Part shown: piece after piece, positions 1 to 64,000 of the stretch
How positions within the stretch are numbered: the stretch's first letter is position 1
Layout: the number at the start of each line of letters is the position of its first letter
Assembly (NCBI GenBank): GCA_020632135.1
Contig: JACKGC010000001.1
Location: forward strand, 372,241-436,240
Direction: 5' to 3'
DNA from: Candidatus Nomurabacteria bacterium
GTDB lineage: Bacteria > Patescibacteriota > Minisyncoccia > Phycocordibacterales > UBA918
Length of the DNA: 64,000 nucleotides
Translations under genes and position numbers: made by a program
The notes under the pieces: generated by a model
Seen by the model: only the letters and a program-made list of their open reading frames with translations
What the model was told of the DNA's origin: nothing
The model's database searches: none

Positions 1-416
1 ATCACTGCTTTTTCCCAGAACTTCATTGAGTACCATTTGATCAGTGGTGTCGCAATCAGGCGGAGCCACTTTTTATGAATTGAAACCTGGTATGTATAGT
101 CTATTAGTGTGCCCTCTGGATGTTCTGAAAGCAGCAACTCTTCATGCCCTGACGTGCCAAACTGATAGCTGTCATTGTCAGAAATAAAGCCTTTGCCTGG
201 CAAGATCTGTGTTTTCATCAACACCTGAAAATTTTTACCGAAAGACTTTACCGTCGCTTCCATCTCTAGATCATTACCGTTGCGTTTAGTAACTACGACT
301 TTTTCAGCCACCTTCGGAAAATAGTTCGGCAGTTTTTCAAAGTCGGTCATGACTCGAGCGACCTCTTCAATTGGTGCTCGAATGACCCATTGGTCGTGCA
401 AAGTGATCTCTTTCAT
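1..416 (-). CDS. SRPBCC/START-fold (polyketide cyclase/dehydrase-like) protein; the 3' end is cut by the window edge
   Basis: Not in the ORF track because it is open-ended. My translation from the ATG at 416 reads MKEITLHDQWVIRAPIEEVARVMTDFEKLPNYFPKVAEKVVVTKRNGNDLEMEATVKSFGKNF..., with no stop before position 1. TATTAT-N6-ATG lies upstream. Confidence 0.55.
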   Translation of the reverse strand, partial: MKEITLHDQWVIRAPIEEVARVMTDFEKLPNYFPKVAEKVVVTKRNGNDLEMEATVKSFGKNFQVLMKTQILPGKGFISDNDSYQFGTSGHEELLLSEHPEGTLIDYTYQVSIHKKWLRLIATPLIKWYSMKFWEKAV

Positions 417-603
417 TGCTGTATAATAGCATTATGTATGCAACAGACAGTGCCTGCACTTCTAGTTCTAACAAAAAAATAACCCTGCTCGGGTTATTTT
501 AGTATGGTCAGAGGGATTCGGTCACAAGCGAAGCGGTTCGCTTGCCCTCAAGAGACTAACTGCTTGACGGGGGTATTTTTTAGGGGGCATGTGGGTCGGG
601 GTC

Positions 604-637
604 AAGAAAAGGCCTCGCTACGAGAGCAAGGCCTTTT
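604..637 (-). terminator. Hairpin terminator overlapping the Nudix stop codon
   Basis: AAAAGGCCT...AGGCCTTTT stem with an inner GCT/AGC pairing. It is T-rich on the minus strand. Confidence 0.45.
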
Positions 638-1103
638 AGTTGAATTTGGCAGGCTTGTAGCCGAATTCCTTGACGACAGAGCCGTCGGCGTTGAAGTTGA
701 CTTCGGCTTCGATTCTTTCTCCGTTCAGGATGAGTGGAATCCATTTCGCGTCCGCTGCCCACATCTCCTCGAAAGGAAGATTTGAGATTGGATACCATTG
801 AGGCCTCATCTCTTCTGTTTCGACAGGTTCGCTTTGCCAAGAGTTGGTCATATAGACAAAACACTCAAACACAGGATTTCCATCGAAATAGAAGCGAACT
901 AAGGCAACCTGTTGCAGGTCTTTCTCGTCTGCAACGAGTCCAGACTCCTCTTCAAGTTCCCGAACAGCGGCTGTGATTGGATTTTCCTCGGCCTGAACTT
1001 TGCCACCGTAGCCATTCCATTTGCCGGAACCAAAACCTCGCTTCTTCATCGCTAAAAGAACTTGATCGTCCTTAATACAAAAACAGAGGGTTGATTTCTT
1101 CAT
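636..1103 (-). CDS. Nudix hydrolase (MutT/MTH1-like)
   Basis: Nudix box GGKVQAEENPITAAVRELEEESGL. Confidence 0.85.
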   Translation of the reverse strand: MKKSTLCFCIKDDQVLLAMKKRGFGSGKWNGYGGKVQAEENPITAAVRELEEESGLVADEKDLQQVALVRFYFDGNPVFECFVYMTNSWQSEPVETEEMRPQWYPISNLPFEEMWAADAKWIPLILNGERIEAEVNFNADGSVVKEFGYKPAKFN

Positions 1104-1223
1104 TGTTTACCTCCTTTCTAAGGCTGTGGTAATGGTAGCTTAATAGTCGGAATCTGTGTAGCGGATGTGTCTGGGTCGCCCCACATACCTAACCACCTGG
1201 GTCATGCCGATACTAGGTTTTCT

Positions 1224-1250
1224 TGGCGGAGGCTCCGGGACTCGAACCCT
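1224..1250 (-). other. tRNA 3'-half-like fragment (T-loop, acceptor 3' strand and CCA); not a functional tRNA
   Basis: The minus strand reads GGGTTCGAGTCCCGGAGCCTCCGCCA. No complementary 5' acceptor strand is nearby. It is flanked by the direct repeats GGGTCATGCCGATACTAGGT (1199-1218) and GGGTCATCCGATACTAAGT (1253-1271). Confidence 0.5.
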
Positions 1251-1382
1251 CCGGGTCATCCGATACTAAGTATTTAGCCATATTTTTAGTATTTTATTGT
1301 CCCTGTCCCATTTTTCTTCGTTTTCTTAGTGACTTCATTCGAGTTCGTTGTGTTCAAAGTAATTGACATTTCTTGAGAACAA

Positions 1383-1412
1383 GAAAAAGGCGCTGGAGAT
1401 GTGTCCAGCGCC
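1383..1412 (-). terminator. Rho-independent terminator of the 1445..1942 gene
   Basis: GGCGCTGGA/TCCAGCGCC stem followed by TTTTT on the minus strand. Confidence 0.75.
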
Positions 1413-1444
1413 AAACAGAGTGACTATTGAAGTGAAGAACTTTA

Positions 1445-1942
1445 TCAGCGAAGACCTTCCTTCATGGCATCGCCAAAGCTCTTCAGCTGGTCGCCCATTT
1501 CACGGATCCCTTCCGTGAGTTCGAGCATGACCTGCTGTTGGATTTTGCCTTGGCAGGTTCGGTATGCCTCAAGAGCATCCTCACCGCCCGCCTGGATGAC
1601 TGAGGCGTCGATCAGGCGCTCGGCCCGCTTCTCGGTTTTCTCGTCCACGGCTTCGATGGTTGTCCACTCGCCATTGTACATTCCGCTGGTCGAAGTGGAC
1701 TCACCGTCGTCGCCATCGATTGCGACCGATGAATTGATGAGGTCGCCTTTCCACCACATGGCGAGGGCTTCGCTTTCTCCATCGAGGGTGACAGTACGCC
1801 GAAGTTCGATCTTCAGCTCGCCGCACTCTTGGTTGAGCGCGACGACCCAGTCGTCGTACCCTACCGGCAGTTCCTGCGCGGCGAGAGGGTTCCAGCAGAG
1901 AAGGAAGACAGCGGCGAGGATTGAGAGTGAGCGTGTGAACAT
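1445..1942 (-). CDS. Secreted hypothetical protein with a signal peptide
   Basis: I take the internal start MFTRSLSILAAVFLLCWNPLAAQ, which has an AGGAG RBS 7 nt upstream. The 5' extension in the track lacks support. Confidence 0.6.
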   Translation of the reverse strand: MFTRSLSILAAVFLLCWNPLAAQELPVGYDDWVVALNQECGELKIELRRTVTLDGESEALAMWWKGDLINSSVAIDGDDGESTSTSGMYNGEWTTIEAVDEKTEKRAERLIDASVIQAGGEDALEAYRTCQGKIQQQVMLELTEGIREMGDQLKSFGDAMKEGLR

Positions 1943-1979
1943 GGTCTGTTCTCCTGTGATTGACCTTAAACCTGTTTGT

Positions 1980-2008
1980 ATTATAGCATATATAAAATGT
2001 AATGTCAA
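1980..2008 (-). promoter_or_regulatory. Consensus sigma70-type promoter TTGACA-N17-TATAAT
   Basis: The minus strand reads TTGACAttacattttatatatgcTATAAT, upstream of the 1445..1942 gene. Confidence 0.6.
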
Positions 2009-2117
2009 TAATTTGATTTCTGGGAAAATGGGAACGTGAAAATATTTTTTCGATTCGTGTAGCCTAATTCTTTTTACATAGTTTTTTACATAGTATAGGT
2101 ATGTATACCAAAGTTCG

Positions 2118-2148
2118 AATCCCTGAGAGGTGTTGCCTCTCAGGGATT
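2118..2148 (+). other. 13-bp perfect hairpin whose 5' arm resembles a tRNA T-arm (GTTCGAATCCCT)
   Basis: AATCCCTGAGAGG-tgttg-CCTCTCAGGGATT. The preceding AAGTTCGAATCCCT matches the T-arm of tRNA-Ser but lies on the opposite strand. Confidence 0.4.
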
Positions 2149-2210
2149 GCAGCGGCAATTTTTTATGGCTCTAAATAAGGGTCTGCAGGTCTGCCGATAA
2201 CCAGTATTCG

Positions 2211-2235
2211 TGGCGGCCCGTCCGGGAATCGAACC
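2211..2235 (-). other. Second tRNA 3'-half-like fragment, sitting in the loop of a long hairpin
   Basis: The minus strand reads CGGTTCGATTCCCGGACGGGCCGCCA, with no 5' acceptor partner. It is enclosed by the inverted repeat AAATAAGGGTCTGCAG (2173-2188) / CTGCAGACCCTTTATTT (2248-2264). Confidence 0.45.
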
Positions 2236-2292
2236 GTCTCGTGCTAGCTGCAGACCCTTTATTTTAAGGCTCTAACAGCTAGCTGTTGCTCG

Positions 2293-2379
2293 CGGAGAGA
2301 GAGGGATTCGAACCCTCGAGGAGCTTTCACCCCTAACGGTTTTCAAGACCGCCGCCTTCAACCACTCAGCCATCTCTCC
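2293..2379 (-). tRNA. tRNA-Ser (anticodon TGA), long variable arm
   Basis: GGAGAGATGGCTGAGTGGTTGAAGGCGGCGGTCTTGAAAACCGTTAGGGGTGAAAGCTCCTCGAGGGTTCGAATCCCTCTCTCTCCG. Anticodon loop is CT-TGA-AA. Confidence 0.9.
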
Positions 2380-2431
2380 ATTTCATTTCGAGATGGCTGG
2401 CGGTTGAAGGTTCATCCACCTCGCTTCGCTC

Positions 2432-2462
2432 GGAGGAGAATGTCTCCCAGACATTCTCCTCC
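2432..2462. repeat. Perfect 14-bp stem, 3-nt loop hairpin between a duplicated tRNA-Ser 5' segment and the tRNA
   Basis: GGAGGAGAATGTCT-ccc-AGACATTCTCCTCC. Confidence 0.6.
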
Positions 2463-2564
2463 ACTCAGCCATCTCTCCAATTTATGTAATTGTGGCCACG
2501 ATAGTACCAAAAGATGCGTGAATTGTACACTGTAGGCAGCATTGGCTGTGGTACAATTTTGCCA

Positions 2565-3035
2565 ATGGAGTCATCACCTCGCAGTGTGACGTGGGAAGCG
2601 CCGGAGCACCACCACGTTGAAAAAGGTAACGATTGGTTTTTCGCTTTAGCAATCATTATTGTGGCGTTGGTGATCGTCGCGATACTACTTAGTGACACGC
2701 TATCTGCATTGCTCATTGGTTTGGCGGGTACCGCTTTGGCGATCTCTGCTGCTAAGCGCCCATCCATTATTTCATTTGCGGTCACAGTCCGTGGCGTAAA
2801 GGTGGACGATGATATATACCCGTTTGCAACGCTCAAGAGCTATGCTATTGATGAGGAGAGCCCGACCGGGCCGCAGCTTCTCATTAAGTCAGCTCGGAAG
2901 ATCATGCCACTTATCGTCATTCCGATCCCTGCTGAGCACATTGATGAGATCGAATCAATCCTAAAAGAAAAGTTAGCAGAAGAAGATCTCGAAGAGCCAC
3001 TCTTCATGAAGATACTGGAATTATTTGGGTTTTGA
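2565..3035 (+). CDS. Conserved hypothetical membrane protein (two TM helices and an acidic C-terminal domain)
   Basis: I chose the start at MESSPRSVTWEAPEHHH because TACAAT-N7-ATG lies directly upstream. The TM region is WFFALAIIIVALVIVAILL...LLIGLAGTALAI. Confidence 0.6.
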   Translation: MESSPRSVTWEAPEHHHVEKGNDWFFALAIIIVALVIVAILLSDTLSALLIGLAGTALAISAAKRPSIISFAVTVRGVKVDDDIYPFATLKSYAIDEESPTGPQLLIKSARKIMPLIVIPIPAEHIDEIESILKEKLAEEDLEEPLFMKILELFGF

Positions 3036-3161
3036 TGTATAGTGTTGGCCACGAAGGTCGCAACGAAAGTCGCTCTACTGTCTTCTTCGGCTATCGCCTC
3101 GAAGGACGAGAGCTTCGCTCAGATCTTAAATGAAAATAAAATTTCATTTATTCCTTCGCTC

Positions 3162-3236
3162 GCTCTCGTAGTTTAATGGATAAAATGCTGGTTTGCGGTA
3201 CCAGCGCTCCAGGTTCGATTCCTGGCGAGAGCACCA
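3162..3236 (+). tRNA. tRNA-Arg (anticodon GCG), CCA encoded
   Basis: Acceptor GCTCTCG/CGAGAGC, anticodon loop TT-GCG-GT, T-arm CCAGGTTCGATTCCTGG. Confidence 0.85.
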
Positions 3237-3245
3237 AGGTATAAG

Positions 3246-3276
3246 AAAAACACCAGATGTAAAATCTGGTGTTTTT
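3246..3276 (+). terminator. Terminator after tRNA-Arg
   Basis: AAAAACACCAGAT-gtaaa-ATCTGGTGTTTTT. Confidence 0.75.
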
Positions 3277-3466
3277 CTTATAGCAAGCAAACGGCTTTGC
3301 TTGCGTACTTTGATGCTGGCCGCAGGCATGTTTCTTGCTTGTTCACTAGAGCAAGAAACAGCCGAGGTGGGGTCGAGAACACTTAGTGGATTTGGAGCAA
3401 AGCGAACAAATATACTTAGTGATTCGTGACCACTAGGTATTCTTGATTTCATGCTATGCTACCACC

Positions 3467-3850
3467 ATGAAACGAATGGGTATTGATTATGGTTCTAAAA
3501 AGATCGGCATTGCACTGACAGACGATGGGGGAGTGATGGCGTTCCCGCATGCTGTGGTGCCAAATGACGCTGAGTTTAAGTCATACATTGAACGCTTGGT
3601 CGCCGAGCGGGGGGTGGGAGAGATTGTTATCGGACATTCACTCAACAACCAAGGTGAACCCAATACCATTCACACTGCGGTTGAATCGCTCATGACCGAC
3701 CTCACTCTCTCTCTGGGGTTGCCTATCCATCTTGAGCCAGAGCAGTACTCAACACAGCAGGCCGTGCAGATCCAAGGTCGTTCCGAGCTCACTGATGCCT
3801 CAGCCGCCGCCCTCATTCTTGATAGCTTTATAACTAAACAAAAGAAATAG
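3467..3850 (+). CDS. ruvX: Holliday junction resolvase-like protein RuvX/YqgF
   Basis: MKRMGIDYGSKKIGIALTD..., the YqgF N-terminal motif. TATGCT-N6-ATG lies upstream. Confidence 0.85.
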   Translation: MKRMGIDYGSKKIGIALTDDGGVMAFPHAVVPNDAEFKSYIERLVAERGVGEIVIGHSLNNQGEPNTIHTAVESLMTDLTLSLGLPIHLEPEQYSTQQAVQIQGRSELTDASAAALILDSFITKQKK

Positions 3851-3852
3851 TC

Positions 3853-4182
3853 ATGACAGTTGCTTACGATGATTTTGCAAAATTAGAGATCAAGATTGGC
3901 ACCATCACCGCCGTCGATGTGGTTGAGGGAGCTGATCGACTTCTGAAACTCACGGTCGATGTGGGGGAGAAAGAACCACGGCAGATCGTGTCTGGGATCC
4001 GAGAGTTTGTGTCTGATCCCGATGCGCTCGTGGGGCGACAGTGTCCGTTTTTGGTCAACCTTGAGTCACGTGCAATCCGAGGACTGGAGAGTCAGGGTAT
4101 GATCTTGGCCGCGGGAGATACTGAAACATTTACGCTTTTGCATCCTAGCGCGGCCGTACCACCAGGGACTACAGTACAATAG
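3853..4182 (+). CDS. tRNA-binding domain protein (CsaA/Trbp111-like OB fold)
   Basis: FAKLEIKIGTITAVDVVEGADRLLKLTVDVGEKEPRQIVSGI...ESQGMILAA. Confidence 0.8.
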   Translation: MTVAYDDFAKLEIKIGTITAVDVVEGADRLLKLTVDVGEKEPRQIVSGIREFVSDPDALVGRQCPFLVNLESRAIRGLESQGMILAAGDTETFTLLHPSAAVPPGTTVQ

Positions 4183-4188
4183 TGTGAC

Positions 4189-4800
4189 ATGAGTGTAGAG
4201 AACGATCTAAGGCAACAGGTTTCAGCAGTACTGGAGACCAGTACTGTTGCAAAGGCAAGGGAGATACTCAGCTCCCGCTCTGGCACGGTGATGATCGGTC
4301 TTATCTCATTCATCGAGTCAGCTTTGCCGATACCTATCCTCACTGACCCGTTTCTGGTGGCGGCGATCTTAGCCGACCGAACCCGAGCTGCTCGCTTAGT
4401 TTTAATAACACTGATCACCTCTGTACTTGGTGGGGTAGCCGCCTACTTCATGGCACTCTTTTTCTTGGAGTTCCTTCTTTCATTCCTCAGCCAAACAATG
4501 GTAGAGGAGTTTCATGAGTTGGCCAATGGTACAGGCTCAGGTACTGCGCTACTAACCTTAGTTGGGGCAGTGACCCCAGTGCCATATACCTTGGTGGCGT
4601 GGGCCATTGCGGTCATAAAGGGTAATTTCTGGGTGTTTGTGGCGGCTTCAGTAGTGGGGCGGGGATTTAGGTACGCAGTAGTTGGTTGGTCCACCTACCA
4701 TTTTGGTGCAACGGCATTACGCATTGCGCGCCGCTATATTGGTGTAACGTCGATCATTTTGGTCGTGCTTTTTGCTGCATTCATTTGGTACAAGATGTGA
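4189..4800 (+). CDS. DedA/YqaA-like integral membrane protein
   Basis: Polytopic. Contains the segments ESALPIPILTDPFLVAAIL and VTPVPYTLVAW. Confidence 0.5.
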   Translation: MSVENDLRQQVSAVLETSTVAKAREILSSRSGTVMIGLISFIESALPIPILTDPFLVAAILADRTRAARLVLITLITSVLGGVAAYFMALFFLEFLLSFLSQTMVEEFHELANGTGSGTALLTLVGAVTPVPYTLVAWAIAVIKGNFWVFVAASVVGRGFRYAVVGWSTYHFGATALRIARRYIGVTSIILVVLFAAFIWYKM

Positions 4801-4856
4801 GTTAGTATCTCGAAACTAGGTCAGCAACAGCGTATACTAGAGACATAGTAAAACGT

Positions 4857-5945
4857 ATGTCGGTTCTTTCTCGAGTCTTACCACCACCGAGTTTCCTCAC
4901 TATGCCTTGTGTGGGGGTTGATGTGTCAGACACGTCTCTTAAGTATGTCTCTCTCAAGCCAAACGTGCGGCCTGGTGTAGACCGCGTGATAAAGCAGTGG
5001 GGAGACATTTCGATCCCGAGCGGAACGGTGCAGCGCGGTCTTGTGAGTGATCCAAAGCAGCTCACCGCAGTCCTTAAAGAATTCAAGGCGCAGACCAAAG
5101 CCGAGTTTGTGCGCCTCTCACTACCAGAGGAGCGAGCCTACCTATTTGAGACAACCATCAAGCGAGATACACCGATCAAGGAGATCCGTGGAATGCTTGA
5201 GTTTCGGTTGGAGGAAAATGTGCCGATACCTTCTAAGGATGTCTATTTTGATTACGATATTTTACCCGGTGATCAGGAAAAAAAGACGGTACAGATCGCT
5301 GTGGCGGCCTACGCCAAAGAAACTATTCAGCAGTACTACGATGTTTGTATTGAAGCAGGTTTGCGTCCGGTGGCGTTTGAAGTTGAGGCGCAAGCAATGG
5401 CACGAGCGGTTATTCCCACTGACGTTAAAGGGGCAGTTATGTTGGTTGATTTTGGTAAGACGCGGACCGGTATTGGAATCGCGTATAAGGGCATGTTGCT
5501 CTATACCTCAACGGTAGATATTGGAGGCGATGTGTTGTCCCAGGCGCTGCGTCGGGTACTTGGAGATGCGGTCAGTGAGGGAGAGCTTACCAAACTGAAG
5601 AATACACAAGGTCTCGTTCGGTCGATCGAGTCATCGCACGTACATGAGGCACTTATTAATGCCACATCAGTCATCAAAGACGAACTGGCAACGCGCATGC
5701 AGTACTGGCATCTGCGTAATGGCAATAGTGCTGAGCGCCGGATCTCTTCGGTCATGTTGTGTGGTGGTAGCGCAAACCTTAAGGGGCTACCTGCCTACCT
5801 CACCGAAACGCTCGGTATACCCACGCTGCGAGGCAATGTGTGGGAGAACACCTTTTCACTTAAGCACACGGTCCCACCGATCGATCGTCGGCACTCCTTC
5901 GGGTATGCTACCGCGATTGGTTTGGCACTAAAGAATATTGTCTAG
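4857..5945 (+). CDS. pilM: Type IV pilus assembly protein PilM (actin-like ATPase fold)
   Basis: N-terminal SFL..VGVDVSDTSLKYVSL, and it sits upstream of pilN/pilO-like genes. Confidence 0.8.
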   Translation: MSVLSRVLPPPSFLTMPCVGVDVSDTSLKYVSLKPNVRPGVDRVIKQWGDISIPSGTVQRGLVSDPKQLTAVLKEFKAQTKAEFVRLSLPEERAYLFETTIKRDTPIKEIRGMLEFRLEENVPIPSKDVYFDYDILPGDQEKKTVQIAVAAYAKETIQQYYDVCIEAGLRPVAFEVEAQAMARAVIPTDVKGAVMLVDFGKTRTGIGIAYKGMLLYTSTVDIGGDVLSQALRRVLGDAVSEGELTKLKNTQGLVRSIESSHVHEALINATSVIKDELATRMQYWHLRNGNSAERRISSVMLCGGSANLKGLPAYLTETLGIPTLRGNVWENTFSLKHTVPPIDRRHSFGYATAIGLALKNIV

Positions 5946-5948
5946 CGT

Positions 5949-6497
5949 ATGATCAACCTCATTCCGCCAACAGCTAAGAAGGGAATCGTCTTCGAATACT
6001 GGGTTCGTGTCGTGACGGTCTGGTTGTATCTATGGTCAGCTGTGATGATCGTAGGTATTTGTATCACGCTTCCGACGTATGTGCTCATTAGCGTGCAAGC
6101 ATCAGTGCTCGAATCATCTGCCCAGGAAGCTTCTGAGATGGTGGCAGGATACGATGATGTATCACGGGCGCTGATGGCAGCTAACCAACAGGCCGCGGTG
6201 ATCGTGAAAGAGTCTCGGCTTGTATCGGTGTCTCAGTATTTGCAGCTATTTGAGTCACTGCAAGGTGCGGGCATTACAGTGACTGGTGTCCGATTAGATC
6301 GTACTGCCGACGGCTTGGCGCCAGCTGTGGTGACTGGTAAAGCCATCGACCGACAGACGCTCGCTGCGTTCCGTGATCGCTTAGTGGCACACGCACTGAT
6401 TGAGTTGGTCGACCTGCCGATAGCAAATCTTGCTCAAGATAAAGACATCACGTTCACGCTTACTGTCACTTTTGCTAATCCAACCGCAAACATATGA
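5949..6497 (+). CDS. pilN: PilN-like bitopic membrane protein
   Basis: MINLIPP start and a single TM helix. Follows pilM. Confidence 0.65.
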   Translation: MINLIPPTAKKGIVFEYWVRVVTVWLYLWSAVMIVGICITLPTYVLISVQASVLESSAQEASEMVAGYDDVSRALMAANQQAAVIVKESRLVSVSQYLQLFESLQGAGITVTGVRLDRTADGLAPAVVTGKAIDRQTLAAFRDRLVAHALIELVDLPIANLAQDKDITFTLTVTFANPTANI

Positions 6498-7009
6498 GTA
6501 ACAGCACCAAGAGAAACATAGTCCTTGCAGCAGTACTTATGATCGCCTCGATCGCTGCTTTCGGATTCATGGTGTACCAGGTCTTAGGGCAGGGTGAGCA
6601 GTTGAATGCGCTGGTTGCCAATCGGGATCGATACGATGCACAAAAAGACACCTACAATCAGCTGCAGCGACAAGCAGAAGAGACTCTTGCCGAGCGTCAG
6701 CAGTTGGAAGCGTATTTTTTGAAAAATGAAGGGGCGAGTATAGATTTTCTCAATGCTGTAGAGGGACTAGCGCCACAGATCGGGGTTGCTCTTGAGACTA
6801 CTGCGCTCACACTGCTCATTGAAGAGGATAAGACCAAATGGGTCAAGGCATCCTTTAAATTCAGCGGTTCGCGGGCGGCAGTGCAGCAATTCATTCAGTT
6901 ACTTGAGACGCTGCCGTATATACAGCGCATCTCAAGTGTTGACGTCGACGCCAAAAGCGCTACTGAGTGGCAAGCGGATGTTACTATGCAAGTACGGATC
7001 ATTGAGTAA
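6494..7009 (+). CDS. pilO: PilO-like bitopic membrane protein
   Basis: TM helix followed by a coiled coil, and a 4-nt overlap with pilN. Confidence 0.55.
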   Translation: MSNSTKRNIVLAAVLMIASIAAFGFMVYQVLGQGEQLNALVANRDRYDAQKDTYNQLQRQAEETLAERQQLEAYFLKNEGASIDFLNAVEGLAPQIGVALETTALTLLIEEDKTKWVKASFKFSGSRAAVQQFIQLLETLPYIQRISSVDVDAKSATEWQADVTMQVRIIE

Positions 7010-7014
7010 TACAT

Positions 7015-7482
7015 ATGGACAAGGGAAAGTTTCAAGACATTGCCAGCAAGATATTCAAGTCTTCGGAAGGGCTGCATAAACCGCGCATGATCTCACCTGG
7101 ACGAGAGTGGGCCATTGGTATTGTTGTCTCGGTCCTTATCGTATTGACCAGTGCATTATGGACCGTTCATACGTATGACCGGTTCAAGGACTCAACAATC
7201 AAGCAGACGACTCCAGTTGAGGAACAGGCAGTGGTATACAGAGAAAGTTTGGTTGATACTGCGTTGGGTATCTTCACGGAGCGTGCGCAGCGGCACGCCG
7301 CACTCAGTAGTCAACAGGTCGTGCTCCCGTCTTCTGATCTAGTCTTGCCACCCCAGGAAGAGGATGAGGTTTCAGCTGAAATTACTACCATACCACCACC
7401 AGACCAGCTCGAACCGATAGCAACAGAACCTGAGGAGGGTTCACCCACCGACGGCGAACGAGCAGCGGTGATCGTTGAATAA
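7015..7482 (+). CDS. Hypothetical bitopic membrane protein in the pil operon
   Basis: One TM helix (WAIGIVVSVLIVLTSALW) and an acidic, Pro-rich tail. Confidence 0.5.
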   Translation: MDKGKFQDIASKIFKSSEGLHKPRMISPGREWAIGIVVSVLIVLTSALWTVHTYDRFKDSTIKQTTPVEEQAVVYRESLVDTALGIFTERAQRHAALSSQQVVLPSSDLVLPPQEEDEVSAEITTIPPPDQLEPIATEPEEGSPTDGERAAVIVE

Positions 7483-7522
7483 AAGAGTAGTCAATGAAAA
7501 CTGGACCCTTGTCTGGTTTTTG

Positions 7523-7594
7523 TGCCCCCAGTAGGAATCGAACCCACATCAAGAGCTTAGAAGTCTCCTGCTCTATCCATTGAGCTATGGGGGC
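7523..7594 (-). tRNA. tRNA-Arg (anticodon TCT)
   Basis: GCCCCCATAGCTCAATGGATAGAGCAGGAGACTTCTAAGCTCTTGATGTGGGTTCGATTCCTACTGGGGGCA. Confidence 0.85.
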
Positions 7595-7757
7595 AAAAAA
7601 CGATCTGCAACACGATCATTTATTGAAAGCCATACTAGCGTAAAAAAGTGTTTCAGTCACCTTATTTTTCCGTACACCACGAACGTGCTGGTTTAATAGA
7701 CAGGCGCGTACAACTCATTCGAGTAAGGTTGTCATGCAAAAGTACATTATCGTGCTA

Positions 7758-7803
7758 CCAATCAGCCGGCTCGAAGACGTCAGTCTTCGAGCCGGCTGAT
7801 TGG
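7758..7803. repeat. Perfect 21-bp inverted repeat with a 4-nt loop
   Basis: CCAATCAGCCGGCTCGAAGAC-gtca-GTCTTCGAGCCGGCTGATTGG. It abuts the distal copy of the tRNA-Val 3' end. Confidence 0.8.
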
Positions 7804-7804
7804 T

Positions 7805-7826
7805 GAGCGATGAGAGACTTGGTCAC
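7805..7826 (-). repeat. Copy of the tRNA-Val 3' end (att-like); distal boundary of the AT-rich islet
   Basis: gagcGATGAGAGACTTGgtcac matches the tRNA-Val 3' end GCGCGATGAGAGACTTGaac (9557-). Confidence 0.7.
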
Positions 7827-7991
7827 AAATAAATTTTCTACGAAAATTTTTCGCGACCCCACCTCACTCGTTCGTCGCAAGCTCCTCACATCGTTCCGGC
7901 CTTCAAGTCTCTACGGAAGCAAAACTGTTTGCTTCCTCATCGCGCACGAACAAAAACCGCCCAAGCAAAGCTTGAGCTGGTTTTTGTACTC

Positions 7992-8020
7992 GTGCGCCAT
8001 GTGGGACGACGTTAGAACTT
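7992..8020 (+). repeat. Cassette-junction motif copy A; contains GTTAGAACT at 8011-8019
   Basis: GTGCGCCATGTGGGACGACGTTAGAACTT. Confidence 0.75.
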
Positions 8021-8078
8021 TTCTTCAGGAAGAAGTAGAAAAGGAAAACACCTACGGGGGTAGGGTTTCCTGTAGGTG

Positions 8079-8378
8079 TTAACTGGTCTGTATACTGGAA
8101 TGGTGATATAAGCTGGCAAGGAAGGCCCACCGGTCTTCTCGTTTTGTTCCTGGGGGAAGATAGAAGAAAGCTTCCTTGTTTGTTACCCCGTCGAGGAACC
8201 AATCAATTATATCTACCCCTAGATATTTTTTCGCAAGGCGTTTAAACATACGCTTACTGGGGAATTGCACTGAACAGGAATTTTCTACCTCTGGATGTAT
8301 ATACACGTGGTAAATAACCCCAATCTCGTAGCCTCCGTTAAGGGGACTCATTAACAACTCATTCACTCTTATACTCAT
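8079..8378 (-). CDS. Hypothetical protein in an AT-rich cassette
   Basis: Start at MSIRVNELL with a GGGAG RBS 6 nt upstream. The hairpin AACACCTAC...GTAGGTGTT plus a T-tract follows the stop. Confidence 0.5.
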   Translation of the reverse strand: MSIRVNELLMSPLNGGYEIGVIYHVYIHPEVENSCSVQFPSKRMFKRLAKKYLGVDIIDWFLDGVTNKEAFFYLPPGTKREDRWAFLASLYHHSSIQTS

Positions 8379-8453
8379 AACAATCTCCCGCAGATTGGTC
8401 AATGAACTCTTTACAACAAACAATGCACCGTTTCAGGTGCATTGTCAAGTTTT

Positions 8454-8482
8454 GTGCACTATGTGGGACGATGTTAGAACTT
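8454..8482 (+). repeat. Cassette-junction motif copy B; contains GTTAGAACT at 8473-8481
   Basis: GTGCACTATGTGGGACGATGTTAGAACTT. Confidence 0.75.
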
Positions 8483-8485
8483 GTT

Positions 8486-9217
8486 TTATTGAACAGGTTT
8501 CTCAAAAACAAACAATGTACCAATAAATCCATTGTCTTCAACATCCTGTTTTTCGAACAAGTTAAAACCTGCTTCTGCAAATATGTCCAAGTAAAATTGC
8601 TCGTCCCTATTGTAATCCACCACTGTTCCAATGCCAGGTATGGCACTGTAGTGGAGAGTTTCTTTGTAGTCATTATTGTTGTGTGTAATGTTCTGTCTTT
8701 CAATAAATAAATCAGTTTCAGTGTGAAGTTTGTTTTCTATATATTCCTGATTTGCAACAGCAATAATCGCTTTACCTCTAGGCTTCAACATTTTAAATAT
8801 TTTTGAAGCTATTTCCGGAAATTCTTCTGACAAGAAATGCGGAAAAACATATATAGCGGTAACAAAATCGAAAGTAGAGTTAGTATTGAAGTCTTGAAAA
8901 GAATTGTCATGAAGCTGAACGGAGATATTTTTAGAAGTAACATTTTTAATACTTGATGCGTTCTCAAAATTAACTCGTGAGGGTTCGCATCCTTCGAGCA
9001 GCACATTATCAAATTCACCTCCAAGCTGTTCAGCAACTCTTTTTAGAAAAAAACCAATTCCAAATCCTATGTCAAAAATTGAAATACTTTTTGCATCATG
9101 CACCAGGAAATACTTATTAATGATCAAGTCATTGATTTTTGAATTAATACCTGTCTGTTCCTGATTCTTCCAATCAATTTTGTTGTATTGCAAATAGAAA
9201 AAATCTTTATTTTTCAT
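8486..9217 (-). CDS. Class I SAM-dependent methyltransferase in an AT-rich cassette
   Basis: Motif I is IFDIGFGIGFF. Composition is visibly AT-rich compared with the flanks. Confidence 0.75.
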   Translation of the reverse strand: MKNKDFFYLQYNKIDWKNQEQTGINSKINDLIINKYFLVHDAKSISIFDIGFGIGFFLKRVAEQLGGEFDNVLLEGCEPSRVNFENASSIKNVTSKNISVQLHDNSFQDFNTNSTFDFVTAIYVFPHFLSEEFPEIASKIFKMLKPRGKAIIAVANQEYIENKLHTETDLFIERQNITHNNNDYKETLHYSAIPGIGTVVDYNRDEQFYLDIFAEAGFNLFEKQDVEDNGFIGTLFVFEKPVQ

Positions 9218-9295
9218 AAATATATCCTAACACCAATGTTCATTTAAGCCAGAGACTTTACAGTTTGTGGGTTGCTGATTAAAGCTAAAACTCGT

Positions 9296-9319
9296 TGTGC
9301 GCGATGAGAGACTTGGTCA
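9296..9319 (-). repeat. Copy of the tRNA-Val 3' end (att-like), proximal
   Basis: GTGCGCGATGAGAGACTTGgtcac. 19 nt are identical to the tRNA-Val 3' end, and it shares the GTCAC extension with the 7805 copy. Confidence 0.75.
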
Positions 9320-9426
9320 CCTTCGCATCAACATTTTGTTCGACTTTCAGTCTCCAAAATATTGTGCTACGCGACCCCGGCGCTCGAGTCGTGCTCCCTT
9401 CGGTCCGCGCGATATATTCGCTTTTT

Positions 9427-9480
9427 CGACCAGATTTTTAATGACTGAAAGGAATATAAAAATGGAAGTGCCCTTGTGGT
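9427..9480 (+). repeat. Copy of the junction-element block (GACCAGATT...TATAAAAATGGAAGTGCCCTTGTGGTG)
   Basis: Aligns to the R3 element at 40561-40612. Confidence 0.7.
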
Positions 9481-9514
9481 GCAAGTCTCTCCTCACTCTG
9501 CTAAATCTGAGACA

Positions 9515-9548
9515 CAATAACCCCCAGTCTATGCAGACTGGGGGTTAT
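9515..9548 (-). terminator. 15-bp hairpin immediately 3' of tRNA-Val
   Basis: AATAACCCCCAGTCT-atgc-AGACTGGGGGTTATT. Confidence 0.55.
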
Positions 9549-9556
9549 TGGTCTAG

Positions 9557-9629
9557 TGCGCGATGAGAGACTTGAACTCCCGACCTTCTCGGTGTAAACG
9601 AGCTGCTCTACCAACTGAGCTAATCGCGC
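9557..9629 (-). tRNA. tRNA-Val (anticodon TAC)
   Basis: GCGCGATTAGCTCAGTTGGTAGAGCAGCTCGTTTACACCGAGAAGGTCGGGAGTTCAAGTCTCTCATCGCGCA. Confidence 0.9.
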
Positions 9630-9664
9630 AAATATTAATGTAGGCACTATCGTACCCAATTTTC

Positions 9665-9699
9665 GGAAAAAAACAAGCCGATCCTGGGTGGATCGGCTG
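9665..9699 (-). terminator. Terminator of the small minus-strand ORF
   Basis: AGCCGATCC/GGATCGGCT stem followed by TGTTTTTTT on the minus strand. Confidence 0.6.
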
Positions 9700-9734
9700 T
9701 TAGTACTTTGACCTGGTCGCTAATGCTCCGGTGC

Positions 9735-9908
9735 CTAGTCTGTCTTAAGGTACCGAGCTCGCTGGTCTATCGGATGTCGCGGGGTTGTACGAAGACTTGG
9801 TTGGATGCAACGATGGATCACCAGGTTTGGTAGCGAGCCACGATCTTCAATCGGCCGAGAGAAATTATCGATCTCTGCCCGGGGTTTGGATAGTTCAGTG
9901 GTGGTCAT
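9735..9908 (-). CDS. Small hypothetical protein (57 aa), absent from the ORF track
   Basis: GGAG RBS, then ATG. Sequence is MTTTELSKPRAEIDNFSRPIEDRGSLPNLVIHRCIQPSLRTTPRHPIDQRARYLKTD. A terminator lies downstream. Confidence 0.35.
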   Translation of the reverse strand: MTTTELSKPRAEIDNFSRPIEDRGSLPNLVIHRCIQPSLRTTPRHPIDQRARYLKTD

Positions 9909-9981
9909 GGGTTTCTCCTTTGAATGAGACCGGTAATGTTATAACTCTCTTTTTTCTGTCTGACAAGGTATACTGCTCTCC

Positions 9982-10254
9982 ATGATACAAATGCAGGCGA
10001 TCATCTCCGGGAAGGTGCAAGGTGTGGCGTATCGTGCGTACGTGCAGGAGTCTGCCACAGAGCTCGAGTTGGTTGGGTATGTGTACAACCAGTCAGACGG
10101 AAGTGTGCTCGTGGTGGCTCAAGGTGCAGGAGAAGTACTCAAGGAATTTGTGGAGTACTTGCACGAGGGTTCACTTATGGCGGTAGTTGAGAGCGTGGCG
10201 GTCGAATGGGGAAGTGTTGGGAAAACCTACGATGAGTTTTCAGTGTTGCACTAA
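9982..10254 (+). CDS. acyP: Acylphosphatase
   Basis: ISGKVQGVAYRAYV...GYVYNQSDGSVLVVAQG. TATACT-N7-ATG lies upstream. Confidence 0.9.
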   Translation: MIQMQAIISGKVQGVAYRAYVQESATELELVGYVYNQSDGSVLVVAQGAGEVLKEFVEYLHEGSLMAVVESVAVEWGSVGKTYDEFSVLH

Positions 10255-10257
10255 GGT

Positions 10258-10968
10258 ATGAACAAAACAACAAACGTACAGTGCATCGGGTTTATCATGG
10301 ATGGTAATCGCCGGTGGGCGAAAGAGCAGGGGCTGCTGACCTATGAGGGCCACCGCAAGGGCGGAGAAGTGTTAGCTGAATCGATACGATGGGTACGTGA
10401 CGCAGCCATTCCACATGCGGTGTACTACGCGTTCTCAACGGAGAACTGGAAGCGGAGCGAAGCGGAGGTGGGCTACTTGATGGATCTGTTTCGAGAATGG
10501 TTGCAGAGGATTGAAAATCGATTTGTTACTACTATTGAAGATGAAACGGAGGATCCCGTCAAAATCCGTATTGTTGGCAGACGAGAAGATTTTGCGCCAG
10601 ATATTGTTGCACAGATGAATCAACTTGAAGCTAAGAGTCAGGGGCATGCAGATGCCAAGACAACCATTTGGATTGCGCTCTCATACGGCGGCCGGGCAGA
10701 GATCGTAGCAGCGGTTAACGAGGCGGTCGCGCGCGGTGAGTACGTAACCGAAGAGAGTTTCGAAAAGCTTCTATGGACCGCTGATCTGCCTGATCCAGAT
10801 ATTATTGTGCGGCCAGGTGGGGAACATCGCCTTTCTAATTTCATGACCTGGCGTTCGGTCTATAGTGAACTCATGTTTCTCGACACGCACTGGCCGGCTT
10901 TGACTAAACAAGACTTTGACGACATACTCACACAATATGAACAGCGAGAGCGACGAAAAGGGAAATAA
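10258..10968 (+). CDS. uppS: Undecaprenyl-diphosphate synthase
   Basis: GFIMDGNRRWA, ALSYGGRAEI and RPGGEHRLSNFMTWRSVYSEL. Confidence 0.95.
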   Translation: MNKTTNVQCIGFIMDGNRRWAKEQGLLTYEGHRKGGEVLAESIRWVRDAAIPHAVYYAFSTENWKRSEAEVGYLMDLFREWLQRIENRFVTTIEDETEDPVKIRIVGRREDFAPDIVAQMNQLEAKSQGHADAKTTIWIALSYGGRAEIVAAVNEAVARGEYVTEESFEKLLWTADLPDPDIIVRPGGEHRLSNFMTWRSVYSELMFLDTHWPALTKQDFDDILTQYEQRERRKGK

Positions 10969-11002
10969 GGGAAAGGAAACAGGCGCTGCGCCCACTGAGC
11001 CA

Positions 11003-11731
11003 ATGATCTTATTTGAAGATGATGATGTCTTAGTGATCAATAAACCATACGGCTGGCTGACTCACGAAGACACTAAAACCAGTGCACCGACGGTGGTGGA
11101 GTGGTTTCTTAGTCGGCTGCCTTCGGCAGCCGGCGTCGGCGAACCCGGCTACTCACCCCAGGGTGTCGAGCTTGATCGCTCTGGCGTAGTACACCGCCTC
11201 GACCGCGAGACATCAGGGGTGCTCATCCTCGCTAAGACTCAGGCTGCGTACCAGCAGCTCAAGCAGCAGTTTAAGGACCATAACGTACACAAAGAATATC
11301 GTGCGCTGGTGTATGGTCGACTCAATGACCGTTGGGGCACCATCAACCGACCAATCGGCCGCAGCGCCAAGGATTCACGTCGACGGAGTGCTGAGCGGGG
11401 TGCTAAAGGTCAGTTACGCGAAGCGATCACTGACTTTGAACGGATTGGAGTAGGGGAATTCCAAGATGAGCCGTTTTCGTATGTAAAGCTCATGCCGAAG
11501 ACCGGTCGCACCCACCAACTCCGCGTGCACCTACGTGCCATTGACCGTCCAATTGTGATGGATGGACTCTATGCCGCCCATAAGATCGAGCGGTCAAATA
11601 ACCTTGGTCTTGAGCGTCTCGCGCTCCATGCGCATGTGTTAGAGCTGGCACTGCGAAGTGGGGAGACACACCGTTTCATTGCGCCGGTGCCACTGGCGTT
11701 TGAACAGGCCGCAGATCGCATTGCAGAGTAG
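11003..11731 (+). CDS. RluA-family pseudouridine synthase; start uncertain (10916, 10937 or 11003)
   Basis: ILFEDDDVLVINKPYGWLTH and HRLDRETSGVLILAKT. The 11003 start avoids overlap with uppS. Confidence 0.8.
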   Translation: MILFEDDDVLVINKPYGWLTHEDTKTSAPTVVEWFLSRLPSAAGVGEPGYSPQGVELDRSGVVHRLDRETSGVLILAKTQAAYQQLKQQFKDHNVHKEYRALVYGRLNDRWGTINRPIGRSAKDSRRRSAERGAKGQLREAITDFERIGVGEFQDEPFSYVKLMPKTGRTHQLRVHLRAIDRPIVMDGLYAAHKIERSNNLGLERLALHAHVLELALRSGETHRFIAPVPLAFEQAADRIAE

Positions 11732-11807
11732 GTGAGATTGTGGTAGATTGTGGCACGTTTTTAGGGACGTCTTTTATCGACGCAAGATTAATTTATTCAA
11801 TATATTT

Positions 11808-12425
11808 ATGAAAGCAGTACTGGCTGGGGTGAATGTGTCACCCGTCAATATGGAAGAACGCAAAAGTCTTGGCATCAAGGCTGGCGATACGGTGCGCGTG
11901 CACCAGAAGATCGTGGATGAGAAGGGGAAGACTCGCATCCAGGTCTTTGAGGGTCTCGTATTGGCCCGCAAGCATGGTGATGAGCCAGGCGCTACCTTTA
12001 CTGTACGTAAAGTAGCGAGCGGTGTTGGTGTCGAGAAGATCTTCCCGCTCTACTCTCCACTGATTGACAAGCTCGAGATCGTGAAGCGTGCCAAGGTGCG
12101 CCGCAGCAAGCTCTACTACATCCGTGAGAAGGTGAACCGTGAGATCAAGCGTCAGATGCGTCGTATGAGCCTCGTGTCTATGTCAACAGAGTCTGAAGCT
12201 GAAACAGCCGCTCGCGCTGCCGAGGAGGCTAAGAAGGCCGAGGAAGAGGCAGCTAAAGCTGCTAAAGCTGCTGAAGCAGAAGCTGCCAAGAAGGCTGAGG
12301 AGGTGGCTAAGGCTGCAGAGGCAGCCGCAGCAGAAGCGCCAGCTGAAGATGCAGCTACTGAAGCCTCAGCAGAGGAAGTTCCTACTGCCGAGACTGAAGT
12401 AAAGGAGGAGGAGAAAAAGGACTAG
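11808..12425 (+). CDS. rplS: Ribosomal protein L19 with a long Ala/Glu/Lys-rich C-terminal extension
   Basis: [35 protein letters not shown]...[11 protein letters not shown], followed by the tail [37 protein letters not shown]... Confidence 0.9.
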
Positions 12426-12437
12426 GTGAATACAGAA

Positions 12438-12467
12438 AGCGGCGGCCCGAAGGGCCGCCGCTTTTTT
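12438..12467 (+). terminator. Terminator after rplS (bidirectional position)
   Basis: AGCGGCGGCCC-gaa-GGGCCGCCGCT followed by TTTTTT. Confidence 0.8.
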
Positions 12468-12479
12468 ATATGTCACTCA

Positions 12480-14393
12480 CTAATTCACAATGATCTTGGT
12501 TGGGGTACGGTAGCTGCTTTGTGGCAGCGCGTTCCAGCTCTGATCTGGTGCAGCGTCAGTATCGTTATAGTTGATACTGAGCAGTTGCATACGAGCAGTG
12601 GTGTTTGGTACACCAGGTAGGTGGGTCACGGTCAAGGTCACTGTCTCGGTGCTACCTTCTGGAATGTAGAAGTAGTTACCTTCCTCCTCAGCGCTTGAGG
12701 TTACGACCGGCGTGCCGGAAGCAGCAAGTGCATTGCCTAGGGAATCTTGCAGTTGGTAGTCAACACCGTCTGTACCAACTGGAATGTAGACATCTTGCCC
12801 AAAGGCGGCTACCGCAACACGGATCACGAAGGTGACATAGTCGTTGTTTGAGCCGCTCACTGAGGTCACTTCAGCTGTAGCGGTTGGGCTCTCGACGTCA
12901 GTACCCTTGGTGTAGAGCAGGTGTGTCTCTCCGGTGACCGCACCTTGGAGCTGCTCGCTATCGAGATCGTCACCACCCTCAGCGTCGATATCATCAGCGT
13001 CAATATGACCGACGATCGAGATGCCCTCAAACTCTTCATTGAGTGAACGGAAGTCGATCTCGACTGAGGCGGTGACGCGGTCGCCAGCGTCTATCTGCAA
13101 ATCGCCGTAATCAAACGAGAACGTGATGATGCCAGTAGCACCGTCGGTGACATGTTCATCAGTGTAAGTTTCGCCGTCGATGATGATGCGGGCATTGCGA
13201 ACGAAATCGCTCAGTGTGCCGCTGCTGACAGTGAATTGGATGGGGAGTTCGTAGATGTCGATATCGTTCTCACTGTCGTCAGTATCGAGATCAAAAGCGA
13301 ATACCTCCAAGTAGCCAGAGTTTCGATCATCCTTCACGCGTAGGACTGAAGCATCAGGATCATCGTCAGACCGTCGCGTAATGATCTCGTCAGAGGCGCC
13401 GGCTTCATCGATATTGAGGGTCACTGCGTCAGCGGTGTCGCCGATGTAAAGTGCAGCTCGGTCTGCATCAAGAGCGCGAATGCCCTCGTCGGGAATATAG
13501 GCGGTCCAGATTTCTCCGTTGTCAGTTCCACGGACGCCATTTTGCACATCGACGCGAACGGTGAGTTCTATTTCACGGCCTTCACGCATACGCCAGTCTA
13601 GTCCCGAGAGGCGAATTGTATAGTCGCCGTCAGTTGGCGAGTCCTCAATCCAGTTGTTTCGGTTTGAGGCATCAACACGAGCGAGTCGGGTGTTGCTATT
13701 CCAGATCGATACTTCCTCGAAGGTGTCCCATGGGTCATCTTCATCGTTGGCATTGTCTGGGGTAAAGCCCACCTCAACGCGATTGAGTCGTGCATCACCG
13801 TCTTCGACTCGGAACGAGACCTCCATGATCTCAGCATTACCGTCGCCTTCTTCTAAGTCAGTGTTATTACCATCTTTTACTGTGAAGCGCTCTAGTGAAG
13901 CTTCGCCGCTGAGTGGCGGCTCAGGCTCAGGCTTTGGTTCAGGAGTTGGAGTGGGGGTTGGAGTGGGGGGTACCGTACAGAGGCTCTGTGCCTTTGCCAT
14001 GGTTAGAGGACCATAGTTGTAGCCGAGCGCCGGGCTAATACCTTGTGTCGCCTGGAATTGTTGCAGTGCAGTTTGCGTTTGGGCACCAAAGTAACCAGTT
14101 GCGCCAGCGGGAATTACATGCCCCCGACTCATCAAGAATTGTTGCAGTACGGCCACTTGGCTACTGCGCTCACCATATGCAATATGTTGCTGTGGGTAGA
14201 CACAGACTGTTCCGCTCTGCATAGCCAAAAGTTGCGCCTGCAACGTGGCTATCTGTGTGAGTAAGCTTTGAATTTGAGCCTGCAGTTCTGCGTGGGTTGC
14301 AGCCTGGACTCTTGGGGCAGGGAGGGTGATACTTACGAGCAAAAGCGCGATGATACCACCAACCATGCCCCGATATAGGGTGCTTATTTTCAT
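12480..14393 (-). CDS. Secreted protein with a coiled coil, peptidoglycan-binding-like domain, PT/PE linker and large acidic C-terminal domain
   Basis: Signal/TM segment GGIIALLLVSITLPAPRVQA. PG_binding-like segment VAVLQQFLMSRGHVIPAGATGYFGAQTQTALQQFQ. Linker PPTPTPTPTPEPKPEPEPP. Confidence 0.6.
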   Translation of the reverse strand: MKISTLYRGMVGGIIALLLVSITLPAPRVQAATHAELQAQIQSLLTQIATLQAQLLAMQSGTVCVYPQQHIAYGERSSQVAVLQQFLMSRGHVIPAGATGYFGAQTQTALQQFQATQGISPALGYNYGPLTMAKAQSLCTVPPTPTPTPTPEPKPEPEPPLSGEASLERFTVKDGNNTDLEEGDGNAEIMEVSFRVEDGDARLNRVEVGFTPDNANDEDDPWDTFEEVSIWNSNTRLARVDASNRNNWIEDSPTDGDYTIRLSGLDWRMREGREIELTVRVDVQNGVRGTDNGEIWTAYIPDEGIRALDADRAALYIGDTADAVTLNIDEAGASDEIITRRSDDDPDASVLRVKDDRNSGYLEVFAFDLDTDDSENDIDIYELPIQFTVSSGTLSDFVRNARIIIDGETYTDEHVTDGATGIITFSFDYGDLQIDAGDRVTASVEIDFRSLNEEFEGISIVGHIDADDIDAEGGDDLDSEQLQGAVTGETHLLYTKGTDVESPTATAEVTSVSGSNNDYVTFVIRVAVAAFGQDVYIPVGTDGVDYQLQDSLGNALAASGTPVVTSSAEEEGNYFYIPEGSTETVTLTVTHLPGVPNTTARMQLLSINYNDTDAAPDQSWNALPQSSYRTPTKIIVN

Positions 14394-14521
14394 AGTGGTT
14401 AATTTTTTAAGTACTTCGAATAAGTGTAGGTATTACCTCCGCCTACACTTACTATGACGTATGGAAGTTTGGAAGCTTACAAAAGGCAGCACACGGCCGT
14501 ATGTGGTACGCTGGGGACATT

Positions 14522-15370
14522 ATGAAACCTAGTACAAAACTGCAAGCATTGATTGAAGTGGTTGAAACTGCTGGCCAGTTGGCTCGCGAGTACTTTTACC
14601 AACACGAAGCGTTCGCTGAAAAAGAGGATCGTTCGGTCGTAACTAAAATAGATACCGAGACCGAAGCGGCGTTGCGCGCTTTTATTGCTGCACACTTTCC
14701 GCACGATACGATCGTTGGTGAGGAAGGTGCGGATGTGACAGGTGATTCAGGGTATGTATGGTACATCGACCCGATTGATGGTACTGAGAATTTTATTCGT
14801 AAGATACCGCTCTTTAGTATTACCGCCACTCGGCTTGGTCCGGGGCCGGAAGGTTCGTGTGCGGTAGTTCACAATCCCATCTCACGGCAAACCTTCGCTT
14901 CATTCATGGAAGCAGGGGTGTACGAGAATCGTACTTTAGCCACGCGTGCCGCTACCGCGATCGGTGGTCGGCGAGCCATACACGTGCTTTCATCCTCGTA
15001 TGAGCCATGGGTGAAGCCGGCGAAACATCGGCTGGTACATGAGCTTGGTGCGCGCTACGGACGGAGCGCCTCGTTTAGTGCAGGTCTCTTGGAGCTGGCG
15101 TACGTGGCAGCCGGTCGGCTTGATGGCGTGATCGCTTTGCATAACAACCCGTGGGACACGGCGGCAGGTTTGTATCTTAATAAGTCAGCCGGCTCCCGGA
15201 TCAGCCTGTTTGTCGATGGTGAGTGGCAGGGTTACCATGGCGCTATTAGTGCACTGTATGGCGCATCGAAAAGAGAACGTCCTATACTACTAGTGTCTGA
15301 CCCGGTCATGCACGACGAGTTGTGTGCGTTTGTGGGTGACCCACGGCAGTGGGCAGTCGATACAGCTTGA
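14522..15370 (+). CDS. Inositol monophosphatase family protein
   Basis: WYIDPIDGTENF and NPWDTAAG motifs. Confidence 0.85.
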   Translation: MKPSTKLQALIEVVETAGQLAREYFYQHEAFAEKEDRSVVTKIDTETEAALRAFIAAHFPHDTIVGEEGADVTGDSGYVWYIDPIDGTENFIRKIPLFSITATRLGPGPEGSCAVVHNPISRQTFASFMEAGVYENRTLATRAATAIGGRRAIHVLSSSYEPWVKPAKHRLVHELGARYGRSASFSAGLLELAYVAAGRLDGVIALHNNPWDTAAGLYLNKSAGSRISLFVDGEWQGYHGAISALYGASKRERPILLVSDPVMHDELCAFVGDPRQWAVDTA

Positions 15371-15418
15371 ATTATCAGTATGTATAAGGCATAATGGCCC
15401 GACCTTAGAAAGGTAACT

Positions 15419-15502
15419 GTCCAGGTGGCGAAATTGGTAGACGCGCTACCTTGAGGGGGTAGTGGGAGTTATCCCGTGCTGGTTCAACTCCAGTCCTGGA
15501 CA
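15419..15502 (+). tRNA. tRNA-Leu (anticodon GAG)
   Basis: Acceptor GTCCAGG/CCTGGAC, anticodon stem CTACC/GGTAG, anticodon loop TT-GAG-GG, long variable arm. Confidence 0.9.
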
Positions 15503-15598
15503 CAAAATGCCGACCGCAAAACGAATGTCTTGCGGTCGTTGTATTTTGTGTCCAGCAAACGGCGGCCCTTCGGGCCGCCGTTTGCTATACTGCATACA

Positions 15599-16066
15599 AT
15601 GAATACAATCAGTGATGTATCGTATGGGGTGATACCCCTGCGTCGTGTCGGAGCCGAGTGGGAAGTATTTATGATCCATCAATACAGCCGTATCGGCAAC
15701 AATGCGTACTGGGTCTTTCCCAAAGGACACGCTGAAGCCTCCGAATCACCAATTGAAGCAGCGACCCGAGAACTACATGAAGAAACCGGTTTGACGATCG
15801 AACAGCTCATTACCGAGCCAACATTCTCTGTGTCGTACTCGTTTCTCTATGACGGTGACCAGGTACACAAAACGGTTTGGTTCTATGTGGCTACGGTGTA
15901 TGGAGAGCCACAGCTTGATCCAGAAGAGGTGAAAGAGGCGGGGTGGTATGACCTCAAAGCAGCTCAAACCAAACTCGACTATCAGGACACCAAAAAGCTA
16001 TTCACTGAGGTGTGCACGTTCATACTATCTCCGCAAATGACGGAAAAGCTACACAAGCGCCTCTAA
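15599..16066 (+). CDS. Nudix hydrolase
   Basis: Start at MNTISDVSYGVIPL with TGcTATACT-N7-ATG upstream. Nudix box GHAEASESPIEAATRELHEETGL. Confidence 0.85.
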   Translation: MNTISDVSYGVIPLRRVGAEWEVFMIHQYSRIGNNAYWVFPKGHAEASESPIEAATRELHEETGLTIEQLITEPTFSVSYSFLYDGDQVHKTVWFYVATVYGEPQLDPEEVKEAGWYDLKAAQTKLDYQDTKKLFTEVCTFILSPQMTEKLHKRL

Positions 16067-16420
16067 CTTCACTTTGGCAACAATATCCTCCAAACTACTG
16101 TGTGCTTTGATGAGATAGTCTGTGATAGAACCTTCGTGTGCACCAGCGATATTTTGTACATCATCCATTGCGGTGAGCATAATGACCTTAACTTTCTTGC
16201 CCCACGCATCCTGGCGCAAATGCTCTAGCATTTCGTGTCCGTCCATGATCGGCATGACGATATCGAGTAAAATGAGATCTGGGTGTTTCTCCAACGCTGT
16301 CTCCAGTCCAGCCTTACCGTTTTCAGCGGTGAGAACGGTGAATCCAGCATCAGCAATTGCCTCAGACATAGCTTCTCGGATATCAGCCTCGTCTTCAACT
16401 AGTAGAATTGTTTTACTCAT
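16049..16420 (-). CDS. Single-domain response regulator (CheY-like receiver)
   Basis: KTILLVEDEADIRE...DLILLDIVMPIMDG...KVIMLTA. Confidence 0.9.
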   Translation of the reverse strand: MSKTILLVEDEADIREAMSEAIADAGFTVLTAENGKAGLETALEKHPDLILLDIVMPIMDGHEMLEHLRQDAWGKKVKVIMLTAMDDVQNIAGAHEGSITDYLIKAHSSLEDIVAKVKLEALV

Positions 16421-16495
16421 GATGAACAGATAATAGCATGATGTGTAGGGAGAGGAAAACCCAGGCCAATGGCCTGGGTTTTGGTATTCATTCTC

Positions 16496-17017
16496 TTACA
16501 GGGTGTGAGCAATAATGCTCCATGCGTACATGATGTCGCGCACATACTCTTGTTCGTGCTCCAAGCCACGCTTACGTTTGGCGCCCTTGGCACCCCAGCG
16601 GTATGCGATCAGCAACTCTTCCGCGTGTTGGTAGCCAGCTGGGCGCAAAGTACGGTTGAGGTAGCGTGCTGCTGCCCAAATAGAGTTGTGTGGGTCGCGG
16701 ATATCACCAGCGATGCTGATCCCAGCATACGTGCTTGGTAGTATCTGCATGAGACCGTACGCATGCTCACCAGTGTCAGCTGCTTCAGCTGACACTGCGT
16801 CTGCCTCACAAGCACTTTCTCTCGCTGCGATCGCCATCAACAAATGTGGGGCGAGATCCTCAGATCTGCCTGCGGCAAGAAAAGTTTCGTAGTAAGGAGT
16901 GCAGCGCTGAATGAGCTGCTCCAGGCCATTTTGCCAAACGGCGTTGGCGCCCGCGCCCGCGCTCAGTAGAAATAGGCACAAGAGGGTAGAGAGTTGCAAT
17001 GATGCAAGATGGGCCAT
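16496..17017 (-). CDS. virB1: Lytic transglycosylase (SLT domain), VirB1-like
   Basis: Start at MAHLASLQL (signal peptide) with an AAGGAG RBS. Contains ARESACEADAV...YGLMQILPSTY. Confidence 0.8.
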   Translation of the reverse strand: MAHLASLQLSTLLCLFLLSAGAGANAVWQNGLEQLIQRCTPYYETFLAAGRSEDLAPHLLMAIAARESACEADAVSAEAADTGEHAYGLMQILPSTYAGISIAGDIRDPHNSIWAAARYLNRTLRPAGYQHAEELLIAYRWGAKGAKRKRGLEHEQEYVRDIMYAWSIIAHTL

Positions 17018-17125
17018 GCTTGATCTCCTTCGTGGTACAACCAAATGTAAAATAACAGCAAACAGGAAAACGTCAAGGGTACATATTGACATACAAATTA
17101 ATAAGTGGTGTGACCTAATACTTGC

Positions 17126-17153
17126 TTGCAGGAACAATTTTGCACTATATACT
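17126..17153 (+). promoter_or_regulatory. Candidate promoter for the T4SS operon (TTGCAG-N16-TATACT)
   Basis: Read by eye. It would give a 5' UTR of about 350 nt before virB2. Confidence 0.3.
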
Positions 17154-17511
17154 CACGACAGTACTGTGGTTGCGATCTGTCAAGAGTCGCGAGACTCGTG
17201 ACGAGCATGAAGGCTCTGTCTTCACACAAAAGAACGCAGCAACCATCATCTCGAATTCCGAGCATAGCAGAAGCTCAACAACGGATCTGACCACACCGTT
17301 GTTTGAAAATTACATATTGACCAACAAAAACACTGAAACAGCGTCTGCTGTCAAAGCGGTTTTGTTGTGTGCTATGCTTCGTGATCTGAATTGAGAAGGT
17401 GTCACAACCTTCCCACATCAGCTTGGCTGATGTGAGTGCGGCTTGGCCGTACTTCGTGCCTACGTGCGTTCTGTGCGTGGGGTGGTCACTGCAACAGAAG
17501 GAGAACTCATA

Positions 17512-17808
17512 ATGTTGCAACATCTCAGATTGTTGAGCGCTTGGCTTGGCCAGGCGTTGTTGTTGATGCTCGTCGGAATGAAGGCGAGTGTGGCAGAAGG
17601 GTTTGATGTCCTTGAAGGATTGGCTGAGAATACCTGGCTGACCTTCCGGTCTGATACCGTTTGGTTCGTGATTCTGATTGCCATCGGTTTGTTTGCGATC
17701 TTCGCGATCTTTGGTAGATGGAAGTGGCACCTTATTATCGGCATCGCTGTCGGTGTAACGGTATTGTATGGTGCTGAACGACTTCTGTCCCAGCTGATCG
17801 GTGGCTAG
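17512..17808 (+). CDS. virB2: VirB2/TrbC-like pilin candidate
   Basis: GGAG RBS, a signal-like N-terminus (LLSAWLGQALLLMLVGMKASVAEG), two hydrophobic helices, and the first position in the operon. Confidence 0.55.
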   Translation: MLQHLRLLSAWLGQALLLMLVGMKASVAEGFDVLEGLAENTWLTFRSDTVWFVILIAIGLFAIFAIFGRWKWHLIIGIAVGVTVLYGAERLLSQLIGG

Positions 17809-17829
17809 CCTCTTCTGAGGGATAAATCA

Positions 17830-18135
17830 ATGAATCAGCCAGACATCAAACTAAACTCACTATTCAAGGCTTTGACCGAACGGGTTGCCTTGTTAGGTCT
17901 CGTTCCGTATGGGACCGCAATCCTGATCATCACGATCGGCATGACTTCCATCCCGCTGTTTGAAGAAGTTGCGCAGAGTTGGGCGTTCATGATTGGCGCT
18001 CTTCTCATTGCTGCAGCCTTGCATGCACGGGATCAAGATCTGACCGCCATCATACTGATGCGGGCTAAGATCTTCTGGCGGGGCCGTAGCCCTAATTACT
18101 TCCGTGTCTGGCGTTGCCAGCACTACAGTCCGTAA
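17830..18135 (+). CDS. virB3: VirB3-like protein
   Basis: LFKALTERVALLGLVPYG resembles the VirB3 motif LFKGxTRPxxxxGVP. It lies immediately upstream of virB4. Confidence 0.65.
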   Translation: MNQPDIKLNSLFKALTERVALLGLVPYGTAILIITIGMTSIPLFEEVAQSWAFMIGALLIAAALHARDQDLTAIILMRAKIFWRGRSPNYFRVWRCQHYSP

Positions 18136-18186
18136 CAGCATGAGCGAAGGGGTGCATGGCGCCCCTTCGCGGCAGGAGTACTCTCT

Positions 18187-20679
18187 ATGAGACATGTCCA
18201 GTACGGCGTGGCGCGGACCGCGGGCGGCAAGTGCATGCGACGAGAACCGTCGCATGCGATGCATGTGCCGCACCGACATCACGTCTTCGATGAATACACG
18301 GTCAGTCTGGCCGATGGGAGCTTGATGCAAGTCCTCAGGCTCGAGGGGTTTCGTTTTGAGACAACAGATACAGAGGCGCTCGCCCGTAAGGCGGCTGCCT
18401 TCAACAATCTCTTGCGAAGCCAACACGAACACGTCTACCTCTACACCAACCTGATCCGTCGTCATGAGGATGCGCTCCCGGAGGGGGCGTTTCCACCGGG
18501 TTTCTCCCACGACCTCAACGAGGCGTGGTTGCAGGAATTCCGCGGCGGTAAGGTCTTCACCAACGACTACTATCTCACTATTGTTATGCGCGATCCGTTC
18601 GCGATGGCGAACTGGTGGGAGGAGTGGAAGATGCGATTGACACGTCGGTCGCAGACAGTTGGCCTGAGGGTACGTCAACAGCGTATGGCGAAAGAGTTGT
18701 CGTCCATTGTCACCTCGTTTCAGGGGTGGCTGCATGACTTCGGCACGAAACGTCTCGGGGTCAGTATACTGCACCCGGCAGGGAGTATGGTGCCAGTGCT
18801 TACTTCGGAAGTGCTGCAGCTGCTGTCGTACATCATCAATGGTGAGACAGCACCAGCGCGCTTGCCTTGCAGTACCTTGGCGGAAGCCACGTGTCAGCGG
18901 GAATGGTGGTTTCCAAATGGAACCTTCGTTTCAAAAGGAGTGTCGGAATCAGACACTTTTTATGGGGCGATGTTGTCGCTCCGAGAATATCCCAGCGAAG
19001 GGACTATGAATGGCATCTTTGATGACCTTCTCTCGCTACAGTTTGAGGTGGTGGTAAGTCAGAGCTTTGTGCGTGAACAGAATACGTTTGCACGCAAGCG
19101 GCTGGAGTTACAAAAGCAACGGTATATCTCAGCCAAGGAACACGAGCGAGTCATCAACAGTGTCGAAGACGCGATCGGGGAACTGGCTGCCAGTGAGGTC
19201 TGTTATGGACATCACCACCTCACCATCATGGTGCGGGCGGCGTCTCCAGAAGAACTCGAGTATCGGGTGGCGCTGATCAAACCTATCTTCTCGCACGTTG
19301 GCGTCGAGCTGGTGCGCGAAGGGCTCAACATGGAAGCGGCCTTCTGGGCCCAGTTGCCTGGCAATCGCGAGTATGCGATGCCACGTGGTTGGTCGTTGGT
19401 GAGCACTAAGAACATCGCTGACTTTGCCAGTTTCCACGCCTATGCGCGGGGAGAGGCGGGTGGTAGTTACTTAGGGTCCGCACTGTCGATCTGTAAGAGT
19501 AAGGGCAACACCCCCTACTTCATCAACCTCCATCAGGGAAAGAATGGGAGTACCTGCATTTTCGGTAAGACCGGATCGGGGAAAACGACCGCAGCTGCGT
19601 TTCTGGTCTCACAGTCTCAGAAATACGGCGGTCACACCATTATCTTCGACAAGGATGGCTCGTGGGAAAACTACGTGCGGGCGGAAGATGGTAACTATGC
19701 AACGGTGCGGCCGGGTGAACAAACCGGCTGGAATCCGCTGCAGTTGCCGGATACGCCAGAGAACCGACACTTCGTGAGCGGGTTCGTAAGTCTGCAGTTG
19801 AGTAAAACACTGAAGCAGTCACTGACTCGTGAACAAGAGCGACGGGTTACAGAAGCCGTCAGCCAGTTGTATGACGAATTCGAGCTTACGCAGCGACGTT
19901 ATGCTTTGCTGCGAGAGCTCCTCATCAACAAATCATTACAGGAGGCACTTGAACCTTGGATGGAAAAGGGGCAGTACGGTTGGCTGTTTGACAGCCCCGA
20001 ACACACGCTGTCATTTGACCAACCCATCACGGGGATCGAACTAGGATGGATCCTCGATCAGGGTGAGGTAGTGCGTACCCCGGCGGTATCGTTCCTGCTT
20101 TACTGCACCAAACAGGTGGTCGAGCGGGCACAGCTTCTGCGGATCATCTTGGAAGAAGCTTGGTTCTTATTGCGCGACGAAGCACTCGCCGCACAGTGTG
20201 AGGACTGGGTGCGGACCATGCGGAAGAAGGATGCCTTTCTTTTCTTTCTCTCGCAGAACCTTGATCTTGGCTCTCGAGCCGGGATGGCGATCTATGAGCA
20301 GAGCGCAACCAAGATCTTCTTCCCACCCTTTGCGGCGGAGCGGAAGGTCTACACTGAAACACTCGGGATCACCGAGGCGCAGTATGAGCTCATGTTCGGC
20401 GAGTCGGTTGAATCACGCACCATGCTCATTAAGCATGGTGAAGAAACGGTGGTGGGTGTGCTTGACCTCAGTGTCGTGCCAGAATACCTGCCGATCTTGG
20501 CGGGCGACAAAGAGTCGCTCCAACTAATGCGGAAACTCCGTGCTAAGCATGGTCCGCAGGCAGCTGACTGGCTGCCACACTTCAAAGTGGAGGTACTTCG
20601 TAATGAAAAAGCGAGCCTTGATACTACAGCTCATCGTAGCGACCATGGTAATGTTTGGGTCGAGCGGGATACCCGCTAA
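18187..20679 (+). CDS. virB4: VirB4-family T4SS ATPase
   Basis: 830 aa. Walker A is IFGKTGSGKTT. Length and layout are typical of VirB4/TrbE. AGGAG RBS. Confidence 0.95.
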   Translation: MRHVQYGVARTAGGKCMRREPSHAMHVPHRHHVFDEYTVSLADGSLMQVLRLEGFRFETTDTEALARKAAAFNNLLRSQHEHVYLYTNLIRRHEDALPEGAFPPGFSHDLNEAWLQEFRGGKVFTNDYYLTIVMRDPFAMANWWEEWKMRLTRRSQTVGLRVRQQRMAKELSSIVTSFQGWLHDFGTKRLGVSILHPAGSMVPVLTSEVLQLLSYIINGETAPARLPCSTLAEATCQREWWFPNGTFVSKGVSESDTFYGAMLSLREYPSEGTMNGIFDDLLSLQFEVVVSQSFVREQNTFARKRLELQKQRYISAKEHERVINSVEDAIGELAASEVCYGHHHLTIMVRAASPEELEYRVALIKPIFSHVGVELVREGLNMEAAFWAQLPGNREYAMPRGWSLVSTKNIADFASFHAYARGEAGGSYLGSALSICKSKGNTPYFINLHQGKNGSTCIFGKTGSGKTTAAAFLVSQSQKYGGHTIIFDKDGSWENYVRAEDGNYATVRPGEQTGWNPLQLPDTPENRHFVSGFVSLQLSKTLKQSLTREQERRVTEAVSQLYDEFELTQRRYALLRELLINKSLQEALEPWMEKGQYGWLFDSPEHTLSFDQPITGIELGWILDQGEVVRTPAVSFLLYCTKQVVERAQLLRIILEEAWFLLRDEALAAQCEDWVRTMRKKDAFLFFLSQNLDLGSRAGMAIYEQSATKIFFPPFAAERKVYTETLGITEAQYELMFGESVESRTMLIKHGEETVVGVLDLSVVPEYLPILAGDKESLQLMRKLRAKHGPQAADWLPHFKVEVLRNEKASLDTTAHRSDHGNVWVERDTR

Positions 20680-21379
20680 GACCCTCATTGTCCAAGACCC
20701 ATGGAATCTCATCCACAACCTACACTCAGCTGAGCGACTGGCTGAGATCATCGGTATCTCGGTCGACCAGCTCTATGAGTTGGTGGAGATGGTGGAACTC
20801 ACCACGAAGGTGCTTGATGAAGCGACCCAGATCCACCACGCGACCACCGACCGGTGGGCGATCGAAGAGCGGGTTCGGGTCTTGCTTGACGAACATGTCG
20901 GTACTTGGATCCAGACCAATGTGCCACTGGCATATCATGACCTCATGACCTCACTGGTCAACGGTCACCTCAGCGGCTACTTCACCAGTCTTCGGGAAGA
21001 CTACCCAATGTTGACTGACTACGAACGTGATCCGTGGCACCCTGAGAGTGCGCGAGCGAGGTACTACACCGGCTTGCAAGAGCGGATCGACGCAGCTGAT
21101 GTCATGGTGCAGTATCAGTTTGATCGCGCGCCGGAGACCTACAAGGTCTATGATGGATTGCGCGCTCAGCTGCCACAGCCACACATCAATGGAGCAGTAG
21201 CAGTACTCACGGAGGCGACACTGCAAAGTGCCTACGCCAACGAACAGTTCTATCGAGCTCAGGCGGCCCGGGATGCAGCAGGGCTGCAAGACCAACGTCG
21301 GCTCATCGAAGGGCGCCGTAACTGGGCGAACTTCGTCAATGTGCGAGACCCGGCCACGCGGTTTGGGTTTCTGCGATGA
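20603..21379 (+). CDS. virB5: Secreted helical protein in the VirB5/TrbJ position
   Basis: GGAGG RBS and signal peptide MKKRALILQLIVATMVMFGSSGIPA. It overlaps the virB4 3' end by 77 nt. Assignment is by position only. Confidence 0.35.
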   Translation: MKKRALILQLIVATMVMFGSSGIPAKTLIVQDPWNLIHNLHSAERLAEIIGISVDQLYELVEMVELTTKVLDEATQIHHATTDRWAIEERVRVLLDEHVGTWIQTNVPLAYHDLMTSLVNGHLSGYFTSLREDYPMLTDYERDPWHPESARARYYTGLQERIDAADVMVQYQFDRAPETYKVYDGLRAQLPQPHINGAVAVLTEATLQSAYANEQFYRAQAARDAAGLQDQRRLIEGRRNWANFVNVRDPATRFGFLR

Positions 21380-21439
21380 ATCATCACGGGCTGCTCAGTC
21401 ATAGCGGCTGAGCAGCCCTTTCTTGTAGGAGGAATCACC

Positions 21440-22336
21440 ATGGCAGATGCCCCAGGGTTTCTTGAAGAGAATTTCGTTCGCGTTGAAGAGGAGATAATCT
21501 TCGGTGTCGTATTGAAGGTGTATGAGGGTTTGGTGCATGACTGGCACACGACTCTCGTCTACATGTCACTGATCTTGATCGGTTGGATGGCACTTGAGTG
21601 GTTATTCTTACCCTCGAGCACTACCATTCGTAGTACAGTGAAGAAGATGCTCATTCTGACCATTGTCTGGGCGTTCTTGAAAAATTTCAGTACGTTCGCG
21701 ACCTTTGTGTACAGACCGATCGTGCATGGCCCGAAGGAGCTTTCGGCTTCTATAGTCAGTGCCCTGACGGGTAAAGAAACAAATTCGTATGCGAGTTTGG
21801 ACGGGCTGCTTGATGCGGCCATTGCGATCGTCTTGCAACTATTAGACCAGGCTGGTTTCTCGGTCGAAGGGATCGGATTCCTTGCGCTCGCGCTCTTCTT
21901 CGCTCTGTTCGCAGGGCGAGCGATCGCTGAAGCTGCAGGATACATCCTCATCATCATTGTCGTGACTGGCGTGCTGATGTTTTTCGCACCGATCGCCATT
22001 GCCTTTGCGATGTACGACTGGTCACGCGGGGTCACTAAGGCGTGGTTTCGCGCGCTCGTGGGAGTAGCCTTTGCGCAAATATTCTTGCATGCAGCCTTAG
22101 TGCTCATGCTCGGTATCATTGGTGACAAGGTTCTCTCAGGTGCTATTGGCACCGAAGAACTCGATGCGCAGTGGGTCTTTCTCAGCATGCTGCTGATGTA
22201 CCTGGCGTTTCGCGTATTCCGCGCCGCCATGGGTAGGGCCGATGCGCTTTCTGCAGGGATCATGGCTGAATCAAGCCGTGACCTCAAAAGTTCCATCGCA
22301 TCGCTGAAGCAAGCGGTGCATCGTCGTAAGAAATGA
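21440..22336 (+). CDS. virB6: VirB6/TrbL-like polytopic membrane protein
   Basis: Multiple TM helices, GGAGGA RBS, and its position after virB5. Confidence 0.7.
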   Translation: MADAPGFLEENFVRVEEEIIFGVVLKVYEGLVHDWHTTLVYMSLILIGWMALEWLFLPSSTTIRSTVKKMLILTIVWAFLKNFSTFATFVYRPIVHGPKELSASIVSALTGKETNSYASLDGLLDAAIAIVLQLLDQAGFSVEGIGFLALALFFALFAGRAIAEAAGYILIIIVVTGVLMFFAPIAIAFAMYDWSRGVTKAWFRALVGVAFAQIFLHAALVLMLGIIGDKVLSGAIGTEELDAQWVFLSMLLMYLAFRVFRAAMGRADALSAGIMAESSRDLKSSIASLKQAVHRRKK

Positions 22337-22361
22337 TAACGCTCACAACGGAGGTACGCTA

Positions 22362-22526
22362 ATGAGGTTCATCATCCTTGGATTATGTTCTCTGGGTATT
22401 GTTGCGTGCGGTAGTACCGTACCGATGGTCTCAGATGATTCACCTTGTACGGGTGTGCTCATTGAGCACGAGCTCGTGCGAGACTCGTATCCACTACTAC
22501 AAAAGGGGTCCGACCATGCAGAGTGA
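22362..22526 (+). CDS. virB7: VirB7-like small lipoprotein (54 aa), absent from the ORF track
   Basis: GGAGG RBS 7 nt upstream. MRFIILGLCSLGIVAC|GSTVPMVSDDSPC... with a lipobox Cys. Lies between virB6 and virB8 and overlaps the virB8 start. Confidence 0.5.
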   Translation: MRFIILGLCSLGIVACGSTVPMVSDDSPCTGVLIEHELVRDSYPLLQKGSDHAE

Positions 22527-23304
22527 ATCCAACGTTATTCAGTTGAGTGACCCACACGTGCCAGCGGCACTGCAGGAGGTCATGCAACACTTCTTCCAGT
22601 ATGCCGGTCGCCAAGAGGCAGACCATATCGCTCGCGTGCGCCGCCTAGTGCGCGCCGCTGTCATGATGCTGGTTGTGTCACTAGCGATCAGCGCTGCTGG
22701 CGTAACCACGCTCTATCTGATCTACCAAAGATTGCCTGAGCTCACGCACGTGCAGTACGGATTGATCGAGGTCGACAAAACTCTCGGACAGGTGCGAGAG
22801 ATCAAGATGCTCACTGAGCCATACAAGATCAATACAGCAGTTCGTAACAATTTGCTCGCCGACGTTCTGCGTCAGCTGGAGCAGTACGATTCTGACTTGA
22901 ATCGGTATTGGGCAAATAATGTGTATTGGTTTGTGACCGATGAAGTCTTCGAGCCATACTTCGCCCGTCTGAAACAGCGAATGGACGAAAAACAGCAGCG
23001 GACCACACTGATTGAGATCACGGTTCCGCCGGTAGAGATCACCACACATGCCAATGACGGAGCGAAGAACACCTCAGTCATTGAGTACAACCAAATTGCT
23101 AGGTCTGCCGATGGGAGCGAGGAAGTGTTCGCAAAAAAAGCGTACCTGACCTACCGCTTCGTGCCATACAAGAAGTTGGCCCCCGGGGAGACCTATACTG
23201 AAATGCAGAGATTAAAGATGTTGAAAAACCCCTTTGGTCTCGTGGTGAGTCGCTTCTCAGTTGAGAACATCTTCACCCAGCACACGAAAGAGGTAACACA
23301 ATGA
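22516..23304 (+). CDS. virB8: VirB8-like bitopic protein
   Basis: Start at MQSESNVIQL. Cytoplasmic N-terminus, one TM helix (AAVMMLVVSLAISAAGVTTLYLIY) and a periplasmic domain. Confidence 0.6.
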   Translation: MQSESNVIQLSDPHVPAALQEVMQHFFQYAGRQEADHIARVRRLVRAAVMMLVVSLAISAAGVTTLYLIYQRLPELTHVQYGLIEVDKTLGQVREIKMLTEPYKINTAVRNNLLADVLRQLEQYDSDLNRYWANNVYWFVTDEVFEPYFARLKQRMDEKQQRTTLIEITVPPVEITTHANDGAKNTSVIEYNQIARSADGSEEVFAKKAYLTYRFVPYKKLAPGETYTEMQRLKMLKNPFGLVVSRFSVENIFTQHTKEVTQ

Positions 23305-24197
23305 AACAGCTACTCATGCTGATAGGCCTTCAGTGCCTACTGTCAGTACTGGTGGTGCACGCGGCAGCAACGCCCGAGCGCCAGTTGGTGGATGCTAAGA
23401 CAGTGAAGTACTCGTATCGTCACGGCCAGACCTATGAGCTGGGATTGACGGTCGGGTACCTCTCACTGATCGAGTTTCCGGTGGCAGAGACGATCGTCGA
23501 AGCGACCAGTGCCGCAGATCCGGCAGTGTGGGTGACCTCACAACCGGCCCCGCACCTCTTCACGATCAAGACTGTCCGTGCTGGTGGCGATGTGAACTTT
23601 CTCATCACCACACACGATGGTCTGCAGTACCGAACGTATATGTTCCACATCACAACTACTGAGGTGATCGCAGCTGATGCTGCGGACCCAGAGCCGATGA
23701 TGTGGCAGGTGCAGTTTGAAGCACCACCGACACCAATGGTGCTGGCTGGCAAATCAAAGACACCAGTGGCACCGCCGCCTAAGCGGCCGAGCCTCCTTGA
23801 AGCTACGCCGTCAGCCCTGCGTCACTACACGTACGAAGGGTCCGGCAACCAACGTCTAGCGCCCGTGGTGGCGTTTGATAACGGTAAGTTTACCTTCCTG
23901 CGTTTCTCACCCGATCGGCCTTGGCCGGTCATCTACGTGTCCGATCTGGTCACGGGTAAGGAGCGTTTGGTGAATCCACGCCAAGAAGGCCCCGACATCA
24001 TTGTGGAGGGCGTCTATGGCAAGTTGGTGCTGCGCTACGGTACCGAGGCACATGCGTGTCTATGGAATACCAGGCTGGTCACGCCGGATTCAGACGAGAA
24101 GACCTTCTCGATCATGGCTCCGGCACGAACTGGTTTGGCAAAGAAAAAACCAGCTAATCTAACGGGAGAGACATATGACCCGCTCAACAACCTCTGA
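23301..24197 (+). CDS. virB9: VirB9/TrbG/CagX-like protein
   Basis: Signal peptide. N-terminal domain WVTSQPAPHLFTIKTVRAGGDVNFLITTHDGLQYRTYMFHI. C-terminal domain YTYEGSGNQRLAPVVAFDNGKFTFLRF...LVNPRQEG. Confidence 0.8.
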   Translation: MKQLLMLIGLQCLLSVLVVHAAATPERQLVDAKTVKYSYRHGQTYELGLTVGYLSLIEFPVAETIVEATSAADPAVWVTSQPAPHLFTIKTVRAGGDVNFLITTHDGLQYRTYMFHITTTEVIAADAADPEPMMWQVQFEAPPTPMVLAGKSKTPVAPPPKRPSLLEATPSALRHYTYEGSGNQRLAPVVAFDNGKFTFLRFSPDRPWPVIYVSDLVTGKERLVNPRQEGPDIIVEGVYGKLVLRYGTEAHACLWNTRLVTPDSDEKTFSIMAPARTGLAKKKPANLTGETYDPLNNL

Positions 24198-25335
24198 CGG
24201 TGGTAACGACCGGCAGCGAGAACGTGAAGCGTTGGAGCAAACGCTCAACCAGCAGAACCCGACCGACCGGTTGGGTCTGCGTGATCCAAAGTTGCTCTTC
24301 ATAGTGGCACTGGCCGCACTAGCGGTGCTGGTAACCTACTTTCTCTCCGGAGATACAGAACCACGCCAGAAAGTCACTGAGGCAGAAGTGTTGGAGGAGC
24401 CAGTGCATGGCCCGCCGAAGCATTTTCCGAAACAACGATCTTTCCTTGATGATCTCAAGCGAGAGATCGTACCAGGAGAGTCACTTGTGGAAACCGACGC
24501 ACAGTTCTGGCGCAAGAGTGCCGCGAGTGGAAAAGCAATTCGGCTTGATACCCCTAAACCGCCCACGGTCGCTGCTACCAAGCGCGCCGGGCAGGCAGGG
24601 GAGTATCATGCTGCTGGCTACAATGCGCCGCCGCCGCAAAATGGCAGAGCGCAAGTGGCAAAAGCAGAAACCGGCCCGTACGACGACCCGACGGTCAGTC
24701 AGTACGTGCAGACCGTGCGTCCGGAGACACTCTGGCACAACCAAAACCGCATTAAGCGTGGTAAGACGCTCACTATCATCATGGAGCGTCCGATCGTCAG
24801 CACCTTCCCTTCGAAAGTGAAGGGGTATCTGGTTGAGCCGGTGTATGCAGAATCTGGTGATCAGGTGCTGCTGCCCCGGTACACTGAACTCCACGGCACT
24901 GCAGCCAATGAAGAGATTGGCAATACGCAGGACCGGCTCGGAGTGATGTGGGAATACGCGGAGTACCGCGTCCATGGTGCGACCGACGGTATTGTCCGGG
25001 TCCCGTTTGAATCAGCGGTCTATGACCAGCTGGGACGGGTCGGCGTCGCCGGGAAGGTGAACACCTTCTTCTGGCAACGCTTTGGTAACGCACTTCTTAC
25101 TTCTTTCATTGGGGCGGTTGCGAGTAATGTCGGCGCTGCCACTGATGATGCGAGCAATGCGCAGCAAGCGTACATCGAGGCCTTCACGCACTCAACACAA
25201 CGTGAGGCGCAGCGCTCACTTCAGGCTCAAAATGTCTGGAAGCCGCGCATAGATGTTTCACGCGCGATCATTGTCACTGCCTTCGCCCAACGGGATATTC
25301 TGTGGGAGGAAGGTCAGGCTGAGGGCTTGCGATGA
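24175..25335 (+). CDS. virB10: VirB10/TrbI-like protein
   Basis: N-terminal TM helix, Pro-rich region and a TrbI-like C-terminus (LPRYTELHGTA...QDRLGVMWEYAEY...DQLGRVGVAGKVNTFF). Confidence 0.8.
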   Translation: MTRSTTSDGGNDRQREREALEQTLNQQNPTDRLGLRDPKLLFIVALAALAVLVTYFLSGDTEPRQKVTEAEVLEEPVHGPPKHFPKQRSFLDDLKREIVPGESLVETDAQFWRKSAASGKAIRLDTPKPPTVAATKRAGQAGEYHAAGYNAPPPQNGRAQVAKAETGPYDDPTVSQYVQTVRPETLWHNQNRIKRGKTLTIIMERPIVSTFPSKVKGYLVEPVYAESGDQVLLPRYTELHGTAANEEIGNTQDRLGVMWEYAEYRVHGATDGIVRVPFESAVYDQLGRVGVAGKVNTFFWQRFGNALLTSFIGAVASNVGAATDDASNAQQAYIEAFTHSTQREAQRSLQAQNVWKPRIDVSRAIIVTAFAQRDILWEEGQAEGLR

Positions 25336-26348
25336 ATGCGCATAATGCTCTCGATCGGTACCTTGGGTACCTAGAACGATACCTCAATGACAAGGATGTT
25401 GTTGAGGTGATGATCAACAAACCAGTCAGTACGTCCGGCCCTGCTACTGTGTTCGTCGAACGCGGCGGGGTGATGGAGCAACACGAAGACACTGAACTCA
25501 CGTTCGATCGACTGCGGCAGATCGCGCAGTTGGCGGCGAGTTACTCAGATCAACCTGAGCACACGGAGGCGTATCCGCTCATTGCGGCCACACTCCCCAC
25601 GGGAGAGCGGGTGCAGGCGGTACTCCCACCAGCAACGGTATCAGACCGAGTGGTCATCGCCATTCGGAAACACACACATACCAACTTGAGTCTGGAGGAT
25701 TACCGCGACAACGGTGCCTTCCGTTTGACCAAGCAGACCAATCTCGAGAGTGAAAACATCTACCGAGAACTCGAATCGCTCTACCGAGAAGGAACGTTCT
25801 ATGAGTTCACCAAAATGGCGATCGACTCACGGTTGACCATCCTGATCTCAGGAGGCACGTCCAGCGGCAAGACCACATTCTTACGGGCCTGCCTACGGGC
25901 TATTAGTCAAGACGAGCGGATCATTACGATCGAGGACAGTCTGGAGTTGCAGTTAGTACGGCCCAATACGGTGCCGCTGTTGTATCCACGACAAGGGACA
26001 CAGACCAACCGACACACGGCGCAAGACTTGGTGCAGGCATCACTACGCCTACGTCCCGATCGCATCTTTCTCGGAGAGCTGCGGGGACCAGAAGCCTTTG
26101 ATTTTCTCGAAGCGGTCAACTCGGGGCATCCGGGGAGCGCTGCCTCCATCCATGCCAACTCCTCGTATCTGGCGCGCGCAAAACTGGCAATGCTTGTCTC
26201 GCGCGCTAAGACCAACATGACCTACGACTCGATCGTCCGTTTAATCGACACGACCATTGATGTTGCGATACACTGCGCGCGTCGTGGTCCGGGGGATTGG
26301 GGTATCCAAGAAGTGTATTTTCCCAAAGCTGCTGCGGCGGCTGAGTGA
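25332..26348 (+). CDS. virB11: VirB11-family traffic ATPase
   Basis: Walker A is ISGGTSSGKTTFLRA. Also IFLGELRGPEAFDFLEAVNSGHPGS. Confidence 0.9.
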   Translation: MNAHNALDRYLGYLERYLNDKDVVEVMINKPVSTSGPATVFVERGGVMEQHEDTELTFDRLRQIAQLAASYSDQPEHTEAYPLIAATLPTGERVQAVLPPATVSDRVVIAIRKHTHTNLSLEDYRDNGAFRLTKQTNLESENIYRELESLYREGTFYEFTKMAIDSRLTILISGGTSSGKTTFLRACLRAISQDERIITIEDSLELQLVRPNTVPLLYPRQGTQTNRHTAQDLVQASLRLRPDRIFLGELRGPEAFDFLEAVNSGHPGSAASIHANSSYLARAKLAMLVSRAKTNMTYDSIVRLIDTTIDVAIHCARRGPGDWGIQEVYFPKAAAAAE

Positions 26349-26402
26349 TTGGTCAGTATGTGTTTGTAGTTCTTTTACGATCCAGTTCATTTCGATCTTT
26401 CT

Positions 26403-26437
26403 CAAGCTCGCACTTCAGTGCGAGCTTGCTTTTTTTA
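26403..26437 (+). terminator. Terminator closing the T4SS operon
   Basis: CAAGCTCGCAC-ttca-GTGCGAGCTTG followed by CTTTTTTT. Confidence 0.8.
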
Positions 26438-26483
26438 TACTTCGCGGTAGGCTGACAAAGGATTTTTGAAGGAGGATCCGTTC

Positions 26484-26978
26484 ATGATAAACAGTACAGT
26501 TGATGAGTATCTCCGTCTCATTGATGCCGGCAAACGGGAGCAAATACCCCTTGCGGCGCAGCAGAAGCTGTCACAAACCGTGCAGTTGACTTCAGAGGCA
26601 GGGCCGTTCCATGATCTTGTGATCAAGAAGCGGTTCGAGCCGGTCCATGCGATCGCGGTCTATGGCACCTTCATTGTGCGGGATTGGTTTGCAGCCATTC
26701 GTGATGTGCTCGGCGGACGAAGCCGTTCTAGTCAGAACGTTATCGTTGATGCCATTGAGCAGGTACAGAATGAGGTGCGACTACGAGCCTGGCAACAAGG
26801 CGCCAACTACGTCGTGGGATTCCACCTGAGCGTAAGTGAAGTATCAGGGAAGGGGAAAGCGATGCATACTGCATTTGCGTACGGCACACCATTGGTGGTT
26901 GAGCAGCTTCCACTGGCTGAGCAGCGACACATGATCGCGCAGCAGCACCTGCCGCGGGGAGAGGCTCAAGAGCCTTGA
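26484..26978 (+). CDS. YbjQ/UPF0145-family domain protein with an N-terminal extension
   Basis: AAGGAGG RBS. VRDWFAAIRDVLGGRS...AWQQGANYVVGFHLSVSEVSGKGKAMHTAFAYGTPLVV. Confidence 0.6.
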   Translation: MINSTVDEYLRLIDAGKREQIPLAAQQKLSQTVQLTSEAGPFHDLVIKKRFEPVHAIAVYGTFIVRDWFAAIRDVLGGRSRSSQNVIVDAIEQVQNEVRLRAWQQGANYVVGFHLSVSEVSGKGKAMHTAFAYGTPLVVEQLPLAEQRHMIAQQHLPRGEAQEP

Positions 26979-27045
26979 CTAGCATCAGAATTGTAGTACG
27001 GTAGTAGCGTACTAAGTGGTGCGGTAACTTAAGAGGAGGTGCACC

Positions 27046-27639
27046 TTGTTCATTCGTATACAGTTTCTGTTGGTGGTCGCGCTTTTGCTGGCTGGTTGTG
27101 CAAGTAACCCACGTGGCTCAGCCACCGACCCAAAAACGTCTGCGGTAGCGCAGTGTGTCGCTGATCAGACAGCTCAATCCACTGCTGGCGGCATCACACG
27201 CAGTACGCGTGAGGTCACGCTCATGTGTGAGCTAGAACGGCTCATTGCCCAGCATCGGGTGCAGGTGCCGGATGTGTCGCTTCACACAGACACCGGAGAG
27301 GCCGCGAGCGTGGTAACGCTTCAAGCAGCCGCCGGCTTTGCGCCGGGTGGCACGTTGCTCAAAGATCCAGTGGTGCCGCTGTTGGAACAGCTCGGCTGGT
27401 TGCTCTATGCTGTACCGGATCTGAAGGCGCACGTGGTGGGGCATACCGATAGTATCGGTGAACGCGCCGTCAATCAGCGCTTGAGTGAGCTGCGCGCCGA
27501 AGTGGTCGCACGGCAGTTACTTGCCTACAGTGGTAATGTCACTGCAGCCGGCAAGGGAGAACTCGAGCCGGTCGCTGACAATCGCTACGCACCAGGACGA
27601 GCCCAAAATCGGCGCGTCGAGATCATATTCAGCTTCTGA
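27046..27639 (+). CDS. OmpA-family (peptidoglycan-associated) lipoprotein
   Basis: TTG start with an AAGAGGAGG RBS, lipobox LLLAGC, and an OmpA_C-like tail GHTDSIGERAVNQRLSELRAEVVARQL...RAQNRRVEI. Confidence 0.75.
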   Translation: MFIRIQFLLVVALLLAGCASNPRGSATDPKTSAVAQCVADQTAQSTAGGITRSTREVTLMCELERLIAQHRVQVPDVSLHTDTGEAASVVTLQAAAGFAPGGTLLKDPVVPLLEQLGWLLYAVPDLKAHVVGHTDSIGERAVNQRLSELRAEVVARQLLAYSGNVTAAGKGELEPVADNRYAPGRAQNRRVEIIFSF

Positions 27640-27660
27640 GTCCACGGTGACTGGGGAGCA

Positions 27661-27690
27661 AAAGGCGGGGAATACATTCCCCGCCTTTTT
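27661..27690 (+). terminator. Terminator
   Basis: AAAGGCGGGGAA-taca-TTCCCCGCCTTTTT. Confidence 0.75.
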
Positions 27691-27740
27691 ACGTGCTTTG
27701 GTTATTGTTGGTGCAATTGCTCTGGTACTATATATGTGCA

Positions 27741-29033
27741 ATGCAATCTACGAAGAAGATCCGTTTTCTGCGAGGACTTGAGCGCCTACTTCTCGTCTTT
27801 ACGATGTTGATCGTGGTGTTACTCGCGGTGTTTTCTGCCAACGGTAATCTGGGTGTGCAAGAATCGTATGCGGGTGGCGGTATAGTGGTCGCTGCTCTTT
27901 TGATAGTCTTTTTGATCCAGCATAGTATTGACTCCTCAGTTGCGGTCGTCGAATCGCAAGCAAACTATCTGCAAGATGATGCTCTTGCTGCGTTGTTTGA
28001 CCGTAGCCCCGTGGCGTACTTGATCGTTGATAAGCAGGGGCGGGTGGTAGAAGGTAATGTGGCTGCAGTAAAACTGCTGAAGGGAGAGGTGGCTGCGTTG
28101 CCAGGGTTGCCCTTCTTTAATTTGTTGGCAGGTATGGAAGAAGACCAACATGATGTGCTGATCAGCAAAATCAAGGCAGGATTGACCATAAACGACCTGG
28201 AGGTGCCGATGCAGACCTTGCGTGCAGATGAGTCGGTCTGGGTGCTCCTCTCTGTGTTCGCGTACCGTAATGCCGGACAACGCTTACTTACGTTGGTTAA
28301 TGTAACTGAGCAGAAGAAGGTCGATACCGCGAAGTCTGAGTTTGTGGCACTGGCGACACATCAACTCCGTACACCGATCGCTGCTATTCGTTGGAATGTG
28401 GAGTTGCTTGAGAAGCGGCTCATGAAGGGGAAGACCGACAGTCTTGAAAAGTATGCGGACAAGATCGAGCGCAACACCTTGCGTATGATCGATCTTATCA
28501 ATGATTTCCTCAGTGTGTCGAAGTTGGAAATGGGTACCTATGCAGCCAAGACCGAACCGACAGACCTGACTGATTTCGTCGACAGTATCCTCGATGAGTT
28601 TGCCGAGAAGATCACACAAAAGCAGATCAAGATCGTGCGCACCGATGATCCGCCGCATGTGGTCATCGAAGCTGACAGTCGCTTGTTCCACATCGTAGTG
28701 AGCAATCTGGTTTCCAATGCGGTGAAGTACCTTAATCCGGCTGGACAGATAGAATTACAATACTCGCTCAGCGGCAATGTACTGCAGTTGGCAGTGGCTG
28801 ATGACGGTATCGGTATTCCAAGTGATGAGTTGGGTGACCTCTTCACGAAGTTCTACCGCGCAAGCAACGCTCGTTCACACCAAACCCAAGGTACCGGCTT
28901 GGGGCTCTACATTGTAAAGGAGTCGGTTAAGCAAATGGGCGGTGAGATCACTGTTGAGTCAGAAGCAGGACAGGGTGCGCGTTTTGTGGTGACACTACCT
29001 GTGCAAGTGGTATCAGCTGGTGAAACGAGCTAA
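27741..29033 (+). CDS. Sensor histidine kinase (TM, PAS-like, HisKA and HATPase domains)
   Basis: Start at MQSTKKIRF with TATATA-N6-ATG upstream. H-box ATHQLRTPIAAI. G-boxes DDGIGIP and GTGLGLYIVKE. Confidence 0.9.
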   Translation: MQSTKKIRFLRGLERLLLVFTMLIVVLLAVFSANGNLGVQESYAGGGIVVAALLIVFLIQHSIDSSVAVVESQANYLQDDALAALFDRSPVAYLIVDKQGRVVEGNVAAVKLLKGEVAALPGLPFFNLLAGMEEDQHDVLISKIKAGLTINDLEVPMQTLRADESVWVLLSVFAYRNAGQRLLTLVNVTEQKKVDTAKSEFVALATHQLRTPIAAIRWNVELLEKRLMKGKTDSLEKYADKIERNTLRMIDLINDFLSVSKLEMGTYAAKTEPTDLTDFVDSILDEFAEKITQKQIKIVRTDDPPHVVIEADSRLFHIVVSNLVSNAVKYLNPAGQIELQYSLSGNVLQLAVADDGIGIPSDELGDLFTKFYRASNARSHQTQGTGLGLYIVKESVKQMGGEITVESEAGQGARFVVTLPVQVVSAGETS

Positions 29034-29042
29034 GATGTACTC

Positions 29043-29927
29043 ATGCGAATGTATTTGTTGTCTCTGGCGTTGACATGCTTTTTAGTGGTACAGCCAGTGG
29101 TCGTCTCGGCCAAGACCGCACCTGACCGCAGTGAGCTTTTGGCTGAGATCACACGCCTACAGGCCCTGATCATTGAGTTGCAGGCTATTGTTGATGCACA
29201 GACATTGGTAGTAGAAGCAAATGACCACCCTTTACTGAGCAGCAATGTCAGTAGTGTTGCGGAGTACTGGGTTACTGGTGAAGCGGACTTGGCGTATGTC
29301 ACTAACCTCGCACACCGAGCATATTTCTCTCGAGTTTTTACATTGTTCCCAGACGCATATGATTTGCAGCTAGCTCGGTTACGAGTATTTGGTGATGATG
29401 ATTCGCCCTATGATGCGTTTGTTGAGACGTTGCCGCCAGAGTATGAGTCGTGGGTGTATGCGGTGCATGAGGACGTCGTGGGGTGGGGTAGTACGCCAGC
29501 GAGTGATGAGCTGATCGTGCACGAGCTCGGCCACATTATTTCCTATGAAGAGATCGTCGGAGTACCTAAACCTGCAGAAGCACACTGCCATGCATACTTT
29601 GACCGGTATGGCTGTCCGCTTGAAAATTCATTTTTAGCGCAATTCATTCAAGCATTTTGGTCTGAACAGGCGCTCGATCGGGCAGGGGAATACAGCGAAA
29701 GACCTGATGGTACTGAAGCGGCATATACATTTTATGACGCGCACTCCGACGCTTTTGTATCTGAATATGCAGCGATAGGTCCAGAAGAGGACTTTGCGGA
29801 ATCATTTGCCACTTTTGTGTTGGGTGAGCGCTCAGGTGGAGCACTGGCAAGAGAGAAGGTTGATTTCTTTTGGCAGTATCCGCACCTGCGGGTAGTGCGT
29901 GATGAGATACGGCAGCAGCTGGAATGA
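29043..29927 (+). CDS. Secreted hypothetical protein with an HExxH motif (putative metallopeptidase)
   Basis: Signal peptide and LIVHELGHIISYEE. Confidence 0.4.
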   Translation: MRMYLLSLALTCFLVVQPVVVSAKTAPDRSELLAEITRLQALIIELQAIVDAQTLVVEANDHPLLSSNVSSVAEYWVTGEADLAYVTNLAHRAYFSRVFTLFPDAYDLQLARLRVFGDDDSPYDAFVETLPPEYESWVYAVHEDVVGWGSTPASDELIVHELGHIISYEEIVGVPKPAEAHCHAYFDRYGCPLENSFLAQFIQAFWSEQALDRAGEYSERPDGTEAAYTFYDAHSDAFVSEYAAIGPEEDFAESFATFVLGERSGGALAREKVDFFWQYPHLRVVRDEIRQQLE

Positions 29928-30014
29928 ACAGGTTGGGCGCTACACCACAAGAGTACTTCCGTTTTGATTATCGGAATAGATCCTCTTTAAAAACTAGGTC
30001 GCGCGCCGGCCTGT

Positions 30015-31154
30015 TCATTCCACCAACCCCTTCGCGTTCTGTATGCGTTCGTAGCTCTCTTTGATACGTGCCTCACTCAGTCGGCCCTGGGCGACCGCTG
30101 CAAGGACCGCGGTGACACCTTCGCCAACTCGCGCTGGCTCTGCAGCGAACATGAGTACATCAGCACCAGCTTGGAGTGCCGGTACGGCTGCTTGTCCGGC
30201 GGGGGTACTACTCGAAACAGCCTGCATGATCAGATCGTCAGTAATGATAACGCCATCAAAGCCAAGTCCATCGCGTAAGTAGTTGGTGAGGAAAAAGTAT
30301 GAGAGCGTAGCGGGTTGTGTGTCTATCTGTGGGAATTGCACGTGGGCAGTCATGACAGCTGCGACTTCGTACTCAGCAATGAGCTTTTCAAAACTACTAG
30401 TGAATGCGGGCAACGCCTCGAGAGTGATCGGCACGCTTGGTAATACGACATGTGAGTCTTCAGTTGTGTCGGCATGACCCGGGAAGTGTTTAGCGACACC
30501 GATTACGCCCGACTCAGACATCCCCGCTATCATGGCGCCGGCCATGTCTGCGGTGAGTTCACGTGAAGCAAATGAGCGCTGGTACATAAAGGAGTCAGTG
30601 GTTGAGGCGTAGTCGAGCACGGGCGCGAGATTGAGGTTGATGCCTAATTTCTCGAGCTCCTTTCCCCGCACTAGACCGACCTGGTATGCGCTGCTCGTAC
30701 TGATGATCTCACGCTGACTGGTTTGAATAAAGGTTGGACCCTTGAGCCGGCTCACTGACCCACCCTCTTGGTCAATGGCGATGAAAAGTGGTCGGGTACT
30801 GGACGCGTTCCAGGTCCGCACCCAGCTGCGTATTTCAGTTGGATCTTCGGGCACGCTCATAATGACCACGCTACCAAGGTGATAGGTGTCGATCAGTTCG
30901 CTCGTGCTTGCCACGGGTGTCTCGGCCCAGTGGCCAACCATGAACAGCTCACCGACCATTTCTTCCAAGGTTACCTCAGGCTCAGGTGGCGGAGTAGTAA
31001 CTGAGCCGGTCGTGGTAGCAGCTGGACGCAGTGGCTGCGCTTGTGGGGGAAGCTTAGTGTCTTCATACAGATAGAAGCCAACACCAGCCGCAGCAAACAG
31101 TAGAACAATAATGAATATTCGAAACAGACGCATACAATTAGGTGTTAGACGCAA
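30015..31154 (-). CDS. nagZ: Glycoside hydrolase family 3 beta-N-acetylhexosaminidase (NagZ-like), membrane-anchored
   Basis: IAIDQEGGSVSRL and KHFPGHADT. Confidence 0.8.
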   Translation of the reverse strand: MRLTPNCMRLFRIFIIVLLFAAAGVGFYLYEDTKLPPQAQPLRPAATTTGSVTTPPPEPEVTLEEMVGELFMVGHWAETPVASTSELIDTYHLGSVVIMSVPEDPTEIRSWVRTWNASSTRPLFIAIDQEGGSVSRLKGPTFIQTSQREIISTSSAYQVGLVRGKELEKLGINLNLAPVLDYASTTDSFMYQRSFASRELTADMAGAMIAGMSESGVIGVAKHFPGHADTTEDSHVVLPSVPITLEALPAFTSSFEKLIAEYEVAAVMTAHVQFPQIDTQPATLSYFFLTNYLRDGLGFDGVIITDDLIMQAVSSSTPAGQAAVPALQAGADVLMFAAEPARVGEGVTAVLAAVAQGRLSEARIKESYERIQNAKGLVE

Positions 31155-31875
31155 AGCGTTGTATAAATCGACGCAAGATGGTGTGGGCGTGTGGAGTGTC
31201 TTCCGTTCTGACTGCTTCGATCAATGCTTCCGCCGTTTCCGCTTCGAAGTAGTCGTGATGTCTGTATACATTGATTCGCACAATAAAGACGCTGGGATCA
31301 GCTTCTGGATGGAACTGCGTTGCGTACACGTTTTCTCCAACGCGGAACATCTGGACCGGGCAGGTAGTGCTTGATGCGAGGAGGACAGCGCCTGGCGGGG
31401 TAGTGTCGCACGCTTCCTTATGACCTACCAGTACCCGAAAGGTGTCAGGTAGTCCAGCTAAGAGAGGGTCTGCTTTACCGGCTTCTGTTAGGGAGATGTC
31501 GACGCCGCCGACTGGTTCGCCAAACTGCTTGGAGATCGTGCTACCGCAATGGTTGCCTAACAGGCCATTGCCTGAGCAGGCCCCCAGAAAGGGAAAGTCT
31601 CGTTCGATCACTTGAGTGAGGAGTCGCGTAAAATCAGCTTCGATATTTTTTTGGAGGGGTGATTTCTTCGCTTCGGGAGTACTGATGTCAAAGGGGCTGC
31701 CACCCACGATAATGCCGCTGTACAGGCTGAGGTCAAGTTCGGGAATGCCCGTCTGCTCGATGCGGATGCGCTCGGTCTCTTTTGGTGTGAGGCCGCCGCG
31801 CTGGAGGATCGCCTCGTATTCATTATCAGCCGTTTCGTCTTCGGGCCGTAGCTGCATGATCAGGAATGGTTTCAT
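31138..31875 (-). CDS. Class I glutamine amidotransferase domain protein
   Basis: FLGACSGNGLL (nucleophile elbow) and YATQFHPE. Confidence 0.8.
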   Translation of the reverse strand: MKPFLIMQLRPEDETADNEYEAILQRGGLTPKETERIRIEQTGIPELDLSLYSGIIVGGSPFDISTPEAKKSPLQKNIEADFTRLLTQVIERDFPFLGACSGNGLLGNHCGSTISKQFGEPVGGVDISLTEAGKADPLLAGLPDTFRVLVGHKEACDTTPPGAVLLASSTTCPVQMFRVGENVYATQFHPEADPSVFIVRINVYRHHDYFEAETAEALIEAVRTEDTPHAHTILRRFIQRFASNT

Positions 31876-31899
31876 AACGTACGGGGGAGTATAGCAAGT

Positions 31900-33318
31900 T
31901 TAGGTATCTGTGCCAGTTTTATTTGTTTGCAGCTGTTGTTTAGCTGCTTTGTACGCTGCCATGGCGCGGCGATAGCTGTCTTTTTGGTCAACGAGCGGTG
32001 CGGGGTAGTTGGGAGCGAGGGTGCTCAGATCTTGAGTTTTACCGTCGGTGAGTGTCTCACTTTGGATGTTTGCCAGCTCCGGCACCCACTGCTTTATATA
32101 TGTGGCAGTAGGGTCGTATTTGGTGGCCTGGGTGTACGGGTTGAAAATACGTAACGGTCGCGGGTCGGCACCGGTTGAGGCGCTCCACTGCCAACCGCCA
32201 TTGTTTTGGGCCGGGTCATAGTCAACCAACCTTTGTGCAAAGTACCGCTCGCCCCAGCGCCAGTCAATGAGGAGGTTTTTGGTGAGGTAGGAAGCAACTA
32301 CCATCCGCACCCGGTTGTGCATCCAACCGGTGGCGTTGAGCTGGCGCATGCCGGCATCGACCAAGGGCACGCCGGTGCGTCCATCGCTCCAAGCTTTAAA
32401 TTGGGCTTCGTCATTTTGCCACGCGAGGTACTGGGCGAAGGGGAGAAATGAATGTTTGAAGATGAGTGGGAAGTGGTAGGCGATGTAGTAGTAGAAATCA
32501 CGCCAGTAGAGTTCAGTAATAAACTGGCTGTGGGCACCAGCGTGTGCAACTGCATGGTGGTAGGTTTCGCGAATCGAGAGGGTGCCAAATTTGTGGTGGG
32601 CCGAGAGCTGGGAGGTGCCGTGCACGGCCGGGAGATCGCGCTGTTGTTTGTACTTCGATAGGTAGGTGTCGGCGGTGAGCAATTTGAGTGCTTCGGTACG
32701 GCCACCGTGGAGGCGTTGCATGGGTAGAGGGTGGGTGGTGATGCTGTATAGGTCGACAGTGTCGGTGTTGAGTGATCGCGTCCAGTAGTTTGAAAAATTA
32801 TTTTTCTGCGGCGAGGGTACTGCATACGTCACCGCCTTTTTCATGAATGGAGTAAAGACCGAGTAGAACTTACTTTCGCCAGTACGAATTGATTCAATGG
32901 GAGAAAGTGTGACGTCCTCATGTCGCGTAAAGGCAACTTGGTGCGCTTCACAGACGTCAGCGATCGCTTTGTCGCGTGTGTGCGCAAACGGGGTGTAGTC
33001 CTTGTTCACAAACACAGCTTCTACGCCGTCATTAGTAAGCAAACTCTCAACCACCTCGGCTGGGTCGCCACCGCAAACGTACAGCTGGCTCCCGCGCGCT
33101 TGCAGGGCGGTATCAAGCTCGCGCAGTGCACCCACCATAAAGTGAAAGGCGGCTGGGCTGAAATAGTCATTTTGCGTTGCGTCGATCTGACGCGGGTCTA
33201 AGATGAACACAGGCACAACCTCAATCGCTTTACTCAGGGCAGCCAGGAGTCCGAGATTGTCTTCCAGTCGTAAGTCGCGCCGAAAGATGAAGGCAGCTTT
33301 CTGGTGTAGTTTTTCCAT
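31900..33318 (-). CDS. phrB: Deoxyribodipyrimidine photolyase / cryptochrome family
   Basis: Start at MEKLHQK with TGcTATACT-N8-ATG upstream. FRRDLRLEDN, WMHNRVRMVVASYL and NNGGWQW. Confidence 0.9.
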   Translation of the reverse strand: MEKLHQKAAFIFRRDLRLEDNLGLLAALSKAIEVVPVFILDPRQIDATQNDYFSPAAFHFMVGALRELDTALQARGSQLYVCGGDPAEVVESLLTNDGVEAVFVNKDYTPFAHTRDKAIADVCEAHQVAFTRHEDVTLSPIESIRTGESKFYSVFTPFMKKAVTYAVPSPQKNNFSNYWTRSLNTDTVDLYSITTHPLPMQRLHGGRTEALKLLTADTYLSKYKQQRDLPAVHGTSQLSAHHKFGTLSIRETYHHAVAHAGAHSQFITELYWRDFYYYIAYHFPLIFKHSFLPFAQYLAWQNDEAQFKAWSDGRTGVPLVDAGMRQLNATGWMHNRVRMVVASYLTKNLLIDWRWGERYFAQRLVDYDPAQNNGGWQWSASTGADPRPLRIFNPYTQATKYDPTATYIKQWVPELANIQSETLTDGKTQDLSTLAPNYPAPLVDQKDSYRRAMAAYKAAKQQLQTNKTGTDT

Positions 33319-33378
33319 GTACGGGGAGTATAGCAAAACGGCGGGATGCTTTGCATCCCGCCGTTCTTTTCATCACCA

Positions 33379-33822
33379 CTATCGGATCTCATGCAGATCA
33401 ACGATCGAGAGTTCGCCGCTTTCGGCATCAAGCCAACGCACAAAGTGGGGCGTGAGTTTAAACATGACGAAGTCCTCTGCGCCCTCGACGTAGTATTTGG
33501 CGGTGTTTTTCTCCTTGAACCACGTGTGGACGTTCTCTTGGTCCTCGGGGGAGAGTTGGGTGACATCGCCACGGATGTCAACCACTTTCAGTGGGTCGAC
33601 CACCTCCTCAATAACGGAGAGGGATACGACCGGGTGGTCAACGATGTGTTGATATTTTGAAAAGGCTTTGCGGGTGCCGAAGAAAATATTGAGTTCATCA
33701 TCGACCACATACAGCATGAGAGAAGTGGTCGGGAGTCCGTGCTCATCAAGGATTGAGAAGACCGCTTTGCGGTGGTGGTTTAAAAAGTCGATGATGGTAT
33801 GACGAAGAGTTGCTTGATCCAT
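33379..33822 (-). CDS. Pyridoxamine 5'-phosphate oxidase-like FMN-binding protein
   Basis: Layout resembles general stress protein 26. Assigned by weak sequence resemblance only. Confidence 0.5.
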   Translation of the reverse strand: MDQATLRHTIIDFLNHHRKAVFSILDEHGLPTTSLMLYVVDDELNIFFGTRKAFSKYQHIVDHPVVSLSVIEEVVDPLKVVDIRGDVTQLSPEDQENVHTWFKEKNTAKYYVEGAEDFVMFKLTPHFVRWLDAESGELSIVDLHEIR

Positions 33823-33879
33823 ACGCAAGAACAATTAGGTACTAATATGCGAGTAGTATACCGCACCTCTGTAACTTGG

Positions 33880-34899
33880 CTACTGTTGCCAGTGTTTTGC
33901 TTCATCGCGCAAGCCCTCGTGTATCAGTTGTAGCGAGTCGAGCCAGGAGGTTTCGTGATAGGGGATGTGGTGCATGGCACAGAAGCGGCGGACGACCTGT
34001 CGCGCTTTCACGTAGTGAAAGCGCGACATGGTTGGAAAGAGGTGGTGCTCGATCTGGCACTCGAGTCCACCAAAGATATATGAGGTGATGAATGAGGGGG
34101 TGATATTGCGACTGAGGGTGATCTGGTGCACCCAGTTATGCTCCTTGTCAACTTCAAGCATGTCTTCGCCTTTATGATTGGGGGCAAAGATCAGTGCCAT
34201 ATATACACCAGTGGCTAGTATGACCGAGAGGGTGAAGATGCCGGCTACCAATGGTGGCAAGAACAAAAGAGTGAATTTAATGAGCACGATAAAATGGATC
34301 GCCATCAAAATGAGTTCAATACCAGCGCGCCAGGTAAGGTTACCAAACAAATGCGTAATGCTCAGGCGGAGGTTGTGTGGGTAGACAAACCAGACTCCGA
34401 CCCAAAATAAAATGTGTTGATATGGAAACAGGAAGTGTTGCTGAAACGCACTTCTAGCGATTGCTTGTTCGTGCTCAAACACGAAGGGTATTTCGACGTC
34501 AGGGTCGTGCCCAATGTGATTAGGTGCTTTGTGGTGGGCGTTGTGCTTCTGATACCAACGGCTCTCGCTTAAGCCACAGCCCAGTCCCCACACCAGTACT
34601 GCCCAAAATGTGTTAGCGCGCGCGTCCTTGAATACACCCTGGTGTGAGAGGTCGTGCCCGATGAGGCCAAGTTGCACGGTGAGGAAACCAGCCAAAACAC
34701 CATTAGCAATTTGTACCGCGAGGCTGTCGGTGAGGATGACCACATATGCCACCACCCCCAGCCCTAAGAGGGTCAGCAGAAAAATGGATATGTGCTCAAA
34801 GTAGGTGCGCTGAAAGAGCCCGGCACGTTCCACCTCCGCTTTGAGTTCACGGTATTTCGCCAGTGGTAGGGCGTACTCACTCCCGCGCTTTGGTGACAT
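33880..34899 (-). CDS. Membrane fatty acid desaturase
   Basis: Three His boxes: HDLSHQ, HNAHHKAPN and QIEHHLFP. Confidence 0.85.
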   Translation of the reverse strand: MSPKRGSEYALPLAKYRELKAEVERAGLFQRTYFEHISIFLLTLLGLGVVAYVVILTDSLAVQIANGVLAGFLTVQLGLIGHDLSHQGVFKDARANTFWAVLVWGLGCGLSESRWYQKHNAHHKAPNHIGHDPDVEIPFVFEHEQAIARSAFQQHFLFPYQHILFWVGVWFVYPHNLRLSITHLFGNLTWRAGIELILMAIHFIVLIKFTLLFLPPLVAGIFTLSVILATGVYMALIFAPNHKGEDMLEVDKEHNWVHQITLSRNITPSFITSYIFGGLECQIEHHLFPTMSRFHYVKARQVVRRFCAMHHIPYHETSWLDSLQLIHEGLRDEAKHWQQ

Positions 34900-34974
34900 C
34901 GGTCATACTGTACGCGCACAGAACGAAAAACGCAAAAGGGCCGCGCCTGCGGCGCGGCCCTTTTGCTGATCCCT

Positions 34975-35235
34975 CTATACCAATTCCCGTGCTTGCGTCA
35001 AAAAATCTCGCACCACACCTTTCTGGATCTCATCTGTTTTCATAAATTTCAGGTTCCGGCGATGTTTGCCGCTGCCTCGGAGGAGTTTGTTGGGGTCCCT
35101 GAGTTTGGCACCTTCGGAGAACTCAAGGGTCACGTGGTTGGTGTAGACAAAAATGCCGGTATACGGTTTGTCTTGGCTATAGAGCAGACCACCGTACTTT
35201 ATCTCCTCGCTGGTGGGTTTGTTGGTCAACACCAA
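34975..35235 (-). CDS. DUF1801-like protein; the reading frame stays open upstream to about 35328 with no canonical start
   Basis: Upstream in-frame translation reads ...TIPTITPEKFLKELKAHDKEKYAIVTTLRDLVLTNKPTSEEIKYGG. There is no ATG, GTG or TTG before the TTG at 35235. Confidence 0.4.
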   Translation of the reverse strand: MVLTNKPTSEEIKYGGLLYSQDKPYTGIFVYTNHVTLEFSEGAKLRDPNKLLRGSGKHRRNLKFMKTDEIQKGVVRDFLTQARELV

Positions 35236-35334
35236 GTCGCGCAGCGTCGTGACAATCGCGTACTTTTCTTTGTCGTGGGCTTTGAGCTCTTTGAGAAATT
35301 TTTCTGGGGTAATGGTAGGTATGGTGAGGTAGGG

Positions 35335-35658
35335 TTACTTAAGCTTCACCGCCGTTCCATACGCCAACATCTCAGCGGCACCAGCCATGACGACGGAGGT
35401 AGAAAATTCCATGGCGATGATCGCGTCGGCACCGAGCTCGAGCGCTTCGTTGACCATACGGTTGTATGCCTCCTCGCGGGCTACGATACTCATTTCAGTG
35501 TAGGTCTTTACCTCGCCGCCGACGATGCTCTTCAGGCCCGCGCCGATATCACGGCCAATGTTGCGTGCGCGGACGGTGTTGCCTTTTACGACGCCCAGGA
35601 CTTCGCTGATCTCGCGGCCGGGTACGTCGATGCTGGTGGTGACAATAATGGTACTCAT
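35335..35658 (-). CDS. YbjQ/UPF0145 family protein
   Basis: GVVKGNTVRARNIGRDIGAGLKSIVGGE...ALELGADAIIAMEF...AYGTAVKL. Confidence 0.85.
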   Translation of the reverse strand: MSTIIVTTSIDVPGREISEVLGVVKGNTVRARNIGRDIGAGLKSIVGGEVKTYTEMSIVAREEAYNRMVNEALELGADAIIAMEFSTSVVMAGAAEMLAYGTAVKLK

Positions 35659-35682
35659 GGTTTTGTGCTTACTTGCTAAGTG

Positions 35683-35871
35683 CTACTTGTCTTCGCTTTT
35701 TTCATCATTAATTTCCTCGATCTCGTCTTCGTCTTTATTCAGCAGGATCGCCATGCCGACGCCAGCCACCGCCAACCCATACAGCGCTGCCCATACGATT
35801 TCTTGATAGAGCACATACGTGAGCCACAGCCCAAACAGCAAAACGATGATCCCAGTAATGATCCGAAACAT
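35683..35871 (-). CDS. Small two-TM membrane protein with an acidic tail
   Basis: TATATA-N8-ATG upstream and a hydrophobic sequence. Confidence 0.5.
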   Translation of the reverse strand: MFRIITGIIVLLFGLWLTYVLYQEIVWAALYGLAVAGVGMAILLNKDEDEIEEINDEKSEDK

Positions 35872-35914
35872 GTGTTCAGTATATACCTAAGGCGAGGAGA
35901 GGGAAGCTCTGTGT

Positions 35915-36715
35915 TTACGCTGGATGTTTCGTAAACGGTAACTGTACCAAAAACAGTACTATCAAAGTCCCGATGATCAAACTGCTTGGTGGTAGATCTA
36001 CATACAGCGCAGCACAGAGACCGGTCACAACCGACAGCACCGAGACCGCGGTCGTGGTGAGTACTAAAGCCTTGAAGGAAGAGACCCACTGTCGTGCCGT
36101 CAGGACCGGGATCACAAACAAGGCACCGATCAAGAGTCCACCAATGGTTTTGATACCAACCCACACCACGATCGCTAAGATCCAGAAGTAGATCAGGAGG
36201 ACAAGCTGTGGTGTGCGCCGAAACGGAATGAGGAACCGTGGGTGTTGGGTCGCTCCCAAGAGGGGATACCACAAATACCACGCGATCCCGATCACACAAA
36301 CTGTGGCCGACACAATGGCGACGAGGTCGGTGGTAGTCAGGGTCAGGATGCTGCCAAAGAGATAATTCTCAAACGCAAAAGCGGTGTCTTTGGCAACGTG
36401 TACGAGCGCCAGTGCGAGCGCCAATCCGCCGCTTAAGAAGAACATGGCGAGGGAATCCGGGCTGTATGAATCAGAATCTAAGAGCCACCAGATCAGGGTA
36501 CTCACTAAGATGAGAGCGGGAAGTGCGCCCCACCACGGGCTTACCCCCACGAGGAGCGCAGCACCGATACCGGCGAGTGCCACATGTGCAAACATATCAG
36601 AAGCGATGGATTGCTTGCTTTGCACCACGAACGGCCCGAGCACGCCAGCTAAGACGGCCATGCCAATGCCGCCAATGAAGGCATATTGCACAAAGGTGTA
36701 GGTGAGGAGTTCCAT
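35915..36715 (-). CDS. znuB: Metal ABC transporter permease (ABC-3 family, ZnuB-like)
   Basis: Polytopic protein in an operon with znuC and znuA. Confidence 0.8.
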   Translation of the reverse strand: MELLTYTFVQYAFIGGIGMAVLAGVLGPFVVQSKQSIASDMFAHVALAGIGAALLVGVSPWWGALPALILVSTLIWWLLDSDSYSPDSLAMFFLSGGLALALALVHVAKDTAFAFENYLFGSILTLTTTDLVAIVSATVCVIGIAWYLWYPLLGATQHPRFLIPFRRTPQLVLLIYFWILAIVVWVGIKTIGGLLIGALFVIPVLTARQWVSSFKALVLTTTAVSVLSVVTGLCAALYVDLPPSSLIIGTLIVLFLVQLPFTKHPA

Positions 36716-36717
36716 GG

Positions 36718-37404
36718 TTAGCAGTGGTGATGAATTGTGTGCGGCTGTATGCCATCAAACGCTGAGGGGTGGCAGTCAGTGTGGAGAGTTTGGTTAAGGT
36801 AGAGTACGCGATCACTTAGCGGCAGTACACTCTCTACGTCGTGTGAGACGAGCAGCACGGTCATCTGGTGGTCTTGCTGGAGGTGGCGAATCAGTTCATA
36901 GAGCCCATTTCGCGAAGTGTAGTCAACGGCGGCGAGTGGCTCATCGAGAATGAGGACAGTTGGGTCTCCGAGCAGAGCGCGGGCAATAGCAATGCGCTGC
37001 CGCTCGCCGCCTGAGAGGCTGATGTACGGCTGATGTAGCTTGTTTGTTGCAACGCCAACGTGCTCAAGAGCCTTTGGCAGATCAGCTGGCTTTTTGCTAC
37101 CGCTATAGAGCGGGGTGGTGCCAATGGCAATGTACTCGTAGACCGAAAGTGGTAGCTGGTACTGATCGGAGGTGGCGAGTTGGGGGATGTACTGTACGCG
37201 CTCGCCCGGGCGAATCGTAACGGTTCCTTCATAGTGCGGATCAAGACCAAGGATGATCTTCACGAGCGTCGATTTGCCCGCGCCGTTCGGGCCGATCAAG
37301 GAAACGAGCGACTGTTCCTCCACATCGAAGCTCACATCGACCAAAACCCGTCGCGCATCGACGGCTTTGGTAACATTCTTAACGCTAATGACCGGGTTAC
37401 TCAT
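36718..37404 (-). CDS. znuC: Metal ABC transporter ATPase (ZnuC-like)
   Basis: Start at MSNPVISVKNV, with an ATGA overlap onto the znuA stop. GPNGAGKST, LSGGERQR and LILDEP. Confidence 0.9.
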   Translation of the reverse strand: MSNPVISVKNVTKAVDARRVLVDVSFDVEEQSLVSLIGPNGAGKSTLVKIILGLDPHYEGTVTIRPGERVQYIPQLATSDQYQLPLSVYEYIAIGTTPLYSGSKKPADLPKALEHVGVATNKLHQPYISLSGGERQRIAIARALLGDPTVLILDEPLAAVDYTSRNGLYELIRHLQQDHQMTVLLVSHDVESVLPLSDRVLYLNQTLHTDCHPSAFDGIQPHTIHHHC

Positions 37405-38392
37405 TACACTGAAGTGCCGTGGCAAAGGTCTCAAGATTGCTTCGCATAAGCGTGAGGTAATTGTCGCCCGCTGGCACGATATATGCAATGGGGTTAATGC
37501 TGAGTGTTTGTAGGCCGGTCTCGCGAGCGAGGGTGTCGCCGTAGGCAGCAACGCTGTTCTCTTCAAGGAGGATCGCACCAATGCCTTCTGCTGCTTCTTC
37601 CCGCAGCTCTGTCAGTGTGATAACTGAGGGAGTGTCTTGAGTGGAGAGACCCGCGATCGAGTGGACTGCAAATTCGTAACGATCTGCAAGGTAGCTAAAT
37701 GCGTCGTGTGAAGTGATAATCTCATCAAGGGCACAGCTGGCGAGGCGACTGGCGTGCTCGGCATCAAGCGCCGCAAGCTCTGTTTGGAGTGCTGCCGCAT
37801 TGGTTTCATACGCAGCCGCATTTTCTGGATCAAGCGTTACGACTGCTTCGGTCAGGTGTTCTACCATATCACCAAAGAGGATCGGGTCGAGCCAGGTGTG
37901 TGGGTCGTAGGCACCATGGTCGTGTTCATCAGGCTCGTCTTCATGTTCGTGCTCATCATGATGATGTCCGCCTTCATGGAGTTCAATATCGGCAGTCGCG
38001 ATCACGACTGGCACGCCGTCAGCTTCGAGTTGGTCCATGACCGCATCGCCCCACGGCTCGAAATCAGCCCCTTGTAGCACCACCACGTCAGCACGCTGGA
38101 GAGCAAGAATATCCTGAGTAGTTGGTTCAAAGTCATGCGGGTCGGTCCCAGCGCCGATGTTGATCACTGTGCCGAGATCACCTACGATCCGCTCCAGAGC
38201 AAACTGCAGAGGATAGAATGATGTGGCCAAGGTAAATGAACCGTCAGCGCGGACTGGCTCTTTTGCTTCAATGGCGTGTGCTTCAGGGTCGTGAGGCTGG
38301 TCATGATCATGATCAGTATCGTTGGTAGAGAAGAAAAGCCAGCCAGCAGCAACGAGTAGTAAGAGGGCAATTAGTAAAACAGGATTTTTCAT
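37397..38392 (-). CDS. znuA: Metal-binding lipoprotein/SBP (ZnuA-like) with a His/Asp/Glu-rich loop
   Basis: HEGGHHHDEHEHEDEPDEHDHGAYDPHTW. Confidence 0.85.
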   Translation of the reverse strand: MKNPVLLIALLLLVAAGWLFFSTNDTDHDHDQPHDPEAHAIEAKEPVRADGSFTLATSFYPLQFALERIVGDLGTVINIGAGTDPHDFEPTTQDILALQRADVVVLQGADFEPWGDAVMDQLEADGVPVVIATADIELHEGGHHHDEHEHEDEPDEHDHGAYDPHTWLDPILFGDMVEHLTEAVVTLDPENAAAYETNAAALQTELAALDAEHASRLASCALDEIITSHDAFSYLADRYEFAVHSIAGLSTQDTPSVITLTELREEAAEGIGAILLEENSVAAYGDTLARETGLQTLSINPIAYIVPAGDNYLTLMRSNLETFATALQCNE

Positions 38393-38415
38393 GACACTTT
38401 ATTAATGCAAATAAT

Positions 38416-38427
38416 TCGCAATTGCGA
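38416..38427. promoter_or_regulatory. Perfect 12-bp palindrome just downstream of the znuA -10 (candidate Zur operator)
   Basis: TCGCAATTGCGA. The minus strand reads TGcTATACT-cgcaattgcga. Confidence 0.45.
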
Positions 38428-38450
38428 GTATAGCAGACTCATGGTAATGT

Positions 38451-38463
38451 GCAAATGATTTGC
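38451..38463. promoter_or_regulatory. 13-bp palindrome upstream of zur (candidate Fur-family box)
   Basis: GCAAATgATTTGC. Confidence 0.45.
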
Positions 38464-38476
38464 AGACTACAATACT

Positions 38477-38836
38477 ATGAAAACCAGACTCACCAAAAAA
38501 CGCCAAGCTATCCTCCGTGTCTTAGAGGAGAGTAGTGAAGCGCTGTCGGCTGCAGAGGTGCATGCCTTGGTGCCAGAGGTGGACTTGGCTACCGTCTATC
38601 GAAACCTTGAGCACTTCACAAACGAAAAGACCATCAAGAAACTGCAGCTCGGCACCCAGGAGGCACGCTTTGAATTCCAACACGAACCGCATCACCACGC
38701 GGTTTGCACCGAGTGCGAACGAGTGCTGCATTTCACCGCTCCAGATGAAAAGATCAAGAAGCTCCTTCGCCTGGAGGATTTTAAAGTGGATGAATTAGAG
38801 GTGACAGTGCGGGGGATCTGTAATCATCAGAAATAA
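38477..38836 (+). CDS. zur: Fur-family regulator, probably Zur
   Basis: Fur-like N-terminus, HHHAVCTECERVLHF, and divergent orientation from znuACB. Confidence 0.8.
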   Translation: MKTRLTKKRQAILRVLEESSEALSAAEVHALVPEVDLATVYRNLEHFTNEKTIKKLQLGTQEARFEFQHEPHHHAVCTECERVLHFTAPDEKIKKLLRLEDFKVDELEVTVRGICNHQK

Positions 38837-38838
38837 GT

Positions 38839-39030
38839 ATGTGTGCTATTTGCGGACTACCAACTACTCACGCGAATTTTACCCAAGCTTTAGGATGGGC
38901 GGTTTTCTTTTCGTTCGCCCTTATGACTTTTTTAAGTACGTGGCTGATCGTGACCAGTGTGCGGGTACGTGCGTTCTTCCAAAAAATCCGACGATGGGCG
39001 GCGGGAGCTAAGAGATCACCCAGTAAATAA
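38839..39030 (+). CDS. Small CxxC membrane protein coupled to zur
   Basis: MCAICG... followed by one TM helix, with a 2-nt gap after zur. Confidence 0.35.
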   Translation: MCAICGLPTTHANFTQALGWAVFFSFALMTFLSTWLIVTSVRVRAFFQKIRRWAAGAKRSPSK

Positions 39031-39046
39031 ATGGATGTGTGATCTG

Positions 39047-39174
39047 GGGCACGTACTGTCCCTGGGTGCAACCAAATTTTTAAAGAGCTTGCGACTATAA
39101 AAATGGAAGTGCTCTTGTGGTGGAACCGGTTTGAGGAGATGACGATGAAGTGGTGAGGGGAAGGAGAGGGGTGT
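39047..39174 (+). repeat. Junction element R1
   Basis: GGGCACGTACTGTCCCTGGGTGCAACC...TATAAAAATGGAAGTGCTCTTGTGGTGGAACCGGTTTGAGGAGATG... Confidence 0.85.
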
Positions 39175-39435
39175 CTATCCGTATAGCTCACTATGAGAAC
39201 CGACGGCTACAAAGTGAACAACATCATCCTTAATGTATACATACACAGCTCGTACGTCTCCCGTCACATCAATACTAAAGTGGTTGCTCCATTTACCAGA
39301 CAAGCGATGGTTTCTGAGGGAGGGGTCGTATGGGTCATTAACAAATTTCTGCAATACCAACAGGACTTTCTTTTTTATCGGTTTTGGCAGCTTGGTAAAC
39401 TCTTTTTCAAATCGCTTCGACAGTACGTAGTGCAT
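39175..39435 (-). CDS. RelE/YafQ-family type II toxin
   Basis: 86 aa. ...LRNHRLSGKWSNHFSIDVTGDVRAVY...AVGSHSELYG. Paired with an upstream antitoxin. Confidence 0.8.
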   Translation of the reverse strand: MHYVLSKRFEKEFTKLPKPIKKKVLLVLQKFVNDPYDPSLRNHRLSGKWSNHFSIDVTGDVRAVYVYIKDDVVHFVAVGSHSELYG

Positions 39436-39436
39436 A

Positions 39437-39715
39437 CTAAAGCGTTTTTAGATGCTTGAGCATATCATCACCCGTCTTGAATGTGCGAGCCTTACCAGCA
39501 GCATATTCTGCTTGTGCCTCCTCTAAGATCTGCTCTAGATACGGAGTAGGGCGCAACGGATTCGCCGAGAGGGTAATTTCCTTATTACGAACAAATTGCT
39601 TGAGAAAGGCGTTTATTACGGTGCTCAACGGTACACCTAATTCCTCGGAAACCTTTTTAGCCTCTGCTTTCAGCTTTTTGTCAGTTTTAATGTTTAAAAT
39701 GGTGTGCGTATTCAT
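39437..39715 (-). CDS. RelB/DinJ-family antitoxin
   Basis: NIKTDKKLKAEAKKVSEELGVPLSTVINAFLKQFV. Confidence 0.8.
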   Translation of the reverse strand: MNTHTILNIKTDKKLKAEAKKVSEELGVPLSTVINAFLKQFVRNKEITLSANPLRPTPYLEQILEEAQAEYAAGKARTFKTGDDMLKHLKTL

Positions 39716-39750
39716 ATACCAAAGTATATACTTTGGTATTACTTCGTCAA
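39716..39750 (-). promoter_or_regulatory. TA1 promoter (TTGACG-N16/17-TATACT-N7-ATG) overlapped by a perfect 24-bp palindrome at 39716-39739
   Basis: ATACCAAAGTATATACTTTGGTAT. Confidence 0.65.
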
Positions 39751-39760
39751 GTACTCATAT

Positions 39761-39860
39761 AGGCACGTACTGTCCCTCGGTGCAACCTAATTTAACGACT
39801 GGAGGGAGTATAAAAATGGAAGTGCTCCTGTGGCGGAACCAATTAGAAGAGAGGTGCCTC
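39761..39860 (+). repeat. Junction element R2
   Basis: AGGCACGTACTGTCCCTCGGTGCAACC...TATAAAAATGGAAGTGCTCCTGTGGCGGAACC... Confidence 0.85.
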
Positions 39861-39939
39861 GCTTGGTTAAGCGAGGCAGGGGCTTGTTTTAGGTGATCAT
39901 ATTGAAAATGGTTCCGCTGGGTCGGTAGAAAAAACAATT

Positions 39940-40200
39940 CTACCCGTATAGCTCACTATGCGAGCCGGTGGCAACCAAAATCAATACCCCTTCATATGAG
40001 TCATCAAAGATCACTCGTATGTCAGCTGTCACATCGAAACTCCAGAGTCCAGTATATTTTCCTTTGAGGCTATGCGTGTGCAGCAGGGAATGGTTTTTGT
40101 CCTGCAAAAACAAGGTTAGTCGTTCAGCAAATTGTTCTTTGGTTTTTGCGGGCAACTTCTTGTATTGTTTCTCAAACTGCTTCGATTTTGCAATCCGCAT
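39940..40200 (-). CDS. RelE/YafQ-family type II toxin (second copy, diverged)
   Basis: ...HTHSLKGKYTGLWSFDVTADIRVIF...ATGSHSELYG. Confidence 0.8.
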   Translation of the reverse strand: MRIAKSKQFEKQYKKLPAKTKEQFAERLTLFLQDKNHSLLHTHSLKGKYTGLWSFDVTADIRVIFDDSYEGVLILVATGSHSELYG

Positions 40201-40203
40201 AGA

Positions 40204-40470
40204 CTATTTGTTGAGTGACGCAACTAAGTCGTCAACAGAATCAAATTCTTCTAGTCTGCCAGCTTCGTAGTCAGCCCGTGCTTCTTTAACTAAACGTTCA
40301 AGAAATGGAGTCATGCGAGGGGCAGAGGATAGTTCGAGTTCACCGGTGCGAGCAAACTGACTGAGGGTAGCATTTACCACTGCGCTCAATGAAAGTCCGA
40401 GTTCTTTGGCTCGCTTTTGAGCGTTCTTCTTGACGGTATCATCGATTTTTAAATTGACCTGGGTTTTCAT
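40204..40470 (-). CDS. RelB/DinJ-family antitoxin (second copy)
   Basis: NLKIDDTVKKNAQKRAKELGLSLSAVVNATLSQFA. Promoter TTGACG-N17-TATACT-N8-ATG lies upstream. Confidence 0.8.
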   Translation of the reverse strand: MKTQVNLKIDDTVKKNAQKRAKELGLSLSAVVNATLSQFARTGELELSSAPRMTPFLERLVKEARADYEAGRLEEFDSVDDLVASLNK

Positions 40471-40536
40471 GTACCCAAAGTATATATAGATGGTATTCCT
40501 ACGTCAAGTACTCAAAATTAGCAATTGTTCTCTTTA

Positions 40537-40673
40537 GGGCACGTACTGTCCATGGGTGCGACCAGATTATTAAAGGGCTTGCGACTATAAAAATAGAAGT
40601 GCTCTTGTGGCGGAACCAGTTTAAGGTAATGACGGTTGAGTGGCTGGAGGTGGTGAGAGAGGTGTTGAGATAA
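40537..40673 (+). repeat. Junction element R3
   Basis: GGGCACGTACTGTCCATGGGTGCGACCAGATT...TATAAAAATAGAAGTGCTCTTGTGGCGGAACCAGTTTAAGG... Confidence 0.85.
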
Positions 40674-40766
40674 ACTGGTCATGGCAGTCACTTGCGGATG
40701 TTGTTTTTAGTTACTTTGTTTTGAGAAAATTGGTAGTATTGATGGTAATAATGAGCGGATGTTGTT

Positions 40767-42068
40767 ATGCGTGAACGGTTTGGAAACTTCAATAATCCCC
40801 GCACTGAAGGAGTAAGAAAACGAGGTATCGACATAAAGGGTCCGAGTGACATGCTTGAGAGTCATGAAGCATTTGCCCAGTCAGTTGAGTCGTTGACTGA
40901 AGACCTGGCACAAGGTGTCCGTTTTGAGCAGAGTGCTTATCGGCTTACTGAAAGTGGTGATTTTACCAATCGGTATCGAGTAACTTTTTCTTCGGCAGAA
41001 GATATTGAATTTGAGATTAACACAAAAAATATCCCGAGCCATCTCCAACGTCAGCTGATAAATAATGAGTCCGTCGTGTGCTCTATAAACGGCGGTTTTT
41101 TCTTTTTAACTGATGATAAATTAGATAATCCTCCAAAAGAGATTGTTTTAGGTACAATTGTTCGAGATGGTGTGTTGTGTGGAGTACAATCGCATGATCG
41201 TCCTGTGCTTTGGGTTGATACAGACGGAGTTTTGCAGGTGACGGAAGTGATAAGCGAAGGTTATGTCACGATTGGAAATGCGATGTTTTCATGGGTAGGG
41301 AACAATTCTGGTCAGAAAAATGCAGAGGTGAAATTATTTGGCGTTGATAGTTGTGTCATTCAGCATGTGAGTGATTCAGAGACGGGTACTAAACGGGTTT
41401 TAAATGAGGAACTGAGTAAAACCCCAGCGAAAACCGATATCGTGGACATTGTGTGTGAGATAAGGGAAGGGTGTCTGGTGGTTTCTGAGAAGCGAGAAGG
41501 AGGTGGTACTTCTTTCTTGGAAGGGAATTTCCTTTTACAAGGAGACAAAGAAGCACTTCAAAATATCTCAGTAGGGGATATGGTTACTATCAATTACAAC
41601 GATCTTAATGTGAAAGAAATAAGAAATGCTATGACAGTCGGTCCTTCAGTATTTCATTTTGACGCGGAGCGTGATCATCCGATTAATCACGATAGGTCAT
41701 TGGGAGATAAACCATCTTTCTCTGATCGTCGCATGGCTCGTTCGGTTGTTTACAAAACGATAAATGATGCTGTCACATTCGAGGTGTTTGATGGAGCGCC
41801 TAAAACAGCCACATTTCAAGGTGTTACCCCAGAAGAGGTTGCTGATATTCTCAAGCAAAATGAGGTCGGTTTGGAGTGGGCGTATTTTCTTGACCCCGGA
41901 CAGTCTGCTCGATTGGCAGTACGTCACGCGGATGGCTCGGTTGAAGGGTATGGGAACCGTCATTATGTGCGGTGGCCAAGTTCATCTAATCAGCCGTATC
42001 TTTGGGCAGGAGAACACGGTCGAGCAGTACCCTCAGTGGTAAATGCTATACTGAAGCACAAAAAGTAA
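40767..42068 (+). CDS. DUF2233 / phosphodiester glycosidase-like protein, with no signal peptide
   Basis: CSINGGFFFL, MTVGPSVF and AYFLDPGQSARL resemble the NAGPA/DUF2233 motifs (INGGFF ... LDGGGS). Confidence 0.55.
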   Translation: MRERFGNFNNPRTEGVRKRGIDIKGPSDMLESHEAFAQSVESLTEDLAQGVRFEQSAYRLTESGDFTNRYRVTFSSAEDIEFEINTKNIPSHLQRQLINNESVVCSINGGFFFLTDDKLDNPPKEIVLGTIVRDGVLCGVQSHDRPVLWVDTDGVLQVTEVISEGYVTIGNAMFSWVGNNSGQKNAEVKLFGVDSCVIQHVSDSETGTKRVLNEELSKTPAKTDIVDIVCEIREGCLVVSEKREGGGTSFLEGNFLLQGDKEALQNISVGDMVTINYNDLNVKEIRNAMTVGPSVFHFDAERDHPINHDRSLGDKPSFSDRRMARSVVYKTINDAVTFEVFDGAPKTATFQGVTPEEVADILKQNEVGLEWAYFLDPGQSARLAVRHADGSVEGYGNRHYVRWPSSSNQPYLWAGEHGRAVPSVVNAILKHKK

Positions 42069-42070
42069 TT

Positions 42071-42682
42071 ATGTACACAACGAGAAAATCTTTCCCTAAA
42101 GATTTGCCACCAAAAAAAACCTTCTTTTGTATTTTGTGTGGAGCACCGTCAGTTGCTAAGGCGGTACAAGAGAATGGCACAGTCGTTTTTAAGTGTAGTA
42201 TTTGTAATGGTACGAATGAGCGTTTTTTAGCGTGGGATCCTGGTATGGAACAATTTTTCAATCAGGATAACGAGTTGGTGCACGGTAGTGTTGGGGTGAT
42301 CGTGCAGAATCAAAATAAAGAAATACTACTTTTTAAACGGGTGAAGTATCCGTTTTTGTGGACGATTCCAGCTGGACATTTAGATAAGGATGAGGATCCC
42401 AAGCAGGCTGCTACTCGTGAGTTACATGAAGAAACACAAATAAACGCGAGTGAGTTGCGGTCGGTCTTTGCGGGAGAAATTCGTGGCGATAGCTGTGTTG
42501 GTGGTGCTGACATTCACTATTGGCATGCGTATGTGTATCAAGCAAGTGATGATGTTGAGCCGATCATTGAAGCTGAGGAGGGAAGAGAGTGGGGTTGGTT
42601 TGTGCTCAGTGAGTTACCAGAACTAACCATGCCAGTCGGCTATTTACTATCTTTGTCCGAGGTGTGTGTGACTCTGGAATGA
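42071..42682 (+). CDS. Zn-ribbon plus Nudix hydrolase (NudC-like architecture)
   Basis: CILCG...CSICNG followed by the Nudix box GHLDKDEDPKQAATRELHEETQI. Starts 3 nt after the upstream stop. Confidence 0.75.
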   Translation: MYTTRKSFPKDLPPKKTFFCILCGAPSVAKAVQENGTVVFKCSICNGTNERFLAWDPGMEQFFNQDNELVHGSVGVIVQNQNKEILLFKRVKYPFLWTIPAGHLDKDEDPKQAATRELHEETQINASELRSVFAGEIRGDSCVGGADIHYWHAYVYQASDDVEPIIEAEEGREWGWFVLSELPELTMPVGYLLSLSEVCVTLE

Positions 42683-42715
42683 TTTCCTCCATCTAAACGC
42701 AAAAAACAGCATTTA

Positions 42716-42842
42716 GTGGAACCAAAAGTCCTTGTTTCATTATGTTTCCTAGGTATCTAGGACAGTAGGGCACGTACTGTCTCTGGGGTGGAACCAGTTT
42801 GAGGAGATGTGTATTGAGTGGTTGGAAGAGGCGAGGATGGTG
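42716..42842 (+). repeat. Junction element R4; carries the full inverted-repeat core at 42760-42781
   Basis: GTGGAACCAAAAGTCCTTGTTTCATTATGTTTCCTAGGTATCTAGGACAGTAGGGCACGTACTGTCTCTGGGGTGGAACCAGTTTGAGGAGATG... Confidence 0.85.
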
Positions 42843-42882
42843 TTTTGTAAATTAGAATCTTGATATTGTATACTTTAAGCAT

Positions 42883-43302
42883 ATGGAAACATTGCCTTTA
42901 GGTAAGGTTGCTGCTTCAGCGGCAGTTATTAGAAGAAACAAGATTCTTTTATTACAACGTTCTGAAAAATCAAAACTATTTCCTGGATACTGGACCTTTC
43001 CTTCGGGGGGAATAGAGGAATTTGATCCCAATGCTGAATCAGCAGTCTCACGAGAAGTAAAAGAAGAAACAGGACTAGACTTTGTTCCAAAAAAGAAATT
43101 TGGTTTTTATGAGAGTCATGCGGGTGGTAAACGTCATTTTGCATTAGTCCATCTTGGTGTTAGTAAAGGAAAGTTACGACTCCAGGAGTCAGAAGTGATT
43201 ACCGCAAATTGGTTTACATATAAAGAAGCAAAGAAACTGAATCTAGCTTTTGCGTACCCAAATGTGATCAAAGATTTATACAAAAGTAAGCTGATTCAAT
43301 AA
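42883..43302 (+). CDS. Nudix hydrolase
   Basis: GGIEEFDPNAESAVSREVKEETGL. TATACT-N8-ATG lies upstream. Confidence 0.8.
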   Translation: METLPLGKVAASAAVIRRNKILLLQRSEKSKLFPGYWTFPSGGIEEFDPNAESAVSREVKEETGLDFVPKKKFGFYESHAGGKRHFALVHLGVSKGKLRLQESEVITANWFTYKEAKKLNLAFAYPNVIKDLYKSKLIQ

Positions 43303-43343
43303 AATTGCCCCAACGTAGACGTCGGGGCAATGGAGGTTTCGTT

Positions 43344-44477
43344 TTACTGAAGAGCTAGCCATTCGGCAGCGATTCGTTGCCTGATAGTATCTTTCACTTC
43401 ATGGATGACATGATGCTCAAGATTATTTTCAACTAAGCGCTTGCAACCTTCAGCCATTTCAGCAAAAACCAAATCCATGGTTTCGTCTGGACAACTACCA
43501 ACAAGGAAGTTTACCGCTGCTCCGTTTCTTAGGATGTGAACATTTTTTCCTGAAGGCAGTTCATATTCAGTTATCATTTTGCTGATATGACTGACTCTTT
43601 TGGCTCGATTTCTTACACCTGGCATGTCCAGTTCGTTTGCTTTCGAGCCAGCACTGGCCAAAATGATTCCGTCACGCGCATCTTGCATATCGGCGATATT
43701 GATGGCTTGAGTGCCTGTCGCGCTAATGACTATATCGCACGCATTGAGCAGTTCTTCAAGCGAGAGGCAAACGTTGTGTCGGTAGCTCCTTGCTTCAAGT
43801 AGCCTGAGAGGATTTTTGTCGAACACTATGGTGTGTGTGCCATTGGCCCGAGCAGCGGTAGCGACTCTTCTGCCAATCATGCCGTATCCTACGATACCGA
43901 CTTTCTTGCCAAAAGCGCTGATACCCACATCTCTTAACATCGAATCCACGGCGAACCATGCACTTTCGCCGACAAACGTAGCTTCGACGTCTTTGATCTC
44001 GCTCCGAGCAATTGAAATGATAGGCACGTTAATACCTGTCATTGTTTGAAGGTAGCGATTGTGTCCGAAGGTTGTGACTTCAAGTACGCCGATTGGTAGC
44101 TTTGTGCCTCGGGTGCTTAACTCACTGAGTGGTTTGGCAAAGTAGCCCCCTACATCGACTAAAGCCAGGGGAAGAGATGCTTTTTCTAGTTGTCGAGCAA
44201 TAGTTTCGTGGAGAATAGATGTGTTCTCCATGGTGTCGTAGTCAAGCTGCTCAACTCGTACTCCCATTCTTTCGATACTGGCGATCACGTCAGTATTTTT
44301 CGAAAATGGTTTCGCGAAGATGACGGGCACCTCATGTCCTAGTGACAGTAGGTGATGTACGAATTCTTGTGTGTCAGTCAAAGCATGTAGTATCCCCACG
44401 ATGCTCATCGTTGGTGCTTGAGCGAGGATGGACTTGGTGACAACAAGTTTCTCATTTGAAAAGTTGATCATGTTCAT
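43344..44477 (-). CDS. S-adenosylhomocysteine-hydrolase-like NAD-binding domain protein
   Basis: GKKVGIVGYGMIGRRVATAARANG...ISATGTQAINIADMQDARDGIILASAGSKANELD parallels the SAHH NAD domain. The N-terminal half is not recognisable. Confidence 0.5.
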   Translation of the reverse strand: MNMINFSNEKLVVTKSILAQAPTMSIVGILHALTDTQEFVHHLLSLGHEVPVIFAKPFSKNTDVIASIERMGVRVEQLDYDTMENTSILHETIARQLEKASLPLALVDVGGYFAKPLSELSTRGTKLPIGVLEVTTFGHNRYLQTMTGINVPIISIARSEIKDVEATFVGESAWFAVDSMLRDVGISAFGKKVGIVGYGMIGRRVATAARANGTHTIVFDKNPLRLLEARSYRHNVCLSLEELLNACDIVISATGTQAINIADMQDARDGIILASAGSKANELDMPGVRNRAKRVSHISKMITEYELPSGKNVHILRNGAAVNFLVGSCPDETMDLVFAEMAEGCKRLVENNLEHHVIHEVKDTIRQRIAAEWLALQ

Positions 44478-44558
44478 GCTCCTGGTTGTGGAAAGGTCAA
44501 ATCTGGATGTGACAATACAATATATTCTTTAATACGTCTATACTTAAATAAGTTCACA

Positions 44559-44615
44559 GTGGAACCAAATCTCTTTATTTTATTATGTTTCCTAGATGTC
44601 TAGGACAGTAGGGCC
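44559..44615 (+). repeat. Junction element R5 (left half only)
   Basis: GTGGAACCAAATCTCTTTATTTTATTATGTTTCCTAGATGTCTAGGACAGTAGGGCC. Confidence 0.8.
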
Positions 44616-44705
44616 AGAGTCCGAACCTTATTCTAACCATCCTCTCGGACCAAGAATACATGAGTGGGGTGAAGGAAAAGTTGGCGTTGATAGCGGATTA
44701 TCGGT

Positions 44706-44746
44706 GAAAAAGAAAAAGCCCGCCAACACAATGAAGGCTGGCGGGC
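44706..44746 (-). terminator. Terminator of the PurM-like gene
   Basis: GCCCGCCA/TGGCGGGC stem followed by TTTTTCTTTTT on the minus strand. Confidence 0.65.
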
Positions 44747-44768
44747 CTTTCCGTTGTGTTGACGGGCT

Positions 44769-45953
44769 TCAGTCGTGATCGAGAGACGAAAGCACGCCGC
44801 CGTTTGCGAAGCGAGAATGGATGACGACTTCATTGTCGGCAGACTCGGTCGTATACCCGATAATGTACGGGTCATGCCCATCTTTTCTTGCTTGGTCCAT
44901 AACCAGATCGTCGTCTGTCTTGTCGCAGATAAGCATCATGCCGCATCCGCCGTGGAAAGTGCCGTAACACTCATGGTCAGACATCGGTTGATCTCCGAGC
45001 TGTGACAATCGCTGCGCTTCCTTGAGCACCCATGCCGGTTCCGGCATGGAGTCGAGGACAGCACCCACCCCAGCCGGAAGGATTTCTGTCAGTTTGCTCC
45101 AGACGCCGCCGCCGGTGATGTGAGCAGCGCCACAAAGTAGAGCATCTGATTCGTAACGAGCTCCATCCGATGCCCAGCCGTTAAGTGCTGCGACTGTTTT
45201 GGCATAGCTTTGCGATGGTACCACCAACGCCTCGATGAACTTGCGCGCATCGGGGTTGTGCATCATTCCGGGAAAGTCGGTTCCCCAACGATCCAAAATG
45301 AGGTTGGTGAACTTGGTCCCGCCGTTACAGCGATACCCCTTGTCACGCAGGCCGATAATTGCCATGCCTGGTGTGATCGACGAGCCGTTAGGGGGTATGT
45401 CGAGTGCAGCCAAGCCGAGGCAGGTAGCGCCCCAGGTCATAATCAGCTGACTTGGGTCACCAGTATCACAGAATGCGGTGATGCTGTGCTTCATTACGGC
45501 GGTCTCGCCGGTCAGAAGAACCAGATTCGATTTGCAAAGCGCTTGGGCAAATCCGCGAAGCAACGCTTCACACAAATGCCAGTTTTCATTTGTGATGGCT
45601 TTGACGTCGATGTTGCTGGAAGCAATCATGACGGGTAGGCCACCGCGACACGCCAGGTCATCGGCGTTCATAGTGATAACTTCCCAGCCGAGACCTTCAA
45701 AAGCCTCGGGAGTATTCATCAGCGTGAAGAACTGCGGCTTGCCACCAGCACCATCACTCTGCACCACTTCGTAGCATTGCTCGAACCGCCCTTCGGGCAG
45801 ATTCCAGATGTAGCCATCCATAGCACGCATACCAGCACCACCACGCATGATGGTAATGGCAGGTGAGTTATGGAAACTGGCGACGCAGACTTCCCGTGCC
45901 AACTTAGAAAACCGGTCACCCGGCTCAACGATTTCAGTATTGTAGTCGCTCAT
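44769..45953 (-). CDS. PurM/AIR-synthase-superfamily protein (subfamily not assignable)
   Basis: Start at MSDYNTEIV with a GGAGAAG RBS. SDGAGGKP, MNADDLACRGGLP, LTGETAVM and AHITGGGVW. Confidence 0.7.
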   Translation of the reverse strand: MSDYNTEIVEPGDRFSKLAREVCVASFHNSPAITIMRGGAGMRAMDGYIWNLPEGRFEQCYEVVQSDGAGGKPQFFTLMNTPEAFEGLGWEVITMNADDLACRGGLPVMIASSNIDVKAITNENWHLCEALLRGFAQALCKSNLVLLTGETAVMKHSITAFCDTGDPSQLIMTWGATCLGLAALDIPPNGSSITPGMAIIGLRDKGYRCNGGTKFTNLILDRWGTDFPGMMHNPDARKFIEALVVPSQSYAKTVAALNGWASDGARYESDALLCGAAHITGGGVWSKLTEILPAGVGAVLDSMPEPAWVLKEAQRLSQLGDQPMSDHECYGTFHGGCGMMLICDKTDDDLVMDQARKDGHDPYIIGYTTESADNEVVIHSRFANGGVLSSLDHD

Positions 45954-46139
45954 CTGAGCTTCTCCTCTTCTCAAAGATCGTAAAGATCTGGTTAAACTCA
46001 ATCGACACTATGCCTCAAAAGACATAAAAAGGAAACACCAAAGTTCAATTCCCGTCACTATGACGATTTTGTATGCAAAAATATATAGTAAAACAAGGCC
46101 AGTTTTAGCTTGTTAATGTTGGGCGACGTCGTAGAGGAC

Positions 46140-46148
46140 GTTAGAACT
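46140..46148 (+). repeat. GTTAGAACT junction core, copy C
   Basis: Context is GACGTCGTAGAGGACGTTAGAACTATTTTT. Confidence 0.7.
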
Positions 46149-46212
46149 ATTTTTGAAAGATTGGGTGATACGAGTATTTATATTCCGACATTTTACCCTA
46201 CTGTGTAACTCA

Positions 46213-46875
46213 CTATTTCCTCTTAGCAGATATGGCCAACGCATTTGGTAGCCCGCTCACAGCCCTATCTTGTTCGTTCCCACAATACTCATATTTAGTC
46301 TCTAGGGTAAAGTCATTGAGGAATTCTTCTGAAAAATATTCATCTAACGAATGTTGCGGAAATGTGATTGTTACCTTTCCATTAAAAAGCGTGATGGTGA
46401 TATTACCGTCGGTATCTTTTTGTTCTTCTGCATCAGCAACGGGGTTGCTTACAATCGCTATGAATTTTCCTCCAGACTTTAATACCCTCGCAACTTCCTT
46501 GAGAGACTTTTTTATATCTTTTGAGTAATGAAGAGCAAACCTTGAAGTCACAACATCAAACGACCCATCCTCATACGGGATACACTCAAAAGTTCCTTCC
46601 TTCAATTCTGCTGTATCTTTTAGAGTTTCTTTTGCCTCATCAACAAATTTACGAGACGAGTCAATACCAGCAAGATTTGTAAATCCCATCTTTGAGTATG
46701 CGGACAAATCTATACCACCACCGCAACCCACATCAAGCAATCTGCTTGTGCGTGAGAGTGCAGAAATTTGCTCGTAGATAAATCTTCTCCCTGCATCTTT
46801 TTCAAGATTTTCTATACTTGCTTCAGAATACTTTTTTGCCGTATCCCCACTATCATATTGTTTCTCAATTCCCAT
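46213..46875 (-). CDS. Class I SAM-dependent methyltransferase in an AT-rich cassette
   Basis: Motif I is LLDVGCGGGIDL. Confidence 0.8.
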   Translation of the reverse strand: MGIEKQYDSGDTAKKYSEASIENLEKDAGRRFIYEQISALSRTSRLLDVGCGGGIDLSAYSKMGFTNLAGIDSSRKFVDEAKETLKDTAELKEGTFECIPYEDGSFDVVTSRFALHYSKDIKKSLKEVARVLKSGGKFIAIVSNPVADAEEQKDTDGNITITLFNGKVTITFPQHSLDEYFSEEFLNDFTLETKYEYCGNEQDRAVSGLPNALAISAKRK

Positions 46876-46891
46876 ACAAAAATCCTATCAG

Positions 46892-46900
46892 GTTAGAACT
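46892..46900 (+). repeat. GTTAGAACT junction core, copy D
   Basis: Lies between the methyltransferase start and the tRNA-His 3' end. Confidence 0.7.
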
Positions 46901-46942
46901 GAAAAGTCTCGCTATATCTTCGTAAAATGAAGATATTTTCTT

Positions 46943-47018
46943 TGGGGCGGCTACCGGGAATCGAACCCGAACTTTCGGTACCACAAACCGATGCACTAAC
47001 CGTTATACTATAGCCGCC
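46943..47018 (-). tRNA. tRNA-His (anticodon GTG) with G-1 and encoded CCA
   Basis: GGCGGCTATAGTATAACGGTTAGTGCATCGGTTTGTGGTACCGAAAGTTCGGGTTCGATTCCCGGTAGCCGCCCCA. Confidence 0.9.
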
Positions 47019-47145
47019 AGGTGCCGGGCCGGCGGCGGGGGGAGCGGAGGCTCCTCACACGCCGCCGGCCGTGGTGGCACATTTATACCTATTTTTAACA
47101 CAAATGTCGAGAGAAACTAGGGTGCACTACGGTATACTCGTGAGT

Positions 47146-47235
47146 ATGGATCAGGCGTCTCTGTTGGTAACACTCTTCTTCACCTTTATGCTTGGTGCGG
47201 GAATTGGCTTCTATGTGGCGAGCTTCATTTTCTAA
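47146..47235 (+). CDS. Candidate 29-aa single-TM micro-protein, absent from the ORF track
   Basis: TATACT-N7-ATG upstream. MDQASLLVTLFFTFMLGAGIGFYVASFIF. Confidence 0.3.
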   Translation: MDQASLLVTLFFTFMLGAGIGFYVASFIF

Positions 47236-48349
47236 ATTAGCGGTCCTGCTGCTGATCAGCGGGCCATCGTTCGGCTTAGCACAAACCGTGCACCAAGAAG
47301 TGCAAGAGCGACTTTCTGCGGAGGTGCTCGAAGTGGTCAAGGAGTATGATCGCACTATCACCGGCACCAACGCCACTGCCACTGTACAAGAAGTCCGCGC
47401 AACGCTCCTGGAAGGCGACCGTGCCGGAGAAGTGGTGCGTTTTGAAAGTGAGCTCGTGCGGCTGGAGTCAGGTGACCACATCTTTGTCGATCATCGGGTC
47501 TTGATCAGTGGCGAGGAGTATTTCTCCTATGCTGATTTTGAACGCCGTCCGGTCCTGGCTTTGCTCGCAGCCTTATTCGTGTTGCTGCTACTCTGCCTCT
47601 CGGGTTGGCAGGGCGTCCGAGCACTGTTGTCCTTGGGGGCAAGTGTGATCTGTATATTCTTTCTGTTGGTACCAGCACTTTTAGCGGGTTATGACCCAGC
47701 GCTGGCGAGTATGGTGATCGCGGGCGGCATCTTGGCACTGGTCTTGTTTGGCACCCATGGCTTTACTGCCCGTACAACGATAGCGTTTGTCGGTACTTTC
47801 AGCGCAGTAGTTGTCACGTGTCTGATCGCTTGGCTTTCCACCAACGCCATGCGCCTGTCTGGTTTTGGGTCTGATGCCTCGGTGTATCTTAATTTTGCCA
47901 CTAACGGCACACTCGATCTGTCTGGTCTGCTGCTCGGTAGTATCATCATTGGTATCCTTGGTGTACTTGATGATGTGTCGATCACTCAAGCGTCAGTGAC
48001 GGAGCAGTTAAAACATGCCAATCCTTCATTTCAATTCACTGATCTATACCGCCGGGCCATTACGGTGGGGCGAGATCATATTGGTTCGCTGGTAAATACT
48101 TTGGCTTTGGCGTACGTGGGGGTATCGCTCCCGCTCATATTGCTCTACGTCCATGCTGATAGCGCACTGTTCCTGTCGCTCAACCAAGAAGTGATCGCCG
48201 CCGAGGTAGTTCGGATATTAGTTGGCAGCATTGGCCTGATGCTCGCGGTGCCGGCCACGACCGCCGCCGCAGCTTGGTACTTCAGTCGACACACAGTTGA
48301 CGAAGAGCCGGAGGCATCGCCTTGCGCGCACGGACACCACCATCACTAA
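47213..48349 (+). CDS. YibE/F-family membrane protein with a His-rich C-terminus; start uncertain
   Basis: Signal peptide, soluble domain, then a polytopic region with GILGVLDDVSITQAS. Ends CAHGHHHH. Confidence 0.7.
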   Translation: MWRASFSKLAVLLLISGPSFGLAQTVHQEVQERLSAEVLEVVKEYDRTITGTNATATVQEVRATLLEGDRAGEVVRFESELVRLESGDHIFVDHRVLISGEEYFSYADFERRPVLALLAALFVLLLLCLSGWQGVRALLSLGASVICIFFLLVPALLAGYDPALASMVIAGGILALVLFGTHGFTARTTIAFVGTFSAVVVTCLIAWLSTNAMRLSGFGSDASVYLNFATNGTLDLSGLLLGSIIIGILGVLDDVSITQASVTEQLKHANPSFQFTDLYRRAITVGRDHIGSLVNTLALAYVGVSLPLILLYVHADSALFLSLNQEVIAAEVVRILVGSIGLMLAVPATTAAAAWYFSRHTVDEEPEASPCAHGHHHH

Positions 48350-48397
48350 AAACTAAGCTATACTTTTAGGACTTATCATTTGTAACAAGTTTTACGT

Positions 48398-48793
48398 ATG
48401 AAGGGATTTGTGGAGGAGTTCAAAGCGTTTGCTATGAAGGGGAATGTGGTGGACTTGGCCGTAGCGGTCGTTATCGGTGCGGCGTTTGGAAAGATCGTTT
48501 CAGCGCTCGTGGATAGTATCATTATGCCACTTGTGGGCGTGCTGCTCGGTGGCAAGGATTTTTCTGGCATGTCGGTCATGGTGGGGGATGCTACAGTCGC
48601 GTACGGAGCGTTCGTCCAAGCGGTAGTCGATTTCATTATCATCGCACTCGCCATCTTTATGGTGGTGAAGGCCATTAATAAAGCTCAGAGTGCAATGGAG
48701 GACGAAGCAGCGGCGCCGGCAGAAGAGAAGCCAGCGGAGCCTTCTGAAGAAGTGAAGCTCTTGCGTGAGATTCGTGATAGTCTCAAGCGGTAG
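48398..48793 (+). CDS. mscL: Large-conductance mechanosensitive channel
   Basis: [44 protein letters not shown]. Confidence 0.95.
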
Positions 48794-48816
48794 TCGGCAC
48801 GCATTCACTGTATAGA

Positions 48817-48851
48817 AAAGCCGCCGTCTCTTTGAGACGGCGGCTTTTTTA
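48817..48851 (+). terminator. Terminator after mscL
   Basis: AGCCGCCGTCTC-ttt-GAGACGGCGGCT followed by TTTTTT. Confidence 0.85.
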
Positions 48852-49071
48852 TTCCCCTCAGTATGTGAGGAACTTCACTGTAGGATTGTGGTGCGCGCGT
48901 AGGTGATGATTGATTGCTTGTTGGGGTGAATGGAACGAAACGGCAACCACTATGCTGAAAAGTGGTGAAAAACACTAGCCGTCAAGTATTTTGGAGACCA
49001 AGAAATAAAAAAATGTCTCTGTATAGCTTGGCAAACAAGGATTTCTGATTCCTATTTTCGCTATGCAGTAG

Positions 49072-49080
49072 TTATCCACA
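49072..49080 (+). promoter_or_regulatory. Perfect DnaA-box 9-mer upstream of the nrd genes
   Basis: TTATCCACA. Confidence 0.4.
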
Positions 49081-49387
49081 GAATCGAGCGCCTGGCATCG
49101 ATAAAAACGTTATTTATCGGTTTCATGTCCGCTGTCTCATAATTCGCAAGGTGGTAAGATGGAGTAACCACACGAGAAGATATCGTGTGTCGGAGGTAAG
49201 ACACACGCTCCCCCTCTATAACAGAGAGCCGAGCTTTAACGCCACAGCAAAAGAGCGGTGTGTTTGTCGCGACCTTTCGATTGCGCTTAGACCTAATTGA
49301 CCGTCGAAAGACGGTGTACTCTTCCACCAATTATGTCTGATCGCAATTACGTAGTTACTCAAGTAAAAGTCAATTCCCAAGATTGCT

Positions 49388-50701
49388 ATGGAAATTCAAA
49401 GTATCCGAAAGCGTGATGGTTCGGTTCAGCCATTTGATATCACCAAGATTGAAAATGCTATCGCCAAGGCGTTAGCTGAGACGGGTGAAGGCGACCGTGT
49501 CACCGCCAAAGATGTCGCGGAATTAGCTCATGAAAAAGTGGTCGCGATGTGCGTTCGAGCAGGCACGGCGTCAGATGATGATCCGCTTTCTCAAAAATGT
49601 ATCGATGGTAACCCTGCGGTGGAAGAGATCCAAGACCTCGTGGAGCAAGCGCTGATGGAGCGGGATCATTACGAGACCGCCAAGGCCTACATCATCTACC
49701 GCAATGAGCGTAAGAAATTACGTGAGCGAGATATTTTTAAGAAGCGACAAAACCTCAAGCCATATGAGTACCCAGAGCTGTATGAATACGTAGACGCAAT
49801 TCGGCACTCCTACTGGATTCACACTGAATTCAATTACACCTCCGACATCCAAGACTTCCACATTAATGTAAATGACGTGGAGCGCACCGCGATCAAGAAC
49901 TCCATGCTCGCGATCGCCCAGATCGAAGTGGCCGTAAAGACCTTCTGGGGTGATATCTACAAGAAGCTTCCTAAGCCAGAGATCGGCGCGGTCGGGGCTA
50001 CCTTTGCTGAGTCTGAGGTGCGACACACTGATGCCTACTCACACCTCCTCGAGATCCTTGGTCTCAATGATGAGTTTGCAAAGATCAAAGACATCCCGGT
50101 CATTCAAGAGCGCATGAATTACCTTGAGAAGGTGATCGAGCTTGCCAAGACCCAGGAAGACCGTGAGTACTCCCACGCCATCATGCTTTTTGCACTGTTT
50201 GTGGAGCACGTATCGCTCTTCTCACAGTTCCTCATCATGATGAGCTTCAACAAGCACAAGAATCTCTTCAAGGGCATCTCAAACGCAGTGGAAGCTACTT
50301 CCAAAGAAGAGCAGATCCATGGCATGTTCGGTATTGATGTCATCAATATCATCAAGAAGGAACATCCTGAGTGGTTTGATGAGAAGTGCCATAACTTCAT
50401 CATCAAGGCGTGTGAAGAGGCATACGAATCAGAAGCAAAGATCATCGACTGGATCTACGAAGCCGGCGAGCTTGATTTCTTGCCAGCAGCTAATGTGAAG
50501 GAGTTTGTGAAACATCGCTTTAATAACTCACTCGCCTCAATCGGTCTACCACGTATCTTCGAGGTTAGCGAGGCACTCTTAGAAGAAACAGACTGGTTCG
50601 ATAATGAGGTGATCGCCACCAAGCACGTTGATTTCTTCCACAAGCGTTCCATTAACTACAACAAGCGCTCGGCTTCGGTGACTAGTGACGACTTGTTCTA
50701 A
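49388..50701 (+). CDS. nrdB: Ribonucleotide reductase small (radical-generating) subunit with an N-terminal ATP-cone
   Basis: ATP-cone IRKRDGSVQPFDITKIENAI...AKAYIIYRNERK, then ferritin-like FAESEVRH and SKEEQIHG. Confidence 0.85.
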   Translation: MEIQSIRKRDGSVQPFDITKIENAIAKALAETGEGDRVTAKDVAELAHEKVVAMCVRAGTASDDDPLSQKCIDGNPAVEEIQDLVEQALMERDHYETAKAYIIYRNERKKLRERDIFKKRQNLKPYEYPELYEYVDAIRHSYWIHTEFNYTSDIQDFHINVNDVERTAIKNSMLAIAQIEVAVKTFWGDIYKKLPKPEIGAVGATFAESEVRHTDAYSHLLEILGLNDEFAKIKDIPVIQERMNYLEKVIELAKTQEDREYSHAIMLFALFVEHVSLFSQFLIMMSFNKHKNLFKGISNAVEATSKEEQIHGMFGIDVINIIKKEHPEWFDEKCHNFIIKACEEAYESEAKIIDWIYEAGELDFLPAANVKEFVKHRFNNSLASIGLPRIFEVSEALLEETDWFDNEVIATKHVDFFHKRSINYNKRSASVTSDDLF

Positions 50702-50709
50702 AAAGAGCG

Positions 50710-50804
50710 GAGCTTGTGAGACTTATTTCGCACACGCTCCGATGTCCACAGATCCGCTTAAGCATTCAATCCCCGCGGACGCTCGAAATAAGTCCCACAA
50801 GCTC
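50710..50804 (+). repeat. Hairpin element E1 (21-bp stem and conserved core)
   Basis: GAGCTTGTGAGACTTATTTCG-[CACACGCTCCGATGTCCACAGATCCGCTTAAGCATTCAATCCCCGCGGACGCT]-CGAAATAAGTCCCACAAGCTC. Confidence 0.75.
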
Positions 50805-50865
50805 TGCTTGGACAGAGACTGAGGTATACTGTCGCAACTTACTAACGAATAATTTCTGAACATCT

Positions 50866-52548
50866 ATGGAATCCTGGTACTGGCTGAATGAAAATAGTCG
50901 CGCATTCTTAGACCGCGGATATTTGTCTCCGGGACAAACTGCTGAGGAGCGCATTCGCGTCATTGCGGATACGGCTGAGCAGTATCTTGGTCGTAAAGGC
51001 TTCTCAGACAAATTCTACGAATACATGAGTAAAGGCTGGATCTCACTGGCGTCGCCGGTGTGGTCTAACTTCGGCATCAAGAAGGGGCTGCCGATCAGTT
51101 GTTTTGGTTCATATGTATCCGACAACATGGGCAGTATTCTCCATACGCACGCCGAAGTGGGCATGATGAGTAAGTATGGTGGTGGCTGTTCTGGCTACTT
51201 TGGTGAGCTGCGTGCCCGTGGTGCTGAGATCGCCTCAGACAACGGTCACTCCTCTGGCTCAGTGCACTTTATGCAGCTATTTGAAACGCTGGTTGATGTA
51301 GTGTCGCAGGGTTCGGTGCGTCGCGGCCACTTCTCACCGTATCTACCGGCTGAGCACAACGACATCATGGAGTTTCTCGATATTGGTACCGAAGGCAACC
51401 CGATCCAAAAGCTCACGCATGGTGTAACAGTGGGGGACGAATGGATGGAATCCATGATCGAAGGTGATGAGGCTAAGCGCAAGATCTGGGCGCGCATCAT
51501 CCAACGCCGTGGCGAAATGGGGTATCCGTATATTATGTTCTCTGACACGGCCAACAAGGCAACGGTTGATGTGTACAAGGATAACGACCTGACCATCTAC
51601 GCTTCCAACATGTGCAGCGAGATCATGCTGCCAAGCAAGGACGACTGGTCGTTTGTGTGCTGTCTCTCATCAGTCAATCTCTTGCATTACGAGGACTGGA
51701 AGGACACTGATCTCATCGAGACCATGATCGGGTTCCTTGATGCGGTGATGGAAGATTTCATTGTGAAACTTGAAGCGTTGCGTGATCATGAACAAAAAGA
51801 AAAGCGCCAAGCATTTCGGTTTATGGAGCGGGCATACAACTTCGCCAAGGCTAACCGTGCGCTTGGTTTGGGTGTTCTTGGATATCACTCATTGCTCCAA
51901 TCAAAAAACCTTGCGTTTGAAAGTGATGAAGCGGCAGCGCTGAATCGTGAGGTGTTTAAGCTTATGCAAGAAAAGGCCGATGCAGCAACCAAGGAGTTGG
52001 CCAAAGAGCTGGGTGAACCAGAGGTACTCAAGGGTTATGGCCGTCGCAATACCACTACCATGGCGATTGCACCAACCACTTCCTCCGCCTTCATTCTCGG
52101 GCAGGTGAGTCAGGGCATTGAGCCGATCTGGAGTAACTGTTACACCAAGGATGTGGCCAAGATGAAGGTGACGATCAAGAACCCGAATCTCCAAGCTCTC
52201 TTGGCAGAGAAAGGGAGGGACGACAAGATGACTTGGGACAGTATCCGTGACAACGACGGCTCTGTGCAGCACCTTGAGTGTCTTACTGATGAAGAGAAGG
52301 CGGTCTACCGCACGTTTGCCGAGATCGATCAAGAGAAGATCATAGACCAAGCGGGAGAACGACAGGCCTACATCGATCAGGGGCAATCGCTCAACATCAT
52401 GGTGGCACCTGACACCCCAGTAAAGGATATTAACGCACTCTACATCAAGGCGTGGAAGCAAGGTGTAAAGAGCTTGTATTATCAGCACTCGATGAACGCG
52501 GCCCAGCAGATGGTTCGCAAAAAGCTGGCAGAGAAGGAAGGGAAATAG
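50866..52548 (+). CDS. nrdA: Ribonucleotide reductase catalytic subunit; short form without an ATP-cone
   Basis: ASNMCSEIMLP and the C-terminal region, 560 aa. Confidence 0.85.
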   Translation: MESWYWLNENSRAFLDRGYLSPGQTAEERIRVIADTAEQYLGRKGFSDKFYEYMSKGWISLASPVWSNFGIKKGLPISCFGSYVSDNMGSILHTHAEVGMMSKYGGGCSGYFGELRARGAEIASDNGHSSGSVHFMQLFETLVDVVSQGSVRRGHFSPYLPAEHNDIMEFLDIGTEGNPIQKLTHGVTVGDEWMESMIEGDEAKRKIWARIIQRRGEMGYPYIMFSDTANKATVDVYKDNDLTIYASNMCSEIMLPSKDDWSFVCCLSSVNLLHYEDWKDTDLIETMIGFLDAVMEDFIVKLEALRDHEQKEKRQAFRFMERAYNFAKANRALGLGVLGYHSLLQSKNLAFESDEAAALNREVFKLMQEKADAATKELAKELGEPEVLKGYGRRNTTTMAIAPTTSSAFILGQVSQGIEPIWSNCYTKDVAKMKVTIKNPNLQALLAEKGRDDKMTWDSIRDNDGSVQHLECLTDEEKAVYRTFAEIDQEKIIDQAGERQAYIDQGQSLNIMVAPDTPVKDINALYIKAWKQGVKSLYYQHSMNAAQQMVRKKLAEKEGK

Positions 52549-52550
52549 CA

Positions 52551-52591
52551 AAAAACCAGCGCGGGGCCCGAAGGGCCCCGCGCTGGTTTTG
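52551..52591 (+). terminator. Terminator after nrdA
   Basis: CCAGCGCGGGGCCC-gaa-GGGCCCCGCGCTGG followed by TTTT. Confidence 0.85.
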
Positions 52592-52606
52592 CGTTGGGCA
52601 GCGAGC

Positions 52607-52699
52607 ACCGCCAGACACCAATTTTTCACACGCTCCGATGTTCACAGACCAGCTTAAGCACGCAACCCCCGCGGATGTTCAAAATTAGTGTCTGGCGGT
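52607..52699 (+). repeat. Hairpin element E2 (19-bp stem, same core as E1)
   Basis: ACCGCCAGACACCAATTTT-[tCACACGCTCCGATGTTCACAGACCAGCTTAAGCACGCAACCCCCGCGGATGTTC]-AAAATTAGTGTCTGGCGGT followed by TTTTT. Confidence 0.75.
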
Positions 52700-52728
52700 T
52701 TTTGCGTGGGTATCTCTTCTTCGATACA

Positions 52729-53121
52729 ATGCCACATATGCACGAACAGATACGGAGGATCATTATCGGCTCAGACGCCTACGCTCTCGCGACCAGCGGC
52801 CCGTATGGTGTGAACGTGGTGCCACTCTCGGTGGTGGAGGTGCGGGACGACGAGATCCATCTCTACGATTTCTTTATGAGTAAAACAGCAGAGAATATAA
52901 AAGCCGTGCCGGAGGTGGCACTGGCGTGCTGGCAGGGTTTCCGCGGGGTACAAGTAAAAGCCGAGGCGGTGTATGAGACTAGTGGGGAAGTGTACGAAGC
53001 AGCGGTGACAGAGATGAAAGAGCGCTTTCCAGACCGTATGCTGGCCGGTGTGATCAGGCTGACGCCGACTGCGGTGTACGACGTCGCGCCGGGGGCGAGT
53101 GGGGATGATCTATTGAGGTAG
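52729..53121 (+). CDS. Pyridoxamine 5'-phosphate oxidase-family (FMN-binding split-barrel) protein
   Basis: Start at MPHMHEQIRR. Assigned by weak family resemblance. Confidence 0.45.
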   Translation: MPHMHEQIRRIIIGSDAYALATSGPYGVNVVPLSVVEVRDDEIHLYDFFMSKTAENIKAVPEVALACWQGFRGVQVKAEAVYETSGEVYEAAVTEMKERFPDRMLAGVIRLTPTAVYDVAPGASGDDLLR

Positions 53122-53364
53122 GGTGAAAGAGGTGCGAAAAACCAAAGGTTTTTCGCACCTATCCACCACCCTGTTGAAATCTTCACTTTGCCGTTCTTTC
53201 AATAGGGTACAATGCAGGTACGTAGAAGCTTCGTGCTTTTACGAACATGTTTCTATCTAGCAGGCGGCGCCCACCAGGGACTACGTATCGCGACTACGCA
53301 GTCCCCGCTGGGCGCCGTTTGTATTGTGTTATACGCTCACGTATGATTACGTAATAGTTTACAT

Positions 53365-54306
53365 ATGCTGAGAAGTCCCTATCTCATCGCGTTACTGATC
53401 ACGGTTCTCGGTGCCAGCACCTACTGGTATCGTTTAACTGCGGCTGAGTGCCCCGTGCCGCTATCGTATCGGATCGGAGAGATCGACCCCTCATTTGAAC
53501 TTTCTCGCGAAGCAGCACAGCTGTATATAACCCAAGCTGAGGCTGTGTGGGAGGACGCGGTTGGGCGCGAGTTATTTATATACGATGATTCCACTGACTT
53601 CACCATCGATTTTGTCTATGACGAACGGCAAGCAGCCGCCAACTCTGAAGCGGCTCAGCGTAGTGTGCTTGATGAACAACGTGAAGAGAATGAAAGGATA
53701 TTGGCCGCAGTAGCAGAACTACAGCAGGAGCATGCCAGTCTCGCTGTTTCTTATGAGCGGCGTGTTGCTGCGTACGAGGCACGACTCGATGCGTATAATG
53801 CCGAAGTGACCAAGTACAACGATCGTGGTGGTGCCCCGCCAGAAGTGTTTGAGGGGCTCGAAGCAGAGCGTACAGAACTTGAGGCAACTGCGCAGTCACT
53901 CAGTAAAACCGCGGCAGAACTCAACCAACTTGCGTCAGAACTCAACCAACTCAGCAATCGCGGTAATGACCTGGTAGAGCGATATAATAAGGATGTGGTT
54001 GAGTACAATGAAGCTTATGGATACAGTCGTGAATTTACACAAGGTGATTACCAGGGCAACAACATCAATGTGTACAAGTTCTCCAACGATGCAGAGGTGG
54101 TGACAGTCCTGGCCCATGAGTTTGGGCACGCGCTTGGTCTCGGTCACGTTGAAGGTCCATCGTCGCTCATGTACTATTTACTAGACGAAGTGACCACGGT
54201 GCCGGAGTTGTCTGAGGATGACCGGGCTGCGTATCAGGCAGTATGCGGGGATGCTGAGAGCTTTGCACAGTGGGTCAGACGGCAGATCAGGCAGCTGATC
54301 AATTAA
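53365..54306 (+). CDS. Matrixin-like (M10) zinc metalloprotease with a coiled-coil insert, membrane-anchored or secreted
   Basis: AHEFGHALGLGHVEGPSSLMYY (HExxHxxGxxH plus a Met-turn). Confidence 0.8.
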   Translation: MLRSPYLIALLITVLGASTYWYRLTAAECPVPLSYRIGEIDPSFELSREAAQLYITQAEAVWEDAVGRELFIYDDSTDFTIDFVYDERQAAANSEAAQRSVLDEQREENERILAAVAELQQEHASLAVSYERRVAAYEARLDAYNAEVTKYNDRGGAPPEVFEGLEAERTELEATAQSLSKTAAELNQLASELNQLSNRGNDLVERYNKDVVEYNEAYGYSREFTQGDYQGNNINVYKFSNDAEVVTVLAHEFGHALGLGHVEGPSSLMYYLLDEVTTVPELSEDDRAAYQAVCGDAESFAQWVRRQIRQLIN

Positions 54307-54312
54307 TGTTTA

Positions 54313-55122
54313 ATGCAAGATAATTGTATGCAAGGAGGAATATTTCAAACACCACAGATGCGCCTGTTAGGATCATTGGTGATGCTGATGGTACTGATCG
54401 CGCTTGGCTCATATGCGTCACTGAATTTCGCAAAGATCAAGCATGTAGACCCGATGCCGGCAACCATCAGTGTGGCCGGTGAAGGTGAGGTATTGGCGGT
54501 GACAGATATCGGCCAGTTTTCGTTCTCGGTGACGGCGGAAGGAGAAGATGCACCGAGCGCGCAAGAGGCCTCGGGTGAGAAGATCAATGCTATTTTAACG
54601 TATCTCAAGGAGCAGGGGATCGAGGATAAGGATATTAAGACTCAAAACTACAACATGTACCCCAAGTACCGCTATGAAGAGCGGATCTGTCCAGCAGGCT
54701 CATACTGTCCGCCGGGTGAGCGTGTGCCAGATGGTTTTGAAGTAACGCAGAGTATTATCGTGAAGGTTCGTAAGACCAATCAGGCACCAAGCATTATTGC
54801 TGGTGTGGGTGAGCGCGGTGCAACTAATATCAGCGGTCTGAGCTTCACGATCGATGATGAGGAGGTGTTGCGTGATGAAGCCCGTGTGAAGGCGATTGCG
54901 GATGCGAAGGAGAAAGCTGCTGCACTTGCTGAGCAACTCGGTGTGCGTCTCGTACGTCTTGCTTCATACTACGAGGAATCTGGCTACTATGAGCCGTATG
55001 CGGTACGTACCATGGCCTTTGATATGGCCGAAGAAGCCGCGGTTGGCTTTGGTGGGGCTGAGCTGCCGATGGGAGAGGAGAGTACGATCGTGCGGGTGAA
55101 TGTGACGTTTGAGGTGCGGTAG
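54313..55122 (+). CDS. SIMPL/DUF541 domain protein
   Basis: ISVAGEGEVLAVTDIGQFSFSV...INAILTYLKEQGIEDKDIKTQNYNMYPKY. Confidence 0.75.
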   Translation: MQDNCMQGGIFQTPQMRLLGSLVMLMVLIALGSYASLNFAKIKHVDPMPATISVAGEGEVLAVTDIGQFSFSVTAEGEDAPSAQEASGEKINAILTYLKEQGIEDKDIKTQNYNMYPKYRYEERICPAGSYCPPGERVPDGFEVTQSIIVKVRKTNQAPSIIAGVGERGATNISGLSFTIDDEEVLRDEARVKAIADAKEKAAALAEQLGVRLVRLASYYEESGYYEPYAVRTMAFDMAEEAAVGFGGAELPMGEESTIVRVNVTFEVR

Positions 55123-55135
55123 GGGAGGAGAGGAA

Positions 55136-55173
55136 GGGGCGGCGGGCTTTGCCCGCCGCCCCTTTACTTTTTT
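55136..55173 (+). terminator. Terminator
   Basis: GGGGCGGCGGGC-ttt-GCCCGCCGCCCC followed by TTTACTTTTTT. Confidence 0.8.
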
Positions 55174-55250
55174 CCAAACAGGCGTATGATGTTAGTAATT
55201 AGAGCCCCTGGAGGGGTTTTAAATTTGCCGAATTTTAATTATCAAAGACC

Positions 55251-55439
55251 ATGGATTCATTAGTAAAATACTTTCGCGATACCGCAGCCGAGCTCAAGCA
55301 GGTGAACTGGCCAACCCAGAACCAAGCCATGCTCTACGCGGTGCTCGTGATCATCATCTCAGTCCTCGTATCACTCTTTACTGGCGCGTTTGACTACCTG
55401 TTTTCACACGTAATTGAGCGTATTATTCATCGCTTTTAG
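55251..55439 (+). CDS. secE: Preprotein translocase subunit SecE
   Basis: ELKQVNWPTQNQAMLYAVLVIIISVLVSLF. Lies upstream of nusG. Confidence 0.85.
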   Translation: MDSLVKYFRDTAAELKQVNWPTQNQAMLYAVLVIIISVLVSLFTGAFDYLFSHVIERIIHRF

Positions 55440-55441
55440 TC

Positions 55442-55987
55442 ATGGCAAAACAGCAAAGCACCGGCGAACGACACTGGTACGCCATTCACACCTACTCTGG
55501 CTACGAGAACGCGGTAACGCGTAACCTCAAGCAGCGTATTGATTCGCTTAACATGCACGACAAGATCTTCAACGTGGTCGTGCCGACCGAGAAGAAGATC
55601 CGCGTCAAAGGTGGTAAGCGTGTAACCGAAGAGGAGCGCATCTACCCAGGATACGTGCTGGTGGAAATGATCGTAGATGATGAATCGTGGTTTGTGGTGC
55701 GTAACACCCCACGCGTAACCGGCTTCGTTGGTAGTGGTACCCAGCCGGTACCGCTCACTGAAGCTGAGTACAATTCGCTCATGAAGCGGATGGAGAGCGA
55801 TACGGTCAAGCACAAGGTTGATCTCAGTGTCGGTGATCTCGTCAGTATCGTTGATGGTCCGTTCAAAGACCTTGAAGGCAAGGTTGGGGAAGTGGATGAA
55901 GAGAATGGAAAGGTAAAGGTGATGGTGAGTATGTTTGGCCGGGAGACCCCGGTGGAATTGGACTTTTTGCAAGTAAAGCGAGTATAA
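55442..55987 (+). CDS. nusG: Transcription antitermination factor NusG
   Basis: WYAIHTYSGYENAV and the KOW segment GDLVSIVDGPFKDLEGKVGEVD. Confidence 0.95.
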   Translation: MAKQQSTGERHWYAIHTYSGYENAVTRNLKQRIDSLNMHDKIFNVVVPTEKKIRVKGGKRVTEEERIYPGYVLVEMIVDDESWFVVRNTPRVTGFVGSGTQPVPLTEAEYNSLMKRMESDTVKHKVDLSVGDLVSIVDGPFKDLEGKVGEVDEENGKVKVMVSMFGRETPVELDFLQVKRV

Positions 55988-56004
55988 GTCTCATTTTTTA
56001 AGAG

Positions 56005-56032
56005 AAAAAGCTGCCTTCTGGCAGCTTTTTCT
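56005..56032 (+). terminator. Terminator after nusG
   Basis: AAAAAGCTGCC-ttct-GGCAGCTTTTT. Confidence 0.8.
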
Positions 56033-56094
56033 TGTAATTAGTCAGCAGTAGGATATGCTCTCGTTAGGTGCATCTTTTGTTCGGGAGATATAGA

Positions 56095-56250
56095 ATGAAA
56101 ACGAGAGTTCATTACTTGAAAAAGAACGGCAAGCTCTTTGGTTTTTGGATCAGTATAAGAGATGCAGAGCCGGACCGTGAGCTGGCGAATCGTGACTATG
56201 AAAAATTGCTGAATCAAAACAAAGGAGCACGTGCGAACGTGCGCTGCTGA
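56095..56250 (+). CDS. Small basic hypothetical protein (51 aa) inserted between nusG and rplK
   Basis: GGGAGA RBS. MKTRVHYLKKNGKLFGFWISIRDAEPDRELANRDYEKLLNQNKGARANVRC. Terminators lie on both sides. Confidence 0.35.
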   Translation: MKTRVHYLKKNGKLFGFWISIRDAEPDRELANRDYEKLLNQNKGARANVRC

Positions 56251-56267
56251 GCTGGGCTCTGACCCCA

Positions 56268-56293
56268 AACGCCGCCCTCTCGGGCGGCTTTTT
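56268..56293 (+). terminator. Terminator
   Basis: GCCGCCC-tctc-GGGCGGC followed by TTTTT. Confidence 0.7.
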
Positions 56294-56391
56294 GCTTGCA
56301 AAACCGGCTTTTCTCTTGTATTCTACGCGGGCTTCTATTGGTGTTCGTAGCTATGGACTGCGGCCACTATCACAGTTTTAATTAAGAAAAC

Positions 56392-56817
56392 ATGGCAAAA
56401 AAACTACTAAAGCAGGTAAAAGTGCAGGCGGTTGGCGGTAAGGCTACCCCAGCGCCACCACTTGGTCCGGTGCTCGGACAAGCCGGTATCAACATCGGTG
56501 AGTTCGTCAATCAGTTCAACGAGCAGACTCGTGAGCGCATGGGCGACATCGTCCCTTGTGTGATCAATGTCTACGATGACCGCAGCTTTGACTTCACCGT
56601 GAAGGTGTCTCCAATGTCTCGCTTGATCCTCAAGAAGATCGGCAAGCCGAGCGGTTCTGGTAAGAATACCGTTTCTCAAGTTGGTACCATCACTCGCACG
56701 CAGGTACGTGAAGTAGCTGAGGAAAAGATGCCTGATCTCAATGCCGCTTCAATCGAAGCAGCGATGAAGACGGTAGAGGGAACCTGCTACTCGATGGGTG
56801 TAAAGGTGGTTGATTAA
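56392..56817 (+). CDS. rplK: Ribosomal protein L11
   Basis: KVQAVGGKATPAPPLGPVLGQAGINIGEFVNQFN. Confidence 0.95.
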   Translation: MAKKLLKQVKVQAVGGKATPAPPLGPVLGQAGINIGEFVNQFNEQTRERMGDIVPCVINVYDDRSFDFTVKVSPMSRLILKKIGKPSGSGKNTVSQVGTITRTQVREVAEEKMPDLNAASIEAAMKTVEGTCYSMGVKVVD

Positions 56818-56833
56818 TTACGTTACTCAAAAG

Positions 56834-56870
56834 AAAAGACGGGCAGCTTCGCTGCCCGTCTTTTCTTTTT
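56834..56870 (+). terminator. Terminator after rplK (no rplA follows)
   Basis: GACGGGCAGC-ttc-GCTGCCCGTC followed by TTTTCTTTTT. Confidence 0.8.
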
Positions 56871-56895
56871 ATAGAGAAACTGCCCGATTTAATCA

Positions 56896-56986
56896 TGCGA
56901 AGGAAAGGCCTCCGCAAACAAACATGTGCGAAGGAAAGGCCTCCGCAATCTAGGCCTCCGCAATCTAAGGAAGTGCTCTTGTGGTG
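56896..56986 (+). repeat. Nested direct repeats plus an exact copy of the 18-mer GGAAGTGCTCTTGTGGTG, upstream of the cofE-like gene
   Basis: TGCGAAGGAAAGGCCTCCGCAA occurs twice (56896, 56927). AGGCCTCCGCAATCT occurs twice (56937, 56952). The 18-mer is at 56969-56986. Confidence 0.75.
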
Positions 56987-57016
56987 CTTTTCTAAAAACA
57001 CTCTATACTAGCGCGT

Positions 57017-57727
57017 ATGCAATTCATTCCGGTCAAAACCCGCATACTGCAGCCGCCCAAAGATGACTTGCTTGCTGTACTCGATGTAAGTCTCACTGAC
57101 CTTCAGGCGGGCGATGTGCTGGTGGTGAGCTCGAAGGTGTTAGCAATTCACGAGGGACGTTGTGTGCCAGGAGGGGAGTACGATGTGGCGGCGCACATCG
57201 CCCGCGAAGCTGATGTGGTCATACCACGGCCAGACCGTCCATCACCACTTACCCTCATCAACCACACGATAGTCGGAGGGGCTGGAGTTGATCGGAGTAA
57301 CAGCAATGGCTATGTCACATTATTGCCACGTGATCCTTTTCTGAGCGCGCGACGTATCTACGAGTATACGACCAAGCGCTTTGGCACCACAGAGCTCGGG
57401 GTGATCATTACCGACAGTCACTCAGTGCCATGTCGCTACGGCGCGCAAGGTGTGGCGATTGGCTGGTGGGGCTTCCAGCCCTTAGTAGATCATGTCAATA
57501 AAGCTGATCTTTTTGGACGCAAAATTCAGTATGAACGTTCCAACTTAGCTGATGGCGTTGCGGCTGGTGCAGTGGTGGTGATGGGGGAGGTCGCGGAATG
57601 TACGCCGCTGGTTATTGCACGCAACGTGCCAAATCTTCTGTTTACTACTGAAAACACCAAGGATAAGCTCTTTTGTCCACCAGAAGACGATATTATGAAA
57701 GTACTCTACAAAGACTTTTTGACGTAA
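57017..57727 (+). CDS. F420-0:gamma-glutamyl ligase (CofE)-family protein
   Basis: TATACT-N7-ATG upstream. GDVLVVSSKVLAIHEGR...GVIITDSHSVPCRYGAQGVAIGWWGF. Confidence 0.7.
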   Translation: MQFIPVKTRILQPPKDDLLAVLDVSLTDLQAGDVLVVSSKVLAIHEGRCVPGGEYDVAAHIAREADVVIPRPDRPSPLTLINHTIVGGAGVDRSNSNGYVTLLPRDPFLSARRIYEYTTKRFGTTELGVIITDSHSVPCRYGAQGVAIGWWGFQPLVDHVNKADLFGRKIQYERSNLADGVAAGAVVVMGEVAECTPLVIARNVPNLLFTTENTKDKLFCPPEDDIMKVLYKDFLT

Positions 57728-57805
57728 TTGAGCTCCGTATCCGCACTTATTCGTGGTTTGTTGACAGGCCCTCCACACGTAGTATGCACATGCTAAAATT
57801 ACCAC

Positions 57806-60800
57806 ATGTCAGGTACTCGGTACCGAACGTTTGTGGTAGTCGGAGCCGTCCTCCTCGCGCTTTTCGCTATGTACTGGAGCGGCTTCTTCACTACCACCCA
57901 TTCCATCACCGACGACCTCGCCCAGTTCGACCTCGTCGGAGAGCGAGTTGAGGACGACTTCACCCAGTACCCACTGGTATCATTAAACGACGAGTACACC
58001 CTCACCGATACCCTCAAGGACGGCGTCGAGATCACCTATGGCAGCCAAGCCAGTACTACTTTCAATTCTCCTGACCTTAGTCAGTCTCTGTCACTCCAGT
58101 TCCCAAAGTCTCTCTCAGAACCCCTCACCATCACGCTCCCGGGCAATCGCACCTTCACTGTCACCCACAACGTGGAAGGTCACTACCAGAGTGAGCTCCT
58201 CACTAACACAACGGCCGCGACTGACCCGCTCCGCTTCGGCGCACGCTCCGAGGCGCTAACCCAAGTCGAATCTGCCGAAGCGGAGGAGTCAGTCGCGGCC
58301 GAAGCAACCCCCACCTACCTCAAGTACACCTCCCCCAACTCCCGCACCCACACGTACTACGCCTACCAGAAGGACCAAGCCGCCGGCTACCGCAACTTAA
58401 AGCACTGGACCATCTACCAAAGCGGTACCGGCCAAGAGACCGCCTCATACACCTTCGCTAACGCCCACCTCAAGACCAACGACCGGGGGGAAGTGGAAGT
58501 CCGCTATCTAGGGACTTACGAGGTCCCTAGATCGGGGGAAGAGGGAGGAGGAGCGGTCGAGGCTGACCTCTGGGCCCGTGCTCAGGCCGTCCTTGCAAAA
58601 GACGCCCTTCTAAACATCGAGAACCAACCCCCTGATCTCACCATCCCCGCCCCGTACACCATCGATGCCCAAGGCAACCAGGTCACTCATGAGTGGGTGG
58701 TCACCCCCCAAAGTGCTATCGACCCGTCTGATACTTCCGGCAACTACGTCCTCTCCGTCTCTTTCGAGGTACCGCTCCTTGGCTACCCAATTGCGCTCGA
58801 TCCAACCCTGCAGTTTACCGCACCCGGCACCAGCAACTCAGGTGACGTCATCACCGGCGAAAAGACAAGCAGCAACTTCGGCACCAGCATGACCACCGGC
58901 GACTGGAACGGTGACGGCAAGACCGACCTGGCGGTGGGGGCCAGTGGCTACGATAACATTGGAGGAGAGGGGAGGGTCTACATCTTCTGGTCTTCCAGCC
59001 GACCAGATAATACTGCTGAGGCCGACGTCATCTTGACTGGTCAAAGCACAATCAATGAATTTGGCCACTCCCTCGCGACCGGCGACTTCAACGCCGACGG
59101 CACCGACGACCTGGTGGTAGGGGCTCGAGGATACGGCAGTAGTCAAGGACGAGTGTATACCTTCTACGGCGGCAGTCTCGAGGGTGGGGTAGCAAACACT
59201 GTTGCTGACGATATCATCACCGGTGAAGCTTCCTTTAATTTTTTCGGTCAATCGCTTGCAGTCGGCGATTTCGATGCTGATGGTCGGGATGATCTCGCGG
59301 TTGGAGCAAATTATTATAGCGTCGGCTCATTTACCTTGGATGGCCGTGCTTACATCTTCTATGGTGACGGCTCCATCCCCACCACCGCTGGCACAGCCGA
59401 CGTCACCCTAACCGGCGAAGCTGCCAACAACAACTTCGGCTCCTCCCTCACCACCGGTGACTACAACGCCGACGGCACCGACGACCTGGCCGTGGGCGCC
59501 TACTTCTGGAACAACAACGCCACCGGCCGCGCCTACCTCTTCTACGGCGGCAGCATGGTCTCTGAGAACGCCTCCGGCGCCGACGTCACCCTAACCGGCG
59601 AAGCTACCAGCAACCAATTCGGCTGGTCTCTCACCACCGGTGACTACAACGCCGACGGCACCGACGACCTGGCCGTGGGCGCCTACAGCTACACTACTAA
59701 CACCGGCCGCGCCTACCTCTTCTACGGCGGCAGCATGGTCTCTGAGAACGCCTCCGGCGCTGATATTATCCTGACTGGTGAGACTACCAACAACCGCTTC
59801 GGCCACTCCCTCATCACCGGTGACTACAACGCCGACGGCACCGACGACCTGGCCGTGGGCGCCTATCGGTACAACTCCTCCCAAGGCCGCGCCTACCTCT
59901 TCTACGGCGGCAGCATGGTCTCTGAGAACGCCTCCGGCGCCGACGTCACCCTAACCGGCGAAGCCACCAACAACAGCTTCAGCTATTCCCTCACGACCGG
60001 CGACTTAAACGATGACGGGAAAGACGACCTCCTCGTCGGAGCCTACCAGTACAACTCCTACCAAGGTCGCACCTACATCTTCTACTCCCAATCCGGGCAG
60101 GTGAACTTAAATGAGCACATCACCGGCGAGGGCACCGGCGACTACTTCGGCTCGGCTTTTGCCGTTGGCGACTTCAACAACGACGGCCGGGATGACTTAG
60201 CGGTGGGTGCGCCATATGACAACTCCAACACCGGGAAAGTGTACATTTTCTACAACGACGGTGACTACAGCACCCTAGCGAGTACGAGTGACGTGATTCT
60301 CACAGGTTCAACAACAGGCGACAAATTTGGCACCGCTCTCATCGCTGGTGACTTCAACAACAATGGCCAAGATGATCTAGTAATTACAGCAACGTTTTAT
60401 AACAGCAACCAAGGTGGCGCATTTATTTTTTATGGAGGTGACATTGTTTCAAACTCGGCATCTTCTGCAGACGTCATCATCACTGGAGAAGCGTCAAGCT
60501 ACCTGGGAGATGTATTGGAAAAAGGTGACCTCAATAACGACGGTGTTGATGATTTGGTTATTAGCTCCATTAACTACGGAACTGTAACGGGCCGCGCCTA
60601 CCTCTTCTACGGGGGTACGCTTTCAAGTAGCTCAGCTTCAGCAGCAGATGTTATTTTCACAGGTGAATCCACATTAGACGCCTTCGGCATCTCCCTCACC
60701 ACCGGCGACTTCAACGCCGACGGCACCGACGACCTCGCGGTCGGCGCCTTCCTCTACTCCGCACAGACCGGCCGCGCCTACCTCTTCTACGGCGGCGCTA

Positions 60801-63800
60801 TGGCAAGCGGCAACGCCTCCGGCGCGGATGTGACCTTGACCGGCGAGACCACCGGCAACGCCTTCGGCATCTCCCTCACCACCGGCGACTTCAACCACGA
60901 CGGCACCGACGACCTCGCGGTTGGTGCCTCCGGCTACACCACAAACACCGGCCGCGCCCACCTCTTCTACGGCGGCGCTATGACCAGCAAGAACGCCTCC
61001 GGCGCGGATGTGACCTTGACCGGCGAGACCACCGACAACCGCTTCGGCTATTCGCTCACGACCGGCGACTTCAACGCCGACGGCACCGACGACCTCGCGG
61101 TCGGCGCCTTCCACTACTCCTCATTTACCGGCCGCGCCTACCTCTTCTACGGCGGTACCTTTACTGCTTCCATGGAAGCCGCCACCAGCTCGAGCATTAT
61201 GATCACCGGCGACTCTGCAAACGACGACTTTGGCCTCTCCCTCGCCACCGGCGACTTCAACGCCGACGGGAAGGACGACTTGGTCATCGGCGCGCCGGGC
61301 TACGACAACGGTGGGGACACCGGCCGCATATACTTCTACGAAACCCGCGAGGACTACGCCTGGGAGATCCAGCGGCAGTCCTTGGCTGATGGCCTGCGCG
61401 TCGACCCCCTCATGGGCTACGAGATGAAGATCACGGGGGAGGGGACGGGCAACTCCTTCGCCTCCGCCATCGCCATGGCCGACCTCAACCACGACGGCAA
61501 GGATGACCTCATTGTGGGAGCGTCAGCCTATGATAGTACGTACATAAACGTTGGTAAGGTGTATATCTTCTACAACGACGGCAACTACCCAGCGCGAGCA
61601 GGTCGTGCAGACCATGTGATTGTGGGCGCGAACCTAAACGCTCTGTTCGGTACATCAATGACAACTGGAGACTTCAATGGGGATGGAGTGTTAGACCTGG
61701 CGGTTGGTTCGTATTCATACAGTTCCTACCAAGGCCAAACGTACATATTCTATGGCCCGATCACAGCAGATAGTATCGCAGATGCAGACGTCACGCTCAC
61801 TGGTGAGGCAGTTAGTTACTTTGGTGAATCCATGACCGTGGGTGACTTTAATGACGACGGAACAGACGACCTAGTGGTTGGTGCAACAGCATATAGTAGC
61901 TCAAACTTTACGGGCCGAGCATATATCTTTTACGGTAATTCTCTGACCGATGAAACTGCCACGGGCGCTGATGTAATATATACAGGAGAATCAACCTTTG
62001 ATTTTCTAGGCTACAGCTTAGCGGTTGGTGATTATAATAACGATGGTGTGGACGATCTAGCGGCTGGTGCGTATTTTTATGGTACTAACGTTGGTCGAGC
62101 TTATCTTTTCTTTAGTACTTCTACTCCTGGATCACGGAATGCCTCAGCCGCTGATGCGATATACACTGGTGAGAGCGGTAGCAGCTTTGGCGCCAGTCTG
62201 ACTGCAGGTGATTATAACCACGATGGAATTGATGATGTCGCTATCGGTGCTTCCGGATACACGACCAATACAGGTCGAACGTATCTATTTTTCAGCACCT
62301 CTACCCCTGGCTCGCGCAATGCCATAGCAGCAGACGTTATCTTAACTGGCGAAATCACCAACAACTACTTCGGCACCTCCCTCACCACCGGTGACTTTAA
62401 CCACGACGGCACCGACGACCTCGCGGTGGCGGCGGAAGGCTACGATGTCACCACGAACTCCAACGAAGGCCGCGCGTACATCTTCTACAGCACCTCCACC
62501 CCCGGCTCGCGCGCCGCTACAGCCGCTGATGTGATCCTCACCGGAGAAGGCGCGAGTAACTCCTACGGCGGTGCCCTCTTCTCTGGCGACCTCAACAACG
62601 ACGGGACCGACGACCTCCTCGTCGGCGCCGCAGGGTACAACTCCTCCCAAGGCCGGCTCTACTTCTACACCACCAACGACCGGCACATGACGGGCGAGGG
62701 AACGGACGATACCCTAGGTACTAGTTTTGCTACCGGTGACTTCAATCATGACGGAAATAATGATCTTGCAGTGGGGGCGCCGGGGTACGGCGCAAATCAA
62801 GGTAGAGCATATCTTTTCTATGGCGGTAGAAAAGCGACGACGAGCGCAAGTGGTGCTGATGTCGTCCTAACGGGTCAGACTACCGGTAACTACTTCGCTC
62901 GCTCCCTCGCTACTGGCGATTTCAATAATGACGGTACAGACGATCTGGTGGTAGGCGCTAGGGGGCATACGTCTAATACCGGCCGGGCGTATATTTTCTA
63001 TGGTGGAGAAATGGCAGCTTCGTTGACGGCGGGTGCTGATGAGGATGTTGCCATTTCTGGTGAAGGGGCAGTTGACTACTTCAGTAACTCATTTGCAGTT
63101 GGTGATTACAACGCAGATGGCAGGGATGACTTGATTGCTACAGCTATTGGATACACCTCCGTGTCATTTACTGGTAGAGCATATATTTTCTATGGCGGTG
63201 GGTCATTTCCCACAGCTGCTGCTGACGCAGATGTGATCATAGGCGGCGAGAACGCCGGAGACATATTAGGTTACTCCCTCACCACCGGTGACTTCAACGC
63301 CGACGGCACCGATGACTTTGTGATTGGAGCAACCGGCTATTCCTCTGGTGCTGGAACTGGTCGTGCTTATATATTTTACGGAGGCGCTCTTGCAAGTACA
63401 ACCGCCAGCAATGCAAATGTGATACTTACCGGCGAGGATACCAGCAACAATTTCGGCGAGGAGCTCAGCTCCGGCGACTTCAACGCCGACGGCACCGATG
63501 ACTTGGCGGTTGGTGCGTACTCCTACAACACATCCCAAGGCCGTGCATATATCTTCTACGGCGGTAGTATGACGAGCGAGAGCGCCTCTGCGGCAGACGT
63601 GATACTTACCGGCGAGGATACCAGCAACGTATTCGGCGCCTCCCTCACCACCGGCGACTTCAACGCCGACGGCACCGACGACCTGGCGGTTGGTGCATAC
63701 ACCTACAATACATCCCAAGGCCGTGCATATATCTTCTACGGTAACGAGCTTCGTACGACCGGCGCGGAAAATGCCAATGTCATTGTGACCGGCGAGAAGA

Positions 63801-64000
63801 CATCAAGTAACTTTGGTATCACACTCGCCGCAGGTGACCTCAACAGCAATGGCGTCGACGACCTTATTATCAGTGCCTCTGGCTACGACGACACCTCCAT
63901 CACCAACAACGACGAAGGCCGCGTGTACATCATCACCTCCGAAGCCGCGGCGGAGCGGTACTCGCATCACCAGCTGCAAGGGACGATCCAGTTCTTTGGT
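57806..64000 (+). CDS. Giant membrane-anchored FG-GAP (integrin-alpha-like) repeat protein; the 3' end lies beyond the window
   Basis: Not in the ORF track. I translated the frame by hand from the ATG at 57806 (an in-frame TAA lies at 57794) to 64000 and found no stop. N-terminal TM helix FVVVGAVLLALFAMYWSGFF. There are 28 units of about 60 aa with the pattern FGxSLxxGDFNxDGxDDLxVGA...GRAYxFYG. Confidence 0.9.
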   Translation, partial: MSGTRYRTFVVVGAVLLALFAMYWSGFFTTTHSITDDLAQFDLVGERVEDDFTQYPLVSLNDEYTLTDTLKDGVEITYGSQASTTFNSPDLSQSLSLQFPKSLSEPLTITLPGNRTFTVTHNVEGHYQSELLTNTTAATDPLRFGARSEALTQVESAEAEESVAAEATPTYLKYTSPNSRTHTYYAYQKDQAAGYRNLKHWTIYQSGTGQETASYTFANAHLKTNDRGEVEVRYLGTYEVPRSGEEGGGAVEADLWARAQAVLAKDALLNIENQPPDLTIPAPYTIDAQGNQVTHEWVVTPQSAIDPSDTSGNYVLSVSFEVPLLGYPIALDPTLQFTAPGTSNSGDVITGEKTSSNFGTSMTTGDWNGDGKTDLAVGASGYDNIGGEGRVYIFWSSSRPDNTAEADVILTGQSTINEFGHSLATGDFNADGTDDLVVGARGYGSSQGRVYTFYGGSLEGGVANTVADDIITGEASFNFFGQSLAVGDFDADGRDDLAVGANYYSVGSFTLDGRAYIFYGDGSIPTTAGTADVTLTGEAANNNFGSSLTTGDYNADGTDDLAVGAYFWNNNATGRAYLFYGGSMVSENASGADVTLTGEATSNQFGWSLTTGDYNADGTDDLAVGAYSYTTNTGRAYLFYGGSMVSENASGADIILTGETTNNRFGHSLITGDYNADGTDDLAVGAYRYNSSQGRAYLFYGGSMVSENASGADVTLTGEATNNSFSYSLTTGDLNDDGKDDLLVGAYQYNSYQGRTYIFYSQSGQVNLNEHITGEGTGDYFGSAFAVGDFNNDGRDDLAVGAPYDNSNTGKVYIFYNDGDYSTLASTSDVILTGSTTGDKFGTALIAGDFNNNGQDDLVITATFYNSNQGGAFIFYGGDIVSNSASSADVIITGEASSYLGDVLEKGDLNNDGVDDLVISSINYGTVTGRAYLFYGGTLSSSSASAADVIFTGESTLDAFGISLTTGDFNADGTDDLAVGAFLYSAQTGRAYLFYGGAMASGNASGADVTLTGETTGNAFGISLTTGDFNHDGTDDLAVGASGYTTNTGRAHLFYGGAMTSKNASGADVTLTGETTDNRFGYSLTTGDFNADGTDDLAVGAFHYSSFTGRAYLFYGGTFTASMEAATSSSIMITGDSANDDFGLSLATGDFNADGKDDLVIGAPGYDNGGDTGRIYFYETREDYAWEIQRQSLADGLRVDPLMGYEMKITGEGTGNSFASAIAMADLNHDGKDDLIVGASAYDSTYINVGKVYIFYNDGNYPARAGRADHVIVGANLNALFGTSMTTGDFNGDGVLDLAVGSYSYSSYQGQTYIFYGPITADSIADADVTLTGEAVSYFGESMTVGDFNDDGTDDLVVGATAYSSSNFTGRAYIFYGNSLTDETATGADVIYTGESTFDFLGYSLAVGDYNNDGVDDLAAGAYFYGTNVGRAYLFFSTSTPGSRNASAADAIYTGESGSSFGASLTAGDYNHDGIDDVAIGASGYTTNTGRTYLFFSTSTPGSRNAIAADVILTGEITNNYFGTSLTTGDFNHDGTDDLAVAAEGYDVTTNSNEGRAYIFYSTSTPGSRAATAADVILTGEGASNSYGGALFSGDLNNDGTDDLLVGAAGYNSSQGRLYFYTTNDRHMTGEGTDDTLGTSFATGDFNHDGNNDLAVGAPGYGANQGRAYLFYGGRKATTSASGADVVLTGQTTGNYFARSLATGDFNNDGTDDLVVGARGHTSNTGRAYIFYGGEMAASLTAGADEDVAISGEGAVDYFSNSFAVGDYNADGRDDLIATAIGYTSVSFTGRAYIFYGGGSFPTAAADADVIIGGENAGDILGYSLTTGDFNADGTDDFVIGATGYSSGAGTGRAYIFYGGALASTTASNANVILTGEDTSNNFGEELSSGDFNADGTDDLAVGAYSYNTSQGRAYIFYGGSMTSESASAADVILTGEDTSNVFGASLTTGDFNADGTDDLAVGAYTYNTSQGRAYIFYGNELRTTGAENANVIVTGEKTSSNFGITLAAGDLNSNGVDDLIISASGYDDTSITNNDEGRVYIITSEAAAERYSHHQLQGTIQFFG

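Follow-up and report, generated by a model that had tools for sequence, protein, structure and literature searches.

A Kaiserbacteria-like member of the Parcubacteria (CPR) carries on its chromosome an island of about 11.3 kb (positions 16421–27740), lying in the 64,000-nucleotide stretch of DNA that we analysed (the window), and this island holds the full gene set for a type IV secretion system (T4SS) apparatus of the P-type (MPF-T, VirB-like). The apparatus itself is ordinary; what is unusual is its CPR host, which belongs to a group, the Patescibacteria, thought to lack an outer membrane (PMC12102498). Taking the locus as a whole, we think it rather probable that an acquired MPF-T island serves this member of the Parcubacteria as a stand-alone device, working without a coupling protein (T4CP) and aimed at the partner cell of an epibiont.

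The identity of the host follows from NusG, which is 87–97% identical to more than 120 proteins, all the named ones from Kaiserbacteria, Parcubacteria or Patescibacteria, and from identical copies of window proteins deposited under Candidatus Kaiserbacteria and Candidatus Nomurabacteria, whose accessions follow the order of the window on a 651,216-bp contig. The CPR-like host proposed from the sequence-only reading is borne out by both lines of evidence; a typical diderm host was also considered, and the marker NusG places the contig in the CPR instead. Since the source is a MAG, the island has a slightly higher GC content than its flanks (0.55 versus 0.515) and its nearest outside relatives are Alphaproteobacteria, one could suspect an assembly or binning artefact in which a proteobacterial T4SS fragment was misjoined to a CPR contig. 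We regard this as extremely improbable, because the island junctions seen in the 651-kb GenBank contig recur at 100% identity in three further contigs (a second GenBank assembly, GCA_020428785.1, and Logan assemblies of two separate runs), host genes lie on both sides of the island in one contig, and the T4SS proteins are only 22–43% identical to those of any proteobacterial T4SS. The species was sampled from one population (SRR14234115, SRR14234116), and all copies are 100% identical. The comparison of composition with the flanks, which had been proposed earlier, also argues against an artefact: codon usage is host-like (RSCU distance 0.549 versus a null of 0.534 ± 0.150, p 0.41), and the GC3 of the island, 0.63 versus 0.56 in the flanks, is well under that expected for high-GC Caulobacterales or Sphingomonadales DNA.

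Comparison with four related metagenome loci (L085–L088) demonstrated that the 11.3-kb stretch is a chromosomal island, probably acquired horizontally, inserted between the starts of a divergent response regulator/histidine kinase (RR/HK) pair. In these relatives the site is empty, with the HK and RR starts ~45 bp apart compared to 11.3 kb in the window, and the GH3-p294-HK/RR-NUDIX-L19-RluD-UppS synteny is retained. On the left, the island is flanked by a host gene for a stand-alone response regulator (16049–16420, minus strand; Pfam Response_reg 1.6e-24), whose orthologues adjoin the HK gene in L085–L088 and are 66–67% identical; on the right lies the host gene for a PAS histidine kinase (27741–29033, plus strand; Pfam HisKA and HATPase_c), whose RR-adjoining orthologues there are 46–47% identical. 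Neither a flanking direct repeat of at least 8 bp nor an integrase was found at the island ends. The unit had earlier been delimited as 16496–26437, which is too small; the true unit, about 16421–27740, comprises the T4SS together with a YbjQ-like gene and an OmpA-like lipoprotein gene, and its 13 ORFs are all intact and overlap at starts and stops.

Within the island, the VirB1–B11 set (16496–26348) consists of VirB1, B2, B3, B4, B5, B6, a VirB7-like lipoprotein, B8, B9, B10 and B11; Pfam, NCBIfam and profile comparisons confirmed that it is complete and collinear, as first supposed. The VirB1-like lytic transglycosylase gene (16496–17017, minus strand; Pfam SLT 1e-15), divergent from virB2, encodes a 173-residue protein, not the 213 residues of the earlier account, with a signal peptide and ES, GLMQ and AYxxG motifs, and is 29–35% identical to SLT genes directly 5′ of virB2 in alphaproteobacterial loci. 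All following island genes are on the plus strand. The 98-residue VirB2-like pilin (17512–17808; Pfam TrbC/VirB2 3e-6, at 27.8 bits versus a TrbC cut-off of 27.9) has a signal peptide and two hydrophobic segments. VirB3 (17830–18135) is matched weakly by Pfam VirB3 (3e-3) and, in profile–profile comparison using hhalign, by alphaproteobacterial VirB3 proteins at 94.7% (E 6e-8), with which it shares a C-terminal W-C-x-x-Y-x-P. The 830-residue VirB4 ATPase (18187–20679; Pfam CagE_TrbE_VirB 3e-31; TIGR00929 1.5e-159, below the equivalog cut-off) has an intact Walker A motif, GKTGSGKT. Two features were counted against our overall reading, namely that the Walker B of VirB4 is EE, not DE, and that VirB9 and VirB10, like VirB4, score under their NCBIfam equivalog cut-offs.

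The next gene (20603–21379), encoding 258 residues with a signal peptide, had been called VirB5 by position only and is a genuine, if divergent, VirB5: a direct Pfam search returned no match, hhalign aligned it to two PF07996-matching proteins at 97.1% (E 6.5e-11), and a profile of four sequences matched TrwJ (2e-16) and TraC (9e-14). VirB6 (21440–22336; Pfam TrbL/VirB6 7e-23) is followed by a 54-residue lipoprotein (22362–22526; lipobox IVAC) that we assign as VirB7-like by position and size; a PCTG motif is common to it and to the lipoproteins encoded at the corresponding place in the sister loci L005 and L091 (46 and 54 residues). VirB8 (22516–23304; Pfam VirB8 1.4e-13) precedes VirB9 (23301–24197; Pfam CagX/VirB9 2.5e-31), which has a signal peptide and both domains and aligns over residues 35–249 to PDB 6gyb_b. 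VirB10 (24175–25335; Pfam TrbI/VirB10 2.7e-25) has an N-terminal transmembrane helix, a linker, a beta-barrel and antenna helices, its matches to the PDB entries of TrwE, X. citri VirB10 and TraF extending into antenna helix α2. The VirB11 ATPase (25332–26348; Pfam T2SSE 6e-32), with Walker A, Asp box, Walker B and His box intact, passes the NCBIfam equivalog TIGR02788, ‘P-type DNA transfer ATPase VirB11’, with 322 bits versus a cut-off of 250.

The locus thus encodes an outer-membrane core in full (the VirB7 lipoprotein, VirB9 and VirB10 with its antenna), in agreement with the outer-membrane-complex genes noted at first reading, and VirB9 and VirB10 align to solved chains of such core complexes (6gyb, 7o3j, 3jqo). 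Inner-membrane and ATPase parts (VirB3, B4, B6, B8 and B11), pilus parts (VirB2 and VirB5) and a cell-wall hydrolase (VirB1) are encoded alongside. Beyond virB11 lie a gene for a YbjQ-like protein with an N-terminal extension of ~45 residues (26484–26978; Pfam YbjQ_1 1.2e-12) and one for an OmpA-family peptidoglycan-binding lipoprotein (27046–27639; Pfam OmpA 8e-9; lipobox LLAGC), whose top NCBIfam matches are of the YiaD, PA1041, TssL and YfiB types, all under cut-off, and which is not present in the empty-site relatives. The ybjQ gene is found directly 3′ of virB11 in four of four loci of this T4SS lineage and in none of the 79 alphaproteobacterial loci examined, suggesting an accessory specific to the lineage.

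None of the 11 virB genes is disrupted, and their junctions are coupled, including overlaps of 77 nt (virB4/virB5), 11 nt (virB7/virB8), 23 nt (virB9/virB10) and 4 nt each, as ATGA, at virB8/virB9 and virB10/virB11. The single tightly coupled operon that had been described holds as regards these overlaps, with the correction that a hairpin lies within it between virB5 and virB6 (21388–21418, plus strand; 13-bp stem, −32 kcal/mol, z −4.55); L005 (z −3.58) and L091 have a hairpin of other sequence there, so that its position is conserved in three loci. The strong terminator said to end the virB operon was found at 26403–26437 (plus strand; intrinsic, an 11-bp stem followed by a T-run), and a further terminator is predicted after the OmpA-like gene (27667–27692, plus strand). 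At the opposite end, the SLT gene closes in a palindromic hairpin (16456–16482; 12-bp stem, seven GC pairs) 35 bp from the RR start codon.

Pfam searches of every window ORF of at least 120 residues detected no VirD4 or relaxase, six-frame tblastn of the window with proteins from related loci gave no match to either better than E 0.4, and no oriT was found near the locus. The original statement that the 64 kb contain no T4CP or relaxase thus stands, and an adjoining VirD4/relaxase module, looked for within the window as the contrary case, was not found. Of 3,035 Patescibacteria genomes, 2,918 encode VirD4 homologues, mostly at a great distance from virB4 (PMC12102498); because they are near-universal, a T4CP acting in trans likely exists in the genome, and because of their distance from virB4, a 64-kb stretch without VirD4 is poor evidence for the genome as a whole. 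A normal substrate-translocating T4SS, moving DNA or VirD4-dependent effectors through a T4CP encoded elsewhere, is accordingly an explanation to be taken seriously, favoured also by the DNA-transfer equivalog of VirB11 and by the closest non-CPR locus (L006), a diderm system with VirD4 and relaxase directly after virB10. We nevertheless consider it unlikely: no VirD4 or relaxase gene occurs in, or up to 10 kb away from, any full-length locus of the lineage, of which there are three (for L005, less sequence is available on one side), and the 1.8-kb fragment L092 has neither; relaxases are rare in Patescibacteria, with 109 in 103 genomes (PMC12102498); and the resident VirD4 homologues belong to an unrelated MPF-FATA-like system, with which cross-talk is hypothetical.

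Sister loci were found in at least three other contigs (L005, L091 and L092), all of which keep virB11-ybjQ, L092 as a fragment. L005 and L091 share with the window 10 genes and ybjQ, identically arranged, at 28–52% identity to it and at different chromosomal sites, and a flank gene of L005 has named relatives only in the CPR, which places this one sister locus in the Parcubacteria. In the VirB4 phylogeny that had been suggested, every one of 100 bootstraps joins the window sequence to that of L005, and the pair is placed beside alphaproteobacterial MPF-T; among the best 80 genome loci for VirB4, 79 are alphaproteobacterial (31–36% identity), as are the best plasmid matches (32–33%). We infer that an MPF-T module of alphaproteobacterial type gave rise to the island. 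Two MPF-T and two MPF-F proteins were recorded in a 2025 survey of 2,474 VirB4 proteins from Patescibacteria, whose authors drew no conclusion on whether these function (PMC12102498); the locus is a further member of this rare ‘Gram-negative-like’ class (4/2,474), so the combination of T4SS and host that had seemed unexpected is indeed rare, but not unprecedented.

The island could also be the inert, not yet degraded remnant of a conjugative element that has lost its DNA-processing module. Consistent with this, neither T4CP nor relaxase, and no integrase or att repeat, was detected at the locus, the host group is thought to lack the membrane in question, the survey authors could not say whether such systems function (PMC12102498), and the island is missing from relatives; searches brought up no VirB4 above ~50% identity, as against over 120 relatives of NusG at 87% or more. 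Inertness is, however, improbable in our estimation, given the intact, overlapping ORFs, a codon usage that has drifted to match the host, the persistence of gene set and order in divergent sister loci and the conserved virB5/virB6 hairpin position. Moreover, VirB9 and VirB10 are conserved to the same degree as VirB4 within the lineage, the antenna being the best-conserved part of VirB10 (57%). We infer that selection maintains the island in a few Parcubacteria.

In the stand-alone reading that we prefer, the island would not be self-transmissible, and the apparatus would be a contact-dependent pilus and translocation device, not a conjugation machine, directed at the cell on which the epibiont lives, possibly working as Brucella VirB does, which also has no T4CP. 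We know of no way in which an outer-membrane core complex works without an outer membrane, which counts against this reading. The most economical guess is that the VirB10 transmembrane helix and the lipoproteins hold the VirB7/9/10 ring to the cytoplasmic membrane; the ring would then span the wall and surface layer, with the OmpA-like lipoprotein anchoring it to peptidoglycan.

Among known systems, the locus resembles Agrobacterium VirB/VirD4, pKM101 Tra and R388 Trw, the prototypes of conjugative P-type (MPF-T) T4SSs, in having all VirB homologues in collinear order, and its VirB5 is linked by profile to TrwJ and TraC. Unlike these, it has no nearby VirD4, relaxase or oriT, its VirB4 is only ~32–36% identical, and its host presumably lacks an outer membrane. 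With the T4SSs of the Patescibacteria clade, which are usually without relaxase, often have a VirB2-like pilin and are chromosomal (PMC12102498), it shares host phylum and chromosomal location. Those systems, however, derive from monoderm MPF-FATA, with VirB4 nested in that clade and no VirB7, VirB9 or VirB10, and are essential for the epibiotic growth of Saccharibacteria, whereas the window has core-complex genes and a VirB4 that groups with alphaproteobacterial MPF-T.

The locus had been said to recall ComB and Ptl and not conjugation, of which the missing VirD4 and relaxase hold good but the gene content is a poor match. Bordetella Ptl, Helicobacter ComB and the Neisseria gonococcal genetic island share its VirB-type core; ComB is not known to have VirB1 or VirB11, nor Ptl to have VirB1. 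The reliance of CPR bacteria on scavenged nucleotides would suit a T4CP-independent machine for DNA uptake or release, as in ComB or the gonococcal island; a periplasm-to-outside toxin exporter such as Ptl is the other form of this alternative. Classic T4SSs without VirD4 include Ptl and DNA-uptake machines (PMC12857230), and NCBIfam ComB10 matches VirB10 weakly (5e-10), far under the VirB10 scores. Either form seems to us slightly more doubtful still than inertness, since ComB, Ptl and the gonococcal island lack VirB5 (PMC12857230, 2025 review) and the window has VirB5 as well as VirB1 and VirB11, while Ptl is linked to its own toxin genes and no toxin genes adjoin the window locus.

By gene content, the closer analogue is Brucella VirB (virB1–virB12), an MPF-T effector translocator and a precedent for a T4CP-less VirB1–B11 system with an OmpA-like protein after VirB11 (bioRxiv 10.64898/2026.02.18.706537; PMC12857230). 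The window differs in its inverted virB1, in the YbjQ-like gene between virB11 and the OmpA-like gene, and in its host, a CPR bacterium as opposed to a diderm intracellular pathogen. Both loci are chromosomal, carry the full VirB1–B11 set in the same order with no VirD4 or relaxase accompanying the operon, have machinery of alphaproteobacterial affinity, and encode an OmpA-like protein 3′ of virB11 (VirB12 in Brucella), the two proteins having this domain in common.

The predicted machine is, on its gene content, a canonical, if divergent, MPF-T type IV secretion system (T4SS). ORF listing and Pfam upheld the complete VirB1–VirB11 gene list that the sequence-only reading had proposed, with the order from virB1 to virB11 kept and virB1 alone inverted, and the components of an MPF-T (P-type) system were all found, namely VirB4, VirB11, VirB3/6/8, VirB2/5 and VirB7/9/10, together with the gene order. 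The VirB1-like SLT transglycosylase (16496–17017, minus strand) was recognised by Pfam and has intact SLT motifs; the remaining genes lie on the plus strand. VirB2 (17512–17808) scores 27.8 bits against a Pfam cut-off of 27.9, and VirB3 (17830–18135), which is weak in Pfam, aligns with alphaproteobacterial VirB3 in hhalign (94.7%, E 6e-8). VirB4 (18187–20679; Pfam 3e-31, TIGR00929 1.5e-159) has an intact Walker A motif, and VirB11 (25332–26348) reaches 322 bits against the 250-bit cut-off of the NCBIfam equivalog TIGR02788, with all four motif boxes intact. VirB6 (21440–22336; Pfam TrbL 7e-23), VirB8 (22516–23304; Pfam VirB8 1.4e-13), VirB9 (23301–24197; Pfam CagX 2.5e-31, PDB alignment) and VirB10 (24175–25335; Pfam TrbI 2.7e-25) were also recognised, the Pfam E-values of VirB4, B6, B8, B9, B10 and B11 spanning 1e-13 to 6e-32. 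In VirB10, the TM helix, barrel and antenna are all present, and PDB alignments reach antenna helix alpha2. VirB7, a 54-aa lipoprotein (22362–22526), was assigned only from its position, its lipobox and a PCTG motif, the last of these being common to its positional counterparts in two full-length sister loci of the lineage (L005 and L091). With the CagX and TrbI matches and this VirB7-like lipoprotein, the genes of the outer-membrane core complex (OMCC) are present, as had been noted from the sequence.

The gene at the VirB5 position (20603–21379), which had been named by position, encodes a 258-aa secreted helical protein that we assign, via intermediate sequences, as a true, divergent VirB5. 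Direct Pfam, NCBIfam and PDB searches gave no match, and only transitive profile comparison succeeded: hhalign related the protein to two solid PF07996 (VirB5) members (97.1%, E 6.5e-11), and a profile including those two members matches TrwJ and TraC, whereas a two-sequence profile alone matched neither. An AF2 single-sequence model is all-helical, but its pLDDT of 47.5 is too low for use. Sec or lipoprotein signals were read from the sequences of VirB1, B2, B5, B7, B9 and the OmpA-like protein of the island.

Gene junctions overlap along the operon and a strong terminator follows virB11, in line with the coupled, terminated operon described before; the island as a whole has three transcription units, delimited by hairpins. 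Between the virB5 stop and the virB6 ribosome-binding site, all three full-length loci carry a strong GC-rich hairpin that differs in sequence (window 21388–21418, -32 kcal/mol, z -4.55; L005 about 6890–6924, z -3.58; L091 about 5006–5030), which may serve as an attenuator or stabilise the mRNA, setting the ratio of pilus to channel genes. In the VirB4 of the window, Walker B (residues 655–657) is L-E-E in place of h-D-E, as it is in that of L005. This Asp-to-Glu change occurs in two of 56 other VirB4 proteins compared, both non-CPR; its presence in these two among the 58 compared led us to reject it as a sign of inactivation.

The borders of the island could be read from four related metagenome loci, found in a scan anchored on GH3 (a scan anchored on protein p294 returned no relatives). 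These loci keep the order GH3-p294-HK / RR-NUDIX-L19-RluD-UppS, with L19 and RluD 75% and GH3 about 50% identical to the window, and about 45 bp separate the starts of their divergent HK and RR genes, an empty site; in the window, RR starts at 16420 and HK at 27741, with 11.3 kb between. This interval contains exactly the SLT gene, virB2–B11, a YbjQ-like gene (26484–26978) and a gene for an OmpA-family lipoprotein (27046–27639). The OmpA-like gene, described earlier as lying nearby, is indeed present, but as it lies between the RR and HK starts it is island cargo rather than a mere neighbour. Both edges show short recognisable remnants of the ancestral intergenic sequence, and no flanking direct repeats, att sites or integrase were found at the island. 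The insertion splits the divergent pair of RR (16049–16420) and HK (27741–29033), and RR now lies downstream of the SLT gene on the same strand, separated from it by no more than the SLT terminator hairpin; the promoter region that RR originally had was probably displaced.

Misbinning or chimerism, by which such genes would come to lie in a CPR contig artificially, is very unlikely, since identical junctions occur elsewhere, the named relatives of NusG are all from the CPR and the flanks are housekeeping genes. Window proteins are identical to GenBank proteins of two assemblies that carry the labels Candidatus Kaiserbacteria and Candidatus Nomurabacteria. On a 651,216-bp contig, the accession numbers of these proteins follow the gene order of the window, increasing from PilM via the VirB proteins to NusG and L11. 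The same DNA is found at 100% identity in three further contigs (GenBank GCA_020428785.1 and Logan assemblies of two runs), and a 31.5-kb Logan contig spans both island borders. A host check independent of deposited labels gave more than 120 NusG relatives (87–97% identity), all named ones being Kaiserbacteria, Parcubacteria OLB19 or 'Patescibacteria group'. The island is flanked by chromosomal genes (L19, UppS, RluD, RuvX, six tRNAs, RNR, NusG and L11), and stop codons in the window include TGA. The CPR-like host suggested by the first reading is thus borne out by both the labels of the identical proteins and the NusG relatives. In part of the supplementary tables of a 2025 survey (PMC12102498), no match to the window's assemblies or proteins appears.

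Several other features of the window were recorded. At 4857–7482, pilM is followed by three small genes without a family match and then a tRNA, with no secretin gene adjacent, consistent with type IV pili in cells that have no outer membrane. nusG and rplK (L11) lie at 55442–57727, rplK being followed by a CofE/F420-ligase-like gene and not by rplA (L1), and no L1 gene was seen anywhere in the 64-kb window. In the class I ribonucleotide reductase (49388–52548), it is the small (NrdB-like) subunit that bears the fused ATP-cone; the large subunit, of 560 aa, showed no ATP-cone match. A giant ORF (57797–64000), cut off by the window end, exceeds 2,066 aa, has 27 FG-GAP repeats (Pfam 9e-238) and probably encodes a large surface protein or adhesin. 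Patches of low GC (0.33–0.44 vs ~0.52 elsewhere) at 8000–10000, 40000–44000 and 46213–46875 include genes for methyltransferases, a phosphodiester-glycosidase-like protein and NUDIX hydrolases, of which the window has four in total, and may be further acquired segments.

Compared with its flanks, the island has host-like codon usage: its GC3 of 0.63 is inside the range of the flanking genes and its RSCU distance to them is unremarkable (p 0.41). Genomes of Caulobacterales and Sphingomonadales are high-GC, and a GC3 of 0.63 is well below what we would expect for DNA recently arrived from such donors. All four available copies of the window locus are 100% identical and offer no variation for dN/dS. 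The sister loci supply the divergence. L005 lies on a 58-kb contig of a GenBank MAG named 'Patescibacteria group', where a flanking ABC ATPase has only CPR-named relatives (63–74%), and L091 lies on a 63-kb JGI contig, adjoining TyrRS; a third sister locus, L092, is a 1.8-kb fragment. L005 and L091 carry VirB2–B11 in the same order, at different chromosomal sites. Their identities to the window are 49–50% for VirB4, 51–52% for VirB11, 45–49% for the C-terminal part of VirB10, 44–50% for VirB9, 35–36% for VirB5, 33% for VirB6 and 28–30% for VirB8; between themselves they are 56–71% identical (VirB7 46%, YbjQ 49%). VirB9 and VirB10 are thus comparable to VirB4 and VirB11, and the outer-membrane-complex proteins are no less conserved than the ATPases. 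The retention of all genes across such divergence argues for purifying selection. Taken together, the bounded insertion, the host-like codon usage and the diverged sister loci keeping their OMCC genes argue for long-term retention of the T4SS rather than a recent dead-end transfer. The tally of the lineage is a lower bound, as the VirB4 word-index search returned only the protein of L005; the VirB4 of L091, although 50% identical, was missed and was reached only through the YbjQ search.

That search drew on the YbjQ (UPF0145) family protein encoded directly after virB11 in all four lineage loci (window 26484–26978; L005 11914–12393; L091 10001–10435; L092 1157–1612) and absent from 79 alphaproteobacterial loci. 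The YbjQ-like protein lacks a signal peptide, and its N-terminus is extended by a conserved stretch of ~45 aa. It is the only conserved non-VirB gene product of the lineage, in which no effector families were recognised; on these comparisons, it is the sole lineage-specific component. We are aware of no published connection of YbjQ with T4SSs, and we flag the protein as a conserved, previously unremarked T4SS partner.

Neither Pfam on all ORFs of at least 120 aa nor six-frame tblastn (best E no better than 0.4) found a VirD4/TraG coupling protein (T4CP) or a relaxase in the 64-kb window, in agreement with the first reading. L005, L091 and L092 also lack both, so that neither the window nor the sister loci show the adjacent VirD4/TraG and relaxase of a conjugative element, and this absence is conserved across the loci of the lineage. 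As 96% of Patescibacteria genomes have VirD4 homologues, most often at a distance from virB4 (PMC12102498), absence near the virB genes is not proof of absence from the genome.

As to origin, 79 of the best 80 VirB4 loci in GTDB representative genomes are alphaproteobacterial (31–36% identity), from Caulobacterales, Sphingomonadales, Hyphomonadaceae, Micavibrio and Rhizomicrobium, and the best plasmid matches are alphaproteobacterial too (32–33%). An NJ tree, the only type of tree computed and built without typed MPF reference sequences, joins the VirB4 of the window and L005 in 100/100 bootstraps on a long branch beside the alphaproteobacterial group, and resolves no sister for the pair. In L006, the closest non-CPR locus (36%), VirB5, VirD4 (PF02534, 7e-98) and a MobA/VirD2 relaxase directly follow virB10; the ancestor of the island was therefore likely a conjugative MPF-T module. 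Across the best 80 loci, VirD4 lies within 10 kb in five and a relaxase in three, and alphaproteobacterial chromosomal loci (L008, L012, L019, L020, L025, L040, L073, L082 and others) are mostly without VirD4 or relaxase within that distance. Several alphaproteobacterial loci pass from virB4 straight to virB6, without VirB5, and in Caulobacter-type loci genes for DUF1800 and Tat-signal proteins come after virB11.

The VirB10 antenna is the best-conserved segment within the lineage (57% vs 47% for the barrel), whereas among the C-terminal regions of alphaproteobacterial VirB10 pairs it shows the lowest conservation. In a comparison of 65 sequences, the three lineage antennae also rank first in both length and polarity (Kyte-Doolittle -0.75 to -1.25 vs +0.25 ± 0.32). 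We considered this polarity as an adaptation to an envelope without an outer membrane and rejected it as not diagnostic, because the antenna of pKM101 TraF, which crosses the outer membrane, is about as polar (about -1.2, by hand calculation on 19 aligned residues).

In the mechanism that we propose, a VirB2/VirB5 pilus and a channel would be powered by VirB4 and VirB11, and the apparatus, which would not mobilise itself, would act on the partner cell of this bacterium, presumably an epibiont. The VirB10 TM helix and lipoproteins tethered to the membrane would keep the VirB7/9/10 ring in place, and the OmpA-like lipoprotein would bind peptidoglycan. A wider proposal, which we advance tentatively and regard as rather unlikely, is that a Parcubacteria lineage has domesticated a diderm-type T4SS, with a VirB7/9/10 core working without an outer membrane or in cells with an unrecognised outer layer, with the YbjQ-like protein as a new accessory, e.g. 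a cytoplasmic substrate receptor or chaperone replacing the T4CP, and with a machine that reaches into the epibiont's host cell. The locus raises a testable question, namely whether a VirB7/9/10 core can work in the absence of an outer membrane or whether such a membrane exists in some Parcubacteria. What makes it of interest is that a well-documented T4SS is apparently maintained in Parcubacteria, that the loci of the lineage share the lack of a T4CP and a relaxase nearby, and that YbjQ is associated with them; should none of this hold, it would simply be a further VirB operon gained by horizontal transfer.

CPR/Patescibacteria are regarded as monoderm-like, and their common T4SS is monoderm-type, MPF-FATA-derived and without VirB7/9/10; it derives from Gram-positive conjugation machinery and is essential for epibiotic growth in Saccharibacteria (PMC12102498). 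Here, the nearest VirB4 outside the lineage is alphaproteobacterial and OMCC genes are present. Of 2,474 Patescibacteria VirB4 proteins, only four were recorded as Gram-negative-type, two of them MPF-T, the functionality of such systems being left open by the survey (PMC12102498), and by its genes the window locus is assigned to this rare Gram-negative-like class. To the survey it adds a precisely bounded insertion, host-like codon usage and diverged sister loci keeping every OMCC gene.

T4SSs without a T4CP serve periplasm export (Ptl), effector translocation (Brucella), adhesive pili or DNA uptake (PMC12857230). While the observation made in the sequence-only reading as a whole and most of its interpretation hold, the likeness it drew to ComB and Ptl is a poor one in gene content. 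The window locus has VirB1, VirB5 and VirB11 and no adjacent toxin genes, in place of the reduced gene sets of these systems. ComB is not known to have VirB1 or VirB11, and Ptl, which lies beside ptx genes, is not known to have VirB1. VirB5 is also missing from ComB and Ptl, as it is from GGI (PMC12857230). The Brucella system comprises virB1–virB12, with the OmpA-like VirB12 after virB11, and has no T4CP (bioRxiv 10.64898/2026.02.18.706537; PMC12857230). The window locus likewise has the virB1–B11 set and no adjacent T4CP, and its OmpA-like gene after virB11, which is missing from sister loci L005 and L091, may correspond to virB12; in gene content, Brucella VirB is its best match.

Follow-up and report, generated by a model that had tools for sequence, protein, structure and literature searches.

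Probable tandem accretion of recombinase-less elements, bordered by relics of a large serine recombinase gene, at a tRNA-His gene in Patescibacteria

SCC and pseudo-SCC composite islands of staphylococci form at rlmH (orfX) through the large serine recombinases (LSRs) CcrAB and CcrC. Streptococci provide the related examples of CIMEs and of the accretion-mobilization of ICEs. Chromosomal integrons and CALINs, the latter being integron-like cassette arrays lacking an integrase, contain ~0.7–2-kb cassettes that are rich in toxin-antitoxin pairs and are joined at conserved recombination sites of ~100 nt. To our knowledge, canonical LSRs recombine attP with attB only. In 2020, the targeting of tRNA genes by serine integrases was presented as previously unreported, and 14 cases were predicted (PMC7192596). 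In myxophage Mx8 (IntP/IntX) and fusellovirus SSV1, the integrase gene spans attP (cited in PMC4383910). Tycheposon islands occur in Prochlorococcus, and 910 of 937 tycheposon-type elements have tyrosine integrases (bioRxiv 10.1101/2020.12.28.424599).

We analyzed a 64-kb stretch of DNA from Candidatus Nomurabacteria (the window, at its full length). Positions 39047–46944 most probably (probability ~0.85) consist of five degenerate integrative elements, none with a recombinase, that accumulated in tandem at the 3' end of tRNA-His. The junction repeats R1–R5 are the attachment-site scars of LSR-moved elements rather than a novel class of noncoding element.

Organization of the array

The five junction repeats are real and far beyond chance, and they lie where the original prediction had placed them (Table 1). 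The 18-mer GGAAGTGCTCTTGTGGTG, allowing up to three mismatches, occurs in seven copies in the window, as compared with 0.06 expected from shuffles, and GGCACGTACTGTC has exact matches at 39048, 39762, 40538, and 42769. R4 is the sole place with the full core GGACAGTAGGGCACGTACTGTC. R1–R3 begin, and R5 ends, exactly at the GGGC of the 8-7-8 inverted repeat of R4. By their sequences, R1–R3 are attL-type sites, R4 is a P-core-P' hybrid, and R5 is a P-core half, and R4 joins the half-types found separately in R1–R3 and R5.

Table 1. Junctions, cargo units, and C units in the window.
Feature	Position	Strand	Details
R1, leftmost attL-type junction	39047–39176	+	core GGGC 39047–39050; P' arm B 39047–39061; nested C unit 39069–39122; decayed LSR-tail remnant D 39120–39156, premature TGA
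Unit E1 cargo	39175–39715	-	relE1 39175–39435, relB1 39437–39715 (Pfam)
R2, attL-type junction	39761–39896	+	core (A)GGC; B 39761–39775; C unit 39783–39835; D remnant ..WRNQLEERCLAWLSEAGACFR-stop, end at 39896
Unit E2 cargo	39940–40470	-	relE2 39940–40200, relB2 40204–40470 (Pfam)
R3, attL-type junction	40537–40673	+	B 40537–40551; C unit 40559–40612; D remnant ..WRNQFKVMTVEWLEVVREVLR-stop, stop at 40671–40673
Unit E3 cargo	40767–42682	+	NAGPA-like 433-aa protein 40767–42068; Zn-ribbon Nudix 42071–42682
R4, intact attP-like hybrid junction	42715–42863	+	
R4 A arm	42715–42767		decayed LSR 3' coding sequence ..SGTK...
R4 inverted repeat (8-7-8)	42760–42782		GGACAGTA-GGGCACG-TACTGTC; core GGGC 42768–42771
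R4 B-D	42768–42863		encodes GHVLSLGWNQFEEMCIEWLEEARMVFCKLES-stop
Unit E4 cargo	42883–44477	mixed	Nudix 42883–43302 (+); AdoHcyase-NAD/2-hydroxyacid-dehydrogenase-like protein 43344–44477 (-)
R5, attR-type half	44558–44614	+	A arm; core GGGC 44611–44614; no homology past core
Unit E5 (inferred)	44615–46944		AIR-synthase-related gene 44769–45953 (-); methyltransferase 46213–46875 (-)
E5 decayed A-type 'x' arm	about 46880–46944		with hairpin; abuts tRNA-His
tRNA-His(GTG)	46943–47017	-	attB B' arm
Solitary C unit	9427–9481	+	adjoins tRNA-Val; outside array
Solitary C unit	29943–30001	-	in hairpin loop between two convergent genes
Partial C unit copy	56969–56986		

The gene content proposed for the units was borne out: two YafQ/ParE-RelE plus RelB pairs, a NAGPA-like protein with a Nudix protein, and a Nudix protein with an AdoHcyase-NAD-domain protein. 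A gene similar to the last of these lies at the far end of an LSR-bearing island elsewhere (L069). As had been claimed, the junctions are more alike than the genes beside them. R1, R2, and R3 are 72–87% identical in pairwise nucleotide comparisons, versus 62% for relE1 and relE2 (41% amino acid identity) and 58% for relB1 and relB2 (44% amino acid identity). Junctions with matching relBE cassettes recur in unrelated Patescibacteria: eight other loci have a relBE1-type cassette flanked by B-D junctions, and L028 has one of the relBE2 type flanked by B-D copies, in each case with boundaries at the core. Against the present explanation, E1 and E2 carry on the right only very short arms that hardly resemble a P half-site. 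The block is also AT-richer than its surroundings, as noticed originally, with a GC content of 0.42–0.47 over 39–45 kb versus about 0.50–0.56 in the flanks.

The existence of an array was correctly recognized, but its extent was not, as the island continues past R5 to the 3' end of tRNA-His (~46944). The left arm of the additional unit, E5, is barely recognizable, and its AIR-synthase-like gene has a GC content like that of core genes. Homologs of the x arm of E5 lie just ahead of B-D or tRNA-His in L014, L016, L017, L033, L047, and L062, and residues 506–580 of the L049 LSR match window positions 46771–47004 by tblastn (E=1e-4). E5 is less certain than E1–E4.

One of the blocks listed as shared among the junctions, TATAAAAATGGAAGTGCTCTTGTGG, is a true repeat but also occurs outside the array, within a dispersed ~55-nt repeat, the C unit, which is nested in R1–R3 and has copies elsewhere in the window (Table 1). 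The C unit is a repeat apart from the att scars, and mobilization by an LSR gives no account of it.

Coding origin of the junctions

The junctions had been described as noncoding, but they derive from LSR coding sequence. The block GGGCACGTACTGTCC...GGTGGAACCAGTTTGAGGAG...GAGTGG corresponds to the last ~28 codons of an LSR (..GHVLSLGWNQFEEMCIEWLEEARxVF-stop), and the block GTGGAACCAAA...TCTAGGACAGTA to decayed coding sequence immediately upstream of the crossover. Substitutions in B-D are protein-like, with one position occupied by five different Leu codons and with swaps among M, V, I, and L elsewhere. An LSR is fused in frame to B-D in L066 (P0029, ..SHQ|GHVLSLGWNQ..), while the LSR of L038 enters B-D in the +1 frame and not the tail frame. 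A homologous native tail (..G.GWN..E..I..W..) forms the C-terminus of at least 23 of 114 LSR family members, and an antisense-tRNA read-through (..GRLPGIEPE..) that of 54 of the 114. An HMM built from distant native LSR tails only ranked window positions 42753–42860 first of 2701 six-frame fragments (E=2.5e-5). These sequence comparisons indicate homology between the junction and the 3' end of an LSR gene. Most of the conserved junction sequence owes its conservation to its past as part of a recombinase gene, and not to all ~130 nt being the site.

The recombinase and a proposed mechanism

As originally reported, the 64-kb window itself contains no recombinase gene detectable by tblastn with three serine recombinases and no tyrosine recombinase by a crude motif scan. 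A genome scan for the junction identified eight Patescibacteria MAGs of different classes, and a metagenome scan a further 44 junction loci, many with 2–4 copies about 0.7–2 kb apart. Junctions, relBE cassettes, and the association with tRNA-His recur in about 60 loci of other Patescibacteria, some of which have an LSR. The protein family that co-occurs with the junctions, which the original prediction had proposed seeking, is the LSR; leads to attC/integrons, RAYT, IS200/605, and Xer were not borne out. Among the 79 largest ORFs of related loci, Pfam identified Resolvase (4), Recombinase (2), and Zn_ribbon_recom (2) domains. Tyrosine integrases were absent from the top Pfam families of these ORFs, and no tyrosine-recombinase motif occurred in 440 six-frame segments, both being crude tests. 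In LSR family members, Resolvase was found in most, Recombinase in many, and Zn_ribbon_recom in one (P0070). The cognate enzyme is most probably an LSR, of a family that is widespread in Patescibacteria and integrates at the 3' end of tRNA-His.

The tRNA-His gene is downstream and convergent in 16 loci, with identical relative orientation throughout. Its 3' end (reverse complement GGGCGGCTACCGGGAATCGAACC) holds the core and a shifted GAAC motif. In L020 this 3' end is directly fused to an A-type arm, and in L049 and L069–L072 to the LSR gene itself; the ORF of the LSR runs unbroken into the site in the latter five loci as well as in L066 and L068. Of 62 P' arms, 61 have the outer GAAC motif at a distance of 23 nt from the core, whereas the distance is 18 nt in 20 of 20 tRNA-His arms. 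A displacement of the zinc-ribbon motif by 5 bp toward the center is what has been described for attB relative to attP in LSRs (PMC3783163). The ends of contig L068 (8907 nt) overlap exactly by 77 nt, stopping exactly at GGGC. When L068 is closed, the frame is completed across the junction to give a 588-aa LSR with the C-terminus ..SHQGHVLSLGWNQFEEVCIDWLEEARVCLRA-stop, although the overlap could instead reflect a branch in the assembly graph (circle or tandem) and falls short of proving a free circle. The cargo genes of L068 (ThiF, HTH, M78 peptidase, unannotated ORFs) follow one another as they do downstream of B-D in L019, an 8-kb contig that ends before the point where an LSR could appear.

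In the mechanism we propose, the elements would be mobilized by an LSR of about 580 aa, whose gene would lie at the right end of the element and run across its own attP, the last ~28 codons and terminator being beyond the crossover, at the left end. Recombination between attP (LSR 3' end, GGGC, B-D arm) and attB (the antisense 3' end of tRNA-His, GGGC-GGCTACCGGGAATCGAACC) would yield attL (left flank, core, B-D) and attR (LSR 3' end, core, tRNA). Each integration would split the LSR gene, leaving the tRNA intact, swapping the LSR tail given above for an antisense-tRNA read-through, and making the junction a relic of the LSR 3' end. Later elements would insert at the tRNA side and push older ones away, forming internal junctions composed of an old P arm, the core, and a new B-D, and loss of LSR genes would leave cargo-only units with scars at their borders. 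Within GGGC, the crossover dinucleotide is probably GG or GC. The order in which the units arrived is likewise presumed, and units lacking an LSR may be mobilized in trans. A point against the scheme is that, beyond the attP x attB reaction of canonical LSRs, a tandem array would call for an attP x attR-like reaction, which the LSR presumably tolerates, or for co-integrates or homologous exchange.

The earlier reading, in which the junctions are recombination or mobilization sites that delimit self-contained cassettes and the recombinase is encoded elsewhere, is supported, because boundaries are fixed at the GGGC core, R4 joins the half-types of R1–R3 and R5, matching relBE cassettes sit between like junctions in unrelated Patescibacteria, and an LSR adjoins like junctions in other loci. 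Comparing strains for cassette presence or absence, as had been suggested, revealed no differences: the array recurs in all near-identical contigs from other samples, with no sign of current mobility there.

Alternative explanations and known systems

A local segmental duplication of a promoter- or terminator-bearing intergenic region, followed by gene conversion and without site-specific recombination, would fit the extra C unit common to R1–R3, the position of these junctions beside two paralogous relBE pairs with homologous promoter regions, and the lack of cassette polymorphism among near-identical strains. It is nevertheless very unlikely, as it predicts neither the complementary half in R4 and R5 nor boundaries at one nucleotide-precise core, and each relBE type is found singly between such junctions elsewhere. 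As the sole explanation, it is refuted by the distribution across genomes, the junction being present in about 60 loci and in other Patescibacteria classes alongside unrelated cargo; unequal crossing-over between R copies, for example, may have contributed locally. Very unlikely, too, is that the junction is a functional gene (for a ~30-aa peptide or small RNA) or a regulatory module conserved for its function in each cassette. D is conserved in a protein-like manner and followed by terminator hairpins in many loci, and an ATG is supplied by the C unit in R1 and R2 and precedes SRTVG in R5. However, most copies lack a start codon; R1, L013, and L018-4848 have premature stops or frameshifts; Rfam gave no match; only 4 spurious short ORFs were found among 5.8 billion protein clusters; and the peptide is demonstrably the C-terminus of an LSR.

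Similarly improbable is a classical tRNA-gene island array built by a tyrosine integrase, with the nearby serine recombinases being cargo or resolvases. While tRNA genes are classic targets of such enzymes, and serine integrases were long believed not to use them (PMC4383910, PMC7192596), the crude searches above found no tyrosine integrase, LSR ORFs are continuous with the site, and half of LSR family ORFs run into antisense tRNA. Moreover, the 5-bp motif shift is an LSR hallmark, and the usual long direct repeat of a tRNA fragment is absent. Scarcely credible is a CALIN, with attC-type folded single-strand sites acted upon by an IntI-type tyrosine recombinase. The likeness in small cassettes, toxin-antitoxin modules, conserved junctions of ~100–130 nt, and absence of a nearby integrase is superficial. 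The junctions are relic LSR coding sequence with protein-like substitutions, and have no imperfect palindrome with R''/L''-L'/R' boxes, their sole repeat being the 8-7-8 core of R4. Cassettes occur in both orientations with their own promoters, arrays are anchored at tRNA-His rather than attI/intI, the site is accompanied by serine, not tyrosine, recombinases, and the LSR fusions to the site contradict this explanation.

An accretion of LSR-moved elements at tRNA-His has parallels in several known systems. As in SCC islands, serine-recombinase elements pile up in tandem at the 3' end of one conserved gene, with short att repeats between them and recombinase-less units that need a recombinase in trans. 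Here, however, the elements target a tRNA gene, at its antisense 3' end, instead of a protein gene, the enzyme is a single ~580-aa LSR with an ORF crossing attP, and the hosts are Patescibacteria. With Mx8 and SSV1, the array shares a crossover within the integrase ORF, integrase fragments at island borders, and a tRNA-gene integration by which the integrase gene is split (SSV1) or its product given another C-terminus (Mx8). Both of those enzymes are tyrosine recombinases, and their core is long and identical to the tRNA, whereas here an LSR has a 4-nt shared core and LSR-type half-sites. In CIMEs and tycheposons, too, repeated integration at one tRNA site displaces older elements inward, degenerate integrase-less remnants lie between att scars, and defense and niche genes dominate the cargo, but the integrases are overwhelmingly tyrosine recombinases and the border repeats are tRNA fragments rather than a recombinase-gene fragment. 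Integrons and CALINs likewise have cassette arrays with conserved junctions and sometimes no nearby integrase; they differ in recombinase family, in their attC fold and attI/Pc platform, and in lacking a tRNA-gene anchor and junctions derived from coding sequence. Finally, the phage serine integrases A118/LI, Bxb1, and phiC31 likewise have an attP that is pseudo-palindromic and contains inner and outer motifs, of which the outer (zinc-ribbon) one is 5 bp nearer the center in attB than in attP (PMC3783163), but in the known examples attP lies outside the int ORF and the targets are protein genes or intergenic sites.

Modular junctions and their coding content

The original prediction of an AT-rich array, in which small gene units have diverged further than the junctions between them, holds in the window. 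All five repeated junctions (R1 to R5) lie where they had been placed, their shared blocks are real, and the genes between them match the first description. GC content is 0.42-0.47 over 39-45 kb versus roughly 0.50-0.56 around it. R1-R3 are mutually 72-87% identical, whereas the two flanking toxin-antitoxin pairs share 62% (RelE1/RelE2) and 58% (RelB1/RelB2) DNA identity, and 41% and 44% protein identity, respectively. The 18-mer GGAAGTGCTCTTGTGGTG occurs seven times in the window at ≤3 mismatches (0.06 expected), GGCACGTACTGTC four times, each copy opening one of R1-R4, and the 22-mer GGACAGTAGGGCACGTACTGTC once, in R4. Rfam 15 returned only tRNAs, and no junction match, both for the whole window at the gathering threshold and at E≤1 over 38900-47100.

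The junctions are built from four modules, A to D. R4 contains a perfect 8-7-8 inverted repeat (GGACAGTA GGGCACG TACTGTC), and the homology of R1-R3 starts at the GGGC of this repeat, while that of R5 stops there. R4 is therefore an R5-type left half joined to an R1-type right half, and such a sum of two half-types is the signature predicted for products of site-specific recombination. Decay in the window is greatest at the distal junctions R1-R3: a stop codon comes prematurely in R1, ATA in R3 replaces the ATG of R1 and R2, and an extra C unit is present in all three. The tail of R4 is intact. R2, along with the D arms of L014, L017, L023, L025, and L042 (related loci from other Patescibacteria), belongs to a D subtype in which GGTGGAACCA, where D begins, has a mirror copy, ..AATGGTTCCACTGGGTCGGTAG.., about 70-80 nt further 3'; this long-range inverted repeat encloses the tail-coding region and could represent an RNA hairpin or what is left of an inverted half-site.

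One frame of B-D translates as ..GHVLSLGWNQFEEMCIEWLEEARxVF up to a stop codon, after which a terminator hairpin usually comes. Substitutions among copies are protein-like: a single Leu position appears as CTG, TTA, CTT, TTG, and CTC, Trp is fixed, and other positions exchange M/V/I/L or D/E. The start codon is not conserved, and the sequence 5' of GGGC is different in each copy. In a search of 2701 six-frame fragments with an HMM made only from distant native tails of large serine recombinases (LSRs), the R4 peptide (42753-42860) ranked first (E=2.5e-5). Module A starts with AGT GGA ACC AAA (S G T K), matching the conserved ..SGTAKKRFLFN.. of LSRs just 5' of the crossover, and the C-terminus of the L049 LSR also matches the arm beside the window tRNA-His (tblastn, E=1e-4). 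By these homologies, module A is decayed LSR 3' coding sequence preceding the crossover, and B-D is the last ~28 LSR codons, which follow it.

Other origins of these sequences fit less well. A host gene ending in the D peptide was considered, with Nudix1 as a candidate (it ends ..VGYLLSL..), but among 5.8 billion protein clusters the D peptide matched only four spurious ORFs of 33-95 aa, and thus no ordinary host gene ends this way. If D were instead conserved as an RNA structure, its stem should persist; the candidate stem is lost in L013, while synonymous Leu codon changes persist. A promoter or small RNA at TATAAAAATGG... is at odds with the placement of the copies, which mostly face the 3' ends of convergent genes, and Rfam gave no match.

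A serine recombinase family and its predicted sites at tRNA-His

As originally noted, no recombinase was found within the 64-kb window. The family co-occurring with the junctions in related loci turned out to consist of serine rather than tyrosine recombinases. Among the 79 largest ORFs of ~60 related loci, Pfam assigned Resolvase to four proteins, and Recombinase and Zn_ribbon_recom to two each; tyrosine integrases were absent from the 25 top families listed, a crude test, and an equally crude, non-exhaustive motif scan of the related loci also gave no tyrosine recombinase. A serine recombinase with Resolvase, Recombinase, and zinc-ribbon domains adjoins the site in L038, L049, L066, L068, and L069-L072. 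The 582-aa LSR of L049 continues into antisense tRNA-His (..SHQ/GRLSGIEPE.., slash at the junction) in the frame that also encodes the D peptide, and its close homologue in L066 is fused in frame to B-D (..SHQ/GHVLSLGWNQ..). The corresponding fusion in L038 is out of frame. In L069-L072, the LSR has cargo on one side and tRNA-His-YibE/F-MscL on the other, a chromosomal setting shared with the window. At least 269 proteins, most of them from Patescibacteria, belong to the family. Of 114 members, 54 have antisense-tRNA read-through ends (G[IVL]E[PL], the translated T-arm), and at least 23 have a native tail, ..G.GWN..E..I..W.., homologous to D. A more distant 620-aa member with a native tail (L067; ENA ERZ25073233 contig_108, 1-21863) has as neighbors a TraG/VirD4-like coupling protein, a relaxase, NikA-like, Rep_O, and RadC proteins, and a D12 methyltransferase, so LSRs of this family are used by ICE- or plasmid-like elements too.

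L068, an 8907-nt MAG contig (GCA_020428855.1, JAGQMF010000033.1), is a candidate for a complete circular element with its LSR. The contig opens inside the 3' end of the LSR, continues into B-D, and stops within the LSR gene; its cargo comprises a ThiF/E2-type module, an HTH-M78 peptidase pair, and small ORFs. Its first and last 77 nt are identical, and closure yields a 588-aa LSR ending ..SHQGHVLSLGWNQFEEVCIDWLEEARVCLRA*, whose reading frame crosses the core. Because the overlap stops exactly at GGGC, it may represent a branch in the assembly graph where the integrated form parts from a circular or tandem one; in both cases, the sample contains the junction of the LSR 3' end with B-D. The L019 locus has the same cargo gene order 3' of its B-D junction, which suggests an L068-type element in integrated form; its sequence runs out at 8 kb, short of the point where an LSR might appear.

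The geometry of the junctions resembles that of serine integrase sites. R4 and L015 have the ~50-bp pseudo-palindromic layout of an attP, GGACAGTA-GGGCACG-TACTGTCC with outer motifs G(T/G)TTCC and GGAACC. The distance from the outer GAAC to the first G of GGGC is 23 nt in 61 of 62 element-side (P') arms and 18 nt in all 20 tRNA-His arms. The zinc-ribbon-domain motif of serine integrases lies 5 bp nearer the center in attB than in attP (PMC3783163), and the tRNA-His and element sites obey this shift. If the crossover falls on the GC of GGGC, GGGTGGAAC would lie at 16-24 in attP and GAATCGAAC at 11-19 in attB, as in the model for the Listeria integrase. R1-R3, L014, and L016 have the order flank, core, B-D; R5, L020, and L049 have a P arm and core followed by flank or tRNA; and R4 has both arms. 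The attL and attR forms have nothing but the core in common with attP and attB. Together these define, computationally, the predicted attP, attB, attL, and attR of the LSR family.

Downstream of the B-D copies in 16 loci is a convergent tRNA-His(GTG) in constant relative orientation. In L020, an A-type arm is joined directly to the tRNA-His 3' end (..CATTAGGGC/GGCTACCGGGAATCGAACC). The hairpin-bearing arm that precedes tRNA-His in the window also precedes B-D in L014, L016, and L017, and tRNA-His in L033, L047, and L062. Diverged B copies of L017 (GGGCGACTACCGACC) equal the antisense tRNA-His 3' end (GGGCGGCTACCGGG) over 12 nt. The tRNA-His association and the arms identify the array as an island at tRNA-His, which in the window must span R1 (39047) to about 46944. 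Between R5 and the tRNA is a fifth, less well-defined unit, poorly delimited, with an AIR-synthase-like gene and a methyltransferase.

Distribution of junctions, cassettes, and other repeats

By its protein names, the organism of the window is Candidatus Kaiserbacteria. The search of related genomes called for by the original prediction found copies of the junction. A scan of one genome per species recovered GGCACGTACTGTC-N4-5-GGTGSRACC in eight MAGs (Paceibacteria, Nomurabacteria, Saccharibacteria, Absconditabacterales, and other Patescibacteria), and a metagenome scan added 44 loci with a related pattern; all belong to the B-D type and lack C. In many related loci, two to four copies occur at 0.7-2 kb spacing, with unrelated small cargo genes in both orientations between them. 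Viral contigs matched neither junction pattern and gave one isolated 18-mer match. Eight other loci have a relBE1-type cassette flanked by B-D junctions, and L028 has one of the relBE2 type; the cassette boundaries lie at the core. These discrete relBE units suggest capture and redistribution in trans. The expected presence or absence of cassettes between strains was not borne out, as all near-identical contigs carry the same array. A strain difference was seen outside the array, upstream of znuABC, where the NCBI relative L005 has DUF1801 and YbjQ genes and the window strain a 205-aa ORF and a fatty-acid desaturase.

Module C is distinct from the recombination junction modules. This unit ends in GGAAGTGCTCTTGTGGTG, has no Rfam match, and has three copies nested in R1-R3 along with solitary copies elsewhere in the window; in L014 it is tandemly repeated (6380-6451 and 7670-7816, minus strand). 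In R2 and the copy at 9427, its conserved CAAGAG...CTCTTG stem carries changes that appear compensatory. In R1-R3 and L014, the C unit is placed between the inner and outer P' arm motifs; its 3' terminus looks like that of B, and its 5' terminus like the beginning of D. The unit may have arisen as a small mobile repeat or from an internal duplication that later diverged.

Several further features were seen in the window. The tract beside tRNA-Val looks like a second accretion site. The cactcgttcgcaagctcacatcg-type arm there recurs 5' of the core in L013, L017, L019, L020, L034, L040, L053, and L054; it resembles a pseudo-tRNA 3' half whose last bases match the 3' end of the neighboring tRNA, which is tRNA-Val in the window and tRNA-His in the related loci, and may be the attachment arm of another element family. 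The ..MWDDVRTF.. peptide of the same tract has a similar counterpart, ..MWEDFKTF.., beside the A arm of L020, and both may be tails of a sister recombinase family. The structured 76-nt repeat had no Rfam match at the gathering threshold, and the very long ORF region probably encodes a giant surface protein.

Junction modules and other sequence features of the window
Feature	Position (strand)	Sequence or content	Occurrence or context
Junctions R1-R5	39047-44615		
Module A		AGTGGAACCAAA..TTATGTTTCCTAG.T.TCTAGGACAGTA	R4, R5
Module B		GGGCACGTACTGTCC	R1-R4; R5 has GGGC only
Module C		~55 nt, (C/G)AACCAAATTT..TATAAAAATGGAAGTGCTCTTGTGGTG	R1-R3
Module D		GAACCAGTTTGAGGAGATG..GAGTGGTTGGAAGAGGCGAGG..	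R1-R4
D-subtype inverted repeat	39833-39930		R2
Solitary C copy	9427-9481		Beside tRNA-Val
Solitary C copy	29943-30001 (-)		In hairpin loop between convergent genes
Partial C copy	56969-56986		
Short tandem repeats	56880-56968	gcgaaggaaaggcctccgcaa / aggcctccgcaatct	Directly 5' of partial C copy and gene starting at 57018
tRNA-His	46943-47017 (-)		Preceded by hairpin-bearing arm ..tatatcttcgtaaaatgaagatattttctttg/GGGC
tRNA-Val	9556-9629 (-)		
Low-GC tract	7600-9630	GC 0.39-0.43; methyltransferase-like ORF	
Repeats of tRNA-Val 3' end	7803-7826, 9297-9320	GTG(A/C)GCGATGAGAGACTTGGTCAC	
cactcgttcgcaagctcacatcg-type arm	7860-7940, 9360-9400	..cactcgttcgcaagctcacatcg.tccgg.cttcgattccc..hairpin..tagccgccc	
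Peptide-coding repeat, two copies	7992-8036, 8454-8498	GTGC.C.ATGTGGGACGA.GTTAGAACTT, reading ..MWDDVRTF..	
Strain difference	34500-35900		Upstream of znuABC
76-nt repeat, two copies	50706-50808, 52607-52699	80% identical, each within its own 24-25-nt inverted repeat	
Very long ORF region	58800-64000	~180-nt tandem repeats, FG-GAP/VCBS-like units ..GDFNADGTDDLAVGA.., GC 0.55-0.60	

Proposed mechanism and relation to known systems

In the mechanism we propose, a circular element would carry attP inside its LSR gene, and the LSR would recombine attP with the antisense 3' end of tRNA-His. Integration would keep the tRNA intact and deprive the LSR of its conserved C-terminal helix. Later elements would enter on the tRNA side, displacing older ones away from it, which agrees with the LSR-bearing elements that adjoin the tRNA in L049 and L069-L072. 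Deletion of the LSR gene would leave cargo-only units. The mechanism has several weak points: to our knowledge, canonical LSRs do not recombine attP with attR; the right arms of E1 and E2, the units carrying the relBE pairs, are very short; the fusion in L038 is out of frame; the fifth unit (E5), next to the tRNA, is poorly delimited; and the array does not vary among near-identical contigs.

More broadly, the Patescibacteria may possess a serine-recombinase-based, integron-like cassette system, a tentative reading to which we give a probability of roughly one in four. Its LSR family would target antisense tRNA 3' ends and carry its own attP within the ORF; integration would swap the GWNxxExxIxxW helix for tRNA-encoded residues, which could switch activity or directionality; and distantly related ultra-small bacteria would capture and stockpile sub-kb recombinase-less cassettes (for example relBE, ~0.7 kb) and exchange them in trans. 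The swap could thus be a built-in switch, and the data let one test whether it controls integrase directionality. Decayed mobile elements in tandem islands at tRNA genes are well known; the mobile genetic elements of Patescibacteria, and genetic tools for these bacteria, are poorly known. Unusual here are a large serine recombinase that uses a tRNA gene as target, an LSR gene that straddles its own attachment site, and the wide spread of the system in Patescibacteria. The predicted attachment sites of a large natural serine integrase family with a conserved universal target, tRNA-His, could be of direct use in engineering the genomes of these bacteria. For annotation, the system explains why Patescibacteria genomes contain a class of conserved "intergenic" repeats together with spurious short ORFs.

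Small cassettes between repeated sites would also be expected of an integron or CALIN, but inspection of R1-R5 showed none of the paired R''-L''...L'-R' boxes (RYYYAAC / GTTRRRY) of attC, and the junction reads as relic coding sequence. For an IntI/attI association, the two crude tests of ~60 related loci detected no tyrosine recombinase; the recombinases found there are serine recombinases. This reading fails because site structure, recombinase family, and tRNA anchor all disagree with it. A tyrosine-integrase island of the Islander type shares the tRNA-His anchor, but the crude tests found no tyrosine integrase, and the sequence common to the island repeat and the tRNA amounts to GGGC plus a T-arm-like motif, or to 12 nt in the variants of L017. 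Inspection also disposed of the Xer lead of the original prediction, along with attC: the 28-bp 11-6-11 site of IMEX/dif elements is absent, and the TTATGTTTCCT stretch in the A arm is without a palindromic partner. An LSR family acting at tRNA-His remains our preferred reading.

In 2015, serine integrases were described as not known to use tRNA genes (PMC4383910); in 2020, such targets were called previously unreported, and 14 cases were predicted that still needed proof (PMC7192596). Integrases and tRNA targets go unmentioned in a study of horizontal transfer among Patescibacteria (PMC12455944). We found no report in the literature of a serine-integrase gene straddling its own attachment site; the precedents are tyrosine integrases, those of Mx8 and SSV1, whose ORFs cross attP (PMC4383910). 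The likeness is a crossover within the integrase ORF, as seen in closed L068, the in-frame fusion of L066, and the 54 of 114 read-through ends; the recombinase is tyrosine there and serine here, making this an analogy and not membership. The closest working analogues are the composite SCC/pseudo-SCC islands, in which serine recombinases build tandem arrays at a single gene's 3' end and some members lack a recombinase. Accretion of CIMEs and ICEs in streptococci comes close as well, as do the tycheposon islands (bioRxiv 10.1101/2020.12.28.424599).
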